Shown: positions 1 to 64,000 of the stretch, piece by piece
Position numbering within the stretch: the stretch's first letter is position 1
How the letters are laid out: every line of letters begins with the position of its first letter
Source of the DNA: an uncultured Chromatiales bacterium
GTDB taxonomy: Bacteria > Pseudomonadota > Gammaproteobacteria > CBFCYW01
NCBI GenBank assembly: GCA_965602395.1
Contig: CBFCYW010000004.1
Location: forward strand, 5,643 to 69,642
Direction: 5' to 3'
DNA: 64,000 nucleotides
Program-made: the position numbers and the translations under genes
The notes under the pieces: generated by a model
Database searches by the model: none
What the model saw: only the letters and a program-made list of their open reading frames with translations
Told to the model about the DNA's origin: nothing

Positions 1-980
1 GCCGTAGCTGTCGATTTCACCGTTGCGGAAGGTGGTCAGGCGCGCACTGTCGTTTTCGATGACCTTCCACAGCAAGCGCTCGAAAGGCGGCTGCACCGGC
101 CCCCAGTAGCGCGGGTTGCGCTCCAGCTCGACCAGCCCCTGATCCGGCGTCCAGCCCTCCGGATCGGCCAGCCGGTAGGGGCCGGAGCCGAGCAGTAATC
201 CCTTGGATTGATTAAAGGTTTCGGCGTCATCGAGAAAGCGCGCGTAGAAATGCCGCGGCAGGATCGACATGCCACCGGCCAGCGACAGGGCGTTGAAATA
301 CGGCTCGGCGAATTCGAATCGCACCCGCAGCGGCCCCAGCGCCTGCACGCTGGCGATCTTGTTGAAATAGGCCCGCGCGCGCGGCGCGGCGATGCGCTCA
401 TCCATGATGAAGCGGAACGAGAAGGCCACGTCCTCGGCGGTCAGCGGCGCGCCGTCGGAGAAGGTCACGCCGTCGCGCAGATCGAAGGTGATGGTCAGGC
501 CGTCGGCGGAGATCTGCCAGTCGCGCGCGATCAGGCCCTGCCATTCCAGCGTCTGCGGGTGGCGGCTGATCAGCGATTCGAGCACATAGCCCTGCACCCG
601 CGCGGCGTAGGCGTCCTGCGAGACCAGCGGCGAGATGGTCTTCAGCCCGGTGCCGAAGGCATCCACCAGCCAATCGCCGCTGGCGTAGTCCGGCTGCGCC
701 GCGGCGCGGCGAGCGCGGCCGAAGGCCGGATGGGCATCGCCCGCTGCGGCGTCACCGGCAGCGTCGCCGACGAGCGCCACGCCGCGCTGTAGCTGTGCGC
801 TGAGCTCGCCGAGCTGGCCGCGCAGACCGCGCAGATCCTCGCCCTGTTCGTCGAGGCCGCGACGCATCTGCTCCATCATCAGCCACTGGCGATCGATCTG
901 GTACATGGTCAGCACCAGCAGCACCAACAGCCCGGCGATGCTGGCGAAAAGGATGAAGTCTTTGACGGTGAATCGCTTGT
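1..980 (-). CDS. ABC transporter substrate-binding protein, family 5 (peptide/nickel/oligopeptide type), N-terminal part; gene continues past window start
   Basis: Hand translation of the minus strand from ATG (cat at 978-980) gives an open frame with no stop down to position 1. It starts MDKRFTVKDFILFASIAGLLVLLVL (signal anchor). It contains the family-5 SBP core motif DGLTITFDLRDGVTFSDGAPLTAEDVAFSF. It is absent from the ORF track because the stop lies outside the window. Confidence 0.6.
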
Positions 981-1169
981 CCATGAAGTCTCCGAGCTGC
1001 CGGCGAGCGCTCATCGCGGCGCGGGGGCCACTATAGCCACGCCGACACGGTATTTCACGCCAGCGCGAGCGCCGCGCTAGAATAGCCCCGCCCGGCCGGC
1101 CCGGCCACCGCCCGACACGCCCATCGCGACGCGGCGGTTCTTCCAATCACGCAACGCGGGAGTCACTGC

Positions 1170-1961
1170 ATGGGTTTTCTCGACGGTAAACGCGCCCTGA
1201 TCACGGGCATCGCCAGCAAGCGCTCGATCGCCTGGGGGATCGCCCAGTCGATGGCGCGCGAGGGCGCCGAGCTCGCCTTCACCTACATGGGCGATCGACT
1301 CAAGGGCCGCGTGGAAAAGGTCGCCGAAGAACTCGGCGCCGATCCCGCGCTGGTGCTGCCCTGCAACGTGGAGAGCGACGCGGAGATCGAAGCGCTGTTC
1401 GGCACCCTGCAGGACAAATGGGGCCGGCTGGACACGCTGGTGCACTCGATCGCCTTCGCCCGCTCCGAAGAACTGACCGGCGACTACCTGGACAACGTCA
1501 CCCGCGACGGCTTCAACACCGCGCACGAGATCAGCTCCTACAGCTTTGCCGCACTGGCCAAGGGCGCCCGCCCGCTAATGCGCGAACACGGCGGAGCGAT
1601 GGTGGCGATGACCTATCTCGGCGCCGAGCGGATACTGCCCAACTACAACGTGATGGGCCTGGCCAAAGCCAGCCTGGAGGCCGGCACGCGCTACATGGCC
1701 GGCTGCATGGGGCCGGAGAACATCCGCGTCAACGCCATCTCCGCCGGGCCGATCAAGACCCTGGCGGCGGCCGGCATCGGCGATTTCCGCATGCTGCTCG
1801 AATACATGGAAAAGAACGCCCCGCTGCGCCGCAACGTGACCATCGAGCAGGTCGGCGACACCGCCGCTTTCCTCTGCTCGGATCTATCCGCCGGAATCAC
1901 CGGCCAGGTGATCTACGTCGACTCGGGCTTCAACATCACCGCCATGCCCTACGACAAGTAG
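1170..1961 (+). CDS. fabI: enoyl-[acyl-carrier-protein] reductase (NADH) FabI
   Basis: 263 aa ORF; N-terminus [25 protein letters not shown] plus the YxxMGxxK and [10 protein letters not shown] motifs typical of FabI short-chain reductases. Confidence 0.93.
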
Positions 1962-1998
1962 CCACCGCGCGGCGACGCCGCAAAGCCCCGAGCGGACG

Positions 1999-2039
1999 CA
2001 AAAAAGCCGGCGACCACTGCCGTGGTCGCCGGCTTTTTT
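1999..2039. terminator. bidirectional rho-independent terminator between convergent fabI and ppiD
   Basis: A-run, 12-bp perfect stem GCCGGCGACCAC / GTGGTCGCCGGC with a 4-nt loop, then TTTTTT. Confidence 0.65.
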
Positions 2040-2062
2040 ATCGCCTGCGGGCGCGGCCGGCG

Positions 2063-3976
2063 TCAGCGATTTTCCAACTCTTCCAGCAGGGTCAGATTGC
2101 GCTCCACCTCGGCGCGCCCACGCAGGGTCTCGACCAACGCGGCATACTCGATGCTGCCGCGGCGCTGCTCGGCCTGGGCGATCTGCTGCGCCGGCAGCTC
2201 TTCGATCTCGCCGCTGCGCAGCTCGCTGAACACCAGCACAGCGCGGTCGCCACCGGGCAGTACGGCTTCGCCGTAGACCGGCGCGTCTGCGGGCTGTGGC
2301 AGGCGGAACAGCCGCTGCACCGCCGCCGGGGCGATATCGTCACCACCATTGCGGCCCACCCATTGCGGCTCGCGCCAATCGCCGCCCTGCGCTTGCGCCA
2401 CCAGCTCCGGTGACTCACCAGCACGCAGCGCCTCCAGCGCCGCCGCCACACGTTCGGCGAGCTGCGCCTCGGCACGCTCGACACGCAAAGCCTCGGCGAC
2501 TTCGTCGCGCACCTCGTCGAAGGTCTTTGGCCGCGCCGCCTGCTGTTCCTTTACGCGCAGCACTACGACGTGATCGTCGGCCAGCTCCAGCACTTCGGAA
2601 TTGAGGCCTTCGCCGCGCACTTCGGCGGAGAAAGCGGTGCGACGCACTTCGGCGAAAGCGCCGATGCCCTCGCCGGAATTGGCGTCGAACCAGTCGGAAC
2701 TGCTGATTTCGAGGCCGCTCGCATCGGCCGCCGGCTGCAGTGAACCACTGTTTTCGTAGGCGGCGTTGCCAAGTTGCTCGACGCGATCAAAAAACAGGTT
2801 TTCCGCTTCGCTGCGACGAAAATCAGCTTCCAGCTGATCGCGCACTTCGTCGTAAGTCTTGCCGCGCTCAGCGGTAATCTCGTCGACGCGAATCAGATGG
2901 ATGCCGAAATCGCTGCGCACCGGCTGGCTGATTTCTCCGACACCGAGGGAAAACGCCGCCTCTTCGAATTCAGGCACCATAACGCCGCGGGCAAAGCTGC
3001 CGAGACTGCCACCCTGGGCAGAGGAACCCGGGTCTTCGGAGTACTCACGGGCCAGCTCGGCAAAGGATTCACCGGCATCCAAACGCGCGCGCAATGCCTG
3101 GGCTTCGGCGATTACGGTTTCTTCGGGGTCGTCGTCCAGACTCAACAGAATATGTGAGGCACTGCGCTCTTCCGGCACCATGTAATTGCCGCGGGTCTGC
3201 TCGTACAGAGCGCGCAAATCATCTTCGACGACATCGATTTCCGCGGCCAGATCATCGACGCGCAGCTCGATGTAATCGACACGTACCTTTTCCGGGTGCT
3301 GATAGCGCGCCTGCTCGGCGGCAAAATATTCTCGCAACTCATCGTCGTCGGGATGGATCTCGGCCATCAGCGGCGCCAGAGAGAAAGCAATCAGGCCGGC
3401 CCGGCGCTGCTGGGCGCGCAGAGCGGCAAGGCGCTGGCGCTCACCGGGCAGACTGAAGGCGCTCAGGCTGACGCCGCGCCGCAGTTGATCAACCGCCACG
3501 TCGCGGCGCATCTGCTGCTCGAACTGGGCGACACTGAGTCCCATCGACTGCAGTTGGCGCTGGTATATCTCGCGATCAAAGCCGTTACCGGAATCAAAGG
3601 CCGAAATGCTGCTGATCGCGCTCGCGAGCTGTTCGTCACTGAGGGCGTAGCCATTGTCGGTGGCGTGTTGCAACAACACCTCCTGGGTGATTGCCGTATC
3701 CAATGCCTGCTGGCGCAGGATTTCACCACCGAGCCCTTCGGGAATCTGTCCGCCGAAAGCCTGGCGCAAACGGTCGCGTTGCTGCGCATAAATCTGCTCA
3801 TAAACGCGCAGGGATACTTCGTTGCCGTTCACCTTGGCGGCGTATGAATCGCCACCACCGCCTAGATAGGAGCCGATGCCGAAAAGCACAAAAGGAACCG
3901 AAATGACTCCGATAATAATGTATTTGAGCCATTTGGAGTTCTTAACACCATCACGCATCGAGAGCAGCATAAGCAA
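2063..3976 (-). CDS. ppiD: periplasmic chaperone / peptidyl-prolyl cis-trans isomerase PpiD
   Basis: 637 aa; N-terminal membrane anchor; YAAKVNGNEVS opening matches PpiD; parvulin-like segment; position downstream of lon-hupB as in enterobacteria. Confidence 0.88.
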   Translation of the reverse strand: MLMLLSMRDGVKNSKWLKYIIIGVISVPFVLFGIGSYLGGGGDSYAAKVNGNEVSLRVYEQIYAQQRDRLRQAFGGQIPEGLGGEILRQQALDTAITQEVLLQHATDNGYALSDEQLASAISSISAFDSGNGFDREIYQRQLQSMGLSVAQFEQQMRRDVAVDQLRRGVSLSAFSLPGERQRLAALRAQQRRAGLIAFSLAPLMAEIHPDDDELREYFAAEQARYQHPEKVRVDYIELRVDDLAAEIDVVEDDLRALYEQTRGNYMVPEERSASHILLSLDDDPEETVIAEAQALRARLDAGESFAELAREYSEDPGSSAQGGSLGSFARGVMVPEFEEAAFSLGVGEISQPVRSDFGIHLIRVDEITAERGKTYDEVRDQLEADFRRSEAENLFFDRVEQLGNAAYENSGSLQPAADASGLEISSSDWFDANSGEGIGAFAEVRRTAFSAEVRGEGLNSEVLELADDHVVVLRVKEQQAARPKTFDEVRDEVAEALRVERAEAQLAERVAAALEALRAGESPELVAQAQGGDWREPQWVGRNGGDDIAPAAVQRLFRLPQPADAPVYGEAVLPGGDRAVLVFSELRSGEIEELPAQQIAQAEQRRGSIEYAALVETLRGRAEVERNLTLLEELENR

Positions 3977-4065
3977 TCACCACAGTGATATTCGGTAATA
4001 TTAATTTTTCGCTATCCCAATCATGACAAAGGGTGCCGATTGGCACCCTCTATCATGTTCGGATA

Positions 4066-4142
4066 TGGCGGAGCGGACGGGACTCGAACCCGCGACCCCC
4101 GGCGTGACAGGCCGGTATTCTAACCAACTGAACTACCGCTCC
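4066..4142 (-). tRNA. tRNA-Asp (GUC)
   Basis: Reverse complement reads GGAGCGGTAGTTCAGTTGGTTAGAATACCGGCCTGTCACGCCGGGGGTCGCGGGTTCGAGTCCCGTCCGCTCCGCCA; anticodon loop CTGTCAC; encoded CCA. Confidence 0.9.
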
Positions 4143-4151
4143 GAATTTTGT

Positions 4152-4227
4152 TGGTGGGTGCTGAGGGATTTGAACCCCCGACCCTCGCCTTGTAAGGGCG
4201 ATGCTCTCCCAACTGAGCTAAGCACCC
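4152..4227 (-). tRNA. tRNA-Val (UAC)
   Basis: Reverse complement reads GGGTGCTTAGCTCAGTTGGGAGAGCATCGCCCTTACAAGGCGAGGGTCGGGGGTTCAAATCCCTCAGCACCCACCA; anticodon TAC; begins 14 nt after the hupB stop. Confidence 0.9.
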
Positions 4228-4241
4228 TGCAGGAAAGCGGA

Positions 4242-4514
4242 TTAGTTTACCGCATCCTTTAGGGCTTTACCAGCTTTGAACCCCGGGATATTAGAGGCGG
4301 AGATCTCGATCGAATCGCCAGTCCGCGGGTTGCGGCCCTGGCGCGCCTCACGATGGCGCACGAGAAAGGTTCCGAAGCCAACGAGTGTGACTTGCTCACC
4401 ATCTTTGAGGGAAGCAGTGATCACGTCGACCATGGCGTCGAGTGCCTTGCCAGCTGTAGCCTTCGGAAGATCTGCGGCATCAGCAACGGCCTCAATGAAT
4501 TCTGACTTGTTCAT
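4242..4514 (-). CDS. hupB: DNA-binding protein HU-beta
   Basis: [50 protein letters not shown]...NPRTG is canonical HU. The internal Met of the 112-aa ORF is taken as start. It is adjacent to lon as in E. coli. Confidence 0.9.
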
Positions 4515-4805
4515 CCAGCAATCCTTCGGTACTAAATTGGGTGAGTTATAAAAGTGTGACGGACTCCTTATTGGAGCCATTCTGTTTTTTTTGTTTGCGG
4601 AACCAACCTTGCAATGATGCCAGCGAATCCGGCTTTTTTATTATTACACTCAACCCGCGTTTATGAACTGCTGGCCGAGGCGCAAGTTTATACCAATCGC
4701 CCAGAAGGGATGTCAACTACAGCGCCACGTTCAACGCGCCCCGGAGCAGTCTGCCGAGGGCGCGCGCAATGATACGGGTTCGCCGTGAAATGTACAGCCA
4801 TTTTT

Positions 4806-7226
<2,421 letters not shown>

Positions 7227-7240
7227 CGTTGTCGTCCTCA

Positions 7241-7273
7241 AAAAAAATCAACGGGCACTGAATGTGCCCGTTG
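7241..7273 (-). terminator. hairpin plus U-tract between clpX and lon (clpX terminator / lon leader structure)
   Basis: Perfect 10-bp stem CAACGGGCAC / GTGCCCGTTG with a 5-nt loop; on the minus strand it is followed by TTTTTTT immediately before the lon RBS. Confidence 0.55.
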
Positions 7274-7276
7274 ATG

Positions 7277-7306
7277 ATGGTGGGGGTCGGCATGCTGCAA
7301 TTCAAG
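7277..7306 (-). promoter_or_regulatory. candidate sigma-32 (heat-shock) promoter for lon
   Basis: Minus strand reads CTTGAAT-(13 nt)-CCCCCACCAT, resembling the CTTGAAA / CCCCATNT consensus; lon is a classic sigma-32 regulon member. Confidence 0.4.
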
Positions 7307-7360
7307 CTGTGCCCGGCGACCATCGCGGCCCGACGGCCGCTGCGCGCCGAGTTTTGTGGA

Positions 7361-8665
7361 TCACTCGTCGGATGCTGCGATCTTGAACTGGGTGCCATCG
7401 TCGTCGAGTCCGCTCTCCTGGCCTTCGAGCAACAGGTAGGGCTTGGACTCACCGCGAACCACGGCGTCATCGACCACGACCTTTTTGACGTTCTCCAGCC
7501 GCGGCAGCTCGAACATGGTTTCCAGCAGCATGCCCTCCATGATGGTGCGCAGACCGCGCGCACCGGTTTTACGTTCGGTGGCTTTGCGCGCCACTTCAAA
7601 CAGCGCCTCGTCGCGGAATTCGAGCTCGGCGCTCTCCATCTCGAAGAGCTTCTCGTACTGCTTGGTCAGGGCATTCTTGGGCTCACGCAGGATCTGCACC
7701 AGGGCTTCCTCGTCCAGCTCCTCCAGGGTTGCGACCACCGGCAGACGGCCGACGAACTCGGGGATCAGGCCGTAGTGGATCAGGTCCTCGGCCTCGACAT
7801 CGCGCAGGATCTCACCCACGTTACGCGAGTCGTCCGGTGACTTGACCTCGGCGGAGAAGCCGATGCCGCCCTTTTCCGAGCGATCGCGGATGACCTTGTC
7901 CAGCCCGGCAAAAGCGCCACCGACAACGAACAGGATGTTGGCGGTGTCGACCTGCAGAAACTCCTGCTGCGGGTGTTTGCGGCCACCCTGCGGCGGCACC
8001 GAAGCGACCGTGCCCTCGATCAGTTTGAGCAAGGCCTGCTGCACGCCCTCCCCCGACACATCGCGGGTGATGGACGGGTTGTCGGACTTGCGTGAAATCT
8101 TGTCGATCTCATCGATGTAGACGATGCCGGTCTGCGCCTTTTCGACGTCGTAGTCGCACTTCTGCAACAGCTTCTGGATGATGTTTTCAACATCCTCACC
8201 GACGTAGCCGGCTTCGGTAAGCGTGGTCGCATCGGCGATGGTGAAGGGCACGTTGAGCAGTCGCGCCAGCGTCTCGGCGAGCAGCGTCTTGCCCGAGCCG
8301 GTCGGCCCGATCAGCAGGATGTTGCTCTTGGCCAGCTCGACGTCATCCTTGCGATGACGGTAGTCGAGGCGCTTGTAGTGGTTGTACACCGCTACCGACA
8401 GCACCTTTTTGGCGGCATCCTGGCCGATCACGTACTCATCGAGAATCTCTTTGATCTCGTGCGGCTTGGGCAGCTTGGCCGAACCGGTCGCCGCCTGCTC
8501 CTGCATCTCTTCGGTGATGATGTCATTGCACAAATCGACGCACTCGTCGCAGATGAAGACCGACGGTCCGGCGATCAGTTTGCGCACCTCGTGCTGACTC
8601 TTGCCACAGAAGGAGCAGTAGAGCAGCTTGCCGTCATCCTGACTCTTGCCTTCTCCGTCACTCAT
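7361..8665 (-). CDS. clpX: ATP-dependent Clp protease ATP-binding subunit ClpX
   Basis: 434 aa; N-terminal zinc-binding CSFCGK...CDEC; Walker A GPTGSGKT; directly downstream of clpP. Confidence 0.95.
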
Positions 8666-8834
8666 GTTCAGACCTCATCGTTGACTTCGGGGCAACATGC
8701 CGATTTTGCGGCGCGTTTTCAAGCGCCCGCATCCACCCGGTCAGTTCCCGGGTGCTGACCGGCATCGCGTGGGGCGTCGCGATTGCTACCGCGACCGCCC
8801 TCTGCGTCAGCGGCAGATACGGCCCGGGGCTTGA

Positions 8835-9479
8835 TCAGGCTTTTTTCCCGGCGGCCGCGCGACTGCTGACCACCTTGTCGATCAAACCGTAGTCGACCGC
8901 ATCCGTGGCGGTCATAAAATTGTCGCGCTCGGTATCGTCCTTGACCTTCTCGATCGGCTGCCCGGTGTGCTTGGCGAGCAGGCCGTTGAGGCGATCGCGG
9001 ATGCTCAGAATCTCGCGGGCGTGGATGTCGAAGTCCGTCGCCTGCCCCTGAAAGCCGCCCAGCGGCTGATGGATCATGCAGCGCGCGTGGGGCAGCGCAA
9101 AGCGCTTGCCGGCGGCGCCGCCAGCGAGCAGCACCGCACCCATGCTGGCCGCCTGGCCGATGCACAGAGTGCTGACGTCGGGCTTGATGAACTGCATGGT
9201 GTCGTAGATCGCCAGCCCCGCGGTGACCGAGCCGCCCGGCGAGTTGATGTACAGGGAGATGTCCTTGTCCGGGTTTTCCGACTCCAGGAACAGCAGCTGC
9301 GCCACCACCAGATTTGCGTTGTAGTCCTCCACCGGGCCGACCATGAAAATCACCCGCTCCTTGAGCAGGCGCGAATAGATGTCGTACGAGCGCTCACCAC
9401 GCGGCGTCTGCTCGACGACCATCGGCACCAGGTTCATCGCCTGGGGCTGGAGCATTCCTGAATCGAAGCTGCCACTCAT
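8835..9479 (-). CDS. clpP: ATP-dependent Clp protease proteolytic subunit ClpP
   Basis: 214 aa; [17 protein letters not shown]...GQAASMGA.. motifs of ClpP. Confidence 0.95.
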
Positions 9480-9485
9480 TTGGGA

Positions 9486-10802
9486 TCAATCTCCTGCTTG
9501 TTCCTCGGCCGGCGCGGTGTTCATCACATCCTTGAAGGCGGTCGGCTTTTCGCTGACCTGGGCACGCGCCACGACCCAATCGGTAACGGCCTGTTCCAGC
9601 ACGAGTCCTTCGACATTCTGCAACAGCTCGCGGTTGCCGTAATAGTAGTCGACCACCTGCTGCGGTTCCTGATAGGAAGCGGCGAGGTTTTCCACGTATT
9701 CGCGCACCTTGTCGGCATCCGCCTTGAGTTCAGCGCTCTTGATCACCTCAGCGACCACCAGACCGAGGCGCACGCGGCGCTCGGCATCGGCACTGAACAA
9801 CTCATCCGAGAGATGCTCGGTACTGGCGCCCTCGGGCATCTGCCCGGCGACATTCTGGCGCAGGCGAGCGATCTCCTCCTCCACCAGCGCCTTGGGCAGG
9901 TCGATCGGATTGAGTGCCACCAGGCCCTCCATCACCTGCTGTTTGACCCGCGTTTCGACCGCCTGTTTCAGCTCGCGCTGCATATTGTTGCGGATGTCCG
10001 CACGCAGCGCATCGACACCACCCTCATCGACGCCAAAAGACTTGGCGAATTCATCATCCACCTCCGGCAACTGCGGCACTTTGACAGCATGCACCTTGAC
10101 GCTGAACTCGGCCTCTTTACCGGCCAGATGCTCGGCGCGATAGTCCTCGGGAAAGGACACTTTGACGCTGCGCTCATCGCCGGCACTGGCGCCAACGAGC
10201 TGTTCCTCGAAGCCGGGAATCATGCTGCCCGAACCCAGCACCAGCGGCATGTTATCCGCCTTGCCACCCGGAAATTCCTCGCCGTCGATGCTGCCGACGA
10301 AATCGATGGTCAGCTGATCGCCATCCTCGGCGGCGCGCTCGACGGTCTCCCACTCGGAGCGCTGCTTGCGCAGGTTGTCGATCATCTCGTCGATGTCGCT
10401 CTCGGCGACCTCCGCCACCGGGCGCTCGATCTGCATGCCATCGACAGCGGCCAGCTCAAAATCCGGGTAGACCTCGAACACCGCGGTGTACGACAGCTCT
10501 TTGCCGGCATCCATGTCGACGGGCTCGATCTGCGGCATGCCCGCCGGGCGCAACTGCTCCTGCACCACCGCCTCCTGGAAGGAAGACTGGATCACTTCGC
10601 CGAGCACTTCCTGGCGCACCTGCGCACCAAAGCGCGTGCGCACCACGCGAAGCGGCACCTTGCCGGGACGGAAGCCCTGCAGGCGAACGGTCTTGCTCAG
10701 CGATTGCAGGCGTTCATTGACGGCGCTATCGATACGCTCGGCCGGCACCTGAACCTTGAGCTTGCGCTCCAGCCCCTCGGTCGCTTCCACGGAAACTTGC
10801 AT
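9486..10802 (-). CDS. tig: trigger factor
   Basis: Starts MQVSVEATEGLERKLKVQVP, matching the trigger-factor N-terminus; central FKBP-like domain; upstream of clpP. Confidence 0.93.
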   Translation of the reverse strand: MQVSVEATEGLERKLKVQVPAERIDSAVNERLQSLSKTVRLQGFRPGKVPLRVVRTRFGAQVRQEVLGEVIQSSFQEAVVQEQLRPAGMPQIEPVDMDAGKELSYTAVFEVYPDFELAAVDGMQIERPVAEVAESDIDEMIDNLRKQRSEWETVERAAEDGDQLTIDFVGSIDGEEFPGGKADNMPLVLGSGSMIPGFEEQLVGASAGDERSVKVSFPEDYRAEHLAGKEAEFSVKVHAVKVPQLPEVDDEFAKSFGVDEGGVDALRADIRNNMQRELKQAVETRVKQQVMEGLVALNPIDLPKALVEEEIARLRQNVAGQMPEGASTEHLSDELFSADAERRVRLGLVVAEVIKSAELKADADKVREYVENLAASYQEPQQVVDYYYGNRELLQNVEGLVLEQAVTDWVVARAQVSEKPTAFKDVMNTAPAEEQAGD

Positions 10803-10896
10803 TGCACACCTCAAAACAATGAACGGCGCGGGTCGGCGCGCCGGGTCGACTGATCGGAAAGGGAGAGCGCGCCGGAACGGCCCGCCCGTACGGATA

Positions 10897-10981
<85 letters not shown>

Positions 10982-11071
10982 GCAGAAACTGGCGGGCGGA
11001 GTATACCCGAACTTCGTCGGGGGCGCCCATAGCACAGTGCCCGGGAAGGCCCGGGCACTGCACAGGAATAA

Positions 11072-11147
11072 TGGTGGGCCGTCAGGGATTCGAACCCCGG
11101 ACCTACTGATTAAGAGTCAGCTGCTCTACCAACTGAGCTAACGGCCC
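11072..11147 (-). tRNA. tRNA-Lys (CUU)
   Basis: Reverse complement reads GGGCCGTTAGCTCAGTTGGTAGAGCAGCTGACTCTTAATCAGTAGGTCCGGGGTTCGAATCCCTGACGGCCCACCA; anticodon loop CTCTTAA. Confidence 0.85.
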
Positions 11148-11234
11148 AAAAAACCTGCGCCAAGCGCCGCACGGCGGCAACGCATCGACAGCCCGCGAGG
11201 CGCTGGCCGGGGCCATCACCCAAGGCGGAATAAA

Positions 11235-11311
11235 TGGGGTGGACGATGGGATTTGAACCCACGACCACAGGAATCACAATCCTGCGCTCTACCGACTGAG
11301 CTACGCCCACC
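11235..11311 (-). tRNA. tRNA-His (GUG)
   Basis: Reverse complement reads GGTGGGCGTAGCTCAGTCGGTAGAGCGCAGGATTGTGATTCCTGTGGTCGTGGGTTCAAATCCCATCGTCCACCCCA; extra 5' G typical of tRNA-His. Confidence 0.88.
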
Positions 11312-11320
11312 ACTGAAAAC

Positions 11321-11397
<77 letters not shown>

Positions 11398-11430
11398 AGA
11401 AGACTGCCCGCGAAGCGTGCAAGGGCAAAC

Positions 11431-11507
11431 TGGTCGGGGCAGCAGGATTCGAACCTGCGACCCTCTGCTCCCAAAGCAGATGCGCTACCAGGCTGCGCTA
11501 TACCCCG
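11431..11507 (-). tRNA. tRNA-Pro (UGG)
   Basis: Reverse complement reads CGGGGTATAGCGCAGCCTGGTAGCGCATCTGCTTTGGGAGCAGAGGGTCGCAGGTTCGAATCCTGCTGCCCCGACCA; anticodon TGG. Confidence 0.88.
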
Positions 11508-11572
11508 AAGCTGTGGTCACCGAGTGCCACGTTCGCAGGAGGCGCGATACTACACACCGCCCCAGAGGCCGT

Positions 11573-11586
11573 CAACGGCGCCGTTG
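11573..11586. promoter_or_regulatory. perfect 14-bp palindrome CAACGGCGCCGTTG in the divergent tRNA-array / glxA-like promoter region
   Basis: Exact dyad symmetry read directly from the sequence; it lies 65 bp upstream of the tRNA-Pro 5' end and 148 bp upstream of the regulator ATG. Confidence 0.3.
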
Positions 11587-11694
11587 GACGGCCGGCGGCG
11601 GCGGCCGCACACGACCTCCTTGAGCCGATCGCCGGCGCGGCATACATTGTGCAGTTGCCAGAGCGCAGAGCCGCATATCGCACTCCGCGCCCGG

Positions 11695-11720
11695 CCTGCG
11701 AGCCCCGCCTGCGAGCCCCG
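11695..11720. repeat. tandem 13-bp direct repeat (CCTGCGAGCCCCG x2) in the 5' leader of the glxA-like gene
   Basis: Two perfect adjacent copies ending 14 bp before the ATG at 11734. Confidence 0.5.
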
Positions 11721-11733
11721 AGCGAATACTGCC

Positions 11734-12705
11734 ATGAGCGAATCGGCGACCACCGAGCACTTCGGTTTTCTGCTGATCCCCAACTTCTCCAACATCGGCT
11801 TCACCTGCGCCGTGGAGCCGATGCGCATGGCCAACTGGCTGCTCGGCCGACCAGCCTATCGCTACAGCACGCTCAGCGCCGACGGCGCGCTGGTGCCGGC
11901 CAGCAACGGCCTGCGCACCGCCGCCGACTACGCCATCGCCGAGGCGCCGCCGCTGGACGTCCTGTTCGTCTGCGGGCCGACACCGATCTGCGAAGACTAC
12001 GACCACACCATCCTGCAGTGGCTGCAGCGACTGGCGCGCCAGGGCAGGCCCATCGGCAGCCTGTGCACCGGCAGCCACCTGCTGGCCAGAGCCGGGCTGC
12101 TCGACGGCTATCGCGCCACCATCCACTGGATCAACAGCGCCGGGCTGCGCGAGCAGTTCCCGCGTATCAGCGTCTCCGGCAACGTGTTCGAGATCGACCG
12201 CGACCGCTACACCTGCAGCGGCGGCACCGCGCCGATGGATCTGATGCTGTACCTGATCGGCCAGCGCTTCGATCAGAATCTGGTGGCCGACATCTCCGAG
12301 CAGTTCATCCTCGAACGGGTGCGCGGCACCCACGAGCGCCAGCGCCAGCCGATGCGGGTCAAGCTGGGCACCGACCAGCCGGCGCTCACCGAGGCGGCAT
12401 TGCTGATGGAATCGAATATCGAAGAACCGCTATCCAGCGACGAGATCGCCAGCCACACCGGCATCTCGCGGCGCCAGCTTGAGCGCCTGTTCCGCAGCCA
12501 CCTCGACTGCTCGCCGTCGCAGCACTACCTGAACCTGCGCCTGGAGCGCGCCCGCGAACTGCTGATGCAGACCGCACTGCCGATCCGCGAAGTGTGCAGC
12601 GCCACCGGCTTCGTCTCCTATCCGCACTTCTCGCGCTGCTACAGCCAGCGCTACGGCATCTCGCCCAGCGCCGAGCGCCGCCTGCGCCGCGCGCGGCTGG
12701 TGTGA
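11734..12705 (+). CDS. GlxA-family transcriptional regulator (DJ-1/PfpI-like domain fused to AraC-type HTH)
   Basis: The N-terminal half has DJ-1/PfpI class-I glutamine amidotransferase-like features (LCTGSHLLARAGLLDGYRATIHW). The C-terminal half has an AraC HTH (ISRRQLERLFRSHLDCSPSQHYLNLRLERARELL). Start chosen at MSESATTEHFGFLLIPNF. Confidence 0.8.
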   Translation: MSESATTEHFGFLLIPNFSNIGFTCAVEPMRMANWLLGRPAYRYSTLSADGALVPASNGLRTAADYAIAEAPPLDVLFVCGPTPICEDYDHTILQWLQRLARQGRPIGSLCTGSHLLARAGLLDGYRATIHWINSAGLREQFPRISVSGNVFEIDRDRYTCSGGTAPMDLMLYLIGQRFDQNLVADISEQFILERVRGTHERQRQPMRVKLGTDQPALTEAALLMESNIEEPLSSDEIASHTGISRRQLERLFRSHLDCSPSQHYLNLRLERARELLMQTALPIREVCSATGFVSYPHFSRCYSQRYGISPSAERRLRRARLV

Positions 12706-12715
12706 ACCGCGCCAG

Positions 12716-12855
12716 GGAAGCTCTGCAAATCGTAGCGAGCGCAGCCCGGCCAAGGCGGAAACCGGCGAAAAAGCACAGTTTACGCAGGGTAAATGAGCAT
12801 TTTGAGCCTGTTTCCAACGCTGGCCGGGTAAGCGCAGCAGTTTTGCAGAGCTTCC
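12716..12855. repeat. ~140-bp element bounded by perfect 14-bp inverted repeats (GGAAGCTCTGCAAA / TTTGCAGAGCTTCC) with imperfect subterminal repeats; sits between convergent glxA-like and cysS
   Basis: The terminal arms are exact reverse complements. The inner arms GCGCAGCCCGGCCA / TGGCCGGGTAAGCGCAGC are nearly complementary. The AT-richer core differs from surrounding composition. The right arm abuts the cysS stop codon. Confidence 0.4.
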
Positions 12856-14295
12856 TCAGCCGCGCCGCCAGCTGGTGCCACCGGCGCCATCCTCCAGCAC
12901 CACGCCCTGCGCCTTGAGCAGATCGCGGATGCGGTCGCTTTCGGCCCAGTCTTTTGCTGCGCGGGCTGCAGCTCGTTTGGATATCAGATCTTCTATTTCG
13001 TCAGATGATATTCCACCCTGGGCCAGAGTCGCTGTGCCAAAAGCCTCGGCAGACGGAATGCTGACAGGTCTGATCTCCTGCTTGAGATGGCTATCTGCAT
13101 CGTTTTGCAGAATGCCAAGCCGCCCACCAAGCTCACGAAGTAAAGCACCAAGCCCAGCCGCTCCTTCTGCATTTCCGGCATCACGCGCTCGATTGACCGC
13201 ACCGGCCAAACTAAACAGCACAGCCAAGGCTTCTGGGGTGTTGAAATCGTCGTCCATCGCGGCGGCGAAGCGCTGCTGCCAGTCGCCGGCCCGGCTGGCC
13301 ACGGCATCCGCCGGCTGGCCGCGCAACGCGGTGTACAGGCGGGTCAGCGCGGCGCGCGCGGCGTCGAGCGGCTGCTGCGAATAGTTGAGCGGGCTGCGGT
13401 AGTGGCTGGAGAGAATGAACAGGCGCAGCTCCTCGCCGCTGTAACCGGCGGCCATCACGTCGCGGATGGTCGAGAAGTTGCCCAGCGATTTGGACATTTT
13501 CTCCTCGTTGACGCGCACGAAACCGTTGTGCATCCACAGGTTGACGAAGGTCTCGCCGGTGGCCGCCTCGCTCTGCGCGATCTCGTTTTCGTGATGCGGG
13601 AATTGCAGGTCGGCACCGCCGCCGTGGATATCGAAATGATTGCCCAGGCAGCAGGTGGACATCGCCGAGCACTCGATGTGCCAGCCGGGGCGACCCTCGC
13701 CCCAAGGCGATGGCCAGCTCGGCTCGCCGGGTTTGGCGGCCTTCCACAGGACGAAATCCAGCGGGTCGCGCTTGGCCTCGTCGACCTCGACCCGCGCGCC
13801 ACTGCGCAGCTCGGCGGGCTTTTTGCCGGAGAGCCTGCCGTAGCCGGCAAAGCTGGCCACCGCGTAGTAGACATCGCCGTTGTCCGCCGCGTAGGCGTGG
13901 CCGCGCCGGATCAGCGTCTCGGTCATGGCGATGATCTGGTCGATGTTGTCGGTGGCGCGCGGCTCGACGCTCGGCGGCAACACGCCCAGCGCCGCGCAGT
14001 CCTCGTGCATGGCGGCGATGAATTCGGCGGTCAGCTCATCCATCGACACGCCGCGCTCGTTGGCGCGGTTGATGATCTTGTCGTCGATATCGGTGATATT
14101 GCGCACGTAGGTGACATCGTAGCCACTGGCCAGCAGGTGGCGATAAACCGCATCGAACACCACCAGCACGCGGGCGTGGCCGAGGTGGCAGTAGTCGTAG
14201 ACCGTCATGCCGCAGACGTACATTTTCACCCTGCCGGGTTCGATCGGGGTAAAAACCTGCTTGTCGCGCGCCAGACTGTTGTAGATCTGCAGCAT
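12856..14295 (-). CDS. cysS: cysteine--tRNA ligase
   Basis: 479 aa; HIGH-type motif [15 protein letters not shown]; KMSKS; C-terminal anticodon-binding region; conserved cysS-ppi-lpxH neighbourhood. Confidence 0.95.
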
Positions 14296-14494
14296 CGCCG
14301 TTCCGTGTCGAAGGTGGTTTCGGGGTCGCGCATGTTAACCAAGTTTGGCGACGATTACCGCCAACCGCTGCCGCGGCTCCTGCCGCTGTCCGGATCGCCA
14401 TCACCAGCGCCGCCGGAAGTGTCGCCAGCGCCGCTTTGCTGCACCTGCGAATGCGCTTAACATTGCCGACCTGTCCAAACCCGGGGATCTCCTC

Positions 14495-15082
14495 ATGCCG
14501 TCATCGCGTCCCATCCGCACCCTGCACGCACTGCTCGCCGGTACCGCACTGCTACTCGCCAGCACCGGCCACGCCGGCCCGAAGGTCAAGTTGCAGACCA
14601 GCCTCGGCGATCTGGTCATCGAGCTGGACAGCGAGCGCGCGCCTATCTCCAGCGCCAACTTTCTCGAATACGTCGACAGCGGCTTCTACGACGGCACCCT
14701 GTTTCACCGCGTGATCCCCGGCTTCATGGTTCAGGGCGGCGGTTTCGACGCCAACTACCAGCGCAAGCCGACCCGCGATCCGATCAAAAATGAAGCCGAC
14801 AACGGTCTGCAGAATGTCCAGTACAGCGTCGCCATGGCGCGCACCCAGGCGCCGCACTCGGCCACCGCGCAGTTCTTTATCAACAACGTCGACAACAGCT
14901 TCCTCGACCACCGCTCGCCGACTCCGCGCGGCTGGGGCTACGCGGTGTTCGGCCGGGTGGTCGACGGCGAAGACGTGGTCGAGGCGATCAGCGGCGTGCC
15001 CACCGGCAGCGCCGGCCCCTTCGCCAAGGACGCGCCGCAGCAGCCGGTGCTGATCGAAAGCGCCGTACGCGTCGCCGAATAG
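14495..15082 (+). CDS. ppiA: peptidyl-prolyl cis-trans isomerase A (periplasmic cyclophilin)
   Basis: Signal peptide [27 protein letters not shown] followed by the cyclophilin core [15 protein letters not shown]; start taken at the internal ATG of the 245-aa ORF. Confidence 0.85.
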
Positions 15083-15127
15083 CGCGCAGCCAGCGGCAAC
15101 AGAACCCCCACCTCCACGAGGCCCCAC

Positions 15128-15622
15128 ATGATTCGCATGCAGACCAATCACGGCGAGATCGCCATCGAACTGGACCACGACAAGGCGCCCAACACCTGCG
15201 CCAACTTCGAGCGCTACGTGCGCGAGGGCTTCTACGACGGCACCCTGTTCCACCGCGTGATCCCCGGCTTCATGATCCAGGGCGGCGGCTTCGTCCCGGG
15301 CATGCAGCAAAAAGCCGCCCACGAGCCGATCCAGAACGAAGCCGACAACGGCCTGAAAAACGTCACCGGCAGCCTCGCCATGGCGCGCACCCCGGACCCG
15401 CACTCGGCCAGCTCGCAGTTCTTCATCAACGTCAGCGACAACGACTTCCTCAACTACACCGCGCCGACCCAGAACGGCTGGGGCTACTGCGTCTTCGGCC
15501 GCGTGGTCGAGGGCATCGAAGTAGTCGAAACCATCGCCCAGCAGACCACCGGCACCCAGGGCATGCACCAGGATGTGCCGCAGCAGGACGTGCTCATCGA
15601 ATCGGTGCGCATCGAGGACTGA
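15128..15622 (+). CDS. ppiB: peptidyl-prolyl cis-trans isomerase B (cytoplasmic cyclophilin)
   Basis: 164 aa; no signal peptide; [14 protein letters not shown]...[15 protein letters not shown]...[13 protein letters not shown] closely parallels E. coli PpiB. Confidence 0.92.
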
Positions 15623-15632
15623 GCACCGCCGC

Positions 15633-16361
15633 GTGGCCGCGCTGTTCATCTCCGACCTGCACCTCGACCCGCAGCTGCCGGCCACCGTCGACGCCTGCCT
15701 GCGGCTGCTGCGCGGGCCGGCGGCCGACTACCCGGCGCTGTACATCCTCGGCGACCTGTTCGAGTACTGGATCGGCGACGACGCCCCGGCCCAAGCGCTG
15801 GCGCCGGTGCTCGACGCGCTGGCCGCGCTGGCCGCGCGCGGCACCGCGCTGACGGTGATGCACGGCAATCGCGACTTCCTCCTCGGCGACGACTTCGCGC
15901 GCCGCTGCGGCTGCCGGCTGGTCGCCGACGATCAGCTGCTGGAATGCATCGGCGGCGTGCCCAGCCTGCTGCTGCACGGCGACACCCTGTGCACCGATGA
16001 CATCGACTACCAGCGCTTTCGCGCCAGCGCGCGCGACCCGGCCTGGCAGGCAGACTTCCTCGCCCGGCCGCTGGCCGAACGCCGCGCCATCGTGCAGGGG
16101 CTGCGCGACAAAAGCCGCGCGGCGATGCGCGACAAGCAGGCGCAAATCATGGATGTCAACGCCGATGCGGTGGCTGCGGCGATGCGCGAGCACGGCGTGC
16201 GCCGGCTGATCCACGGCCACACCCACCGCCCCGCCCTGCACCGCTTCACGCTGGATGGCGACGCCGCCGAGCGCTGCGTGCTCGGCGACTGGCGCGCCGA
16301 CGGCGCGATGCTGGCGCGCTGCGATGAGAACGGCGCGCTGGAGCTGTTTCGCTGGCGCTGA
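15633..16361 (+). CDS. lpxH: UDP-2,3-diacylglucosamine hydrolase LpxH
   Basis: GTG start gives VAALFISDLHLD (E. coli MATLFIADLHL); calcineurin-like metallophosphoesterase motifs GDLFEYW, GNRDF, HGHTHRP; immediately downstream of ppiB as in E. coli. Confidence 0.88.
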   Translation: MAALFISDLHLDPQLPATVDACLRLLRGPAADYPALYILGDLFEYWIGDDAPAQALAPVLDALAALAARGTALTVMHGNRDFLLGDDFARRCGCRLVADDQLLECIGGVPSLLLHGDTLCTDDIDYQRFRASARDPAWQADFLARPLAERRAIVQGLRDKSRAAMRDKQAQIMDVNADAVAAAMREHGVRRLIHGHTHRPALHRFTLDGDAAERCVLGDWRADGAMLARCDENGALELFRWR

Positions 16362-16391
16362 GCGGCGCGAGGCCGCGATGACAGCGGCGAG

Positions 16392-17549
16392 CTATCCGGC
16401 CGGCAGACAGAAGCGGCCGATCAGCTGCCGCAGCAGCTGGCGCATCGGCTCGATGCGCTCGGCGGCGAGAAACTCATCCGGCTGATGCGCCTGGGCGATA
16501 TCGCCCGGCCCCAGCACCACCACATCCATGCCCAGTTGCTGGAAGTACGGCGCCTCGGTGCCGAAGGCGACCGACTCGGCACTGTAGCCGGTGAGCCGCT
16601 CGCAGGCGGCCACCAGCGGCGAGTCGGCGGCGGTCTCCATCGGCGGCACGCCCTCGAACAGATCGAGAAACTCGACCCGCAGCGCGCTGCCGTCCAGCGC
16701 CGCGCCGAGGCGATGGCGCAGCAGGCGGCGCAGCTCGGCCGGGTCCATCCCCGGCAGCGGGCGCAGATCGAAGCTCAGCTCGCACTGGCCGCAGATGCGG
16801 TTGGGGTTGTCGCCGCCGTGGATGTGGCCGAGGTTGAGGGTCGGCACCGGCACCGCAAAGCTGTCATTGCGGTACTTCTCCTGCAGTTCTGCGCGGAAGG
16901 CGAGCAGCTCGCCGATCAGCCGGTGCATGCCCTCCAGCGCGCTGGCGCCGTAGGCCGGATTGCTGGAGTGGCCGCTGCGGCCGATGACCCGCACCCCCTC
17001 CATGAACACGCCCTTGTGGGCGCGCACCGGACGCAGATTGGTGGGCTCGCCGATCAGCGCGAACTGCGCCTGCGGCTTGTTTGCATCGAGCAGCGCGCGG
17101 GCGCCGGCCATGCCGGTCTCCTCGTCCGCAGTAGCGAGCAGGATCAGCGGCGCGGAAAACCTGCCGGCGTCGAACTCGCGCACCACGTCGAGGGCGATGC
17201 CGAGGAAGGATTTCATGTCGCAGGTGCCCAGCCCGTAAAAGCGGCCGTCGCGCTCGTGCAGCGTGAAAGGGTCGGATTGCCACAGCTCGGGATCGCAGGG
17301 CACGGTGTCGCTGTGGCCGGCCAGCACCAGCCCGCCCGGGCCGCTGCCAAGGGTGGCGATCAGATTCCAGTGGCCTTCGCGCGCGGTGGGCAGCAGCTCG
17401 CAGCGAAAGCCCAGCGACTCGGCCCAGCCAGCGAGCCGCTCGATCAGCGCCCGATTGCTCATATCCAGCGCCGGCGACACGGCGCTCACCGAAGGCGATT
17501 CGATCAACCCGGCGAGCAGCTCGCGCAGGCTGGGGAAGGACTGACTCAT
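16392..17549 (-). CDS. argE: acetylornithine deacetylase (M20 peptidase family)
   Basis: Start at MSQSFPSLRELLAGLIESPSVS; M20 motifs HSDTV, ATADEETG, GEPT; co-linear with E. coli ArgE. The upstream 59 codons of the ORF-track frame look like non-coding high-GC read-through. Confidence 0.8.
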   Translation of the reverse strand: MSQSFPSLRELLAGLIESPSVSAVSPALDMSNRALIERLAGWAESLGFRCELLPTAREGHWNLIATLGSGPGGLVLAGHSDTVPCDPELWQSDPFTLHERDGRFYGLGTCDMKSFLGIALDVVREFDAGRFSAPLILLATADEETGMAGARALLDANKPQAQFALIGEPTNLRPVRAHKGVFMEGVRVIGRSGHSSNPAYGASALEGMHRLIGELLAFRAELQEKYRNDSFAVPVPTLNLGHIHGGDNPNRICGQCELSFDLRPLPGMDPAELRRLLRHRLGAALDGSALRVEFLDLFEGVPPMETAADSPLVAACERLTGYSAESVAFGTEAPYFQQLGMDVVVLGPGDIAQAHQPDEFLAAERIEPMRQLLRQLIGRFCLPAG

Positions 17550-17819
17550 CGGCGGCGACTCCCGGTGGTGTTGCCCCACATTATGCCCGCCGCCGCCCCG
17601 CCCCGGCGAGCACCCTGCGACGCCGCGCTCAGGCGTCGGTGCGGGTTTTCTGCGGGTCATAAACGGGCGTGCGCTCGACCGTCGCGGCGCAGGCGAAGTC
17701 CACCTCGCCGCCGGCGAGCGAGTCACCGTGCGCGGCGACGATGCCGGCGCTGCGCGCGTTCTTCAACTGGATCGTCGCCGAGGCGGCGGGCTGATCCGGC
17801 GGGCCTGCCCGCCGGGCAC

Positions 17820-17854
17820 AAAAAAACCCGGCGACCGCGAAGCCGCCGGGTTTT
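17820..17854 (-). terminator. rho-independent terminator downstream of the cytochrome c gene pair
   Basis: AAAAAAA, stem CCCGGCG / CGCCGGG with a 10-nt loop, then TTTT; on the minus strand the hairpin is followed by TTTTTTT. Confidence 0.65.
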
Positions 17855-17883
17855 GTCGCGCCTGCTGGCCGCGCGCTGCTGTG

Positions 17884-18216
17884 CTAGCGCTCGACCGGGG
17901 TACGCAGGCCGTCCTGCGCGGCGAAGTAGGCGGCGATATCCTCCATGTCCTGCTCGGACAGTGGCGCCGCCATGCCGGCCATGATCGGATTCTGGCGAAC
18001 GCCGGATTTGTACTCCTGCAGGGCGCGCACGAGGTAGTCGGCGTGCTGGCCGGCGAGCGTCGGGTTGATCGGGATCGCGCTGTTGCCGTCGGCGCCGTGG
18101 CAGGCGGCGCAGGGCGCGGACTTGGCCTTGCCGGCGGCGGCGTCACCGCCCGCCTGGGCGGACAGCGGCAGGCTGGCGGCGGCGAGCAGGGCGATGGCTG
18201 CAATTGCCTTGTTCAT
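17884..18216 (-). CDS. monoheme class-I cytochrome c (c4 half-domain / c552-553-like) with signal peptide
   Basis: Start at MNKAIAAIALLAAASLPLSAQA; single CAACHG heme-binding motif; downstream Met ligand region NPIMAGMAAPLSEQDMEDIAAYFA. Confidence 0.8.
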   Translation of the reverse strand: MNKAIAAIALLAAASLPLSAQAGGDAAAGKAKSAPCAACHGADGNSAIPINPTLAGQHADYLVRALQEYKSGVRQNPIMAGMAAPLSEQDMEDIAAYFAAQDGLRTPVER

Positions 18217-18226
18217 ATTCTGCCCC

Positions 18227-18559
18227 TCACTCGGCGTTGGCGAAGTACGCCGCGATGTCGGCCATGTCCTGCTCGGACAGGGACGCCGCATTGGCGTGCA
18301 TGGTTTCGTGGCCGCGCTGGCCGGCCTTGTAGGCCTTCAGGGCGGCGACGAGGTATTCGGCGTGTTGACCACCCAGCTTCGGCACCTTGTAGGTGGGATG
18401 GGCGTTGGTGTAGTTGGGGATGCCGTGGCAGCCGAGGCAAGTCTCGGCCTTGATGCGCCCCTGCTCGGCGTCACCGGCGGCGAGCGCGCCGGTGGCGGGC
18501 GCCAGGGCCAGCACGGCGGCCAGCGCGGCGGCGCGGCTCAGTCGGGTGGTTGCTTTCAT
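18227..18559 (-). CDS. monoheme class-I cytochrome c (c4 half-domain-like) with signal peptide
   Basis: Start at MKATTRLSRAAALAAVLALAPATGALA; CLGCHG heme motif; SLSEQDMADIAAYFA tail paralogous to the neighbouring gene. Confidence 0.8.
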   Translation of the reverse strand: MKATTRLSRAAALAAVLALAPATGALAAGDAEQGRIKAETCLGCHGIPNYTNAHPTYKVPKLGGQHAEYLVAALKAYKAGQRGHETMHANAASLSEQDMADIAAYFANAE

Positions 18560-18809
18560 TGTGTCCTGCTCAGTTGTATTGGCGGCGGCGGACGCGCGAC
18601 CGTGCTCGTCGCTTCCCGCCCGCCCCGGCGGATGCTTTCTTGGCGGATAGTTTTTTCGCGCGTGGGCGATTCTACGTTTACTCGCCGGCATTTCAACTGT
18701 GCGGCGCCGCAAGCGCGGCGCAGACCGGTGACCGCGCGATATCCGCAGCGGTCGTCACAATGCCGGCACAGAACCGGCACAGCGACCCGCCGCAGCGCTG
18801 CGCGCCCGG

Positions 18810-20738
18810 TTACTCGGCCAGCGCCAGCAGCATGCCGTTGAGGCGGCGCACGAAGCCGGCGGAATCCTCCAGCTGGCCGCCCTCGGCGAGTACCGCCTGG
18901 TCGAACAGCAGCTGCGACCACTCCCCGAAGCGGTCCTCATCCGCCTCGCCGTCCATGCGTTTGAGCAGCGCGTGTTCGGCGTTGATCTCCAGCGCCGGGC
19001 TGCTGCTGGGCACGGCGTGGCCGACCTGCTTCATCAGCTGCTGCATGTGCAGCGCCATATCGTGCTCGCCAGCCACCAGACAGGCGGGAGAGCTGGTCAG
19101 GCGATCGGAGACGCGCACCTCGCTGACCTGCTCGCCGAGTGCCGACTGGATGCGCTCCAGCAATGGCTTGGCGGCTTCGGCGGCCTGCTCGCGGGCTTTT
19201 TTTCTGTCCTCGTCGTCGCCGGACAGATCCAGCTCGCCCTTGGCCACCGAGCTGAACGACTTGCCAGCGTATTCGGAGAGGTGCGACATCATCCACTCGT
19301 CGACCCGATCGCCCATCAGCAGCACTTCGATGCCCTTGTCGCGGAACACCTCCAGATGCGGGCTGTTGCTGGCCGCGGCGAGGCTGTCGGCGGTGATGTA
19401 GTAGATCTTCTCCTGGCCCTCCTGCATGCGCTCGATGTAGGCATCCAGCGAGGCACCGGGCTGCTCCGCGCCCTCATCGGCGGTGGAGTGAAAGCGGCAC
19501 AGCTTGAGGATCTGCTCGCGATTGGCGAAGTCCTCGGCCGGGCCTTCCTTGATCACCTGGCCGAACTCGGCCCAGAAATCGGCGTACTTGTCCGGCTCTT
19601 TTTCGGCCATCTCTTCGAGCAGGCCCAGCACGCGCTTGACGTTGCTGCCGCGGATCGCCTCGATAACCTTGTTGGATTGCAGGATCTCGCGGCTGACGTT
19701 GAGCGGCAGATCGTTGGAATCGACCAGCCCGCGCACAAAGCGCAGGTAGCGCGGGATCAGCTTCTCCGCGTCGTCCATGATGAACACCCGCTGCACGTAC
19801 AGCTTGATGCCGTGCATGTGGTCGCGGTCGTACAGATCGAAGGGCGCGCGCGCCGGCAGATAGAGCAGCGAGGTGTATTCGTACTTGCCCTCGACGCGGT
19901 TGTGGCTCCAGGCCAGCGGGTCTTCGAAATCGTGGCAGACCTGCTTGTAGAAGGCGCGGTACTCATCGTCGTCGATATCGCGCTTGCTGCGCGTCCACAT
20001 GGCGCTGGCGCTGTTGACCGTCTGCCACTGGGGCTGTGGCGGCTCGGATGGCTGATCGTCCTCGCCCTCCTCTGCCGGTGGCGCCGGCGGCGTCTCCAGC
20101 ATCTGCACCGGGAAGGTGATGTGGTCGGAGTATTTCTTGATGATGCTCTTCAACCGCCAATCGTCGAGGAACTCATCGCAATCCTCGCGCAGGTGCAGCA
20201 CCACCTCGGTGCCGCGCTCGGCCACCTCCAGCTCGCTGATGGTGTAGCCGCCGCTGCCGTCGGACTCCCAGCGGGTGCCGGCATCGGCCGGATCACCGGC
20301 GCGGCGGGTGCTCAGCGTGACCCGGTCGGCGACCACAAAAGCCGAATAGAAGCCGACGCCGAACTGGCCGATCAGCGCCGCATCCTGCTGCTGGTCGCCG
20401 GTCAGCGATTCGAGGAATTGCCTGGTGCCGGATTTGGCGATAGTGCCGATGTTGGCGATCACCTCGTCGCGGCTCATGCCGATGCCGTTGTCGCGAACCG
20501 TCACGGTGCGCGCCTCGCGATCGACCGAGACGCGCAGGCGCAAGTCGCCGTCATCCTCGTACAGCGAGTTGTCGGAAAGCGCCTCGAAGCGCAGCTTGTC
20601 GCAGGCGTCAGAACCGTTGGAGATCAGCTCGCGCAGGAAGATCTCCTGATTCGAGTAGAGCGAGTGGATCATCAGCTTGAGCAGCTGGCTGACCTCGGCC
20701 TGAAATTCCATCGTCTGGCTGTGTGCCTCGGTACTCAT
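18810..20738 (-). CDS. htpG: molecular chaperone HtpG (Hsp90)
   Basis: 642 aa; N-terminal GHKL ATPase motifs ([34 protein letters not shown]); full-length co-linearity with bacterial Hsp90. Confidence 0.95.
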
Positions 20739-20777
20739 CGGCAGGGGCTCCGTAGGTGTTGCTGTGGATCGGCAGCC

Positions 20778-20805
20778 AACTTGGGGGCGGCGGCGACGAA
20801 TTCAA
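20778..20805 (-). promoter_or_regulatory. candidate sigma-32 promoter for htpG
   Basis: Minus strand reads CTTGAAT-(12 nt)-CCCCCAAGT, about 40 nt upstream of the htpG start; htpG is a canonical heat-shock gene. Confidence 0.4.
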
Positions 20806-20825
20806 GCGGCCGACCACCGACGCGA

Positions 20826-22730
20826 TCAATCCTGAGCTGCGTCGCCGCCCACATCCCCGGCGGCGCGCGGCGCCAGCAGCAACTGCTGCATGCGCTGGCG
20901 CAGCACGGCGCGGCGCTCCGGCTTGTCGGTCTCATCCAGCAGGGTCTGGTAGAGGCGCCGCGCGTCGCCCACCAGCCCGGCGTCGGCCAGCGTCTCGGCA
21001 GCGCGATAGCGCGCCGACTGCCCCCACTGGTCGCGGCCGCCGGTCTCCAGCAGCGTTGCCGAGCGCAGATAGCGCCAGGCCGCCTCGCTGTAGCGGCCGA
21101 GCGCGGCCAGCGAATCGGCCTGCCAGAAATGCAGCTCGCGGTGCTGGCGCGGCGTCACCAGGCGCGGCTGCAGACGCTGCATCAAACCGATCGCCGCCTC
21201 GTGGGATTCAACCGCCTGCAGATCGAAAACCACCTGCAGCAAGCGGTCGATCTGCTCGGCATCGAGTTGCGACTGCTCATCGAGCAGCGTCTCCAGCGCC
21301 GCAACACCGGCCTCGATCTGCCCGCCGATGACCAGCACGCGAGCGCGGCGCAAGCGCCAGGCAAAGGCGTCGACACCCTCCGGCAGGCGCTCCAGCGAGG
21401 CCAGCAGCCGCGAGGCCAGCGCGATGTCCTCGCGGCCCAGGGCCTCGTCCACCAGTCGCTGGCGCAACGCCACCGGCAGCTCGTCGAGCGTCGCGAAGCG
21501 CGCCTGATCGAGAAACAGCAGCAGCACCAGATCGGTGTCGGCCGCACCCTCGCCGGCACTGCTGCCGCCGCTGGGCTCGATCGCGGCGACGCGCTCGGCG
21601 AGCCGGATCAGCGCGCGCTCGCGCGGCCCCGCTGCGGCCTGCTCGGCGAGCAGCGCCAGCAGCGCACGGGCCTTCACCGGCGTGTTGGCCGCGGCCGCCG
21701 CATCGACCGCCGCCAGCCAGCCGCGCTCGTCGCCGCTGAGCAGCTGCGCGCGATTGGCGGCCTGCTCGCCGTATTCGCGCCAGGCGCGCCACAGCTCGGC
21801 GGCATCCACCACCGGCAGGGCATCGCCACCGCGCCGCGCACCGGCCAGCAACAGCGCCTGCTCGGTGGCGTGGGCGGCCAGCCCGGGGTTGTCGCGACCG
21901 CGCGCAGCCTCGGCGGCGACCCGCCAGTAATCGGCGCGCATCGCACGCGGATTGGCCGGGTTGCGGGCGCGCTCGCTGGCGGTGACCCAGACCTTGCCGG
22001 CGGCCAGATCGCCGGCGCGCAGGCGCGCCAGCAGCAACAGCGCGCCGGGCAGCGCCTGGCGCTCGGCCGCGGACAGCGCCAGCACCCGCGAGGCCAGCCC
22101 GGAGCGCAGCCAGACCTCGGCGCGCAGCTGCGCCCACTCGGCGTCCTGCCCGGGGTAATCCTGCTGGTAGCGACGCAGGGCGAGGCGCGCGTCGTCGATG
22201 CGATCGCCGATCAGATAGGCGCGGATCACCAGCCGCCGCCACAGCGCCAGTTCGGCGGTGTCGGCGCGCGCACCGTGGCGCCAGATCAGGCCGCGCAACT
22301 CGGCCAGCGCCTCGTCGGCGCGCTGCTCCTCCAGCCACAGCCAGGCGCGCTGGCCGAGTGCCCAGCGCTGCAATTTCACCGGCAGCCGATGGTGTACTTC
22401 GCGCAGCCGCTCGCGGGCCTTGGCCCATTCCTGCCAGCGATTGAGGATGCCGAGGCGGCCGCGCTCGTACTCGAACCAGCCGGCGAGATCGTCCTCGGCC
22501 GCCGGCTGGCGGCGGTCGAGCAGTGCCAGCGCCAGCCCCGGCGCACCACTGGCGGCGATGTGCTCGATCTGCGCCAGCGGCGTGTCGTCCGCCGCACCGG
22601 CCGGCGGTGCCAGAGCGAGCATTGCGAGCAGCAGCGCGACCAGCGGCAGAACCCGCCGGCGCCGCGGCTGGCAGCGCGGCTGGCAGATCGGCGTGAGTGG
22701 ATGATGGAGCGGGCGGTGGCTTGCGGGCAT
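20826..22730 (-). CDS. hypothetical secreted protein, Ala/Arg/Leu-rich (~634 aa), probably all-helical TPR-like
   Basis: The frame stays open across 1.9 kb. Start chosen at MPASHRP, followed by the predicted signal peptide RRVLPLVALLLAMLALAPPAGAA. Repeated W/R/A/L helix-like segments. No recognisable catalytic motifs. Confidence 0.55.
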   Translation of the reverse strand: MPASHRPLHHPLTPICQPRCQPRRRRVLPLVALLLAMLALAPPAGAADDTPLAQIEHIAASGAPGLALALLDRRQPAAEDDLAGWFEYERGRLGILNRWQEWAKARERLREVHHRLPVKLQRWALGQRAWLWLEEQRADEALAELRGLIWRHGARADTAELALWRRLVIRAYLIGDRIDDARLALRRYQQDYPGQDAEWAQLRAEVWLRSGLASRVLALSAAERQALPGALLLLARLRAGDLAAGKVWVTASERARNPANPRAMRADYWRVAAEAARGRDNPGLAAHATEQALLLAGARRGGDALPVVDAAELWRAWREYGEQAANRAQLLSGDERGWLAAVDAAAAANTPVKARALLALLAEQAAAGPRERALIRLAERVAAIEPSGGSSAGEGAADTDLVLLLFLDQARFATLDELPVALRQRLVDEALGREDIALASRLLASLERLPEGVDAFAWRLRRARVLVIGGQIEAGVAALETLLDEQSQLDAEQIDRLLQVVFDLQAVESHEAAIGLMQRLQPRLVTPRQHRELHFWQADSLAALGRYSEAAWRYLRSATLLETGGRDQWGQSARYRAAETLADAGLVGDARRLYQTLLDETDKPERRAVLRQRMQQLLLAPRAAGDVGGDAAQD

Positions 22731-22853
22731 GTGAGTTTTCCGGAGGGCGAACGCAAAACGGCGGGCGCCCCTGGCGAGGCGCCCGCCGCACAGATTACCG
22801 CGCAAACCGCGCTTTGTCGGCAGCCGCCGCTCGCCGGGCTGCCGCGCAGCGGC

Positions 22854-23204
22854 TCAGGCCTTGAGCTTTTCCTTGATTCGAGCTGCCTTGCCGGTGCGCC
22901 CGCGCAGGTAGTACAGCTTGGCGCGACGCACGTCGCCGCGGCGCTTGACCTGAATTTCGGCGACCAGCGGGGAGTAGGTCTGGAAGACGCGCTCGACGCC
23001 CTCGCCGTGGGAGATCTTGCGCACCGTGAACGCCGAGTGCAGGCCGCGGTTGCGCTTGGCGATGCACACGCCCTCGAAAGCCTGCAGGCGCTCGCGGTTG
23101 CCTTCGCGCACTTTCACCTGCACCACCAGGGTGTCGCCGGGGCCGAATTCCGGCACCTGCTTGCTCATCTGTTCGGCATTGATCTCATCGATCAGCTTGC
23201 TCAT
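22854..23204 (-). CDS. rplS: 50S ribosomal protein L19
   Basis: [54 protein letters not shown] is canonical L19; the ORF-track frame extends spuriously upstream. Confidence 0.93.
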
Positions 23205-23268
23205 TGGTCTTGCTCCCGAGTTGTTGTGCTGGCAGAGCGGCCCGCGGGCCGGTACGCAGCGTTTGTGG

Positions 23269-24030
23269 TCACGAATTCGTCTTTTCCCGCGCCGCGGCGC
23301 GATACGCGGCCAGCAGTGCGCGGTCATCCTCGTCGAGCGTCTGCTCGTCGAGCAGCTCCGGGCGCCGCGCCAGCGTGCGACCGAGCATTTCGCGGCGCCG
23401 CCAGCGGGCGATCGCCGCGTGGTCGCCGGAGAGCAGCACCGCCGGCACCCGCTGCCCGTCCAACACTTCCGGCCGGGTGTAGTGGGGGCAGTCGAGCAGG
23501 CCTGCCTCGAAAGAATCCTGCGCCGCTGATTCGGCGTGCCCCAGCGCCCCCGGCTGCAGGCGGGCGACGGCATCTATCAGCGCCATCGCGGCCAGCTCGC
23601 CACCGGAGAGAACGTAATCGCCAAGCGAGATCTCCTCGTCGATCTGCGTCTCGACGAGACGCTCGTCGATGCCCTCGTAGCGCCCGGCGACCAGCACCAG
23701 CGATGGCTGTGCGGCCAGCTCGCGAACGCGGCGCTGAGTCAGCGGCCGGCCCTGCGGGCTCATGTAGATCACCCGCGCCGGATCGCGCTCGGCCGACGCC
23801 GCAGCGCGCGCGGCGGCGATGGCGCGGCGCAGCGGCTCGACCTTCATCACCATGCCCGGCCCGCCGCCGTAGGGGCGATCATCGACCGTGCGGTGCGGGT
23901 CATCGGTGAAATCCCGCGGATTCTGCGTGCCGAGCGCCAGCAGGCCGCGCTCGGCGGCGCGCCGCGGGATGCCGTAATCGATGACCGCGGCAACCAGCTC
24001 GGGAAACAGGGTGACCACCTCGATGTGCAT
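23269..24030 (-). CDS. trmD: tRNA (guanine37-N1)-methyltransferase
   Basis: [12 protein letters not shown]...[14 protein letters not shown]...[21 protein letters not shown] motifs of TrmD; operon position. Confidence 0.92.
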
Positions 24031-24088
24031 CGCCTCGCTCCCGTCGACTCGCCGAGATGCCGACGCGCCGAGATTCAAAGTTGTGCGG

Positions 24089-24688
24089 TCAGAAATCCGC
24101 GTCCCAGTCCACCGTCACCACGGCGGCGGCCAGGTCGACATCGAGAATCACCGGCTCGACCTCAGCGGGCAGATACTCGGCGTCGCGCATCGCGGCGCCG
24201 GTGGCGCTGCTGATCCAGGGAATCAGCCGCTCGCGCTCACCGCGCACCACCATCACGTCGTTGGCCCCGGTGGCGAACAGGTGATCGATCCGACCCAGCT
24301 CCACGCCACTGCGATTGACCACCCGCAGGCCGATCAGATCGGCCCAGTAAACGCCGCCCTGGCGGTCCTCGGGCAGCGCTTCGCGCGGCACCGCGATCTG
24401 TGCGCCAAGCCAGGCTTCAGCCGCTTCGCGGCTGTCGATGCCAGCCAGCCGGGCGATAATATTCTTGCCCTGCTGGCGACCTTCGAGCAGCTCGATCGAC
24501 CGCCATTCGCCACGCCGCCCGAGCTGCCACTCGGGGTAGCCGAGGATGCCCTCGCGCGGGGCGGTGTGCGAGTAAATCTTGACCCAGCCGCGCACGCCGT
24601 GCAGGCCGTTTATCTGCCCCAGCACGATCAGCCGCCGCTGCTCGCCAGCGGCCGCATCCGGCACGGCCGGTGGCCTGGAGTCGCTCAT
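24089..24688 (-). CDS. rimM: ribosome maturation factor RimM
   Basis: [23 protein letters not shown] and a C-terminal PRC-barrel region; lies between rpsP and trmD. Confidence 0.88.
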
Positions 24689-24762
24689 CGCGGCGCGCTT
24701 ATCCGGACGGCCGGGCGGATGATCGTCGCCGCCAAAGCGGCGACGGATCACTGCCGCTCGCC

Positions 24763-25044
24763 TCAGGCAGCGGCCTCATCGGCGGCCGGCTCGGCGGCCT
24801 GGGCCTTGCGATAGGCCTTGACCAGGCTGGCGACCCGCTCGCTCATCTGTGCGCCGGTGCCCACCCAGTGATCGATGCGCTCCAGATTGAGCCGCAGACG
24901 CTCTTCCTGACCGCGCGCCACCGGATTGAAGAAGCCGACGCGCTCGATGTAGCGGCCGTCGCGACGGCTGCGGCTGTCTTTGACTACCACCTGATAGAAA
25001 GGCTGCTTCTTCGCGCCGCCGCGGGAAAGACGAATCGTCACCAT
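24763..25044 (-). CDS. rpsP: 30S ribosomal protein S16
   Basis: [41 protein letters not shown] is canonical S16. Confidence 0.93.
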
Positions 25045-25297
25045 GGGATGTAGAACCTGTCTCGACTGTGTTTGATCGACCAACAAAAGAAGCCGCCCAA
25101 TAACGCGGCGCTCAGCCGGCTGCGGCTTGCAAGCCACGCCGACCGAAGGCTGCCATTTACCGGGGGCGGCCTCTGGCAAACGCGCGATTGTACCTCAATC
25201 GCTTCGAATGTGAAGCCCGTAGCCGTGGCCGCGCTTCACCGCAAACCGGGCTTGGGGTACGCTTGCCGGCCCCCTTCCACCGGATCGACACCACCTT

Positions 25298-25945
25298 ATG
25301 CCTGCCGACCCGACCACCGCTCCCGACCACGGTCTCGCCGCTCGCGGCCTGGCCTGCTGGCGTGGCGAGCACTGCCTGTTCCGCGGACTCGACCTGCGGC
25401 TCGCACCCGGTGAGCTGCTGCACATCGCCGGCCGCAACGGCAGCGGCAAAACCACGCTACTGCGCATCCTCTGCGGGCTGGTGCAGGCGGACGAGGGCGA
25501 GATCAGCTGGCACGGCGAATCGATACGACACTGCCGCAGCGAATTCAACGCGGCGCTGATCTACGTCGGCCACCTCGAAGGTCTGAAGGGCGAGCTGACG
25601 CCACTGGAGAATCTGGCTATGGATCAGGCATTAAACGTCGCCCGCAACGCCGCCGACGCCAGCGCCGCGCTGGCCGGGCTGGGACTGGCCAATCGCGACG
25701 ATGTGCCCTGCCGGGCGCTGTCCGCCGGGCAAAAGCGGCGCGTCGCGCTGGCCCGGCTGAGAGTCGCCGAGGCGCAGCTGTGGGTGCTCGACGAGCCGCT
25801 CACGGCACTCGACCCCGCCGGCCGGCAGGCGGTCGTGGACATGCTGGTGGAGCACGCGCGGGCGGGCGGCATGGCCATCTACACCACCCACCAGCCGCTG
25901 GAACTGGATGGCGTTACGCAGCGCAGCATGAGCCTCGACTCATGA
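25298..25945 (+). CDS. ccmA: cytochrome c biogenesis heme-exporter ATPase CcmA
   Basis: ABC ATPase motifs GRNGSGKTTLLR, LSAGQKRRVALARL, LWVLDEP; first gene of the ccm operon. Confidence 0.9.
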   Translation: MPADPTTAPDHGLAARGLACWRGEHCLFRGLDLRLAPGELLHIAGRNGSGKTTLLRILCGLVQADEGEISWHGESIRHCRSEFNAALIYVGHLEGLKGELTPLENLAMDQALNVARNAADASAALAGLGLANRDDVPCRALSAGQKRRVALARLRVAEAQLWVLDEPLTALDPAGRQAVVDMLVEHARAGGMAIYTTHQPLELDGVTQRSMSLDS

Positions 25946-26625
25946 ACGAACCCGAACTGTTCCCAGCCTTCTGCAAGCTGTTGCGCCGCGATCTGCTACT
26001 CGCTGCACGAGCGCGGAGCGAGTGGCTCAACCCGCTGTTTTTCTTTGTCATCGTCGTCAGTCTTTTCCCGCTCGGCGTGGGCCCGGAGGCAAATAGACTG
26101 AGCATGATGGCGCCCGGCATCATCTGGGTGGCGGCATTACTTGCAACCATGTTGTCGCTGGATGGTCTATTTCGATCGGACTATCTCGACGGCGCGCTGG
26201 AACAGCTATTGCTCAGCCCGCATCCGGCCTCGGTGCTGGTGCTGGCCAAAGTGCTGGCGCACTGGCTGCTGACCGGGTTGCCACTGATTCTGATGTCGCC
26301 GCTGCTGGGCGTGTTAATGCATCTGCCCAGCAGTTCGCTGCCGACGCTGATGGCGACGCTGGCGCTGGGCACTCCGGTGCTGAGCCTGATCGGTGCCATC
26401 GGCGCGGCGCTGACCGTGGGCCTGCGCCGCGGCGGCGTGCTGGTATCGCTGCTGGTGCTGCCGCTCTACATTCCGGTGCTGATTTTTGCCGCCAATGCGG
26501 TGGCCAGCGCCGCGATGGGATTGGGGGTTGAAGCACAGCTTTCGCTACTCGGCGCACTGCTGGGTTTTTCGCTGGCGCTGGCACCGCTGGCGACCGCGGC
26601 AGCATTACGAATCGGCATGGAATAG
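25942..26625 (+). CDS. ccmB: heme exporter permease CcmB
   Basis: Start MNEPELFPAFCKLLRRDLLLA overlaps the ccmA stop (ATGA); six-TM CcmB-like sequence. Confidence 0.88.
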   Translation: MNEPELFPAFCKLLRRDLLLAARARSEWLNPLFFFVIVVSLFPLGVGPEANRLSMMAPGIIWVAALLATMLSLDGLFRSDYLDGALEQLLLSPHPASVLVLAKVLAHWLLTGLPLILMSPLLGVLMHLPSSSLPTLMATLALGTPVLSLIGAIGAALTVGLRRGGVLVSLLVLPLYIPVLIFAANAVASAAMGLGVEAQLSLLGALLGFSLALAPLATAAALRIGME

Positions 26626-26739
26626 CAATACTTAACCTGGTCGCAAGCATCTGGAACACGATAGGTTTTAACTTAAGGTCTCACGCAAGCGGATAGCTTT
26701 GAGCCAGCTCAAGCTGCCGCCCAGCCCGGCGCTGGTATC

Positions 26740-27543
26740 GTGGCGCTGACTTCAAACATCTGGCCGTCAATCCCGGCCTCAGCAACCTTATCGGGAAATA
26801 CCTTGTTCGCCTGGTTTCACAAGCTCGGATCACCACCACACTTCTACAAACTCTCCGGCCGGCTGCTGCCCTGGGTCGGCGCGGCCTGCGCAATCTGCAT
26901 GATCAGCGGCCTCTATCTGGGCCTGTTCGTGGCGCCGCCCGACTACCAACAGGGCGAAAGCTATCGCATCATCTACGTGCACGTACCCTCCGCGTGGATG
27001 TCCATGTTCATCTACATGGTGATGGCAGTTGCCGGCGGCATCTCACTGGTCTGGCGCATGAAGCTGGCCGATGTGGCTGCGGAGATGGCCGCTCCGATCG
27101 GCGCCTCGTTCACCTTTCTCGCCCTGGCCACCGGCAGCCTGTGGGGCAAGCCGATGTGGGGTACCTGGTGGGTGTGGGACGCGCGCCTGACCTCCGAACT
27201 GATACTGCTGTTCCTGTATCTGGGCTACATGGCGCTGCGCTCGGCGATCGAAAACCCGCAGACCGCATCGCGCGCCGCGGCGATTCTGGCGCTGGTCGGC
27301 GTGGTCAACATCCCGATCATCCACTACTCGGTCGAGTGGTGGTACACGCTGCATCAGCCGGCCACCGTCACCAAGTTCGACAAGCCGTCGATCGTCTGGG
27401 AGATGCTGCTGCCGCTGCTGCTGATGGCGCTGGCCTTCAAGCTGCTGTTCGCCTACCTGCTGATGTACAAGATGCGTACCGAGGTGCTGGTTCGCGAGCA
27501 GAAATCCGGCTGGGTAAAACAGCGACTGGAGGCGAATAACTGA
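26740..27543 (+). CDS. ccmC: heme exporter protein CcmC
   Basis: WFHKLGSPP...APPDYQQGESYRIIYVHVPSAW...WGKPMWGTWWVWDARLTSEL includes the WWD domain. An in-frame TTG at 26803 gives an N-terminus of Pseudomonas-like length and is a possible alternative start. Confidence 0.85.
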   Translation: MALTSNIWPSIPASATLSGNTLFAWFHKLGSPPHFYKLSGRLLPWVGAACAICMISGLYLGLFVAPPDYQQGESYRIIYVHVPSAWMSMFIYMVMAVAGGISLVWRMKLADVAAEMAAPIGASFTFLALATGSLWGKPMWGTWWVWDARLTSELILLFLYLGYMALRSAIENPQTASRAAAILALVGVVNIPIIHYSVEWWYTLHQPATVTKFDKPSIVWEMLLPLLLMALAFKLLFAYLLMYKMRTEVLVREQKSGWVKQRLEANN

Positions 27544-27701
27544 TGCGCGAATTTCTCGAAATGGGCGGCTACGCCGTCTACGTGTGGAGCTCCTTCGGCC
27601 TCACCTTCGCGGTGCTGGCCGCCAACCTGATTGCCGCGCGCAACAAGCGACGCCGCGTTCGCGAGCAGTTGCTGCGCCGACTGCAGAGTGAGGAACAATG
27701 A
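27543..27701 (+). CDS. ccmD: heme exporter protein CcmD (52 aa)
   Basis: [52 protein letters not shown] is a small single-TM CcmD, translationally coupled to ccmC and ccmE. It is below the ORF-track length cutoff. Confidence 0.8.
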
Positions 27702-28156
27702 CCCCAAAACGCAAGAAACGACTGATGCTGATCGGCCTGATGGTCGCCGCCGTTGCGGTCGCCGTCGGCCTGCTGCTCAACGCCTTCCAGAAGAACCTGC
27801 TGTTTTTCTTCTCGCCCACCCAGGTGATCGCGGGGGAAGCGCCGATCGGCCACACCTTCCGCATCGGCGGCCTGGTGATGCCCGGTTCGTTGCAGCGCGA
27901 AGAGGACGGCCTCACCGTGCGCTTCGACCTGACCGACAACGCCGAACAGGTGCCCGTGCGCTACACCGGCATCCTGCCCGATCTGTTCCGCGAGGGTCAG
28001 GGCATCGTCTCGATGGGCAAGCTGGATGAAAGCGGCGTGTTCACCGCCAGCGAAGTGCTGGCCAAACACGATGAAAACTACATGCCGCCGGAAGTGGCCG
28101 AAGCGCTGGAGAAATCCGGCCAGATGCCCCACGGCTTGAAAACGGGGGAAAACTGA
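27698..28156 (+). CDS. ccmE: cytochrome c-type biogenesis heme chaperone CcmE
   Basis: 152 aa; N-terminal TM; [17 protein letters not shown]-fold motif; heme-binding His region. Confidence 0.9.
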
Positions 28157-30132
28157 TGATCCCTGAACTCGGTCATTTCGCACTGATCCTCGCCCTGTGC
28201 GCGGCGATCGTGCAGGCAATCTTCCCGCTGGTGGGCGCACAACGCGGTATCGCCAGCTGGATCAACGTCACCAGGCCCGCGGCGCAGCTGCAGTTTCTGA
28301 TGCTCGCTATTTCCTACGCCTGTCTGACCCATGCCTTCATCGTCCACGACTTCTCCGTGCTGTATGTCGCCAACACCTCCAACAGCCAGCTGCCGCTGCT
28401 CTACCGCATCTCCGGTGTGTGGGGTGCGCACGAGGGCTCGCTGCTGCTGTGGGCGCTGATTCTGGCGCTGTGGACGGCGGCGGTGTGCTGGTTCAGCCGC
28501 GGCGTCCCGAAGGCCATGGTGGCGCGGGTGATCGGCGTGATGGGGCTGATCTCGATCGGCTTTCTGCTGTTCATCCTGCTCACCTCCAATCCCTTCGAGC
28601 GCCTCTTCCCGGTGCCGCCGGACGGCCGCGATCTCAACCCGCTGCTGCAGGACCCGGGGCTGGCGATCCACCCGCCGATGCTCTACCTGGGCTACGTCGG
28701 CTTCTCGGTGGCCTTCGCCTTCGCCATCGCCGCACTGCTCTCCGGCAAGCTGGATTCGGCCTGGGCGCGCTGGATGCGCCCCTGGACCAACATCGCCTGG
28801 ATGTTCCTGACCATCGGCATCGCGCTCGGCAGCTGGTGGGCCTATTACGAACTGGGCTGGGGCGGCTGGTGGTTCTGGGATCCGGTCGAAAACGCCTCCT
28901 TCATGCCGTGGATCGTCGGCACCGCGCTGATCCACTCGCTGGCGGCCACCGAAAAACGCGGCGCGTTCAAATCCTGGACTGTGCTGCTGGCGGTGCTCGC
29001 CTTCTCGCTCAGCCTGCTCGGCACCTTCCTGGTGCGCTCCGGGGTGCTGACTTCGGTGCACGCCTTCGCCACCGACCCGGCGCGCGGCGTGTTCATCCTC
29101 GGCTTCCTGGTCGTGGTGATCGGCGGTTCGCTGGTGCTGTACGCCCTGCGCGGGCCGAAGATCATCAGCACCGGCGGCTACGGCTGGGTCTCGCGTGAGG
29201 CCGGCCTGCTGTTCAACAACGTGCTGCTGGTGGTGGTCTGCGCGACGATCCTGCTCGGCACCCTCTATCCGCTGGCGCTGGACGCGCTGGGCATGGGCAA
29301 GATCTCGGTCGGCCCGCCCTACTTCAACAGCGTTTTCGTGCCACTGACCGTGCCGCTGGCGCTGATGGTCGGCGTCGGCGCGCTGGCGCGCTGGAAGAAA
29401 GACAACCTGATCGGCATTCTGCGCCGCCTCGGCTGGGCCGCCGGCCTGAGCCTGCTCGGCGCGTTCACACTGCCCTACGCGATGGGTGAGTTCGACTGGT
29501 CCGCGGCGCTGGGCATCGGCCTCGGGCTGTGGGTCGCACTGGGCACCGCGCAGGGCTTCATCGAGCGACTGCGCCACCGCAAGAACAAGCTGGCGGCACT
29601 CGGCCAGCTCCCCGGCGCCTTCTGGGGTATGTCGGTGGCCCATCTGGGCATAGCCATGTTCGCCGTCGGCGTCGCGCTGACCAGCGTCTATTCAGTGGAA
29701 AAAGACCTGCGCATGGCGCCCAATGAGCAGTACGAGATCGACGAGTACCGCTTCACCTTTGAGGGCGTCAAACAGGTGATGGGGCCGAACTATCGCGCCT
29801 CCCGCGGCTTTGTGCGCGTGGACAACCTCGATGGCGCCCCGGTCACCGAACTGCACAGCGAAAAACGCATCTATCTGGTGCAGAGCAACGCGATGACCGA
29901 AGCGGGCATCGACGCCGGCTTCACCCGCGACCTCTACGTCGCCCTCGGCGAGCCGCTCGGTGGCGGCAGCTGGAGCCTGCGCCTCTACCACAAACCCTTC
30001 GTGCGCTGGATATGGTACGGCAGTGCGCTGATGGCCCTCGGCGGCCTGATTGCCGCATCCGACAGACGCTACCGCCAGTTTGCGCGCCGGGCTGCGCGCG
30101 AGCGCGGCGACCACGCCGCTGTAACGGCCTGA
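28156..30132 (+). CDS. ccmF: cytochrome c-type biogenesis protein CcmF
   Basis: 658-aa polytopic membrane protein with the WWD-like signature WGGWWFWDPVENASFMPW. Confidence 0.92.
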   Translation: MIPELGHFALILALCAAIVQAIFPLVGAQRGIASWINVTRPAAQLQFLMLAISYACLTHAFIVHDFSVLYVANTSNSQLPLLYRISGVWGAHEGSLLLWALILALWTAAVCWFSRGVPKAMVARVIGVMGLISIGFLLFILLTSNPFERLFPVPPDGRDLNPLLQDPGLAIHPPMLYLGYVGFSVAFAFAIAALLSGKLDSAWARWMRPWTNIAWMFLTIGIALGSWWAYYELGWGGWWFWDPVENASFMPWIVGTALIHSLAATEKRGAFKSWTVLLAVLAFSLSLLGTFLVRSGVLTSVHAFATDPARGVFILGFLVVVIGGSLVLYALRGPKIISTGGYGWVSREAGLLFNNVLLVVVCATILLGTLYPLALDALGMGKISVGPPYFNSVFVPLTVPLALMVGVGALARWKKDNLIGILRRLGWAAGLSLLGAFTLPYAMGEFDWSAALGIGLGLWVALGTAQGFIERLRHRKNKLAALGQLPGAFWGMSVAHLGIAMFAVGVALTSVYSVEKDLRMAPNEQYEIDEYRFTFEGVKQVMGPNYRASRGFVRVDNLDGAPVTELHSEKRIYLVQSNAMTEAGIDAGFTRDLYVALGEPLGGGSWSLRLYHKPFVRWIWYGSALMALGGLIAASDRRYRQFARRAARERGDHAAVTA

Positions 30133-30146
30133 TTGGAAGCATATCA

Positions 30147-30680
30147 ATGGGACGTTTTTTACTACCGCTGGCCGGTTTCGCACTGCTGGCCGTTCTGCTC
30201 GGCATCGGTCTGACGCTGGATCCGCGCGAGGTGCCCTCGCCGCTGATCGACAAGCCCGCGCCGGACTTCACCCTGCCGCAGCTGCACGACGCCGAGCAAA
30301 CCATCGGCACCGCGGACATGCGCGGCGAGGTCTGGCTGCTCAACGTCTGGGCGAGCTGGTGCGTGGCCTGCCGCCAGGAGCACCCGTACCTGGTTGAACT
30401 GGGCAAGCGCGATCTGCTGCCGATGGTCGGCCTCAACTACAAGGACAAGCGCAACGATGCCCTCGGCTGGCTGCGCAATTTCGAGAACCCCTACAACGTC
30501 TCAGCCAGCGATCTGGACGGCCGCGTGGGTATCGACTGGGGCGTCTACGGTGTGCCCGAGACCTTTATCATCGACAAGCGCGGCACCATCCGCATGAAAC
30601 ACATCGGCCCGCTGACGCCCAAGGTGATCGAGCAGGAGCTGCTGCCGCTGGTCGAGCAATTGCAAGGGGAAGCCGCATGA
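30147..30680 (+). CDS. ccmG: thiol:disulfide interchange protein CcmG/DsbE
   Basis: Start MGRFLLPLAGFALLAVLLG; thioredoxin motif WASWCVACRQEHP; GVYGVPETF. Confidence 0.9.
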   Translation: MGRFLLPLAGFALLAVLLGIGLTLDPREVPSPLIDKPAPDFTLPQLHDAEQTIGTADMRGEVWLLNVWASWCVACRQEHPYLVELGKRDLLPMVGLNYKDKRNDALGWLRNFENPYNVSASDLDGRVGIDWGVYGVPETFIIDKRGTIRMKHIGPLTPKVIEQELLPLVEQLQGEAA

Positions 30681-31171
30681 TGCAGCGCACGATGCAAGTT
30701 CTGTCCGCCACGCTATGCGCGCTGCTGCTGGCCTTCCCGGCACGGGCAGCGATCGAGTCCTACGACTTCGAAACGGCCGAGCAGGAGGCCGCCTATACCC
30801 GGCTGATCGCCGAGCTGCGATGCCTGGTCTGCCAGAACCAGAACCTCGCCGATTCCAACGCCGGCCTGGCCCAGGATCTGCGCCGCGAGGTGCACGAAAT
30901 GCTGACCTCCGGCCAGAGCGCCGATCAGGTCGTCGACTTCATGGTCGCCCGCTACGGGGATTTCGTGCTCTACCGACCGCCGGTGCAGAGCAACACCATG
31001 CTGCTCTGGGGCGGCCCGTTCGCACTGCTCGGGCTGGGTCTGCTGGTGCTGATCCTGTTCCTGCGCCGACGCGGCCGAGACACCGCACCAAACATCGATG
31101 AACAGCAGCTCGCGCAGGTTCGCGAACTGCTCAACGACGCGCAGGACAGCGCGGAGCCGCCGAAAAAATGA
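30677..31171 (+). CDS. ccmH: cytochrome c-type biogenesis protein CcmH (CycL-type)
   Basis: Signal peptide; LRCLVCQNQNLADSNA (CXXC) motif; C-terminal TM helix. Confidence 0.88.
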   Translation: MMQRTMQVLSATLCALLLAFPARAAIESYDFETAEQEAAYTRLIAELRCLVCQNQNLADSNAGLAQDLRREVHEMLTSGQSADQVVDFMVARYGDFVLYRPPVQSNTMLLWGGPFALLGLGLLVLILFLRRRGRDTAPNIDEQQLAQVRELLNDAQDSAEPPKK

Positions 31172-32541
31172 CCACTTTTTACATCGCCGCAGCAGTCATG
31201 CTGCTGATCGCTTGCGCCCTGTTACTGCCGGCCTTCCTGCGCGGCAGCCAACAGCCCGTCGATAACAGCCGCCGCGCACAGAACATCGTCATCGCCCGCG
31301 AACAGCTCGCCGAGCTGAAACGCCAGCACAGCGAGGGCGAGCTGGACGATGTGCGCTACGAACAGGCGCGCGAAAACCTCGAAACCCAGCTCGCCGACGA
31401 CCTCGCCAGCGAAGAGCAGAGCGCGCCGGAGCAACGCGATCGCGGCCGCTGGGCCGGCATCGCGGTCGGCGTCGCCGTGCCGCTGCTGGCGGTTCTGCTG
31501 TACATGCAGCTGGGCAATCCGCGCGCCGTGCACATCGAGCCGCGCCCGGTGGTGGCACAGTCGCCGAGCTCGCACGAAGGCGCAGGCGCAGGCGATAAAC
31601 CGGCCAACCTGCCGCCGATCGAAGAGATGGTCTCCCAGCTCGAAGCGCGGATGGAGAAAAACCCGGATGACCCACAGGGCTGGTTCATGCTCACCCGCAC
31701 CTACATGGTGCAGGGTCGCTACGACGAAGCAGTGACCGCCAACCGCAAACTGCGCGAGCTGGTCGGCGAGGAGCCGGTGGTGCTGGTGCAGCTGGCGGAT
31801 GCGCTGGCGATGCAGACCGGCGGCAAGCTGGCCGGCGAGCCCACCGAGCTGCTCACCAAGGCGCTCGAACTGCAGCCGCAAAACCCCCAGGCGCTGTGGC
31901 TGATGGCCATGTCTCAGGCCGAGCGCGGCTTGCCGGAAGAAGCCATCGAGTCCTGGAAGAAAGTGCTGCCGCTGGTCAGCGAAGACCCGAAAACCACCGA
32001 TCAGGTGCACCAGCTGATCGCCCAGACCGAGCGCCAGATGGGCATAGAGCCGGGCGGCGAAGGCTCGGTGCTGGTGCCGGTCTCCCAGGGCTCGACCGGG
32101 GACGGCGCCGGCGCCGGAAGCGGGGCAGGCACCGCCGCAGCGGCACAGCCGCAGGCCGAGAGCAGCGCCGCTGCAAAGCCCGCAGACGGCGCCACGGCCG
32201 CGGTGACGGTCGAGGTCAGCCTCGACCCGGCACTGGCCGAGTCGGTCGCGCCGGGCGATGCGGTGTTCATCTACGCCAAGGCCACCAGCGGCCCGCCGAT
32301 GCCTCTGGCCGCGGTGCGCAAAACGGTGGCCGAGCTGCCGCTGACCGTAACCCTCGACGACAGCATGGCGATGATGCCAGCGATGAAACTGTCGGCCTTT
32401 CCGCAGGTCACGGTGGGCGCCCGGGTAAGCAAGACCGGCAATGCCATCAGCCAGCCGGGCGATCTGATCGGCGAGGTGACGCCGGTGGTGGTCCGCGGCG
32501 GCGACCCGGTCAATATCGAGATCGCCAGTCGCGTGCCCTGA
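31168..32541 (+). CDS. ccmI: cytochrome c-type biogenesis protein CcmI/CycH (TPR-containing)
   Basis: Two N-terminal TM helices; TPR-like region (GWFMLTRTYMVQGRYDEAV...); Ala/Gly-rich linker; last gene of the ccm operon. Confidence 0.8.
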   Translation: MTTFYIAAAVMLLIACALLLPAFLRGSQQPVDNSRRAQNIVIAREQLAELKRQHSEGELDDVRYEQARENLETQLADDLASEEQSAPEQRDRGRWAGIAVGVAVPLLAVLLYMQLGNPRAVHIEPRPVVAQSPSSHEGAGAGDKPANLPPIEEMVSQLEARMEKNPDDPQGWFMLTRTYMVQGRYDEAVTANRKLRELVGEEPVVLVQLADALAMQTGGKLAGEPTELLTKALELQPQNPQALWLMAMSQAERGLPEEAIESWKKVLPLVSEDPKTTDQVHQLIAQTERQMGIEPGGEGSVLVPVSQGSTGDGAGAGSGAGTAAAAQPQAESSAAAKPADGATAAVTVEVSLDPALAESVAPGDAVFIYAKATSGPPMPLAAVRKTVAELPLTVTLDDSMAMMPAMKLSAFPQVTVGARVSKTGNAISQPGDLIGEVTPVVVRGGDPVNIEIASRVP

Positions 32542-32563
32542 GCCGACGCGGCCAGCAAACATG

Positions 32564-32593
32564 AAAAAGCCCCGCCAGCGAGCGGGGCTTTTT
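32564..32593. terminator. bidirectional rho-independent terminator between ccmI and ffh
   Basis: AAAAA, stem GCCCCGC / GCGGGGC with a 6-nt loop, then TTTTT. Confidence 0.7.
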
Positions 32594-32614
32594 CATGCGC
32601 CGAAGCGATCCGCT

Positions 32615-33973
32615 TCAGAAACCCATGCCCGGCGGCAGCCGCCCCTTCATGCCGCGCATCATCTTCGCCATGCCGCCCTTGCCGGCCTTTTTCATCATCT
32701 TGCTCATCTGCATGTGCTGCTTGAGCAGGCGGTTGACGTCCTGCACCTGCAGGCCCGAGCCGGCGGCGATGCGGCGCTTGCGCGAGCCCTTGATCAGCGC
32801 CGGGAAGCGCCGCTCCTGCGGGGTCATCGAGTTGATGATGGCGATCATGCGGCGGATCTCGCCGTCGTTGGCCTGTTTTTTGACCGCATCGGGAATATTG
32901 CCGGCACCAGGCATTTTCTCCAGCAGGCCGGCGATGCCGCCCATGCCGAGCATCTGCTGAAACTGGTCGCGCAGGTCTTCGAGATCGAAGCCCTTGCCCT
33001 TCTGGATCTTCTTGGCGAGTTTCTCGGCCTTGTCCTGATCGACCTTCTGCTGCACCTCTTCGACCAGGCTGACCACGTCACCCATGCCGAGAATGCGCGA
33101 GGCGACGCGATCCGGGTGAAAGGGCTCCAGCGCGGTGGTCTTTTCGCCGGCGCCGATGAACTTGATCGGCACGCCGGTGATCAACCGCACCGAGAGCGCC
33201 GCACCGCCGCGGGCGTCGCCGTCGGTCTTGGTCAGCACCACGCCGGTCAGCGGCAGTGCATCGCCGAAGGCCTTGGCGGTGTTGGCGGCATCCTGACCGG
33301 TCATCGCATCGACCACGAACAGCGTCTCGACCGGCGCGATGGCGCCGTGCAGCGCCTTGATTTCGGACATCATCTCGGCGTCGATGTGCAAGCGGCCAGC
33401 GGTGTCCACCAGCAGCACATCGATGAATTGCTTCTTCGCCTGAACAAGCGCGTCGCGGGCGATCGCATCCGGGCGCTGCATGGCGTTGCTGGGGTAGAAC
33501 TCGGCGCCGACCTCAGTGGCCAGCGTCTGCAGCTGGTCGATGGCCGCAGGGCGGTACACGTCGCAGCTGACCACCATCACCTTTTTGCCCTGGCGCTCGC
33601 GCAGGTGGCGCGCCAGCTTAGCGACGGTGGTGGTCTTGCCGGCCCCCTGCAGACCGGCCATCAGCACCACCGCGGGCGGCTGCGCGGAGAGGTCGAGTCC
33701 GGCGCTCTCGGCGCCCATCACCCGCACCAGCTCGTCGTTGACCACTTTGATCAGCGCCTGCCCCGGCGACAGCGAGCCGAGCACCTCCTGGCCGAGCGCC
33801 TTTTCGCGCACGCCGCCGATGAATGCCTTGACCACGGGCAGCGCGACGTCTGCCTCCAGCAGTGCCATGCGCACTTCGCGCAGGGTGTCCTGGATATTCT
33901 GCTCGGTCAGGCGACCCTGGCCGCGCAGGTTTTTTACCGTGCGCGACAGTCGCTCGCTCAGGTTCTCGAACAT
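32615..33973 (-). CDS. ffh: signal recognition particle protein Ffh
   Basis: 452 aa; SRP54 N, G and M domains (GLQGAGKTTT, DTAGR, Met-rich C-terminus MMKKAGKGGMAKMMRGMKG). Confidence 0.95.
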   Translation of the reverse strand: MFENLSERLSRTVKNLRGQGRLTEQNIQDTLREVRMALLEADVALPVVKAFIGGVREKALGQEVLGSLSPGQALIKVVNDELVRVMGAESAGLDLSAQPPAVVLMAGLQGAGKTTTVAKLARHLRERQGKKVMVVSCDVYRPAAIDQLQTLATEVGAEFYPSNAMQRPDAIARDALVQAKKQFIDVLLVDTAGRLHIDAEMMSEIKALHGAIAPVETLFVVDAMTGQDAANTAKAFGDALPLTGVVLTKTDGDARGGAALSVRLITGVPIKFIGAGEKTTALEPFHPDRVASRILGMGDVVSLVEEVQQKVDQDKAEKLAKKIQKGKGFDLEDLRDQFQQMLGMGGIAGLLEKMPGAGNIPDAVKKQANDGEIRRMIAIINSMTPQERRFPALIKGSRKRRIAAGSGLQVQDVNRLLKQHMQMSKMMKKAGKGGMAKMMRGMKGRLPPGMGF

Positions 33974-34087
33974 GCCCTCAGCAACCTCGGGTTTTATCTG
34001 CGCGGAGTGCGCTGGAATGTGCGAATCGACGCCGCCGCCGGCGCCTGCCGGAACCGCCGCAACGACCCGATCCGGCCAGGGGCGGGA

Positions 34088-34855
34088 TTATAACGTGAAA
34101 GTGTCGCCGCCACGCAGGCGCAGCAGATCAAAGCCGACGATGGCTTCCAGGCACTCGCCGTAGGTCTGGTCTTCGGCACCCGGCTTGAGGTGCGAGATGG
34201 CCACTCGCGGCCGATGGCGGCGCAACTTGGCCATGTCGTCGGCGAGCAGATCCGGGCAGTAGTGCTTGGAGACCTCGGCCAGCCAGCGATTGGCATTGCC
34301 GAAGCCGACTTCGACGATCAGCAGATCGAGGCGATCGCGGGCGTTGAGCGCGGCCCACAGGGTGTCGTTGGTGGTGGTATCGCCGGAGAAGCAGAAGGCC
34401 GAGGCGCCGTTGTGCACGTAGTAACCGGCGCCGGGCACCACGTGATTGACCTCGATCATCTCGATCTCGCGGCCAGCGACCTCGATGCTCTCGCCGGGGC
34501 GCATTTCTTCGAACACCAGCACCGGCGCCTGCTTGCTCGGCAGCTCGGCGAAGTTTGGCCAGATCGACCAGTTGAAGATGTGCTCGCGCAGGGCTTGCAG
34601 CGTCTCCGGGCGGGCGTGCAGGCGCAGCGGCGGGACGTCCTTACCGAACAGGGTGTCGACCATGAACGGCAGGCTGACCAGGTGGTCGAGGTGCGAATGG
34701 GTGAGAAAAATATGCCGCACGCGGCGCATCTCGTCGACAGTCATGCTGCCGACGCCGGTACCGGCATCGATCAGAATGTCATCGTCGATCAGCAGCGAGG
34801 TAGTGTCGAGCCCTCGGCCGACACTACCACTACAACCCAGCACGCGCAGATTCAT
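34088..34855 (-). CDS. MBL-fold metallo-hydrolase (class-II cyclic-nucleotide phosphodiesterase-like)
   Basis: Start at MNLRVLGCSGSVG; HxHxDH motif THSHLDHLVSLPF; overall beta-lactamase-fold pattern. Confidence 0.6.
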   Translation of the reverse strand: MNLRVLGCSGSVGRGLDTTSLLIDDDILIDAGTGVGSMTVDEMRRVRHIFLTHSHLDHLVSLPFMVDTLFGKDVPPLRLHARPETLQALREHIFNWSIWPNFAELPSKQAPVLVFEEMRPGESIEVAGREIEMIEVNHVVPGAGYYVHNGASAFCFSGDTTTNDTLWAALNARDRLDLLIVEVGFGNANRWLAEVSKHYCPDLLADDMAKLRRHRPRVAISHLKPGAEDQTYGECLEAIVGFDLLRLRGGDTFTL

Positions 34856-35061
34856 CGAAAGCTTACAAGCCGTCAATATTGTGACGCACCATGCTATCAC
34901 GGTAGGCCGTGCAGCCAAGCCGCACAGCCACCATTTGCGAGTGCATTCACACAACTTTTCAGAGCGTTCACGTGGCGCCCTTCTAGCCGGCACCAACGCT
35001 GTGAGATGATTACATCTGGACCTTGTCCATCACCCTCCGCCACCAAAGGAATGCCCCCGAG

Positions 35062-35877
35062 ATGCTCCCCGCTATTCTGGGCCTGGGCAGCGCCGGCCTC
35101 TATGCCACTTCGGCCGGCCTGCTGTTCTATCGCCTGCAACGCCGCGACGGCGACACCGACCACAGCAAACGGCTGGCACTGGCTCTGGCCGCGCTGGCTG
35201 TCGCCCTGCACGCCTGGCTGCTGGCCAGTGATATCTTCCACGTCGGCGGCCTCGACCTGGGGTTTTTCAACGCCCTGTCGCTGGTCGGCTGGCTGGTCGC
35301 CGGCATGCTGGTAGTGCTGGCCCTGCGCCAACCCGTAGAAAATCTCGGCATCGGTCTGCTGCCGCTGGTGGCACTGGGCGTGATCGTGGAGCTGCTGTAT
35401 ACCCAGCGCGGCAGCGAAGCCACCGGCAGCCAGCTGGAGCTCGGCGTGCAGATGCACGCACTGTTCTCGATCACCGCCTACGGCCTGCTGGCACTGGCCG
35501 CCACTCAGGCGCTGCTGCTGGCGCTGCAGAACGCGCGGCTGCACGCCCATCACCCGGGCGGCTTCCTGCGCGCCCTGCCGTCGCTGGCGCTGATGGAGAC
35601 GCTGCTGTTTCGCATGATTGGCGCCGGCTTCATCCTGCTGAGCCTGTCGCTGCTCACCGGCTTTATCTTCGTCGATGATCTGTTCGCTCAACATCTGGTA
35701 CACAAGACGACGCTGTCTCTGGCTGGTTGGGGGGTATTCGCTGCGCTGCTGGTCGGTCGCGTGCTGCGCGGCTGGCGCGGGCGCCAGGCGGTGCGCTGGA
35801 CGCTGACCGGCATCGTACTACTCATCCTGGCCTATTTCGGCAGCAAACTCGTACTGGAGCTGCTGCTCGGCCGCTGA
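35062..35877 (+). CDS. ypjD: inner-membrane protein YpjD (cytochrome c assembly / CcsA-like family)
   Basis: 8-TM hydrophobic protein; divergent from ffh exactly as E. coli ypjD-ffh. Confidence 0.7.
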   Translation: MLPAILGLGSAGLYATSAGLLFYRLQRRDGDTDHSKRLALALAALAVALHAWLLASDIFHVGGLDLGFFNALSLVGWLVAGMLVVLALRQPVENLGIGLLPLVALGVIVELLYTQRGSEATGSQLELGVQMHALFSITAYGLLALAATQALLLALQNARLHAHHPGGFLRALPSLALMETLLFRMIGAGFILLSLSLLTGFIFVDDLFAQHLVHKTTLSLAGWGVFAALLVGRVLRGWRGRQAVRWTLTGIVLLILAYFGSKLVLELLLGR

Positions 35878-35933
35878 CGATGAAACCGCGCCGGCCCGAG
35901 CCGGCGCGGCGCATGCCGATCAGCTGACTGGAA

Positions 35934-37220
35934 CTAACTGGTGAAGTAGCCGCGCTGATACCACATCTGGCGGTTCTTGAGCATGCTGCGCAGCAGTGTG
36001 TCGCTGTGCTGTTCCCACCAGGCAATGATATCGACGAATTCGACGATGCGCGCGCGGCCATCCTGAATGGTGACCACCGGCCAATTGCCCACCAGCGCGT
36101 TGTTGACGCCGAAAAAGCCATCGCCCCACCAATCGGCCTCGCCGAAGGCGTGCGGTGCGCGCCCCTCGCCCTTCATCGCCTGCAGCACGTCGAGCGGTTC
36201 GATGCTGCCGGCACGCGCGGCGGACTTGCTCCACAGTTCGAGAATCGAGGCGTACTCCCAGGAAACCGCCGACCAGGTACCGGGGTGGCGCTCGCTGTAG
36301 GTGGCGTAGAAGCGGTTCGGGTCCTCGAAATTGACGAATGACTCGTTGAGCGCCGGATCATCGAAATCCGGGAACTGAAAGATCATGTTCTCCATGAACT
36401 CCGCGCTGGTCTGGGTGATCAGCTGGCGGTAGTTGTCGCAGGTGCAGGAGATGATCTTGCCTTCGAAGCCCTGTCTGAAGGCCTCCACGGTGATCGCATC
36501 GACGTAGTCCGAATAGGCCGTATCCAGACACAGTATCTGGACCTGGGCGTCGAGCATGCTGCGCACCAGCGGCGCGAAGTCGGTGGTTTCAAAATCGAAG
36601 CTGATGCGTTTGACCACTTCGATATCGGCGGCATCAAAAGCGCCGATGTAAGTCGCGATGGAAATGTCGCCGAGCGAATCCGCCTGCGCGCAAATGCCGG
36701 CGCGCTTGAGCTCGGGGAAATTGCGCGCCAGCCAGTCGACGCCGGTGACGTTGTAAATCGGGTGCGCCTCACAGGGCGCCACCAGGTAGGGCGCGTCGAT
36801 CGACAGATCGCTGGGCAGCAGTGTCGATGTGAGCATCTCGCGGCGATTGGCGTAGTCCTGCACCCCGCTCCAGGTATCGCCGCCGAGCATCATCACGAAC
36901 TTTACGCCCTCGCCCTCGACCAGCTGCCGATAGCCCTGCAGTGCCAGCTCCGGATCGTACTGGTTGTCAAAGGCGGCGAGCTCGATCAGGTAGTTGTCTT
37001 CGCCGATGCTCACCCCGCCCGCGGCATTCAGCCGCTCGACCCAGATCTCGCAGCCGTACAGCCCGGGCAGTCCCCAGGCCGCGGCGTCGCCGGTCAGCGG
37101 CGCGCAGAAGCCGACCTTCACAGTGCGTTGCTCGGCGCGCACACCGAGCGGCAGCCCAATGCCGGCGAGGGCGGCGCCACCGACCAGCTGTTTGACGAAA
37201 TCTCTGCGCTTGATGGCCAC
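35934..37220 (-). CDS. orphan periplasmic substrate-binding protein (branched-chain amino acid/amide/urea-type, Peripla_BP_6-like) with twin-arginine signal
   Basis: MAIKRRDFVKQLVGGAALAGIGLPLGVRA is a Tat motif plus signal peptide; type-I SBP features; no adjacent permease or ATPase genes. Confidence 0.65.
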   Translation of the reverse strand: MAIKRRDFVKQLVGGAALAGIGLPLGVRAEQRTVKVGFCAPLTGDAAAWGLPGLYGCEIWVERLNAAGGVSIGEDNYLIELAAFDNQYDPELALQGYRQLVEGEGVKFVMMLGGDTWSGVQDYANRREMLTSTLLPSDLSIDAPYLVAPCEAHPIYNVTGVDWLARNFPELKRAGICAQADSLGDISIATYIGAFDAADIEVVKRISFDFETTDFAPLVRSMLDAQVQILCLDTAYSDYVDAITVEAFRQGFEGKIISCTCDNYRQLITQTSAEFMENMIFQFPDFDDPALNESFVNFEDPNRFYATYSERHPGTWSAVSWEYASILELWSKSAARAGSIEPLDVLQAMKGEGRAPHAFGEADWWGDGFFGVNNALVGNWPVVTIQDGRARIVEFVDIIAWWEQHSDTLLRSMLKNRQMWYQRGYFTS

Positions 37221-37341
37221 GTCGCTATTCTCCCTTCCGGGTCATTCCCGGATTTTGTCTTTGTGTGCACGGCTCTCGCCTGCCCATCCATTGCCCGGCG
37301 GCCCGCCACCTGCGAAAAAGCGAGGCCGCGCGCCGCGAGTA

Positions 37342-37857
37342 TCAATCGATGAACTGGCAGTGACCCTTGCGTGATTCGCCGGACAGATCGCCGACGCGCT
37401 TACCGGGATGTGCCTGCGTGTTAGCGACGTAATCGTGGGATTCGAAATTACCGCTGCGCCGATCGACGACGAGCTTTTCGTAGATTCTGCCGCGCACGAC
37501 TGGATCCGGCGCGTACTTACCGTAATAGAAGTCAAGTACCAATTGTTGTGGCAATACGCGCAGTTCAATGCGCCGATCGAAGCCGGCACGTGGCGCCTGC
37601 AACACTTTGCGGTTGTCGGTGTCGATCACAAACAGCGCTGGCAGGCCTTCGCGATAGCTGCCATCGGTGTCGCGCGACGGCGCGCACTGCATTTTCACCT
37701 CGGCCTCAACAACGCCCGGCACGCCGGCGAACAGACACAGAGCCAGCGCTGCGAGCGCCGCCGGATGGCGAATCGACCGCAATCCGGCAGTGCCGGTGCG
37801 CACCGGGGCCGGCCACACCGGGTGAGCGGCAGTGGCAGGGCAATCGTCGGGGGACAT
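37342..37857 (-). CDS. hypothetical small secreted protein
   Basis: Open frame with a signal-peptide-like segment (HPAALAALALCLFAGVPGVVEA) and two Cys. The ATG at 37857 is listed. A TTG at 37782 would give a cleaner signal peptide (MRSIRHPAALAALALCLFAG). No recognisable domain. Confidence 0.45.
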   Translation of the reverse strand: MSPDDCPATAAHPVWPAPVRTGTAGLRSIRHPAALAALALCLFAGVPGVVEAEVKMQCAPSRDTDGSYREGLPALFVIDTDNRKVLQAPRAGFDRRIELRVLPQQLVLDFYYGKYAPDPVVRGRIYEKLVVDRRSGNFESHDYVANTQAHPGKRVGDLSGESRKGHCQFID

Positions 37858-38061
37858 GGGAGGCGCCTCGCGGCAAGCCATATTCAGCACGCAGAGCACC
37901 GTGTGGGGGGATGGGTAAAGACCAGAATAACATGCCTGGCGCACGGTTCCGCAAGCGCAAAACCCGCTATTTGTCAAACAGATATGGGGGCGGCCGCCAG
38001 GATCGGGAACGGCGTCGCAAACGGATTCGTCGACGTTGTCACAGAAACGCCGCGCGGCGCG

Positions 38062-38931
38062 CTAGCGCACCAGTTCCGGCACGCCCAGCTGCTCCACCAA
38101 GCGCTCGGTCTCGCGCAGAACCAGCGCCATGTTGGAATCGCGCACCGTCGGCAGCAGCTGGCGGGCCTTGCGCACCTGGGCGTAGTCCAGCTCGGCGACG
38201 ATCAGCTCCTCGTCCTCGCCGGCCACCGCCAGCTCGCGGCCGAAGGGGTCGATGATCCGCGAGCCACCCCAGAAGGTCAGCCCGCGCTCCTTGCCGCAGC
38301 GGTTGGCGAGCACCGTTGGCGCGCCGTACATCATCGAATAAAAGCGCGCTGCGAGCCGCCAGCCGCCGGGGTTGTCGAACTCCGCGCCGACCGCCTCGAC
38401 GCCGGAGCTGATCGGTGTCAGCAGCAGCGTGGCGCCGTGCAAAAAGGCCAGATGGGTCAGCGCCGGATTCCACACATCGGCGCAGATCAGCAGCCCGGCG
38501 CGCCAGTCGCGATCGAATTCGCAGGTGTCGACAAAGCGCCCGCTGGCGTAGTGCTTGCCCTCGTCGAGCAGGCCGTAGTTGGGCAGGTTGACCTTGCGGT
38601 GGATGTAGATCACCTCGCCGCGCTGCAGGATCGCCGCGGCGTTGTAAAACTGCGCCGCCGGCCCCTCTTCGATAAAACCGAGCACCACGCGCATCTCGCC
38701 GGCGGCCTCGGCGAGTTGTTGCAGGCGCGGATCATCGCGGTGCACTGCGGCATCGAGCAGGCGCTCGGGGCCGTGGTGGCCGACCAGCGACAGCTCCGGC
38801 AGCATCAGCAGATCCAGCCCCTCGGCGCGGCCGCGGCCGATCCACGTAAAATGGGCGTCGAGGTTGGCGTCGATATCGCCGACTTCACTGGCGAACTGGG
38901 CTGCGCCGACGCGCAGTACGGAATGGCTCAT
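38062..38931 (-). CDS. carbon-nitrogen hydrolase family protein (nitrilase/amidase superfamily)
   Basis: Start MSHSVLRVGAAQFASEVGDIDANL. Glu-Lys-Cys catalytic-triad context (LLMLPELSLVGH..., RKVNLPNYG, LLICADVWNP) as in the CN-hydrolase branch. Confidence 0.75.
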   Translation of the reverse strand: MSHSVLRVGAAQFASEVGDIDANLDAHFTWIGRGRAEGLDLLMLPELSLVGHHGPERLLDAAVHRDDPRLQQLAEAAGEMRVVLGFIEEGPAAQFYNAAAILQRGEVIYIHRKVNLPNYGLLDEGKHYASGRFVDTCEFDRDWRAGLLICADVWNPALTHLAFLHGATLLLTPISSGVEAVGAEFDNPGGWRLAARFYSMMYGAPTVLANRCGKERGLTFWGGSRIIDPFGRELAVAGEDEELIVAELDYAQVRKARQLLPTVRDSNMALVLRETERLVEQLGVPELVR

Positions 38932-39042
38932 GGGGGATCTCCACGGTGCAGGGGTGGGGCAACGGCACACCATAGCGCCGACCGGTGGAGGCTGTCAGCG
39001 GCCGGCGTGCCGCGCGTCGCCGTACGGCAAGCGCTGCCGCGC

Positions 39043-39516
39043 TCAGCGGGCGATGGCTGCGAAGCGGGCGGCGCACAGGCGCGCCAGATCGGCCGGTGCC
39101 AGTTCGATCTCCAGACCGCGCCGGCCGGCGCTGACGTGCATCGTCTCCAGCGCTTCGGCGCTGCTGTCGATGAAGGTGCGCAGGCGGTTCCGCTGCCCCA
39201 GCGGGCTGATGCCGCCGACGATGTAGCCGGTGGCGCGCTCGGCGAGGCGCGGCTCGGCCATCTCCACCCGCTTCACCCCGGCGGCACTGGCGATGGCCTT
39301 GAGATCCAGCTTCGCCGCGACCGGCACGACACCCACCAGCAGGCCGCGCGCGCCCTCGCCGCAATCCACCAACAGGGTTTTGAAAACAATCGCCGGATCG
39401 AGGCCGAGCTGCCGGACCGCCTCTTCGCCGTAGGCTGCGACTCCGGGATCGTGATCGTAGCGGTGCACGCGGTGAACCACGCGGGCGCGTTTGGCGGCGT
39501 TGATGGCTGGGGTCAT
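39043..39516 (-). CDS. ybaK: Cys-tRNA(Pro)/Cys-tRNA(Cys) deacylase YbaK-like (aminoacyl-tRNA trans-editing domain)
   Basis: 157 aa; DPAIVFKTLLV...GYIVGGISPLGQ matches the YbaK/ProX deacylase family. Confidence 0.75.
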   Translation of the reverse strand: MTPAINAAKRARVVHRVHRYDHDPGVAAYGEEAVRQLGLDPAIVFKTLLVDCGEGARGLLVGVVPVAAKLDLKAIASAAGVKRVEMAEPRLAERATGYIVGGISPLGQRNRLRTFIDSSAEALETMHVSAGRRGLEIELAPADLARLCAARFAAIAR

Positions 39517-39659
39517 GGCGGCGCAGTCTAAGGCGGCGGATCAGCGCGGATTATGCCGCGTCGCGATGCGCCCCACCACGCCCCGCCCCGCCCCGCCCCA
39601 CCACGCCACAGGCAGCGCGTGGCGGGCACTGGCGGCAGGCGCGGCAGTGGCGAGGAAAA

Positions 39660-40727
39660 CTAGGCAGACAGGGGCGCGGGCAGGGCGACGCCGTGCTGCT
39701 CGGCCAGCTGCTGCAGTTCGGCGATCATTTTCGCGTCCAGCCGCACGCCGTGCGCGGCGCTCTCGGCCATGATGCGCCAGCGCGACTCGCCGGGCAGACG
39801 CACCTCGCCGCCGTCCGGGCTGGCGGCCTTCACCTGCCCGACCAGCTCCTCCAGCCGCGCGTAGTAGCTGTCCATCGGCAGCAGCCGGGCGAGATCGATA
39901 GCGATGAAGCAGTGGCCGTTGTCGCCGTTGCCGCTGAAGTCGTTGAACATCGAGCGCACGCCGGAGGACAGCGCCGCGCCGCTGATCACCGCGGAGAGCA
40001 GCTCGACGAAGAACACCAGTCCCGCGCCCTTGGCGCCGCCGAAGGGCAGCATGGCGCCCTCGCCGGCCTTGGTGGGGTCGGTCATCGGCAGGCCCTGGCG
40101 GTCGACGAGGATGCCCTCGGGCAGGGTTTCGCCGTTCTGCGCGGCGCGGATCACGCTGGCGCCGGAGACTGCGGCGGTGGCCATGTCGAGGATGATCGGC
40201 TCGCCGTTGCCGCGCGGCGCGCCGATCGCCAGCGGGTTGGTGCCGAACACCGGGGCGACGCCGCCGAAGGGCGCCAGCTTGGCGATCGAGTTGCTGGTGG
40301 CGATGCCGAGCATGCCGCGGCGCGCGGCCAGATCGACGAAATAGCCGCCGGTGCCGAAGTGGTTGCTGTTGCGCGCGGCGATCACCCCGACGCCGCTCTC
40401 GCCGGCCAGTTCGATGGCTTTTTGCATGCCCAGATGGCCGACCACGTGGCCGAAGCCGCCGCCGCCGTCGAGCTTGCCGATGGACGGCCCGCCGATCTCA
40501 AAACGCGGCTCGCAGGGGCATTTGATCAGCCCGTCGACGAAGCGCTTGAGGTAGGCGGGCAGACGCCACACGCCGTGGGTCGGGCGGCCGATGCGATCGC
40601 TCCACAGCAGGGCCTCGGCGAAGATCCGCGCCTGTTCGCGGTCTGCGCCCTCGCCGCTGAGCACGGCGACGGCGAAATCGGTCAGCGCGTCGGCGTCGAA
40701 GCGGCGCGCATCGACGGCGGCACTCAC
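39660..40727 (-). CDS. Ldh_2-family NAD(P)H-dependent oxidoreductase (malate/L-lactate dehydrogenase type 2)
   Basis: NSNHFGTGGYF and surrounding Gly-rich patterns of the Ldh_2 family. The real start is GTG at 40725-40727, and the overlap GTGA is shared with the upstream stop. The N-terminal 120 codons of the ORF-track frame overlap the upstream gene and are rejected. Confidence 0.7.
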   Translation of the reverse strand: MSAAVDARRFDADALTDFAVAVLSGEGADREQARIFAEALLWSDRIGRPTHGVWRLPAYLKRFVDGLIKCPCEPRFEIGGPSIGKLDGGGGFGHVVGHLGMQKAIELAGESGVGVIAARNSNHFGTGGYFVDLAARRGMLGIATSNSIAKLAPFGGVAPVFGTNPLAIGAPRGNGEPIILDMATAAVSGASVIRAAQNGETLPEGILVDRQGLPMTDPTKAGEGAMLPFGGAKGAGLVFFVELLSAVISGAALSSGVRSMFNDFSGNGDNGHCFIAIDLARLLPMDSYYARLEELVGQVKAASPDGGEVRLPGESRWRIMAESAAHGVRLDAKMIAELQQLAEQHGVALPAPLSA

Positions 40728-41968
40728 GCCTTGCTCGCCTTGAGCTTGTGGTCGCGCTTGGCGAGGCCCAGACGCGCCATCGCCAGGCCGGCGAAGTACT
40801 TGATGTCGTCGGCCAGCATCGACAGGAATGGCCTGGGATCGCTGAGGCTGAAGTAGGGAAACACCAGCTTTTTGTGCGACATGGATTTGCGCCAGTCGCT
40901 CCAGCTCAGGCCGCGGGCGCGCTTCTCCTGACGGAAGGCGCGCAGGTCGGTGAGCGGCGACCAGATGGCCACCTGCGGCTCGCAGCCGGCGCTCGGCTCG
41001 ACGTGCTGGCCGGTGATGTGCGCGTAGGTGATCAGCGCCGATTCGACACCGCTTTGCACCAGCTGCTCCTGCACCGCGGTGAAGCGGGTGTTGCACTCGA
41101 TAACCTTCAACTGGCCGCTGCGCTCGTCGCGCTTGAACTCCAGATTGCCGAAGCCGCGAAAATCCATCGCATCGAAGAACTGTCGCGCGGTGGCTTCCAC
41201 ATCCGGTAGCACGTCGGTGATCTGGTAGGTGCCGCTGCCCTGGTTCATCGGGTAGCGCCGCACGCAGCGCTTGGTGAAGTGGAACAGCTCGCGGCCGTCT
41301 TCGTCGCGGTAGGTGTAGAAACTGCAGTTGTGGTCATCCGGGCCGGGGATCATCTCGCAGATCATGAAACCGATATCGCGCTCGATCAGCTCGTAGCCCT
41401 TGCGGCGCAGCTCCTCGGCGTCGTCGACGCGGGCGTACTTGCCGCCGTAGATGCGCTGGAACAGGTGCGAGTAGTGCGGCTTGAGGATCGCCGGGTAGAC
41501 CACGTCTTCGCGCAGCGCGGCATCCACGTCCTCGCGGCGCGCAACGTCCCAGAAGGCGGGGATCGGCACACCGGCGTCGCGGGCGATCTCCAGCGTGCGC
41601 TGCTTGTCGAGCAGATCGAGAATCTGCTGCGGGTCGTTGCGTTCGAGCAGGTAATCCTCGGCCAGCGCGTCGTGGTTGCGGGCGACGTATTCGAGGGCGT
41701 CGTCGCCACAGACCAGCAGCACCGAGCCCTTCAGCTGCGGGTACTTGCCGCTGCGCAGCAGCTCTTCGAAGTAAGCCTCCGGCTCGCTGCCGGCGGGCAC
41801 CGGGAAGACTTCTTCGCAGTAGCGCGACAGCAGCGCCGCGTGCGGACTCATGCAGGCGCGCACGGTGATGCCGGCGCGGCCGAAGCTGCGCATCAGCGAC
41901 AACGCATTGGCGGCGCCGCCGAGAATCAGTACCGGCGCCTTGTTTTCGACGCGAATCCTCTCAGCCAT
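40724..41968 (-). CDS. ATP-grasp ligase, COG3919 / D-aspartate-ligase-like
   Basis: MAERIRVENKAPVLILGGAANALSLMRSFGRAGI pre-ATP-grasp domain, then the ATP-grasp core (YPAILKPHYS..., GFMICEMIPG, LEFKRDERSGQLKVIECNTRF). Confidence 0.7.
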   Translation of the reverse strand: MAERIRVENKAPVLILGGAANALSLMRSFGRAGITVRACMSPHAALLSRYCEEVFPVPAGSEPEAYFEELLRSGKYPQLKGSVLLVCGDDALEYVARNHDALAEDYLLERNDPQQILDLLDKQRTLEIARDAGVPIPAFWDVARREDVDAALREDVVYPAILKPHYSHLFQRIYGGKYARVDDAEELRRKGYELIERDIGFMICEMIPGPDDHNCSFYTYRDEDGRELFHFTKRCVRRYPMNQGSGTYQITDVLPDVEATARQFFDAMDFRGFGNLEFKRDERSGQLKVIECNTRFTAVQEQLVQSGVESALITYAHITGQHVEPSAGCEPQVAIWSPLTDLRAFRQEKRARGLSWSDWRKSMSHKKLVFPYFSLSDPRPFLSMLADDIKYFAGLAMARLGLAKRDHKLKASKA

Positions 41969-43076
41969 TGACGATGCTCTTGGGGCTGGTCGCGGGCGCC
42001 CGCGGGCGCTGCGAAAAAATGTAGTCCAGGGCCAGCTGGCCCACCGGGCAGGCCCGGCCGCGCTCGGCGATCAGGTCGTGGTGGTGCAGTGCCGGCGTGG
42101 TATTGATTTCGTTGATGCCGCCGCCGCTGTCAGCCAGCGACACGCCGACATCCGGGCAGATCACATCGATGCCCAGCAGCTGCACGTCGAGCACCGACTG
42201 CACCTGTCGACCGAGGGCGTGATAGCTGGCGTGCACCCCGGCAAGCAGTTGGTGGTTGTCGCGCGAGCCGTTCTGGTTGACCGCCCCCTTGACCTCGATG
42301 CGCTGCTCCTCGGCGGGCACCGATTTCACGCTCAGCCCCTGGGCACTCAGGTGGTTGTCCACACCCGGATCGCAGGTCAGCGCCGACAGGCCGGTGTAGG
42401 GCGGCCCGCCGAGGCGCATCTGATTTTCCAGCGCGATCAGCGTGCGGATGTCGTGGCGGCCGTCGCCGATCACCGTTGGCGGGTCGCGACGGATGACGTC
42501 GATCAGCTCGCCGGCGAGATACAGAAAGCGGTAGTTGTCGCCCGGCAGCTGCTCCTCGACGAGGAAGCGCGTGCCGGCGCGCGCCGCGGCGAAAGTGGCA
42601 CGGCGCAGCGCTGTGTCATCCTCGATGCCGGTGGTCACACCGCGCCCGCCGGCGCCATCCACCGGCTTGACCACCACCGGGCGGCCGAGCTGGCTGAGAA
42701 AGCGCTGTGCGGTCTCGATTTCGCCGAGATCAAAGGCCAGGTGGCGCGGCACCGGCAGGTCGATGTCGGCGATCAGGCGCTGCGACAGGGCCTTGTCGCC
42801 GGCGATGGAGAGCAGCACGTGGTCGTCGATCTGCATCTCGAAGCCGTTGACGTAGGTCAGTGCGTCACCGCGACGGATGCGCAGCCAGCGGCCGCCGAGC
42901 TCTTCGAGCTCCGCGCCCATGGCCTCGGCGGTGCGCTGCCAGTAGTCGCTGTAGTAGCGGGTGCGCAGGGCGGCGTAGTCGCGCCTGAGGCGACGGGCTT
43001 CGATGTTCAGGGCTTGTCGGCCGCGCTCGGTGTAGCGCAGCAGGCGCGCGAGATTGCGTTGCAGGGTGGAACTCAT
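41961..43076 (-). CDS. ATP-grasp ligase resembling the N-terminal ATP-grasp domain of cyanophycin synthetase (no Mur-ligase domain)
   Basis: VVVKPVDGAGGRGVT, FLVEEQLPGDNYRFLYLAGELIDVIRRDPPTVIGDGRHDIRTLIALEN and LGIDVICPDVGVSLADSGGGINEINTTPALHHH align motif-for-motif with the CphA ATP-grasp region. Confidence 0.7.
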   Translation of the reverse strand: MSSTLQRNLARLLRYTERGRQALNIEARRLRRDYAALRTRYYSDYWQRTAEAMGAELEELGGRWLRIRRGDALTYVNGFEMQIDDHVLLSIAGDKALSQRLIADIDLPVPRHLAFDLGEIETAQRFLSQLGRPVVVKPVDGAGGRGVTTGIEDDTALRRATFAAARAGTRFLVEEQLPGDNYRFLYLAGELIDVIRRDPPTVIGDGRHDIRTLIALENQMRLGGPPYTGLSALTCDPGVDNHLSAQGLSVKSVPAEEQRIEVKGAVNQNGSRDNHQLLAGVHASYHALGRQVQSVLDVQLLGIDVICPDVGVSLADSGGGINEINTTPALHHHDLIAERGRACPVGQLALDYIFSQRPRAPATSPKSIVNG

Positions 43077-43096
43077 GCCTGTATCCGGCGCCCCGC

Positions 43097-43825
43097 TCAG
43101 TCGACGTTGACGCAGCCGGCGCTTTCCAGCGCGACGTCGACCCAGTCGTTGTTAAAAATGCCCTTTTTGACGTTCTCTTCGTAGCCGGCCGAATTCTGCT
43201 TTTGCCGGGTCAGGCGTTCGAGGGTGTCCTCGGCAAAATCCTGCCGCACCACCACCACGCCATCGCTGTCGCCGACCACCAGATCACCCGGATTGACCAC
43301 GATGCCGCCGCAGCAGACCGGGAAGTTGATCTCGCCGGGACCGCGATGCAGCGGGCCGATGGGGGTGATGCCGCGGGCGAACACCGGGAAGTTGATGGCG
43401 CGGATGTCCTCCACGTCGCGGATCAGGCCATCGACGATGAAGGCCTGAATGCCGCGGTGCTGGGCCTTGGTGGAGATCAGATCGCCGACGATGGCGTTCA
43501 TCTCGCTGGAGCCGGCGTCGATGACCAGCACGTCGCCGGGTTTGGCCACGTCCAGCACCTTGTGCACCATCAGGTTGTCGCCGGGGTAGCACTTGACCGT
43601 GGTCGCCGGCCCGCAGATGGGGGTATTGGTGGTCTGGTTTTTGATCTCCGGCCGCATGGTGTACAGCCGGTTGAGCATGTCGGAGACATCGGCCGCGGCG
43701 AACTGGCTGTAGGCCTCGACCATCTTCGCGCTGGGGCGCTCGATGTGATTGCGGATGCGAAAGCCCGGGCCGCGGTGCAGCTGGGCGGATTTCGGGGTTT
43801 CGGTTTTCGGCGCGGCGGTGCTCAT
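43097..43825 (-). CDS. RraA-family protein (RNase E inhibitor / 4-hydroxy-4-methyl-2-oxoglutarate aldolase / oxaloacetate decarboxylase fold)
   Basis: 242 aa; swivelling beta/beta/alpha fold motifs VLVIDAGSSEMNAIVGDLISTKAQHRGIQAFIVDGLIRDVEDI typical of RraA/MenG-like proteins. Confidence 0.7.
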   Translation of the reverse strand: MSTAAPKTETPKSAQLHRGPGFRIRNHIERPSAKMVEAYSQFAAADVSDMLNRLYTMRPEIKNQTTNTPICGPATTVKCYPGDNLMVHKVLDVAKPGDVLVIDAGSSEMNAIVGDLISTKAQHRGIQAFIVDGLIRDVEDIRAINFPVFARGITPIGPLHRGPGEINFPVCCGGIVVNPGDLVVGDSDGVVVVRQDFAEDTLERLTRQKQNSAGYEENVKKGIFNNDWVDVALESAGCVNVD

Positions 43826-43915
43826 TGAGTATCTCTCCGGGTTGATGACTGCGGCGGCCGCCGATCGGCGGCCGCGGAATGTAGCGTGGCGCCAGTCGCG
43901 CCGTTCGCCGTCGCC

Positions 43916-44971
43916 TCAGGCGACTTCGACCACCTGGCCGGGCTCGCCTTCGACCCAGGGGCCCTGGCGGATGCCGGTGTTGTAGTGGTCGCCGAATTCC
44001 CGGGTCAGCTCGCGCGCGTTGGGGATGTTGATCCACTTGCGCAACAGCAGGCGCTTCTCCTCCGGCTGATCCGAGTCGGTGAAGGCGGCGCGGGTGTGGA
44101 ATACCGTGTGGTTGCTCAGCAGCAGCAGGTCGCCGGATTCGAGCATCACATCGGTGCCGTACTCCTCGCACACGGAGAGTTCGGCAACTTTGTTGATCGC
44201 GTCCTTCTCCAGCTGGCTGAGCGGCGGCACGCCCGGCAGCTGCTCGGCGGTGAGCATCGCCTTCTGATTGAAGCGGCAGCTCAGCTTGCCCTGGTGGTAA
44301 GAGTAGACCGGTACCCGGTGCGCGGTGATATCGGCGTACTTGCCCGGCGGGCCACTGCCGCGCAGGTTGTAGTGGAAGCCGGTGTACAGCGGTTCGAGAT
44401 ACTCGCGATGATTGGCGAGAATCTCGTTGTAGATCGCCATCGAGCTGGCCAGGGTGTTGATGCCACCCTGTTTGGCCTGGCGGACGCACAGCAGCGAGAC
44501 GATGTCGCCGGAATCGCAATGCGGGGTCAGCTCGGCGTTGGTGGTGTAGCCGCGCACGGCGATGTCGTCGTAGCTCATGCCGCGATCGGCAACGTGATCG
44601 ATCAGCGTGCCCTGCGGGTCCTGCACGATCGAATGGCCGATATGCGCCGCAACCCCGGCGTACAGCAGCTCCTGCTGCTCGATGGTCTTGCCCTGCACCG
44701 GCATGCCCTTGAGCACGGCGATGCCGCGGCCGTCTTCGATCTGGTCGCGCAGCTTGCCCACCAGCGGGCCGATGTGCGGCAGCGGGAAATCCGCCTCGCG
44801 GATCTCGCCGTGCGCAAGCCCCTTCGCCTGCACCTGCTGCAGTGCGGATTCGATCTCCGAGATCTCCTCGGCACTCAGCTCGTAGACCCAGGAGCGGTCG
44901 TTTTCCATATCGGCCCGGGTCCACGCCGAAGCGTCGTTCACCGGTTCCAGCAACATCTCGTATTCAGCCAT
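43916..44971 (-). CDS. TauD/TfdA-family (clavaminate-synthase-like) Fe(II)/2-oxoglutarate-dependent oxygenase
   Basis: Start MAEYEMLLEPV; GIAVLKGMPV N-terminal motif; HCD facial-triad start (TPHCDSGD); distal His (NHTVFHTRAAF); length and spacing resemble CAS-like amino-acid hydroxylases. Confidence 0.7.
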   Translation of the reverse strand: MAEYEMLLEPVNDASAWTRADMENDRSWVYELSAEEISEIESALQQVQAKGLAHGEIREADFPLPHIGPLVGKLRDQIEDGRGIAVLKGMPVQGKTIEQQELLYAGVAAHIGHSIVQDPQGTLIDHVADRGMSYDDIAVRGYTTNAELTPHCDSGDIVSLLCVRQAKQGGINTLASSMAIYNEILANHREYLEPLYTGFHYNLRGSGPPGKYADITAHRVPVYSYHQGKLSCRFNQKAMLTAEQLPGVPPLSQLEKDAINKVAELSVCEEYGTDVMLESGDLLLLSNHTVFHTRAAFTDSDQPEEKRLLLRKWINIPNARELTREFGDHYNTGIRQGPWVEGEPGQVVEVA

Positions 44972-45287
44972 TTCCAGCAATTCTCCGTGTCCGGCTGCGC
45001 TTCGGCGCGCTGGCCGCACAGCCTCGGTTCGGTATCTTTGGTTCCGCCGACCGACCTGTGCAGGGGCTGCGGAAGTGTCCGGGCGATTCTATCCATTGCC
45101 ACAGCGAGGTAATGCGAACTGTATCTTAACTGCCGCGGCAGACGCCCCGGCGCACCGCCAAGCAGCCGGCAAAGCCCACGCTATCAGCGCCACAGGCGAT
45201 GCGCTAGAGTGGCGCGCGGCAGCAGAACCGACCGCCATCGGAACGCTCCAAAGACACAGCACAAACGCACCGCGGGAGGCGCAGCAG

Positions 45288-46553
45288 ATGCAGTTTTCCA
45301 GTTTCGGCGAGCAGTTCACCGGCCCCTGCGGCACCGTGCAACTGATGGACGACCTCGGCAGCGCCATGGCCGGCGATGCGCCGGTGTGCATGCTCGGTGG
45401 CGGCAACCCCGGCCGCGTACCGCAGATCGAGGCGCGCTGCGCCGAACTGCTGGCCCGGCTGGCCACCGACGACAACGCCATCCATCGCCTGTTCGGCAGC
45501 TACGCCGGCCCGGCTGGCGAACAGCGCTTCATCGCCGCTCTCGCCGAACTGCTCGCCAGCGAGTATGGCTGGGCCATCAGCGAGCGCAACATCGCCCTTA
45601 CCAACGGCAGCCAGAACGCATTCTTTTACCTTTTTAACCTGTTCGGCGGGCGCTGGCCGGACGGTAGCGAAAAGAAAATCCTGCTGCCGCTGGCGCCGGA
45701 GTACATCGGCTACGGCGATGTCTTCGTCGCCGGCCGCCACTTCATCGCCAACCGGCCGAGCATCGAAATGCGCGGCGACGGCCTGTTCAAGTACCACGTC
45801 GACTTCGAAACCCTGGAAGTCGGCGACGACATCGGCGCCATCTGCGTATCGCGCCCCACCAACCCCACCGGCAACGTGCTCAGCGACGCCGAACTGGCGC
45901 AGCTCGACCGCATCGCGCAGAGCCGCGGCATCCCGCTGATCGTCGACAACGCCTACGGCCTGCCCTTCCCCGGGCTGATCTTCACCGGCGGCACCCCGCT
46001 ATGGCACGACAACATCGTGATGTGCCTGAGCCTGTCCAAATTCGGCCTGCCCGGTTTGCGCACCGGCATCGTTATCGCCCGCGAAGAGATCATCGACGCC
46101 ATCAGCCGCCTCAACGCGATCGTCAACCTGGCCCCCGGCAGCGCCGGCGCCGCGCTCACCGCACCGCTGGTGGAGAGCGGCGAAATCATCAGCCTCGGCC
46201 GCGAGGTGATCCGCCCCTTCTACCAGCGCAAGGCCGAGCAGGCGCTGGGCTGGCTGCGCGAGGCGCTCGGCGACTACCCGGTGCACGTGCACGTGCCGGA
46301 GGGCGCGCTGTTTCTGTGGCTGTGGTTCGAGGGCCTGCCGATCAGCAGCGCCGAACTCTACCGGCGGCTGAAGGCGCGGCGCGTCATCATCGTCCCCGGC
46401 GAGCACTTCTTTCCCGGCCTGGAAGGCGACGACTGGCGCCACAAGCGCGAATGCATCCGCCTGACCTACTCGCAGGACGAGACCAGCGTGCGCGAGGGCA
46501 TCCGCATCATTGCCGCAGAGGCCATCGCCGCCTACGACGAAGCCACCGGCTGA
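45288..46553 (+). CDS. avtA: valine--pyruvate aminotransferase (AvtA-like, class I/II PLP aminotransferase)
   Basis: Start MQFSSFGEQFTGPCGTVQLMDDLG; PLP lysine context SLSKFGLPGLRTG; overall co-linearity with AvtA. Confidence 0.75.
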   Translation: MQFSSFGEQFTGPCGTVQLMDDLGSAMAGDAPVCMLGGGNPGRVPQIEARCAELLARLATDDNAIHRLFGSYAGPAGEQRFIAALAELLASEYGWAISERNIALTNGSQNAFFYLFNLFGGRWPDGSEKKILLPLAPEYIGYGDVFVAGRHFIANRPSIEMRGDGLFKYHVDFETLEVGDDIGAICVSRPTNPTGNVLSDAELAQLDRIAQSRGIPLIVDNAYGLPFPGLIFTGGTPLWHDNIVMCLSLSKFGLPGLRTGIVIAREEIIDAISRLNAIVNLAPGSAGAALTAPLVESGEIISLGREVIRPFYQRKAEQALGWLREALGDYPVHVHVPEGALFLWLWFEGLPISSAELYRRLKARRVIIVPGEHFFPGLEGDDWRHKRECIRLTYSQDETSVREGIRIIAAEAIAAYDEATG

Positions 46554-46615
46554 GGTGCCGCCAGCGTCGTCGGCAGCTGCTACAATCGCGCGCCCCGCAG
46601 CAGCGAGCCTCGCGC

Positions 46616-49399
46616 ATGCCCCGCTTCGTCCCCGGCCAACGCTGGATCAGTGACCCGGAAACCGAGCTCGGCCTCGGCACCGTACTGCGCGCCGACGCGC
46701 GCACGGTGATGATCGTCTACCTGGCCTGCGGCGAGACCCGCACCTACGCCGCCGCCAGCGCGCCGCTGACGCGCGTCGAATTCGCCCCCGGCGACCGCGT
46801 GCGCCACCACGACGGCTGGACGCTGACGGTCGAAGCCACCACCCGCGACGGCGAGCTGCTGCGCTATCGCGGCCGCGACCAGCAGGGCCGCAGCGCCGAG
46901 ATCGGCGAAGCCGAGCTGGACGGTGAACTGGCCTTCAGCGGGCCGTTGGCGCGGCTGCGCAACGGGCAGATCGACGAAGACCGCTGGTTCCGCCTGCGCA
47001 GCGCCACCCACGAGCAATTACAGCGCCTCGCGCAGAGCCCGGTGGCCGGCCTCGTCGGGGCGCGCATCGCCGCCATCCCCCACCAGCTGTACGTCGCCGA
47101 CGAGGTCTCGCGACGCTACGCGCCGCGCGTGCTGCTGGCCGACGAAGTGGGCCTCGGCAAAACCATCGAAGCCGGCCTGATCCTGCACCGCCAGTGCCTG
47201 CAGGGCCATCTGCGCCGCGCGCTGGTGCTGGTCCCCGACGCCCTGCTCTACCAGTGGCTGGTGGAGATGCGGCGGCGCTTCAACCTGCACTTTGCGCTGT
47301 TCGATGACGACCGCCTGCAAGCCTGGCGCGAGTCGCAGAGCGAAGACGGCGACGCGCAAAACCCCTTCGACACCGCCCAGCTGGCGATCACCAGCCTTGC
47401 GCAGCTGTGCGCCGACAAGCGGCTCGCCCGCGCCGCGCTGGATGCCGAGTGGGACATGCTGATCGTCGACGAAGCCCACCACCTCGGCTGGGCGCCGGAT
47501 GCGCCGAGCCTCGAATACAGCCTCGTCGAAGCGCTGGCCAGCACCACCCCCGGCGTGCTGCTGCTGACCGCCACCCCCGAACAGCTCGGCGAGCAGGGCC
47601 ACTTCGCCCGGCTGCGCCTGCTCGATCCGCAGCGCTACAGCGACTACGCCGCCTGGCGCGACGAGGAGCAGGGCTACGCCGCCACCGCCGCACTGGCCGA
47701 GGCGCTCGACAGCGAGCAGCCGCTGAGCGAATCCGCGCTGGCCCGGCTCGGCGAACTGCTCGGCGAGCAGCAACTGACCGCGCTGCGCAGTGCAGCGGAT
47801 GACGGCGCCGCCCGCGAGCGCGCGCTGGCCGCGCTGATCGACCGCCACGGCACCGGCCGCGTGCTGTTTCGCAACACCCGCGCCGCGGTCGCCGGCTTCC
47901 CCGCGCGACGCCTGCACAGCCACCCGCTGGCGCGCCGCGACGCCGACCACAGCCAGCCCTGGTGGCGCGACGACCCGCGCATCGACTGGCTCGGCGGCCA
48001 CCTCAAAGACAGCTACCCGGACAAGACCCTGCTGATCTGCGCCGCCGCCAGCACCGCGCTGGACATCGCCGAAGCGCTGCGCCTGCGCTTCGGCATCGAC
48101 GCGCCGGTGTTCCACGAAGGGCTCAACCTGATCGAGCGCGACCGCGCCGCCGCCTGGTTCGCCGAGGCCGAGGGCGGCGCGCGCGCACTGCTCGCCTCGG
48201 AGATCGGCTCCGAGGGCCGCAACTTCCAGTTCGCCCGCCACCTGGTGCTGTTCGACCTGCCGGAAAGCCCCGATCTGCTCGAACAGCGCATCGGCCGCCT
48301 CGACCGCATCGGCCAGCGGCACGCGGTACAGATCCACCTGCCGCACTTCACCGACGGCCGCAACGCGCGCCTGCTGCGCTGGTACCACGAGGGGCTGGAT
48401 GCCGTCGAACACAGCTGCGCCATCGGCAGCGCGGTGGCCGCGGCGCTCGGCGAACGCCTGCCGGCGGCGCTGGATGGCGAAGCGCCTGCCTTCGAGCAGC
48501 TGCTGGACGAGACCCGCGAACTGGCCCGAGCGCAGCGGGCGCGCTTCGAAGCCGGCCGCGACCGCCTGCTGGAACGCGCCGCCTGCCGGCCGCGGCGCGC
48601 CGCCGAGCTGGTTGCCGCGCTGGCCGCCGAAGACCGCGATGCGCAGCTGCGCGACTGGCTGGAGCTGACCTTTGACGCCTTCGGCGTGGACAGCGAGGAG
48701 CACTCCGAGCGGGCCTGGATCATCAGCCCCGGCAACCATCTGCAAGTGGCCAGCTTCCCCGGCCTGCCCGAGGAGGGACTGACCGCCACCGACGACCGCG
48801 CCACCGCGCTGGCGCGCGAGGACATGGCCTTTCTCAGCTGGGAGCACCCGCTGGTGCAGGGCGCCATCGATCTGATCTGCCACGGCGAGCGCGGCCAGGT
48901 GACCGCCTGCGCCATCAGCCACCCGGCACTGCCGCCCGGCGCGCTGCTGGTCGAGGCGCTGCTGGTGGTCGAGTGCCCGGCGCCGCGCCAGCTCGGCGTC
49001 GAGCGCCACCTGCCGCAGACCGCGCTGCGGCTACTGGTCGACGAGCGCGGCAGGGAGCGCTCGGCGCAGCTGGGCGCGGCGCTGGACGACGCACAGGCGG
49101 TGCCGCCGAAGGTGGCGCGACAGATCGCCGCGGCGCGCCGCGATGCCCTGCTGAGTATCGCCGAGCGCGCCCGCCAGCGCGCCGAGGGCCGGTTGCCGGC
49201 ACTGCGCGAAGCCGCACTGGAGAGCATGCGTGAACACCTCGGCGCCGAGCTGGCGCGGCTGCGCGCGCTGGCCGCCATCAACCCGGCGGTGCGCGCCGAA
49301 GAGATCGAATACCTCACCGCGCAGCACAGCGCACTGACCGAGGCGCTGGGCGAGCTGCGCCTGCGACTCGACGCGCTGCGACTGGTATTCGCCCACTGA
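46616..49399 (+). CDS. rapA: RNA polymerase-associated Swi2/Snf2 ATPase RapA (HepA)
   Basis: Start MPRFVPGQRWISDPETELGLGTV (RapA N-terminal Tudor-like region); helicase motifs LLADEVGLGKTIEAG, DEAHHL, and C-terminal helicase domain. Confidence 0.88.
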   Translation: MPRFVPGQRWISDPETELGLGTVLRADARTVMIVYLACGETRTYAAASAPLTRVEFAPGDRVRHHDGWTLTVEATTRDGELLRYRGRDQQGRSAEIGEAELDGELAFSGPLARLRNGQIDEDRWFRLRSATHEQLQRLAQSPVAGLVGARIAAIPHQLYVADEVSRRYAPRVLLADEVGLGKTIEAGLILHRQCLQGHLRRALVLVPDALLYQWLVEMRRRFNLHFALFDDDRLQAWRESQSEDGDAQNPFDTAQLAITSLAQLCADKRLARAALDAEWDMLIVDEAHHLGWAPDAPSLEYSLVEALASTTPGVLLLTATPEQLGEQGHFARLRLLDPQRYSDYAAWRDEEQGYAATAALAEALDSEQPLSESALARLGELLGEQQLTALRSAADDGAARERALAALIDRHGTGRVLFRNTRAAVAGFPARRLHSHPLARRDADHSQPWWRDDPRIDWLGGHLKDSYPDKTLLICAAASTALDIAEALRLRFGIDAPVFHEGLNLIERDRAAAWFAEAEGGARALLASEIGSEGRNFQFARHLVLFDLPESPDLLEQRIGRLDRIGQRHAVQIHLPHFTDGRNARLLRWYHEGLDAVEHSCAIGSAVAAALGERLPAALDGEAPAFEQLLDETRELARAQRARFEAGRDRLLERAACRPRRAAELVAALAAEDRDAQLRDWLELTFDAFGVDSEEHSERAWIISPGNHLQVASFPGLPEEGLTATDDRATALAREDMAFLSWEHPLVQGAIDLICHGERGQVTACAISHPALPPGALLVEALLVVECPAPRQLGVERHLPQTALRLLVDERGRERSAQLGAALDDAQAVPPKVARQIAAARRDALLSIAERARQRAEGRLPALREAALESMREHLGAELARLRALAAINPAVRAEEIEYLTAQHSALTEALGELRLRLDALRLVFAH

Positions 49400-49471
49400 G
49401 CCCCCTCTGCCGCGACGCGCGGGCGGTAGCGCCGGCATTACAGCCCAATGAACGCAGCCACGGAACAAGCC

Positions 49472-50287
49472 ATGAACATCGTCTCCTTCAACGTCAACAG
49501 CATCCGCCAGCGCCAGCACCAGCTGGAAAAGCTGGTGGAAAAGCACGCGCCGGAGGTCATCGGCCTGCAGGAAACCAAGGTCAGCGACGAGAATTTCCCG
49601 CGCGCCGCCATCGAATCGCTCGGCTACCACGTCGAGTTCTTCGGCCAGAAGACCCACTACGGCGTGGCGCTGCTGTCGAAAGCCGCGCCGCTGGCGGTGT
49701 TCAAAGGCTTCCCCGGCGACGCGGAGGATGCCCAGCGGCGCCTGATCATCGCCGACTACCCCTGCGCCAGCGGCGGCCACTACCGGGTGATCAACGGCTA
49801 CTTCCCGCAGGGCGAAGCGCGCTCGCACGCGGTCAAGTTCCCCGCCAAGGAAAGGTTTTACGCCGATCTCGATGCCTACCTCGACGAGCACTGCGCGGCG
49901 CAGGACAAGCTGCTGGTGATCGGCGATTTCAACATCGCCCCGGTGGACGCCGACATCGGCATCGGCGAGGCCAACGCCAAGCGCTGGCTGCGCGACGGCA
50001 AGACCAGCTTCCTGCCCGAGGAGCGCGAGTGGTTCGCGCGGCTGGCGGCGCGCGGGCTGATCGACACCTATCGCCAGCGCTACCCGGACAGCACCGAGCT
50101 GTTCAGCTGGTTCGACTACCGCAGCCGCGGCTTCGAGCGCGAACCGCGCCGCGGCCTGCGCATCGACCACATCCTCGCCAGCCCGGCGCTGGCGGCGCGG
50201 GTCGAGGATTCGGGGATCGATTACGAGATCCGCGGCATGCTCAAACCCTCCGACCACGCCCCGGTGTGGACGCGCTTCTGCGCGTAG
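49472..50287 (+). CDS. xthA: exodeoxyribonuclease III
   Basis: [37 protein letters not shown]...SDHAPVW matches E. coli XthA; the ATG 24 nt upstream is also possible. Confidence 0.9.
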
Positions 50288-50355
50288 CGGACAGTTGAAT
50301 CCGCGCAGCCGCGGCGGCAGCACGCGCCGTCCGGGCAGGTCGGGAACGGGCGGAT

Positions 50356-51264
50356 TCAGCCAGTCGGCGGCCGCTCGTCTGGCGGTCGCGTCGTCGGCTG
50401 CGCCGGCGCGCGGCTGGCCTCCCAGCCGAGCAGCGCCAGCTTGCGCGCCTCGCCCCAGTGGTAGCCGCCGAGCAGGCCGTCGCGGCGCAGCACGCGATGG
50501 CAGGGGATCAGCCAGGAAATCGGGTTGCGGCCGACCGCGCCGCCGACCGCGCGCACCGCATCGGGGCGGCCGAGCTGCGCGGCGATCTGCGAATAGCTGA
50601 TGCAGCTGCCGGCCGGCACCCGCAGCAGCGCGCGCCAGACCTGCAACTGGAACGGCGTGCCGGCGAGCAGCAGGCGCAGCGGCGCGCCGTGGCGATCGTC
50701 GCCAACCCCACCGAGCCGCCGGCACAGCGATTGCGCATAGCCTGCGGTGGCCGCTGGCGCCTCGCGGTAGTCGGCGCGCGGCAGCCGCGCGCGCATATCC
50801 GCAAGCGCCGCGGCACCGCCGGCCGAGTCGACAAAAGCCAGCCCGCTGAGGCCGCGCGACGTGGCCAGCAGCAGCGCCTCGCCGAAGGGCGTCGGGTGGT
50901 AGCCGTAGTCGATCTGCAGGCCGGCGCCGCGGCGCTTGAACTCGCCGGGGCTGAGCGCCTCGGCGCGCACGAACAGATCGTGCAGCCGCGAACCGCCGGA
51001 CAGGCCCACATCGGCGCTGGCCTCGAACACGCTGGCCGAAGCGGCGAGGCGGCGCTTGGCTTCGTCCAGCGTCAGCGATTGCAGGAATTTCTTCGGGCTG
51101 ACGCCGACCCAGCGCGAGAACAGGCGCTGAAAGTGATACTCGGAGAGCTGCACCGCGGCGGCGATCTCGGCCAGATCCGGCTGGCGGCGAAAGTGCCGCG
51201 CCAGATACTCCAGCGCGGCTTCGATGCGCCGGTAATCGGCGCTCTGCTGTGCGATCTCTTGCAT
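50356..51264 (-). CDS. AraC-family HTH fused to methylated-DNA--protein-cysteine methyltransferase (Ada/Ogt-like)
   Basis: N-terminal AraC HTH (LAEIAAAVQLSEYHFQRLFSRWVGVSPKKF); C-terminal MGMT active site IPCHRV with a preceding DNA-binding helix. Confidence 0.8.
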   Translation of the reverse strand: MQEIAQQSADYRRIEAALEYLARHFRRQPDLAEIAAAVQLSEYHFQRLFSRWVGVSPKKFLQSLTLDEAKRRLAASASVFEASADVGLSGGSRLHDLFVRAEALSPGEFKRRGAGLQIDYGYHPTPFGEALLLATSRGLSGLAFVDSAGGAAALADMRARLPRADYREAPAATAGYAQSLCRRLGGVGDDRHGAPLRLLLAGTPFQLQVWRALLRVPAGSCISYSQIAAQLGRPDAVRAVGGAVGRNPISWLIPCHRVLRRDGLLGGYHWGEARKLALLGWEASRAPAQPTTRPPDERPPTG

Positions 51265-51359
51265 GCCCGCAGGCTAGCCCGCCGCGGACTCGCCGGCCAC
51301 CCGCTTGTTGCGCTTCAGCCCGCCGCGGCCGCGCATCGACGGCGCATCGGCAGCGTCGC

Positions 51360-52817
51360 TCAGCTATCCACGCCGGCCATCGCCAGGTATTTGATTTCGA
51401 GGTAGTCCTCGATGCCGTATTTGGAGCCCTCGCGCCCCATGCCCGACTGCTTGACGCCGCCGAAGGGCGCCACCTCGGTGGAGATGATGCCGGTGTTGAG
51501 CCCGACCATGCCGAAATCCAGCGCTTCGGAGACGCGCCACACGCGGCCGATATCGCGGGTGTAAACGTAGGAGGCGAGGCCGTACTCGACGTCGTTGGCG
51601 GCGGCGATGACCTCTTCCTCGGTCTCGAAGCGGATCAGCGGCGCCACCGGGCCGAAGGTCTCCTCGCGGGTGATCAGCATCTCGGCGCTGACGTCGCCGA
51701 GCACGGTCGGGCTGAAGAAGTTGCCGCCCAGCTCGTGGGGGCCGCCACCGAGCAGCACCGTCGCGCCCCTGGCCTGGGCGTCGGCGACGTGCTCGGCGGC
51801 CTTCTCCACCGCTTTGCCATCGATCAGCGGCCCCTGATTGACACCATCCTCCAGCCCGTGACCGACCTTCATTTCGCGCACCGCGGCGACGAATTTCTCG
51901 GCGAAGGCATCGTAGATCCCGGCCTGCACGTAGAAGCGGTTGGCGCAGACGCAGGTCTGCCCGGAGGCGCGATACTTGCTCGCCAGCGCGCCCTGCACCG
52001 CGGCGTCCAGATCGGCGTCGTCGAAAACGATGAACGGCGCGTGGCCGCCCAGCTCCATGGAGACCTTCTTCACCGTGTCGGCGCACTCGCGCAGCAGCAG
52101 CTTGCCGACCTCGGTGGAGCCGGTGAAGGTCAGCTTGCGCACCACTGCGCTGCGCGTCAGCTCGCCGCCGATGGCGCTGGCGCTGCCGGTGACCACGTTG
52201 AACACCCCGGCCGGCACCCCGGCGCGGTGTGCCAGCTCGGCCAGCGCCAGCGCCGAAAAGGGCGTCACCCCGGCGGGTTTGAGGATCATCGTGCAGCCGG
52301 CGGCCAGCGCCGGCGCGGCCTTGCGGGTGATCATCGCGTTGGGGAAATTCCACGGCGTGATCGCCGCGCAGACGCCCACCGGCTGCTTGATGGTGACGAT
52401 CCGCCGGTCATTGGACGGCGTGGCGATGGTGTCGCCGCAGACCCGCTTGCCCTCTTCGGCGAACCACTCGACGAAGCTTGCGCCGTAGAGGATCTCGCCG
52501 CGCGCTTCGGCCAGCGGCTTGCCCATTTCGGTGGTCAGGATCATCGCCAGATCATCGGCGTGCTCGATCATCAGATCGTGCCAGCGGCGCAGCACTGCAC
52601 TGCGCTCCTTGGCGGTCTTCGCCCGCCAGGCGGGCAGCGCGGCCTCGGCCGAGCCGATCGCGCGGCGGGTCTCGTCGGCGCCCATCATCGGCACGGTGCC
52701 CAGATCGGTGCCATCGGCCGGGTCGCTGATGGCGATGGTGGCGCCGTCGTCGGCGTCCAGCCACTCGCCATCGATGTACGCCAGGTGGCGCAGCAGGGCG
52801 GGGTCTTTGAGTTTCAC
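51360..52817 (-). CDS. gabD: succinate-semialdehyde dehydrogenase, NAD(P)+-dependent
   Basis: 485 aa; ALDH motifs VSMELGGHAP, catalytic Cys region GQTCVCANRF; N-terminus and length match GabD/SSADH. Confidence 0.85.
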   Translation of the reverse strand: MKLKDPALLRHLAYIDGEWLDADDGATIAISDPADGTDLGTVPMMGADETRRAIGSAEAALPAWRAKTAKERSAVLRRWHDLMIEHADDLAMILTTEMGKPLAEARGEILYGASFVEWFAEEGKRVCGDTIATPSNDRRIVTIKQPVGVCAAITPWNFPNAMITRKAAPALAAGCTMILKPAGVTPFSALALAELAHRAGVPAGVFNVVTGSASAIGGELTRSAVVRKLTFTGSTEVGKLLLRECADTVKKVSMELGGHAPFIVFDDADLDAAVQGALASKYRASGQTCVCANRFYVQAGIYDAFAEKFVAAVREMKVGHGLEDGVNQGPLIDGKAVEKAAEHVADAQARGATVLLGGGPHELGGNFFSPTVLGDVSAEMLITREETFGPVAPLIRFETEEEVIAAANDVEYGLASYVYTRDIGRVWRVSEALDFGMVGLNTGIISTEVAPFGGVKQSGMGREGSKYGIEDYLEIKYLAMAGVDS

Positions 52818-53003
52818 TGATCATCCCTCCATCGGCTGTTCGGCGGCGCCGCTAACGGCGCCGGCAAAAGGCGCACTCTATGCCCGCGCCCGGCGCGCCG
52901 CAATCGCCGGCACCGGGCCAGCGGCGAGCCGTCGGCTGGGCCAGTCGCAGCATTCGCCAACGCTGACTGACGGGGTGATCGGCGGGGCGATAGCGGCTTT
53001 GCG

Positions 53004-54668
53004 CTAGTCGGCGCGGCGCACCCGCAGGCGCTGGATCAGGCTCGCGGTGGAGCCATCGCGCTGCTCGCCCGGCTCGCCGCGATACAGCGCCGGCAGCAAC
53101 TCGTCGGCGAGCTGCTTGCCCAGTTCCACGCCCCACTGGTCGAAAGGGTTGATCTCCCAGATCACCGACTGCACGAAAACCTTGTGTTCGTACATCGCCA
53201 GCAACGCGCCGAGACCGGCCGGGTCGAGGCGCTCGAGGACGATGGCATTGCTCGGCCGCTCGCCCGGCATCTGCCGGTAGCCGGGCAGTGGCTGGCCATC
53301 GGCGTCGCGCTGGCGACCGCGCAGCAGCGCCTCGCTCTGGGCGATGAAATTGGCCGCCAGCAGCGGCTGGTAGCGATAGTCGCTCTCGCTGCCGGGATTG
53401 GCGCCGGGGTGGTTGCCGGAAATGGCCCCGGCCCGCTCGCCGGCGATGATCAGATCCGAAGGCAGCAGGTGGCTGCCCTGGTGGATCAGCTGGTAGTAGG
53501 CGTGCTGGGCGTTGCAGCCGGGGCCGCCCCAGACGGTCGGCGCGGTGGGGTAGTCGAGCGGCGCACCGCAGCGATCCACCGACTTGCCGTTGCTCTCCAT
53601 CTCCAGCTGTTGCAGGTAGCTCGGCAGGTGGCGCAGGGCGTAGTTGTAGGGCAGCAGCAGGTGCTGGCGGGCGCCGAGAAAATTGTTGTACCAGACCCCG
53701 AGCAGGCCCAGCAGCACCGGCAGATTGGCCGCCAGCGGCGCCTCGCGGAAGTGCCGGTCCATGGCGTCGGCACCATCGAGCAGCGCATCGAAGTGGTCGA
53801 TGCCGAGGTAGAAGGCCAGCGGCAGGCCGATCGCCGACCACAGCGAGTAGCGCCCGCCGACCCAATCCCAGAACTCGAAGACCTTGTCCTCTTCGATACC
53901 AAAGCTGCGGGCCAGATCGGCGCGCGCGGTGACGGCGATAAAGTGCCGCGACAGATCGGCGTCGTCGGCGTCCATCCGGGCCAGAAACCACTCCCGCGCG
54001 GCGCGCGCATTGTGCATCGTCTCGGCGGTGGTGAAGCTCTTCGAAGCGACGATGAACAGGGTGTTCTGCGGCTCGATGACGTCGAACACGCTGGCCAGGT
54101 GGCCGAGGTCGATGTTGGAGACAAAGTGCACCCGCAGGCGCTGGTCGGCGTAGGGATAGAGCGCCGCGCAGGCCATCAGCGGGCCGAGATCCGAGCCGCC
54201 GACGCCGATGTTGACGATGTCGCGGATCGGCTCGCCGCTGCAGCCGCGGAAGGCGCCGCTGCGCACCGCGTTGACCAGAAAACGCATGCGCCGCTGCACG
54301 CTGCGGATCTCCGCGATCACATCCTCGCCGTCGACCAGCAGCGGCGTATCGGCGCGCTGGCGCAGTGCGGTGTGCAGCGCCGGGCGGTTCTCGCTGGGGT
54401 TGACGATGCGGCCGCTGAACAGCGCCTCGCGCCAGCCTTCGACATCCTGCTGGCGGGCCAGCGCCAGCAGCAGCTGCAGCGTCCGGGTGCAGATCAGATT
54501 TTTGGCATAGTCGAGGTGGATGCCGGCGGCGCTGGCGCAAAAGCGCTCGGCGCGCTGCGGATCGGCGGCGAACAGCTCGCGCAGTCCGCGGCCACCCCGC
54601 TCGACGGCATCTCGGCTGGCGTGCTCACGCAGCGCCCGCCAAGCCGGGCTGCGGGTCAGCCCGGCCAT
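53004..54668 (-). CDS. pgi: glucose-6-phosphate isomerase
   Basis: 554 aa; DIVNIGVGGSDLGP, GGRYSLWSAIGL, MESNGKSVD signature segments. Confidence 0.93.
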   Translation of the reverse strand: MAGLTRSPAWRALREHASRDAVERGGRGLRELFAADPQRAERFCASAAGIHLDYAKNLICTRTLQLLLALARQQDVEGWREALFSGRIVNPSENRPALHTALRQRADTPLLVDGEDVIAEIRSVQRRMRFLVNAVRSGAFRGCSGEPIRDIVNIGVGGSDLGPLMACAALYPYADQRLRVHFVSNIDLGHLASVFDVIEPQNTLFIVASKSFTTAETMHNARAAREWFLARMDADDADLSRHFIAVTARADLARSFGIEEDKVFEFWDWVGGRYSLWSAIGLPLAFYLGIDHFDALLDGADAMDRHFREAPLAANLPVLLGLLGVWYNNFLGARQHLLLPYNYALRHLPSYLQQLEMESNGKSVDRCGAPLDYPTAPTVWGGPGCNAQHAYYQLIHQGSHLLPSDLIIAGERAGAISGNHPGANPGSESDYRYQPLLAANFIAQSEALLRGRQRDADGQPLPGYRQMPGERPSNAIVLERLDPAGLGALLAMYEHKVFVQSVIWEINPFDQWGVELGKQLADELLPALYRGEPGEQRDGSTASLIQRLRVRRAD

Positions 54669-54694
54669 GTCGGCGGGTGGTGCACGGCGGGCGC

Positions 54695-55600
54695 TCAGCA
54701 GGCCTGGGTGTGCACCGCGGCGCGGCCGGCGGCGAGATCGGCGAGACGCCGGCGTACTTGTAGATTGTCGATCAGCCGGGCGCGACCCAGCTGCGCGGCG
54801 GCCAGCACCAGCAGATCCTCGGCGGCATCATCGACGTGCGGCGTCTGCAGATCGGCGAGCCGGCGCACGGCGATGTATTCGCTGACGAAGCCCTCGCGGT
54901 TGAGCGCCGCGGCGGCGTCGCGTTCGAGCAGCAGAAAATTGCGCTCGCCGTCGAGCAGGTGGTCGATCAAGCGGCACAGCTCGCGGTAGATGGCGCCGCC
55001 GCGCTGGCGCTCCTCGGCGCTGAGATAATTGTTGCGCGAACTCATCGCCAGACCGTTGGCCTCGCGCGCGGTGGGCGCGCCGACGATCTCCACCGGCAGG
55101 TCGAGATCGGCGGTCATGCGCTCGATCAGCAGCAGCTGCTGGTAGTCCTTTTCGCCGAATACCGCCAGATCCGGCTGCACCAGATTGAACAGTTTGGTGA
55201 CCACCGTGGCGACGCCGGTGAAGTGGCCGGGGCGGTGCTCGCCCTCCAGCGTCTCGCTGACGCCGGGCACTTCGACGCGCGTCGCCAGCTCCATGCCGTT
55301 GGGGTAGACCGCCTCGGCGGCCGGGGCGAAGAGCAGATCGACCTGCATGCTTTCGAGCTGCGCGGCGTCCTCTTCAAAGGTGCGCGGGTAGCGGCCGTAA
55401 TCGTCGGCGCAGTTGAATTGCATGGGGTTGACGAAAATGCTGGCGACCACGCGATCACCGCGGCGGCGCGCCTGCTCGACCAGCGACAGGTGGCCATCGT
55501 GCAGATTGCCCATGGTGGGCACGAAGGCGATGCGCTGCCCGGCGCGTCGCCAGCCGCCGATGGCGGCGCGCAGTGCGGGGATGTCGGCGACGATCTGCAT
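54695..55600 (-). CDS. panC: pantoate--beta-alanine ligase
   Basis: FVPTMGNLHDGHLSLV (HIGH-like), FVNPMQF, GEKDYQQL, AMSSRN motifs. Confidence 0.9.
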   Translation of the reverse strand: MQIVADIPALRAAIGGWRRAGQRIAFVPTMGNLHDGHLSLVEQARRRGDRVVASIFVNPMQFNCADDYGRYPRTFEEDAAQLESMQVDLLFAPAAEAVYPNGMELATRVEVPGVSETLEGEHRPGHFTGVATVVTKLFNLVQPDLAVFGEKDYQQLLLIERMTADLDLPVEIVGAPTAREANGLAMSSRNNYLSAEERQRGGAIYRELCRLIDHLLDGERNFLLLERDAAAALNREGFVSEYIAVRRLADLQTPHVDDAAEDLLVLAAAQLGRARLIDNLQVRRRLADLAAGRAAVHTQAC

Positions 55601-55679
55601 CGGTGCGATTCCTTATTGTGTGGCGCGATTATCTGGCGCGATTGGCCGGCGCGGCGCCGGCAATCGGCGCGGCTGACGT

Positions 55680-56498
55680 TTATTCAAAGGCGTGGGCAGC
55701 GGTGGGGAAGCGCCGCTCGCGCACCTCGCGCACATACTCGCCGATCGCGCGGTGAATGCTGCCGGTGTCGGCGATGTAGTTTTTGGAGAAACGCGTGCGC
55801 TTGCCCGGGGCGATATCGAGAATGTCGTAGAGCACGAGAATCTGGCCGTCGACGTCGCCGCCGGCGCCGATGCCGATCACCGGCACGCTGGCGTTGGCGG
55901 CGATCTCGCGGGCCAGTAGCGCGGGCACGCACTCCAGCAGCAGCAGATCCGCGCCCGCCTGCTCCAGCGCGCCGGCGTCTTCGAGCATCTTCACCGCGGT
56001 GTGGTTGTCGCGGCCCTGCACGCGATAGCCGCCGAGCTTGTGCACCGATTGCGGAGTCAAACCCAGGTGCGCGCAGACCGGGATGCCGCACTCGGTCAGG
56101 CGGCGCACCATGTCCAGCTGTAGCGCGCCCCATTCCAGCTTGACCATCTGCGCGCCACCCTCTTTCATCAGTCGGGTGGCATTGCGCAGCGCATCGTCGG
56201 CGGTGGCGTAGCTCATGAAGGGCATGTCGACCATCAGCAGCGCGCGGTCGAGGCCGCGGGCGACCATCTGGCTGTGGTAGATGATCTCATCCATGGTCAC
56301 CGGGATGGTGGTCTGGCGGCCCTGCACCACCATGCCCAGCGAATCGCCGACCAGCACCACGTCCACGCCTTCGCCGTCGAGCGCCGCGGCAAAGGCCGCG
56401 TCATAGGCGGTCAGGCAGGCGATGGGCTCACCGGCTTGCTTCATCTTCTTCAGGCTGGAGACGGTCACCGCCCCACGGTTTTCACTCTGCGCGCTCAT
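55680..56498 (-). CDS. panB: 3-methyl-2-oxobutanoate hydroxymethyltransferase
   Basis: Start MSAQSENRGAVTVSSLKKMKQAGEPIACLTAYDA; LVGDSLGMV...VKLEGG.. pattern of KPHMT. Confidence 0.9.
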   Translation of the reverse strand: MSAQSENRGAVTVSSLKKMKQAGEPIACLTAYDAAFAAALDGEGVDVVLVGDSLGMVVQGRQTTIPVTMDEIIYHSQMVARGLDRALLMVDMPFMSYATADDALRNATRLMKEGGAQMVKLEWGALQLDMVRRLTECGIPVCAHLGLTPQSVHKLGGYRVQGRDNHTAVKMLEDAGALEQAGADLLLLECVPALLAREIAANASVPVIGIGAGGDVDGQILVLYDILDIAPGKRTRFSKNYIADTGSIHRAIGEYVREVRERRFPTAAHAFE

Positions 56499-56666
56499 CT
56501 CGCACCCCGTGACACAGACCCATGGGGCGGCGCACCAACAGCGCGCCACCGGGCCGGGGCGACAAGATTAGCCGCGCCGATGCTGCAACGCAACAAGGCG
56601 GGGCGAGGGGGAGGCCTGCGCCGCTGGGGGGGGCGCAGTGGTTACGAGCAGCGGCGCTGCGCGGCT

Positions 56667-56978
56667 TCAGTCGCGCAGCAGAAAGCGCAGCGAATGGCGA
56701 CCGACGTCGATCTCGTCGCCGTCGTTGAGGGGCTTGCGGCGCACCGGCGCGCCATTGAGCAGCGTGCCGTTGGTACTGCCCAGATCCTGCAGGTAGAAGG
56801 TCAATCGGCCATCGTCGAGAGCCATTGCTTCAAGCACCGCGTGCTTGCCGCTGACGGTAGTGTCGGTGAGGCGGATATCGGCGCGCTCGGTGCGGCCGAT
56901 CAACAGGCGCCCCGCTTCTAGCGGAAAGCGCTCGATTTCCTCGCCGCCGGCGAGCAACACCACATTTGCCATCATCAT
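56667..56978 (-). CDS. standalone FHA-domain protein (~100 aa)
   Basis: LLIGRTERADIRLTDTTVSGKHAVLE...GSTNGTLLNGAPV is a canonical FHA core (GR...S.xH...GSTNGT.LNG). Confidence 0.7.
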   Translation of the reverse strand: MMMANVVLLAGGEEIERFPLEAGRLLIGRTERADIRLTDTTVSGKHAVLEAMALDDGRLTFYLQDLGSTNGTLLNGAPVRRKPLNDGDEIDVGRHSLRFLLRD

Positions 56979-57243
56979 GTCTCCGTATTCCTACCGTGTG
57001 GCGACCAGAATCAAACGCCGCGATGCTAGCCACAAGCGGTGCGTAACGCCACCGAACGCGCTGCAGTTAACTGCTTGGCAAGCATCTTCAAGTGCTTGAT
57101 TTGACATTCCGTGCATCAATTGTCGGCGCTACGCGGGCAAGCTTTAGACAAGCTTTCGACCGACGCCCCACTATAGCCGACGAAGCGCATACATCCCCAC
57201 CGGCTAGTGGCTGTCGCCACCGCCAGCGGTGACAATCCGCGCC

Positions 57244-58428
57244 ATGCAATACCTCAAACGCAACGTCCCGCTGCTCGCCCTCTGCCAGGCGCTGATGATG
57301 AGTGCCAACTCGCTGATGGTCACCAGCGCCGCGCTGGTGGGCTTCGCCCTGGCTGACGACAAGTCACTGGCTACTCTACCACTGGCGGCACAGTTTCTGG
57401 CCACCATGCTGGCCAGCGCGCCGGCCTCGCTGCTGATGGGGCGCTTCGGCCGCAAGCCGGTGTTTCTGGCCGCCACGCTGGTCGGGCTGGCCGGTGCGCT
57501 GCTGGCCACCTGGGCGATAGTCCACGGCAGTTTCTGGCTGTTCTGCGCGGCCGCGGCGCTCACCGGCGCCTTCAACGGCTTCGGCAATTACTACCGCTTC
57601 GCCGCCGCCGAGGTGGTGCCGGTCGAGCGCCGCGCGCGCGCCATCTCGGCGGTGATGGCCGGCGGGGTGATCGCCGCGCTGGTCGGGCCGAACCTGGCCA
57701 ACTGGGCGCAGGATCTGATCGGCGATGCACGCTTCGCCGGTGGCTTCGCCGCGGTCGCCGGGCTGCAGTTGATCGCCGCCGCGGCGCTGGCCGCCACCCG
57801 GCTGGCGAAGCCGGTCGTAAAGGCCGCCAGCGGCGAGGCACGGCCGCTGCTGCAGATCGCCGCGCAGGGCAGATTCATCGTCGCCGTGCTCTGTGCGATG
57901 CTCGGCTACGGGGTGATGTCGCTGGTGATGACCGCCACTCCACTGGCCATGCAGCAGCACCAGCACCCCTTCGGCGACACCGCCTTTGTCATCCAGTGGC
58001 ACGTGCTCGGCATGTTCGCGCCATCGTTTTTCACCGGCCGGCTGATCGAGCGCTTCGGCGTCGATAACGTGCTACTGGTCGGCGCTCTGCTGGCCGCCGC
58101 CTGCCTGGGCATCAACCTCTACGGCCAGCAGTTGTGGCACTTCTGGAGCGCGCTGCTGGCGCTGGGGGTGAGCTGGAACTTCCTGTTCATCGGCGGCACC
58201 GCGCTGGTCACCGAATGCCACAGCGCCGCCGAACGCCCCAAGGTGCAGGGACTCAACGACACGCTGGTCTTCACCACCGTGACCCTGGCGGCGCTGTCCG
58301 CCGGCGCGCTGCAGCACAGCTTCGGCTGGCAGGCGGTCAATCAGGGAGTGATCGCGCCGGTGGTGCTGATGCTGCTGGCGGTGATCTGGCTGAAGCTGCA
58401 GCCGCGCACGGCGGCGGTCTCCGGGTAG
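57244..58428 (+). CDS. MFS transporter
   Basis: 12 predicted TM segments; MFS signature between TM2-3 (MGRFGRKPVF); start chosen at MQYLKRNVPLLALCQ. Confidence 0.75.
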   Translation: MQYLKRNVPLLALCQALMMSANSLMVTSAALVGFALADDKSLATLPLAAQFLATMLASAPASLLMGRFGRKPVFLAATLVGLAGALLATWAIVHGSFWLFCAAAALTGAFNGFGNYYRFAAAEVVPVERRARAISAVMAGGVIAALVGPNLANWAQDLIGDARFAGGFAAVAGLQLIAAAALAATRLAKPVVKAASGEARPLLQIAAQGRFIVAVLCAMLGYGVMSLVMTATPLAMQQHQHPFGDTAFVIQWHVLGMFAPSFFTGRLIERFGVDNVLLVGALLAAACLGINLYGQQLWHFWSALLALGVSWNFLFIGGTALVTECHSAAERPKVQGLNDTLVFTTVTLAALSAGALQHSFGWQAVNQGVIAPVVLMLLAVIWLKLQPRTAAVSG

Positions 58429-58440
58429 ATCGCCACGGCC

Positions 58441-58480
58441 AAACGCAGCGGGGCCGGCAAATGCCGGCCCCGCTGCGTTT
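58441..58480. terminator. bidirectional terminator hairpin between convergent MFS transporter and creatinase genes
   Basis: Perfect 18-bp inverted repeat AAACGCAGCGGGGCCGGC-AAAT-GCCGGCCCCGCTGCGTTT with A-run and T-run ends. Confidence 0.6.
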
Positions 58481-58502
58481 GCTGCGCCTGTCACCAGCAG
58501 AC

Positions 58503-59705
58503 TCACTTTTTGACGATATTGTGCTCCGGCCCGTAGGGGAATCCGGTGATGTTCTCGGCGCCGTCCGCGCCGACCACGAGGATATCGTGCTCGCGATAAC
58601 CGCCGGCGCCGGGCATGCCTTCGGGCAGCATGATCATCGGCTCCATCGATACCACCATGCCCGGCTCGAGCACCGTTTCGATGTCTTCGCGCAGCTCCAG
58701 CCCGGCCTCGCGGCCGTAGTAGTGGCTGAGGGTGCCGAAGCTGTGGCCATAGCCGAAGGTGCGGTACTGGAACAGATCGTACCGGTGGTAGATCTCGTTC
58801 AGCTCGGCGGCGATGTCGCAGCAGCGCGCGCCGGGCTTGATCAGCGCGATGCCCGCCTCGTGCACTTCCACATTGATATTCCACAGGCGCAGGTGCTCGT
58901 CGGAGCACTCCTCGGCAAACAGGGTGCGCTCCAGCGCGGTGTAGTAGCCGGCCGGCATCGGGAAGCAGTTCAGGCTGAGGATGTCGCCGCGCTCGATGCG
59001 GCGGCTGGTGACCGGGTTGTGCGCACCGTCGGTGTTGATGCCGGACTGAAACCAGGTCCAGGTATCCATCAGCTCGACGTGCGGGTTGTGCTCGCCGATC
59101 TCGCGCACCATCGCCTGAGTGGCGTGCAGCGCCACTTCGTACTCGGGCACGCCGACGGCGATCGCCTCGACGCAGGCCGCGCCGCCGACATCGGCGATCC
59201 GCGCGCTCTCTTTGATCCAGGCGATCTCCTCGGCGGATTTCACCATCCGCATGCGCATGGTCGGCTTGCCGGCATCGACGAACTCGCTGGTCGGCAGCGC
59301 GCCCTGCAGCTTGCGCAGGTTTTCCAGATTGATGTGGTCGTACTCGATGCCGACGCGCATGCCGTCGCGGATCAGCCGCTTCACCGCGACAAAGTAATTG
59401 TCGCGGTGCCAGTCGGTGTAGATGACGTTATCGCCGAAGGTCCGCCGCCACGGCTGGCCGCCGTCGATGTTGGCCGAGATCGTGGTGCTGGCATCCTGGG
59501 TCACCACCAGGCCGTAGCTGCGGCCGAAGCTGCAGTAGAGGAAATCGCTGTAGTAATTGATGTTGTGGTACGAGGTGAACAGGCAGGCATCGACCCCGGC
59601 GTCGGCCATCCAGCCGCGCAGATCGTCCAGCCGGCGCTGCATCTCGGCGGCGGAGAAAGTGCCTTTGACCTTGTCACCATTGCGAATGAATTTGAGCTGT
59701 TCCAC
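58503..59705 (-). CDS. creatinase (creatine amidinohydrolase; M24 pita-bread fold)
   Basis: 400 aa; near-colinear with Pseudomonas putida creatinase as recalled (FTSYHNINYYSDFLYCSFGR, ISANIDGGQPWRRT, GINTDGAHNPVT, GHSFGTLSHYYGREAGLELRED, MVVSMEPMIMLPEG). Confidence 0.8.
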   Translation of the reverse strand: MEQLKFIRNGDKVKGTFSAAEMQRRLDDLRGWMADAGVDACLFTSYHNINYYSDFLYCSFGRSYGLVVTQDASTTISANIDGGQPWRRTFGDNVIYTDWHRDNYFVAVKRLIRDGMRVGIEYDHINLENLRKLQGALPTSEFVDAGKPTMRMRMVKSAEEIAWIKESARIADVGGAACVEAIAVGVPEYEVALHATQAMVREIGEHNPHVELMDTWTWFQSGINTDGAHNPVTSRRIERGDILSLNCFPMPAGYYTALERTLFAEECSDEHLRLWNINVEVHEAGIALIKPGARCCDIAAELNEIYHRYDLFQYRTFGYGHSFGTLSHYYGREAGLELREDIETVLEPGMVVSMEPMIMLPEGMPGAGGYREHDILVVGADGAENITGFPYGPEHNIVKK

Positions 59706-59946
59706 CTGTGCTTCTCCACTGTGCCCGGCAGCCGCGCTGCCCGGGGAGGTTGCTGTCGATCTGTGTTGCCGCCGCGGCCCGGGCCGCCGGCGAGCCGGGC
59801 GGATGCTAGGCGCAGCCTTCCGCGGCGCTTTATCCAGCCGCGACGCGACAGCGCTTTACGGCTCGCCGGAGCGCGGAGAAAAACCCAAACAAGCCATTTA
59901 AAAACAACGGGATAGCGCTTGCCGGATCGCGTCAGCGAGAGGCTCG

Positions 59947-63276
<3,330 letters not shown>

Positions 63277-63420
63277 CGTCTGTCCACGGCTTTTCTCGGC
63301 GGCCTCCCGGCTTGGCACCGCGGCGGGCGCAGTCAGGCAGTTAGTCCACATCCGCGGTATCGAGTTGCCCTGCCAGCGCCGCCCTCGCCCACGCCAAGCG
63401 ACTGTCCGCCGCCACCAGTG

Positions 63421-63437
63421 GCCACGGATTCCGTGGC
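63421..63437. promoter_or_regulatory. inverted repeat GCCACGGA-T-TCCGTGGC, candidate upstream activator sequence
   Basis: 8-bp perfect arms around one central nucleotide, about 130 bp upstream of the sigma-54 promoter and next to the divergently transcribed activator gene. Confidence 0.35.
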
Positions 63438-63554
63438 TACTCGCGGTGGGCAGTGGCAGGAGCCGCCGGCAGCGCTTTTCGTATTATTTTTACAACACTT
63501 TCATATCATTGAATAAAAAGAGATTTTTTATTTTTTTGTCGATCAGTCGAGCCA

Positions 63555-63569
63555 TGGAACGAATTTTGC
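63555..63569 (+). promoter_or_regulatory. sigma-54 (-24/-12) promoter for the downstream porin gene
   Basis: TGGAAC-GAATT-TTGC has correct GG-N10-GC spacing (consensus TGGCAC-N5-TTGC, one mismatch). A 60-bp AT-rich tract (possible IHF bend) lies just upstream. The ATG at 63676 is 107 nt downstream. Confidence 0.5.
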
Positions 63570-63675
63570 GCCACAGCGATTGCGCCAATAGCAACAGGGC
63601 GTCGCACGGTGCCGGAGAAGCGCCGCCGCGACGACCGGCGCTGACATTCACCATCCACTGATCGAGGATCACGAC

Positions 63676-64000
63676 ATGCAAAATCGCAATTCAGCAACGC
63701 TGGCCCGCGCCGTGCGCAACGCCCTGCTCGGCTCCGGCAGCGCCCTCGCGCTGCTCGCCGCCAGCGCCCCGGCGCAAGCGCTCGACGTCGAGGTCGGCGG
63801 CTATATCAAGGCCGATTTCATCTACGATTTCGACCAGGATCTGGGCGACACCCTGTCCGCCTCCAGCGTCGCCACCGGCGATACCGAATCCGACCCCAGC
63901 TTCCGCGCCCACGCCAAGCAGACCCGCTTCAACCTCAGCGCCAGCAACGATGACTACAGCATCAGGTTCGAGGCCGATCTGTTCACCGGTGACGGCAACG
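63676..64000 (+). CDS. outer-membrane porin-like protein, N-terminal part (continues past window end)
   Basis: MQNRNSATLARAVRNALLGSGSALALLAASAPAQA signal peptide, then LDVEVGGYIKADFIYDFDQDLGD beta-strand-like alternating pattern typical of porins. Confidence 0.45.
   Translation, partial: MQNRNSATLARAVRNALLGSGSALALLAASAPAQALDVEVGGYIKADFIYDFDQDLGDTLSASSVATGDTESDPSFRAHAKQTRFNLSASNDDYSIRFEADLFTGDGN

Follow-up and report, generated by a model that had tools for sequence, protein, structure and literature searches.

The operon described here lies within the window, a 64-kb stretch of DNA from an uncultured Chromatiales bacterium, and consists of five minus-strand genes that are tightly packed between positions 39660 and 44971, as judged from the open reading frame list and the sequence. 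The genes and associated features, from the upstream side, are as follows:

44972..45284, no strand assigned: intergenic region separating the divergently oriented oxygenase and avtA genes
43916-44971, minus strand: TauD-family oxygenase, 351 aa, first gene of the operon
43854..43875, minus strand: stem-loop GCGGCCGCC-N4-GGCGGCCGC, a perfect 9-bp GC stem in the TauD/RraA spacer, without a U-tract
43097-43825, minus strand: RraA-like protein, 242 aa, 90-bp gap after the TauD gene
41961-43076, minus strand: ATP-grasp 1 (AG1), 371 aa, 20-bp gap after the RraA-like gene
40724-41968, minus strand: ATP-grasp 2 (AG2), 414 aa, start overlapping the AG1 stop by 8 bp, ATGGCTGA
39660-40727, minus strand: Ldh_2 protein, 355 aa, GTG start overlapping the AG2 TGA stop (GTGA)

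Operon structure and the upstream region

Genes called independently on the contig of the source metagenome are the same five, with the same starts, and the overlaps and gaps that had been described in a sequence-only reading of this DNA match exactly. The AG1/AG2 and AG2/Ldh_2 stop/start overlaps are seen again in unrelated contigs that carry the cassette, and the five genes are a real, tightly packed operon. The same reading proposed coupling throughout; this holds for the two overlapping junctions but not for the TauD/RraA junction, which is an uncoupled, structured spacer with a predicted RNA fold of -48 kcal/mol (z = -2.05). The stem of the stem-loop is kept in the corresponding spacer of the sister contig L090, with a changed loop, and the element may be an mRNA-processing or stability signal by which the oxygenase is separated from the core. 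The divergent region (44972..45284) is presumed from its position to hold the operon's promoter; neither a sigma-70-like site nor a match to an Rfam family was found in it.

A conserved four-gene core

Gene neighborhoods were compared across a sample of 80 GTDB species-representative loci, with flanks fetched up to 10 kb per side. In 47 of the 80 loci, from several phyla, the RraA and Ldh_2 genes are found along with the ATP-grasp genes; carriers include Alphaproteobacteria, Gammaproteobacteria, Actinomycetes and others. What is conserved is a core of four genes, encoding the RraA-like protein, the CphA-G-domain-like ATP-grasp, the COG3919 ATP-grasp and Ldh_2. Within this core the two ligases are the best-conserved members, and their genes are always paired and often overlapping. 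Distance matrices for the four core proteins, computed over 54 loci, are strongly correlated (Mantel r = 0.80-0.88), with none of 500 permutations reaching the observed values. The exact five-gene order of the window is also found in L005, L015, L090, L091, L092, L094 and L095 (at least six other lineages); in unrelated contigs the order recurs at 45-68% protein identity. Co-inheritance and recurring gene order thus bear out the proposal that the enzymes form a single unit.

The earlier reading also asked whether all five genes are conserved as one block, and here the survey supports only the core, for the oxygenase is a variable, exchangeable fifth member. A TauD-type oxygenase is present in the cassettes of the window, L090, L005/6, L015, L091, L092, L094 and L095, and elsewhere its slot is occupied by a protein with an HxD...H motif and no Pfam match instead of the FrbJ-like TauD protein. 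One locus (L093) has an RraA/TauD pair without ligases or Ldh_2, arguing that the oxygenase and aldolase may be a separate module. The operon in the window represents the "TauD-type" form of this conserved and co-inherited enzyme cassette.

None of the five proteins reaches an NCBIfam equivalog cut-off, and no paper on this gene combination came up in literature searches for the cassette. The cassette is uncharacterized in the literature searched and matches no known pathway, in agreement with the earlier failure to recognize it as any characterized cluster.

The enzymes and their closest relatives

Searches with Pfam and NCBIfam profiles upheld the family assignments of all five genes that had been made from sequence alone. 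AG1 resembles the G domain of cyanophycin synthetase together with the GshB domain. The NCBIfam cyanophycin synthetase models cover only AG1 residues 85-357 (bit scores of 163 and 157, where 877 and 850 are required), and the match on the CphA side is limited to residues ~205-475. This confinement to the G domain bears out the view of AG1 as an ATP-grasp domain of cyanophycin synthetase type without the Mur-ligase half. A profile of the AG1 family finds CphA2 (7ta5, 8fxh) and CphA1 G domains (7lgm, 7lg5) at 1e-47 to 1e-54 and GshAB next at 1e-41, and the ATP-grasp part of an osmolyte enzyme, N-acetylglutaminylglutamine synthetase, is matched at 7.9e-32; the Pfam model ATPgrasp_ST gives a weak, sub-threshold match (18.7 versus 31.4). 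AG1 aligns across the whole ATP-grasp G domain of CphA1 and CphA2 and with the GshB-like half of GshAB, and K137, E174, D304, E323 and N325 are invariant or near-invariant (one exception) in 90 copies. By analogy with CphA and GshAB, AG1 would activate a carboxylate as an acyl-phosphate and add the amine of an amino acid. It differs from CphA1 and CphA2 in being only 371 aa long, without the N domain or the Mur-ligase-like M domain, and from both CphA and GshAB in always occurring with another ATP-grasp to which it is unrelated, with an RraA-like protein and usually with Ldh_2.

AG2 is of the COG3919 or "D-aspartate ligase" type of carboxylate-amine ligase, with weak Pfam and NCBIfam matches; its homologues are annotated at source as "D-aspartate ligase" or "ATP-dependent carboligase". 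Residues K163, E205, E291, N293 and R295 are invariant or near-invariant (at most two exceptions) in 80 copies. The AlphaFold model (pLDDT 94) has PurK, L-amino-acid ligases and PylC as structural neighbors, arguing that AG2 is a ligase of the small-molecule type; RiPP macrocyclases are not among these neighbors. No solved sequence relative of AG2 was found, and it differs from the free-substrate ligases (BL00235, RizA, BacD, PylC) in sharing only 12-17% sequence identity and in having a conserved C-terminal helical extension with an "SxxDPxP" motif.

The RraA-like protein matches the Pfam RraA-like family at 1.6e-50 and passes the NCBIfam subfamily model PRK06201 (248.9 versus 231), and its best solved relative is the HMG/CHA aldolase of P. 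putida (3noj, 1.5e-38). Its D115, R136 and D137 align with D102, R123 and D124 of 3noj and are invariant or near-invariant in 65 cassette copies, one of which has N at position 115. The protein is a homologue of class II pyruvate aldolases and oxaloacetate decarboxylases; RraA-fold proteins can also act as non-enzymatic regulators, which counts against the enzymatic role proposed below. With the LigK/ProA enzymes it shares the fold and the D/R/D residues, but it falls below both LigK/CHA-aldolase equivalog cut-offs (167.9 versus 179; 153.3 versus 304.5), fits an unnamed subfamily instead, and has no protocatechuate or gallate meta-cleavage context here.

The Ldh_2 protein matches its Pfam family at 7.8e-101, and its solved relatives are ComC (2x06, 2e-59), the archaeal type-2 malate dehydrogenases 1v9n and 1vbi, and DpkA (1wtj, 166 bits). 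The nearest NCBIfam model is L-sulfolactate dehydrogenase, at 237.8 bits and under the cut-off of 500, and the window has no coenzyme M or sulfonate-degradation context. Two histidines are described as invariant across the Ldh_2 family (PMC3527362). Both are present here (THG, H51; NHFG, H123), along with the GTNP / D / K cofactor motifs that are shared with ComC and the malate dehydrogenases; a DpkA-type imine reductase activity is also conceivable from the sequence. Both histidines are kept only in the TauD-type cassettes and two others, and at least one of the two has been lost from most non-TauD cassettes, arguing that the reductase step is not uniform across the cassette family.

A clue to the building block comes from L011 and L016, where ComA and ComB are encoded between AG1 and a divergent AG2, and RraA and Ldh_2 are absent. 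ComA and ComB turn PEP and sulfite into sulfolactate in the coenzyme M pathway. Together with the nearness of the window's Ldh_2 to sulfolactate dehydrogenase, this arrangement points to a hydroxy acid as building block. Counting against it, the arrangement represents a single lineage, with L011 and L016 sharing 88% identity, and the AG2 encoded there is only 24% identical to the family.

The oxygenase had been read as clavaminate-synthase-like and amino-acid-hydroxylating. The TauD family membership stands (Pfam TauD, 5.7e-24), but clavaminate-synthase and amino-acid hydroxylase models in NCBIfam match at E ~1e-3 only, and the closest solved relatives are FrbJ (5eqn, 2e-53) and a "predicted hydroxylase" (7n7v, 1.3e-44). 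The alignment with FrbJ, an Fe/2OG hydroxylase of the FR-900098 phosphonate pathway, is full-length and keeps the metal-binding motif, with H151-x-D153...H292 invariant among eight cassette-linked homologues. Unlike FrbJ, the oxygenase does not have phosphonate genes (PEP mutase, for instance) in its vicinity, and is paired with an RraA-like gene even in the ligase-free L093.

Genomic context and the proposed product

The 64-kb window is otherwise a housekeeping region (lon, clpX, tig, cysS, htpG, ccm, ffh, rapA, pgi, panBC), and no glycosyltransferase, flippase or c3 homologue was found within it. The divergent avtA gene, which had been suggested to supply or remove a substrate, scores 602 bits against the valine-pyruvate transaminase equivalog (cut-off 467, passed) and is a bona fide housekeeping gene; it adjoins the cassette elsewhere only in L090, arguing that it is a neighbor and not a member.

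Relatives of the operon have a different setting. Glycan-assembly genes, counted as GT, Bac_transf, Wzx, Wzy, MBOAT or deacetylase, are found in the flanks of 27 of the 47 complete cassettes, with a flippase-like gene among them in 15, and also flank 12 of the 16 loci that have only the AG genes (all raw counts, uncorrected for genomic background). The five-gene version in L092 and L094 has a Polysacc_synt (Wzx-type) gene directly upstream, and that in L095 sits within a cluster of UDP-Glc-DH, Wzy, deacetylase, Wzx and AsnB-GT4 genes. Our tentative preference, which falls somewhat short of an even chance, is that the cassette makes an acidic amide-linked unit that in relatives is bound for export or a cell-surface glycan.

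The proposed chemistry begins with the RraA-like enzyme, which would make or trim a 2-oxo acid by pyruvate aldol or oxaloacetate-type decarboxylation chemistry, given its conserved Mg/enolate residues. Ldh_2, with its canonical His/His site, would use NAD(P)H to reduce the 2-oxo group, giving a 2-hydroxy acid similar to malate or sulfolactate, and the FrbJ-like oxygenase may hydroxylate the building block or its precursor, or generate the building block oxidatively. The translationally coupled ligases would then form two successive amide (possibly ester) bonds via acyl-phosphates, AG2 joining the acid to an amine and AG1 adding an amino acid onto a free alpha-carboxylate. An amide-forming biosynthetic role, as first proposed, is indeed the natural reading of two ATP-grasp ligases.

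The same chemistry could instead yield a free soluble product with no glycan involved, a hydroxylated pseudo-dipeptide serving as osmolyte, metallophore or antimetabolite. This is close to the original suggestion of a soluble small molecule or compatible solute, and we consider it less likely, yet a serious competitor. The window operon stands alone, as do the cassettes of L005, L087-L089 and L091, near which none of the glycan genes was found; AG1 resembles N-acetylglutaminylglutamine synthetase and GshAB, the structural neighbors of AG2 act on free substrates, and a PST/MOP-family protein adjoining the cassette could simply export the product. The opposing evidence is that genes for Wzx-like, c5-type membrane, glycosyltransferase, Bac_transf, Wzy and MBOAT proteins lie beside cassettes in many unrelated lineages, L095 included, and that the cassettes of the surveyed loci share no dedicated regulator, TonB receptor or MFS/ABC exporter.

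CphA2 polymerizes beta-Asp-Arg dipeptides, and with CphA2 and CphA1 G domains as the best solved relatives of AG1, and AG1 and AG2 always paired, AG2 could build a dimeric unit that AG1 polymerizes to a polyamide or polydepsipeptide, with MOP-family export in some taxa. Such a cyanophycin-like polymer is improbable: AG1 has neither the N nor the M domain and scores far under the cut-offs, its equally good likeness to GshAB and the N-acetylglutaminylglutamine enzyme fits a single-turnover ligation, and no cyanophycinase-like gene is conserved near the cassette. It is more doubtful still that the genes serve catabolism or salvage, for instance by degrading a sulfonate, a compound like hydroxyproline or an aromatic product of meta-cleavage. 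Catabolic enzymes do occur among the RraA-like CHA/HMG aldolases, the Ldh_2 family (sulfolactate, pyrroline-2-carboxylate) and the TauD-type dioxygenases, but the most conserved proteins are ATP-consuming ligases, which are unexpected in catabolism, no catabolic equivalog cut-off is reached, and the cassette has no conserved companion among transporters, regulators or other catabolic enzymes. Microviridin-type clusters also contain two adjacent ATP-grasp genes, but a graspetide-like system cross-linking a small precursor peptide is very improbable, with no small ORF (60 aa or longer) conserved beside the cassette, spacers of 90 and 20 bp that are too short for a precursor ORF, and an AG1 of the CphA/GshB type.

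A functional precedent for an ATP-grasp ligase in a glycan cluster is the C-terminal amidoligase domain of Cj1438 from the Campylobacter jejuni HS:2 capsule, which amidates a sugar carboxylate of the capsule with a small phospho-amine supplied by the products of neighboring genes (PMC11800379). Cj1438 differs in belonging to another, TupA-like ATP-grasp subfamily fused to GT2, and its system has a single ligase, without aldolase, reductase or oxygenase. Because cassettes of relatives lie beside Wzx-type flippases and glycosyltransferases, export or attachment to a glycan is the most likely fate of the acidic amide-linked unit, which would be a non-sugar substituent of, or be exported with, a cell-surface glycan. 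In the present organism, where the cassette stands alone among housekeeping genes, the acceptor or export machinery would be encoded elsewhere in the genome.

Layout and conservation of the operon

Five consecutive minus-strand genes were recovered from both the ORF list and the sequence of the window, and the same five genes with the same starts are present in the stored gene calls of the source metagenome contig (ENA ERZ27241918 k141_893656). The compact arrangement described in the sequence-only reading is thus accurate by each of these sources. Beginning with the first gene, the operon consists of the following.

43916-44971, minus strand: TauD-family oxygenase, 351 aa
43097-43825, minus strand: RraA-like protein, 242 aa, after a 90-bp gap from the TauD gene
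41961-43076, minus strand: ATP-grasp ligase 1 (AG1), 371 aa, after a 20-bp gap from the RraA-like gene
40724-41968, minus strand: ATP-grasp ligase 2 (AG2), 414 aa, overlapping AG1 by 8 bp, ATGGCTGA
39660-40727, minus strand: Ldh_2 oxidoreductase, 355 aa, with a GTG start that overlaps the TGA stop of AG2 (GTGA)

On folding, the 90-bp spacer between the TauD and RraA-like genes forms GC-rich hairpins, including a perfect 9-bp GC stem at 43854-43875 that has no U-tract; in the 90%-identical sister contig (L090) the stem is intact and the loop differs. Within 43854-43925, the TauD stop codon sits in the loop of a small hairpin and the 9-bp stem-loop comes next. A search for sigma-70-like promoters in and around the operon gave none, nor did it show a minus-strand terminator inside or after the operon; Rfam gave no riboswitch or other element in 38000-46500, where the matches were at chance level only. 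Past Ldh_2, on the same strand and after 143 bp with no predicted terminator, come ybaK (Cys-tRNA(Pro) deacylase) and a gene for a carbon-nitrogen hydrolase (38062-39516); this arrangement is kept in the sister contig only.

AG1 homologues are rare, with 106 clusters among the 8000 candidates scored from a 5.8-billion-protein collection, and 100 confirmed matches among 185,579 species-representative genomes in a pattern-based, incomplete scan. To survey the relatives, the window proteins were run by tblastn on 80 retained GTDB loci and the flanking ORFs were clustered; genes in the fetched high-GC loci were called by a GC3>GC1>GC2 rule checked on the window locus.

Gene content of the 80 retained loci, with the number that have a glycan gene in the flanks
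RraA, Ldh_2 and ATP-grasp genes: 47 loci; glycan gene in 27
Only one of RraA and Ldh_2 (many contigs cut): 17 loci; glycan gene in 6
AG1 and AG2 only (mostly Calditrichia, KSB1 and Acidobacteriota): 16 loci; glycan gene in 12

The usual core order is RraA-AG1-AG2-Ldh_2, and independent gene calls show the AG1/AG2 and AG2/Ldh_2 overlaps again in relatives. Pairwise distances of the four core proteins correlate at r = 0.80-0.88 across 54 loci, with none of 500 permutations as high, which fits inheritance as a unit, shared organismal phylogeny also contributing to the correlation. Of the five-gene unit originally proposed, then, a core of four stands (47 of the 80 loci) and the oxygenase is a variable member. 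The operon comprises five enzymes inherited together, all apparently catalytically competent, and it is very probably a single biosynthetic unit. The nearby avtA gene was considered as a pathway member. Because its product passes the valine-pyruvate transaminase equivalog as a bona fide AvtA, and because adjacency is confined to the sister contig, avtA is best read as a neighbour of the operon and not a member. One further candidate, the replacement of RraA and Ldh_2 by an HpcH/HpaI aldolase and a 2-Hacid_dh protein at loci L002, L021 and L060, was rejected: L002 has both sets and L060 keeps Ldh_2.

RraA-like protein, Ldh_2 oxidoreductase and oxygenase

None of the five proteins reaches the cut-off of any characterised NCBIfam equivalog, and no description of the cassette or its combination of genes was found in the searchable literature by searches aimed at the families, FrbJ, 7N7V, sulfolactate, and phosphosulfolactate synthase with polysaccharide. 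Both results bear out the earlier statement that the operon matches no characterised pathway. PADLOC anti-phage defence models likewise gave no match for any of the five.

The Pfam assignment of the RraA-like protein was confirmed, and the only NCBIfam subfamily that it passes is PRK06201 'hypothetical protein' (248.9 vs 231). Its best solved relative is 3noj, the HMG/CHA aldolase-oxaloacetate decarboxylase of P. putida (1.5e-38). Residues D102, R123 and D124 of 3noj, which we take to be the metal/enolate-binding residues, align to D115, R136 and D137 of the window protein; all 65 cassette RraA-like proteins compared keep R136 and D137, and 64 of them keep D115. The protein shares the presumed metal/enolate Asp-Arg-Asp of the HMG/CHA aldolases (LigK/PcmE/ProA) but falls below their equivalog cut-offs (NF006731, 167.9 vs 179; TIGR02798, 153.3 vs 304.5).

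The Ldh_2 protein matches its Pfam family at 7.8e-101 and has the motifs THG (H51), NHFG (H123) and GTNP, along with D181 and K233. The two histidines have been described as invariant in the family and as candidate catalytic residues (PMC3527362). The nearest NCBIfam model is the sulfolactate dehydrogenase NF040650, whose cut-off is not reached (237.8 bits vs 500), and the solved relatives include archaeal ComC and MDH structures, with DpkA somewhat more distant. The window protein shares the fold, both histidines and the cofactor motifs with ComC but misses the ComC equivalog score.

Both histidines are kept in all cassettes with a TauD-type oxygenase, plus those at L002 and L034. Nearly all other cassettes (loci within L007-L089, e.g. 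L062, L087 and L017) have Phe, Tyr or Trp at the second position ('NSNFFG') and often Phe or Gln at the first, and the cofactor motifs (GTNP, Asp and Lys) are conserved throughout. Because the TauD-type cassettes keep both histidines, the window operon would belong to the subtype with a canonical reductase. The histidine-altered proteins point to a mechanistically different or inactive subfamily: in this larger, non-TauD subtype the Ldh_2 homologue may have ceased to be a reductase, or it may act on an iminium, whose reduction requires no acid catalyst.

The oxygenase matches PF02668 (TauD) with 85.9 bits against a gathering score of 27, and its metal triad, H151-x-D153...H292, is invariant in 8 homologues. 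It had been taken for a clavaminate-synthase-type hydroxylase of free amino acids. This assignment did not survive: the scores were 18.7 vs 450 for ClavSyn_CS1 and 15.6 vs 345 for GntD, clavaminate-synthase-type models match at E ~1e-3 only, and the closest solved proteins are FrbJ (2e-53), from the FR-900098 phosphonate pathway, and an unnamed 'predicted hydroxylase'. The core has an FrbJ-like TauD gene directly upstream of RraA in the window, L090, L005/6, L015, L091, L092, L094 and L095. At about 20 other loci, a Pfam-less protein of 220-330 aa occupies a flanking position in place of TauD (L088:8222-9220, L072:7960-8724, L070:8157-9155 and about 18 others). It has invariant H-x-D...H/R residues, shows only weak similarity to PhyH and WelO5, and is probably an unclassified Fe/2OG oxygenase.

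Locus L015 has two complete cassettes in tandem (about 9300-20000), one with each oxygenase type: the Pfam-less oxygenase comes after one cassette and the TauD type before the other, and a Wzx-like gene lies upstream (5174-6643). Locus L093 has an RraA-like/TauD pair (7227-9062), 53% and 66% identical to its window counterparts, but neither ATP-grasp nor Ldh_2 genes; the pair is in a cluster with GT4 glycosyltransferases, two APH-family kinases and a secreted protein of 824 aa. The last was considered as a fused AG1-AG2 and discarded, having no similarity to either ligase. Since this pair occurs on its own, the oxygenase and the aldolase-like protein may share a small substrate.

Genomic context and the fate of the product

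The 64-kb window is ordinary chromosome, with lon, clpX, tig, cysS, htpG, ccm genes, ffh, rapA, pgi, panB and panC. The GC content of the operon (0.65-0.70) lies inside the window range of 0.59-0.73, and base composition gave no island and no sign of recent transfer at the operon. No glycosyltransferase, flippase or homologue of the alternative oxygenase was found within the 64 kb. Two other genes of the window can be mentioned here. A putative gene next to htpG (20826-22805, minus strand) encodes 659 aa with no Pfam match at E <= 1e-5. The other (34099-34866, minus strand; equal to L001:18211-18978) lies between ccsA-like and ffh genes and encodes a metallo-beta-lactamase-fold protein, probably a phosphodiesterase with a housekeeping role, for which Anti-Pycsar Apyc1 and PDEase_II are among the precomputed family matches.

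Around the relatives' cassettes, Bac_transf, GT2, GT4, Wzy_C, MBOAT and polysaccharide-deacetylase genes are common. By raw count, a flippase-like gene lies in the fetched flanks of 15 of the 47 complete cassettes, either of the Polysacc_synt/Wzx type or encoding a multi-pass membrane protein of 450 aa with a weak N-terminal alignment to the Wzx type. Genes for a flippase, a polymerase, an initiating transferase or glycosyltransferases surround or adjoin the cassette in 27 of the 47 and, for the five-gene type, in L092, L094 and L095, but not in the window.

Setting of the five genes at individual loci
L092, L094: Wzx-type gene plus the five genes, inserted between rluC and sppA/maf/plsX
L095: five genes downstream of UDP-glucose dehydrogenase, Wzy, deacetylase, Wzx and an AsnB-GT4 fusion
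L015: Wzx-like gene upstream of the five genes
L005, L091, window: five genes stand-alone

On these raw counts the association with flippase and glycan genes looks real, because a random 20-kb stretch is expected, on our own rough estimate, to hold a PST-family gene only rarely. This context in the relatives makes export with a surface glycan, or attachment to one, the most likely fate of the product, a view that we hold quite tentatively; the window itself has no glycan genes. The main alternative is the free soluble product envisaged in the sequence-only reading, which we consider somewhat less likely, and more probable than the other rivals discussed below.

Other genes recur beside the cassette. 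A protein of about 530 aa with a C-terminal GINT1_N-like domain is encoded at L039:17878-19470; proteins with this domain are also found downstream of the Wzx gene at L009 and L012, and recur beside the cassette in Rhodobacterales, Sphingomonadales and Thiotrichales. In all Aestuariivirga-type loci, genes for a TauE/SafE-family anion permease and an HbpS-like protein divergently adjoin RraA (Hyphomicrobiales examples are L087:7833-9088, L036, L042, L048 and L058), which could reflect lineage synteny or a sulfonate/sulfite link.

The ligases and the proposed pathway

Both ligases are assigned to ATP-grasp by Pfam with weak scores. Cyanophycin is a polymer with an Asp backbone and Arg side chains, and its synthetases, CphA1 and CphA2, consist of an N domain, an ATP-grasp G domain and a Mur-ligase-like M domain; AG1 matches the G domain only. 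Against the NCBIfam cyanophycin synthetase models, its match covers model positions ~205-475 (162.8 and 157.5 vs cut-offs of 877 and 850), and its solved-structure matches are confined to the G domain of CphA. Profile matches of the AG1 family are, in order, CphA2 (7ta5, 8fxh), CphA1 G domains and the GshB-like half of GshAB. Also matched is the ATP-grasp part of NAGGN synthetase (TIGR03103, 110.5 vs 569), but that enzyme, Ngg, is a GNAT and ATP-grasp fusion with an asnO partner, and the operon has neither a GNAT domain nor an Asn-synthase gene. AG2 has no close relative among solved structures by sequence or profile searches, and its homologues are named 'D-aspartate ligase' or COG3919 carboligase in the source annotations. 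Both AG1 and AG2 belong to the small-molecule acyl-phosphate type of ligase.

A hint about substrates comes from two loci that are 88% identical and represent one lineage. There, homologues of ComA and ComB (L011:11504-13182 and L016:14049-15634) lie between AG1 and a divergent full-length AG2, RraA and Ldh_2 are absent, and the surrounding cluster, from MAGs of sulfur oxidisers, has GT4, Wzy and deacetylase genes. ComA is a phosphosulfolactate synthase and ComB a phosphosulfolactate phosphatase, and in coenzyme M synthesis the two turn PEP and sulfite into sulfolactate. The arrangement suggests a sulfolactate-containing substituent of a surface polymer in this lineage. Taken with the kinship of the window Ldh_2 to sulfolactate and malate dehydrogenases, it suggests that one of the ligases uses a 2-hydroxy acid carrying an anionic beta-substituent.

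A pathway can be drawn on this basis. The RraA-like enzyme would supply a 2-oxo acid, by aldol reaction of pyruvate enolate or by decarboxylation, and Ldh_2 would reduce it to the 2-hydroxy acid. The FrbJ-like oxygenase would hydroxylate the 2-hydroxy-acid unit or its precursor, or generate it oxidatively. AG2 would then couple a carboxylate of the acid to an amine, and AG1 would add an amino acid onto a free alpha-carboxylate. Pantothenate synthesis, in which a C-C bond is formed, a 2-oxo group is reduced and an amide is made at the expense of ATP, follows a similar logic, by analogy only. The chances for and against this hydroxy-acid and two-amide logic seem to us about balanced. A two-ligase acid-amide unit whose product is bound for a glycan or for export is the best explanation overall, at slightly under even confidence. 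A comparable role is known for Cj1438 of C. jejuni, whose ATP-grasp domain amidates capsule glucuronate (PMC11800379).

The most far-reaching form of the proposal, which we regard as improbable, is an undescribed class of anionic block in which two ATP-grasp amides would link a malate- or sulfolactate-like 2-hydroxy acid with an amino acid and with an amine acceptor. A dedicated MOP/Wzx-type protein would export the block as a new non-sugar decoration on surface glycans or as a short cyanophycin-like polyamide, and the oxygenase type (FrbJ-like or Pfam-less HxD...H) and Ldh_2 site (His/His or Phe) would set distinct product families. That the ligases simply make a cyanophycin-like polymer is less probable again, since the resemblance of AG1 to a polymerising G domain comes without the N and M domains. 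A catabolic role is even harder to credit, because the two ATP-dependent ligases are the cassette's most conserved members. A RiPP system of the graspetide/microviridin kind, which requires a precursor peptide gene and a RiPP-type ATP-grasp macrocyclase that the operon does not offer, is very unlikely.

Every part of the operon is assignable to a known enzyme family, and there are precedents both for NRPS-independent ATP-grasp pathways and for ligases that decorate glycans. What is new is the gene combination, its wide but sparse distribution, the exchangeable oxygenase and the split in the Ldh_2 active site. The cassette is a well-defined orphan and resolves no long-standing question. Many O-antigens and capsules bear amide-linked amino-acid or hydroxy-acid substituents, for which the biosynthetic genes are mostly unknown, and a defined four- or five-gene cassette in cultured strains is a concrete target for biochemistry. 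Among the cultured bacteria with the four-gene core are Marinobacter sp. SS21 (L081), Rhodovulum iodosum (L065), Afifella pfennigii DSM 17143 (L064), Croceibacterium soli (L038) and Maritimibacter fusiformis (L041). If the preferred reading is true, a function would be provided for RraA subfamily PRK06201, for the stand-alone CphA-G-domain-like ligases of the AG1 family, currently named 'cyanophycin synthetase' in source annotations, and for the Pfam-less putative oxygenase family. The cassette, which is spread over several phyla with many marine or sulfur-cycling carriers, would then be a compact, portable module by which exported or surface polymers receive a non-sugar group that is acidic and amide-linked.
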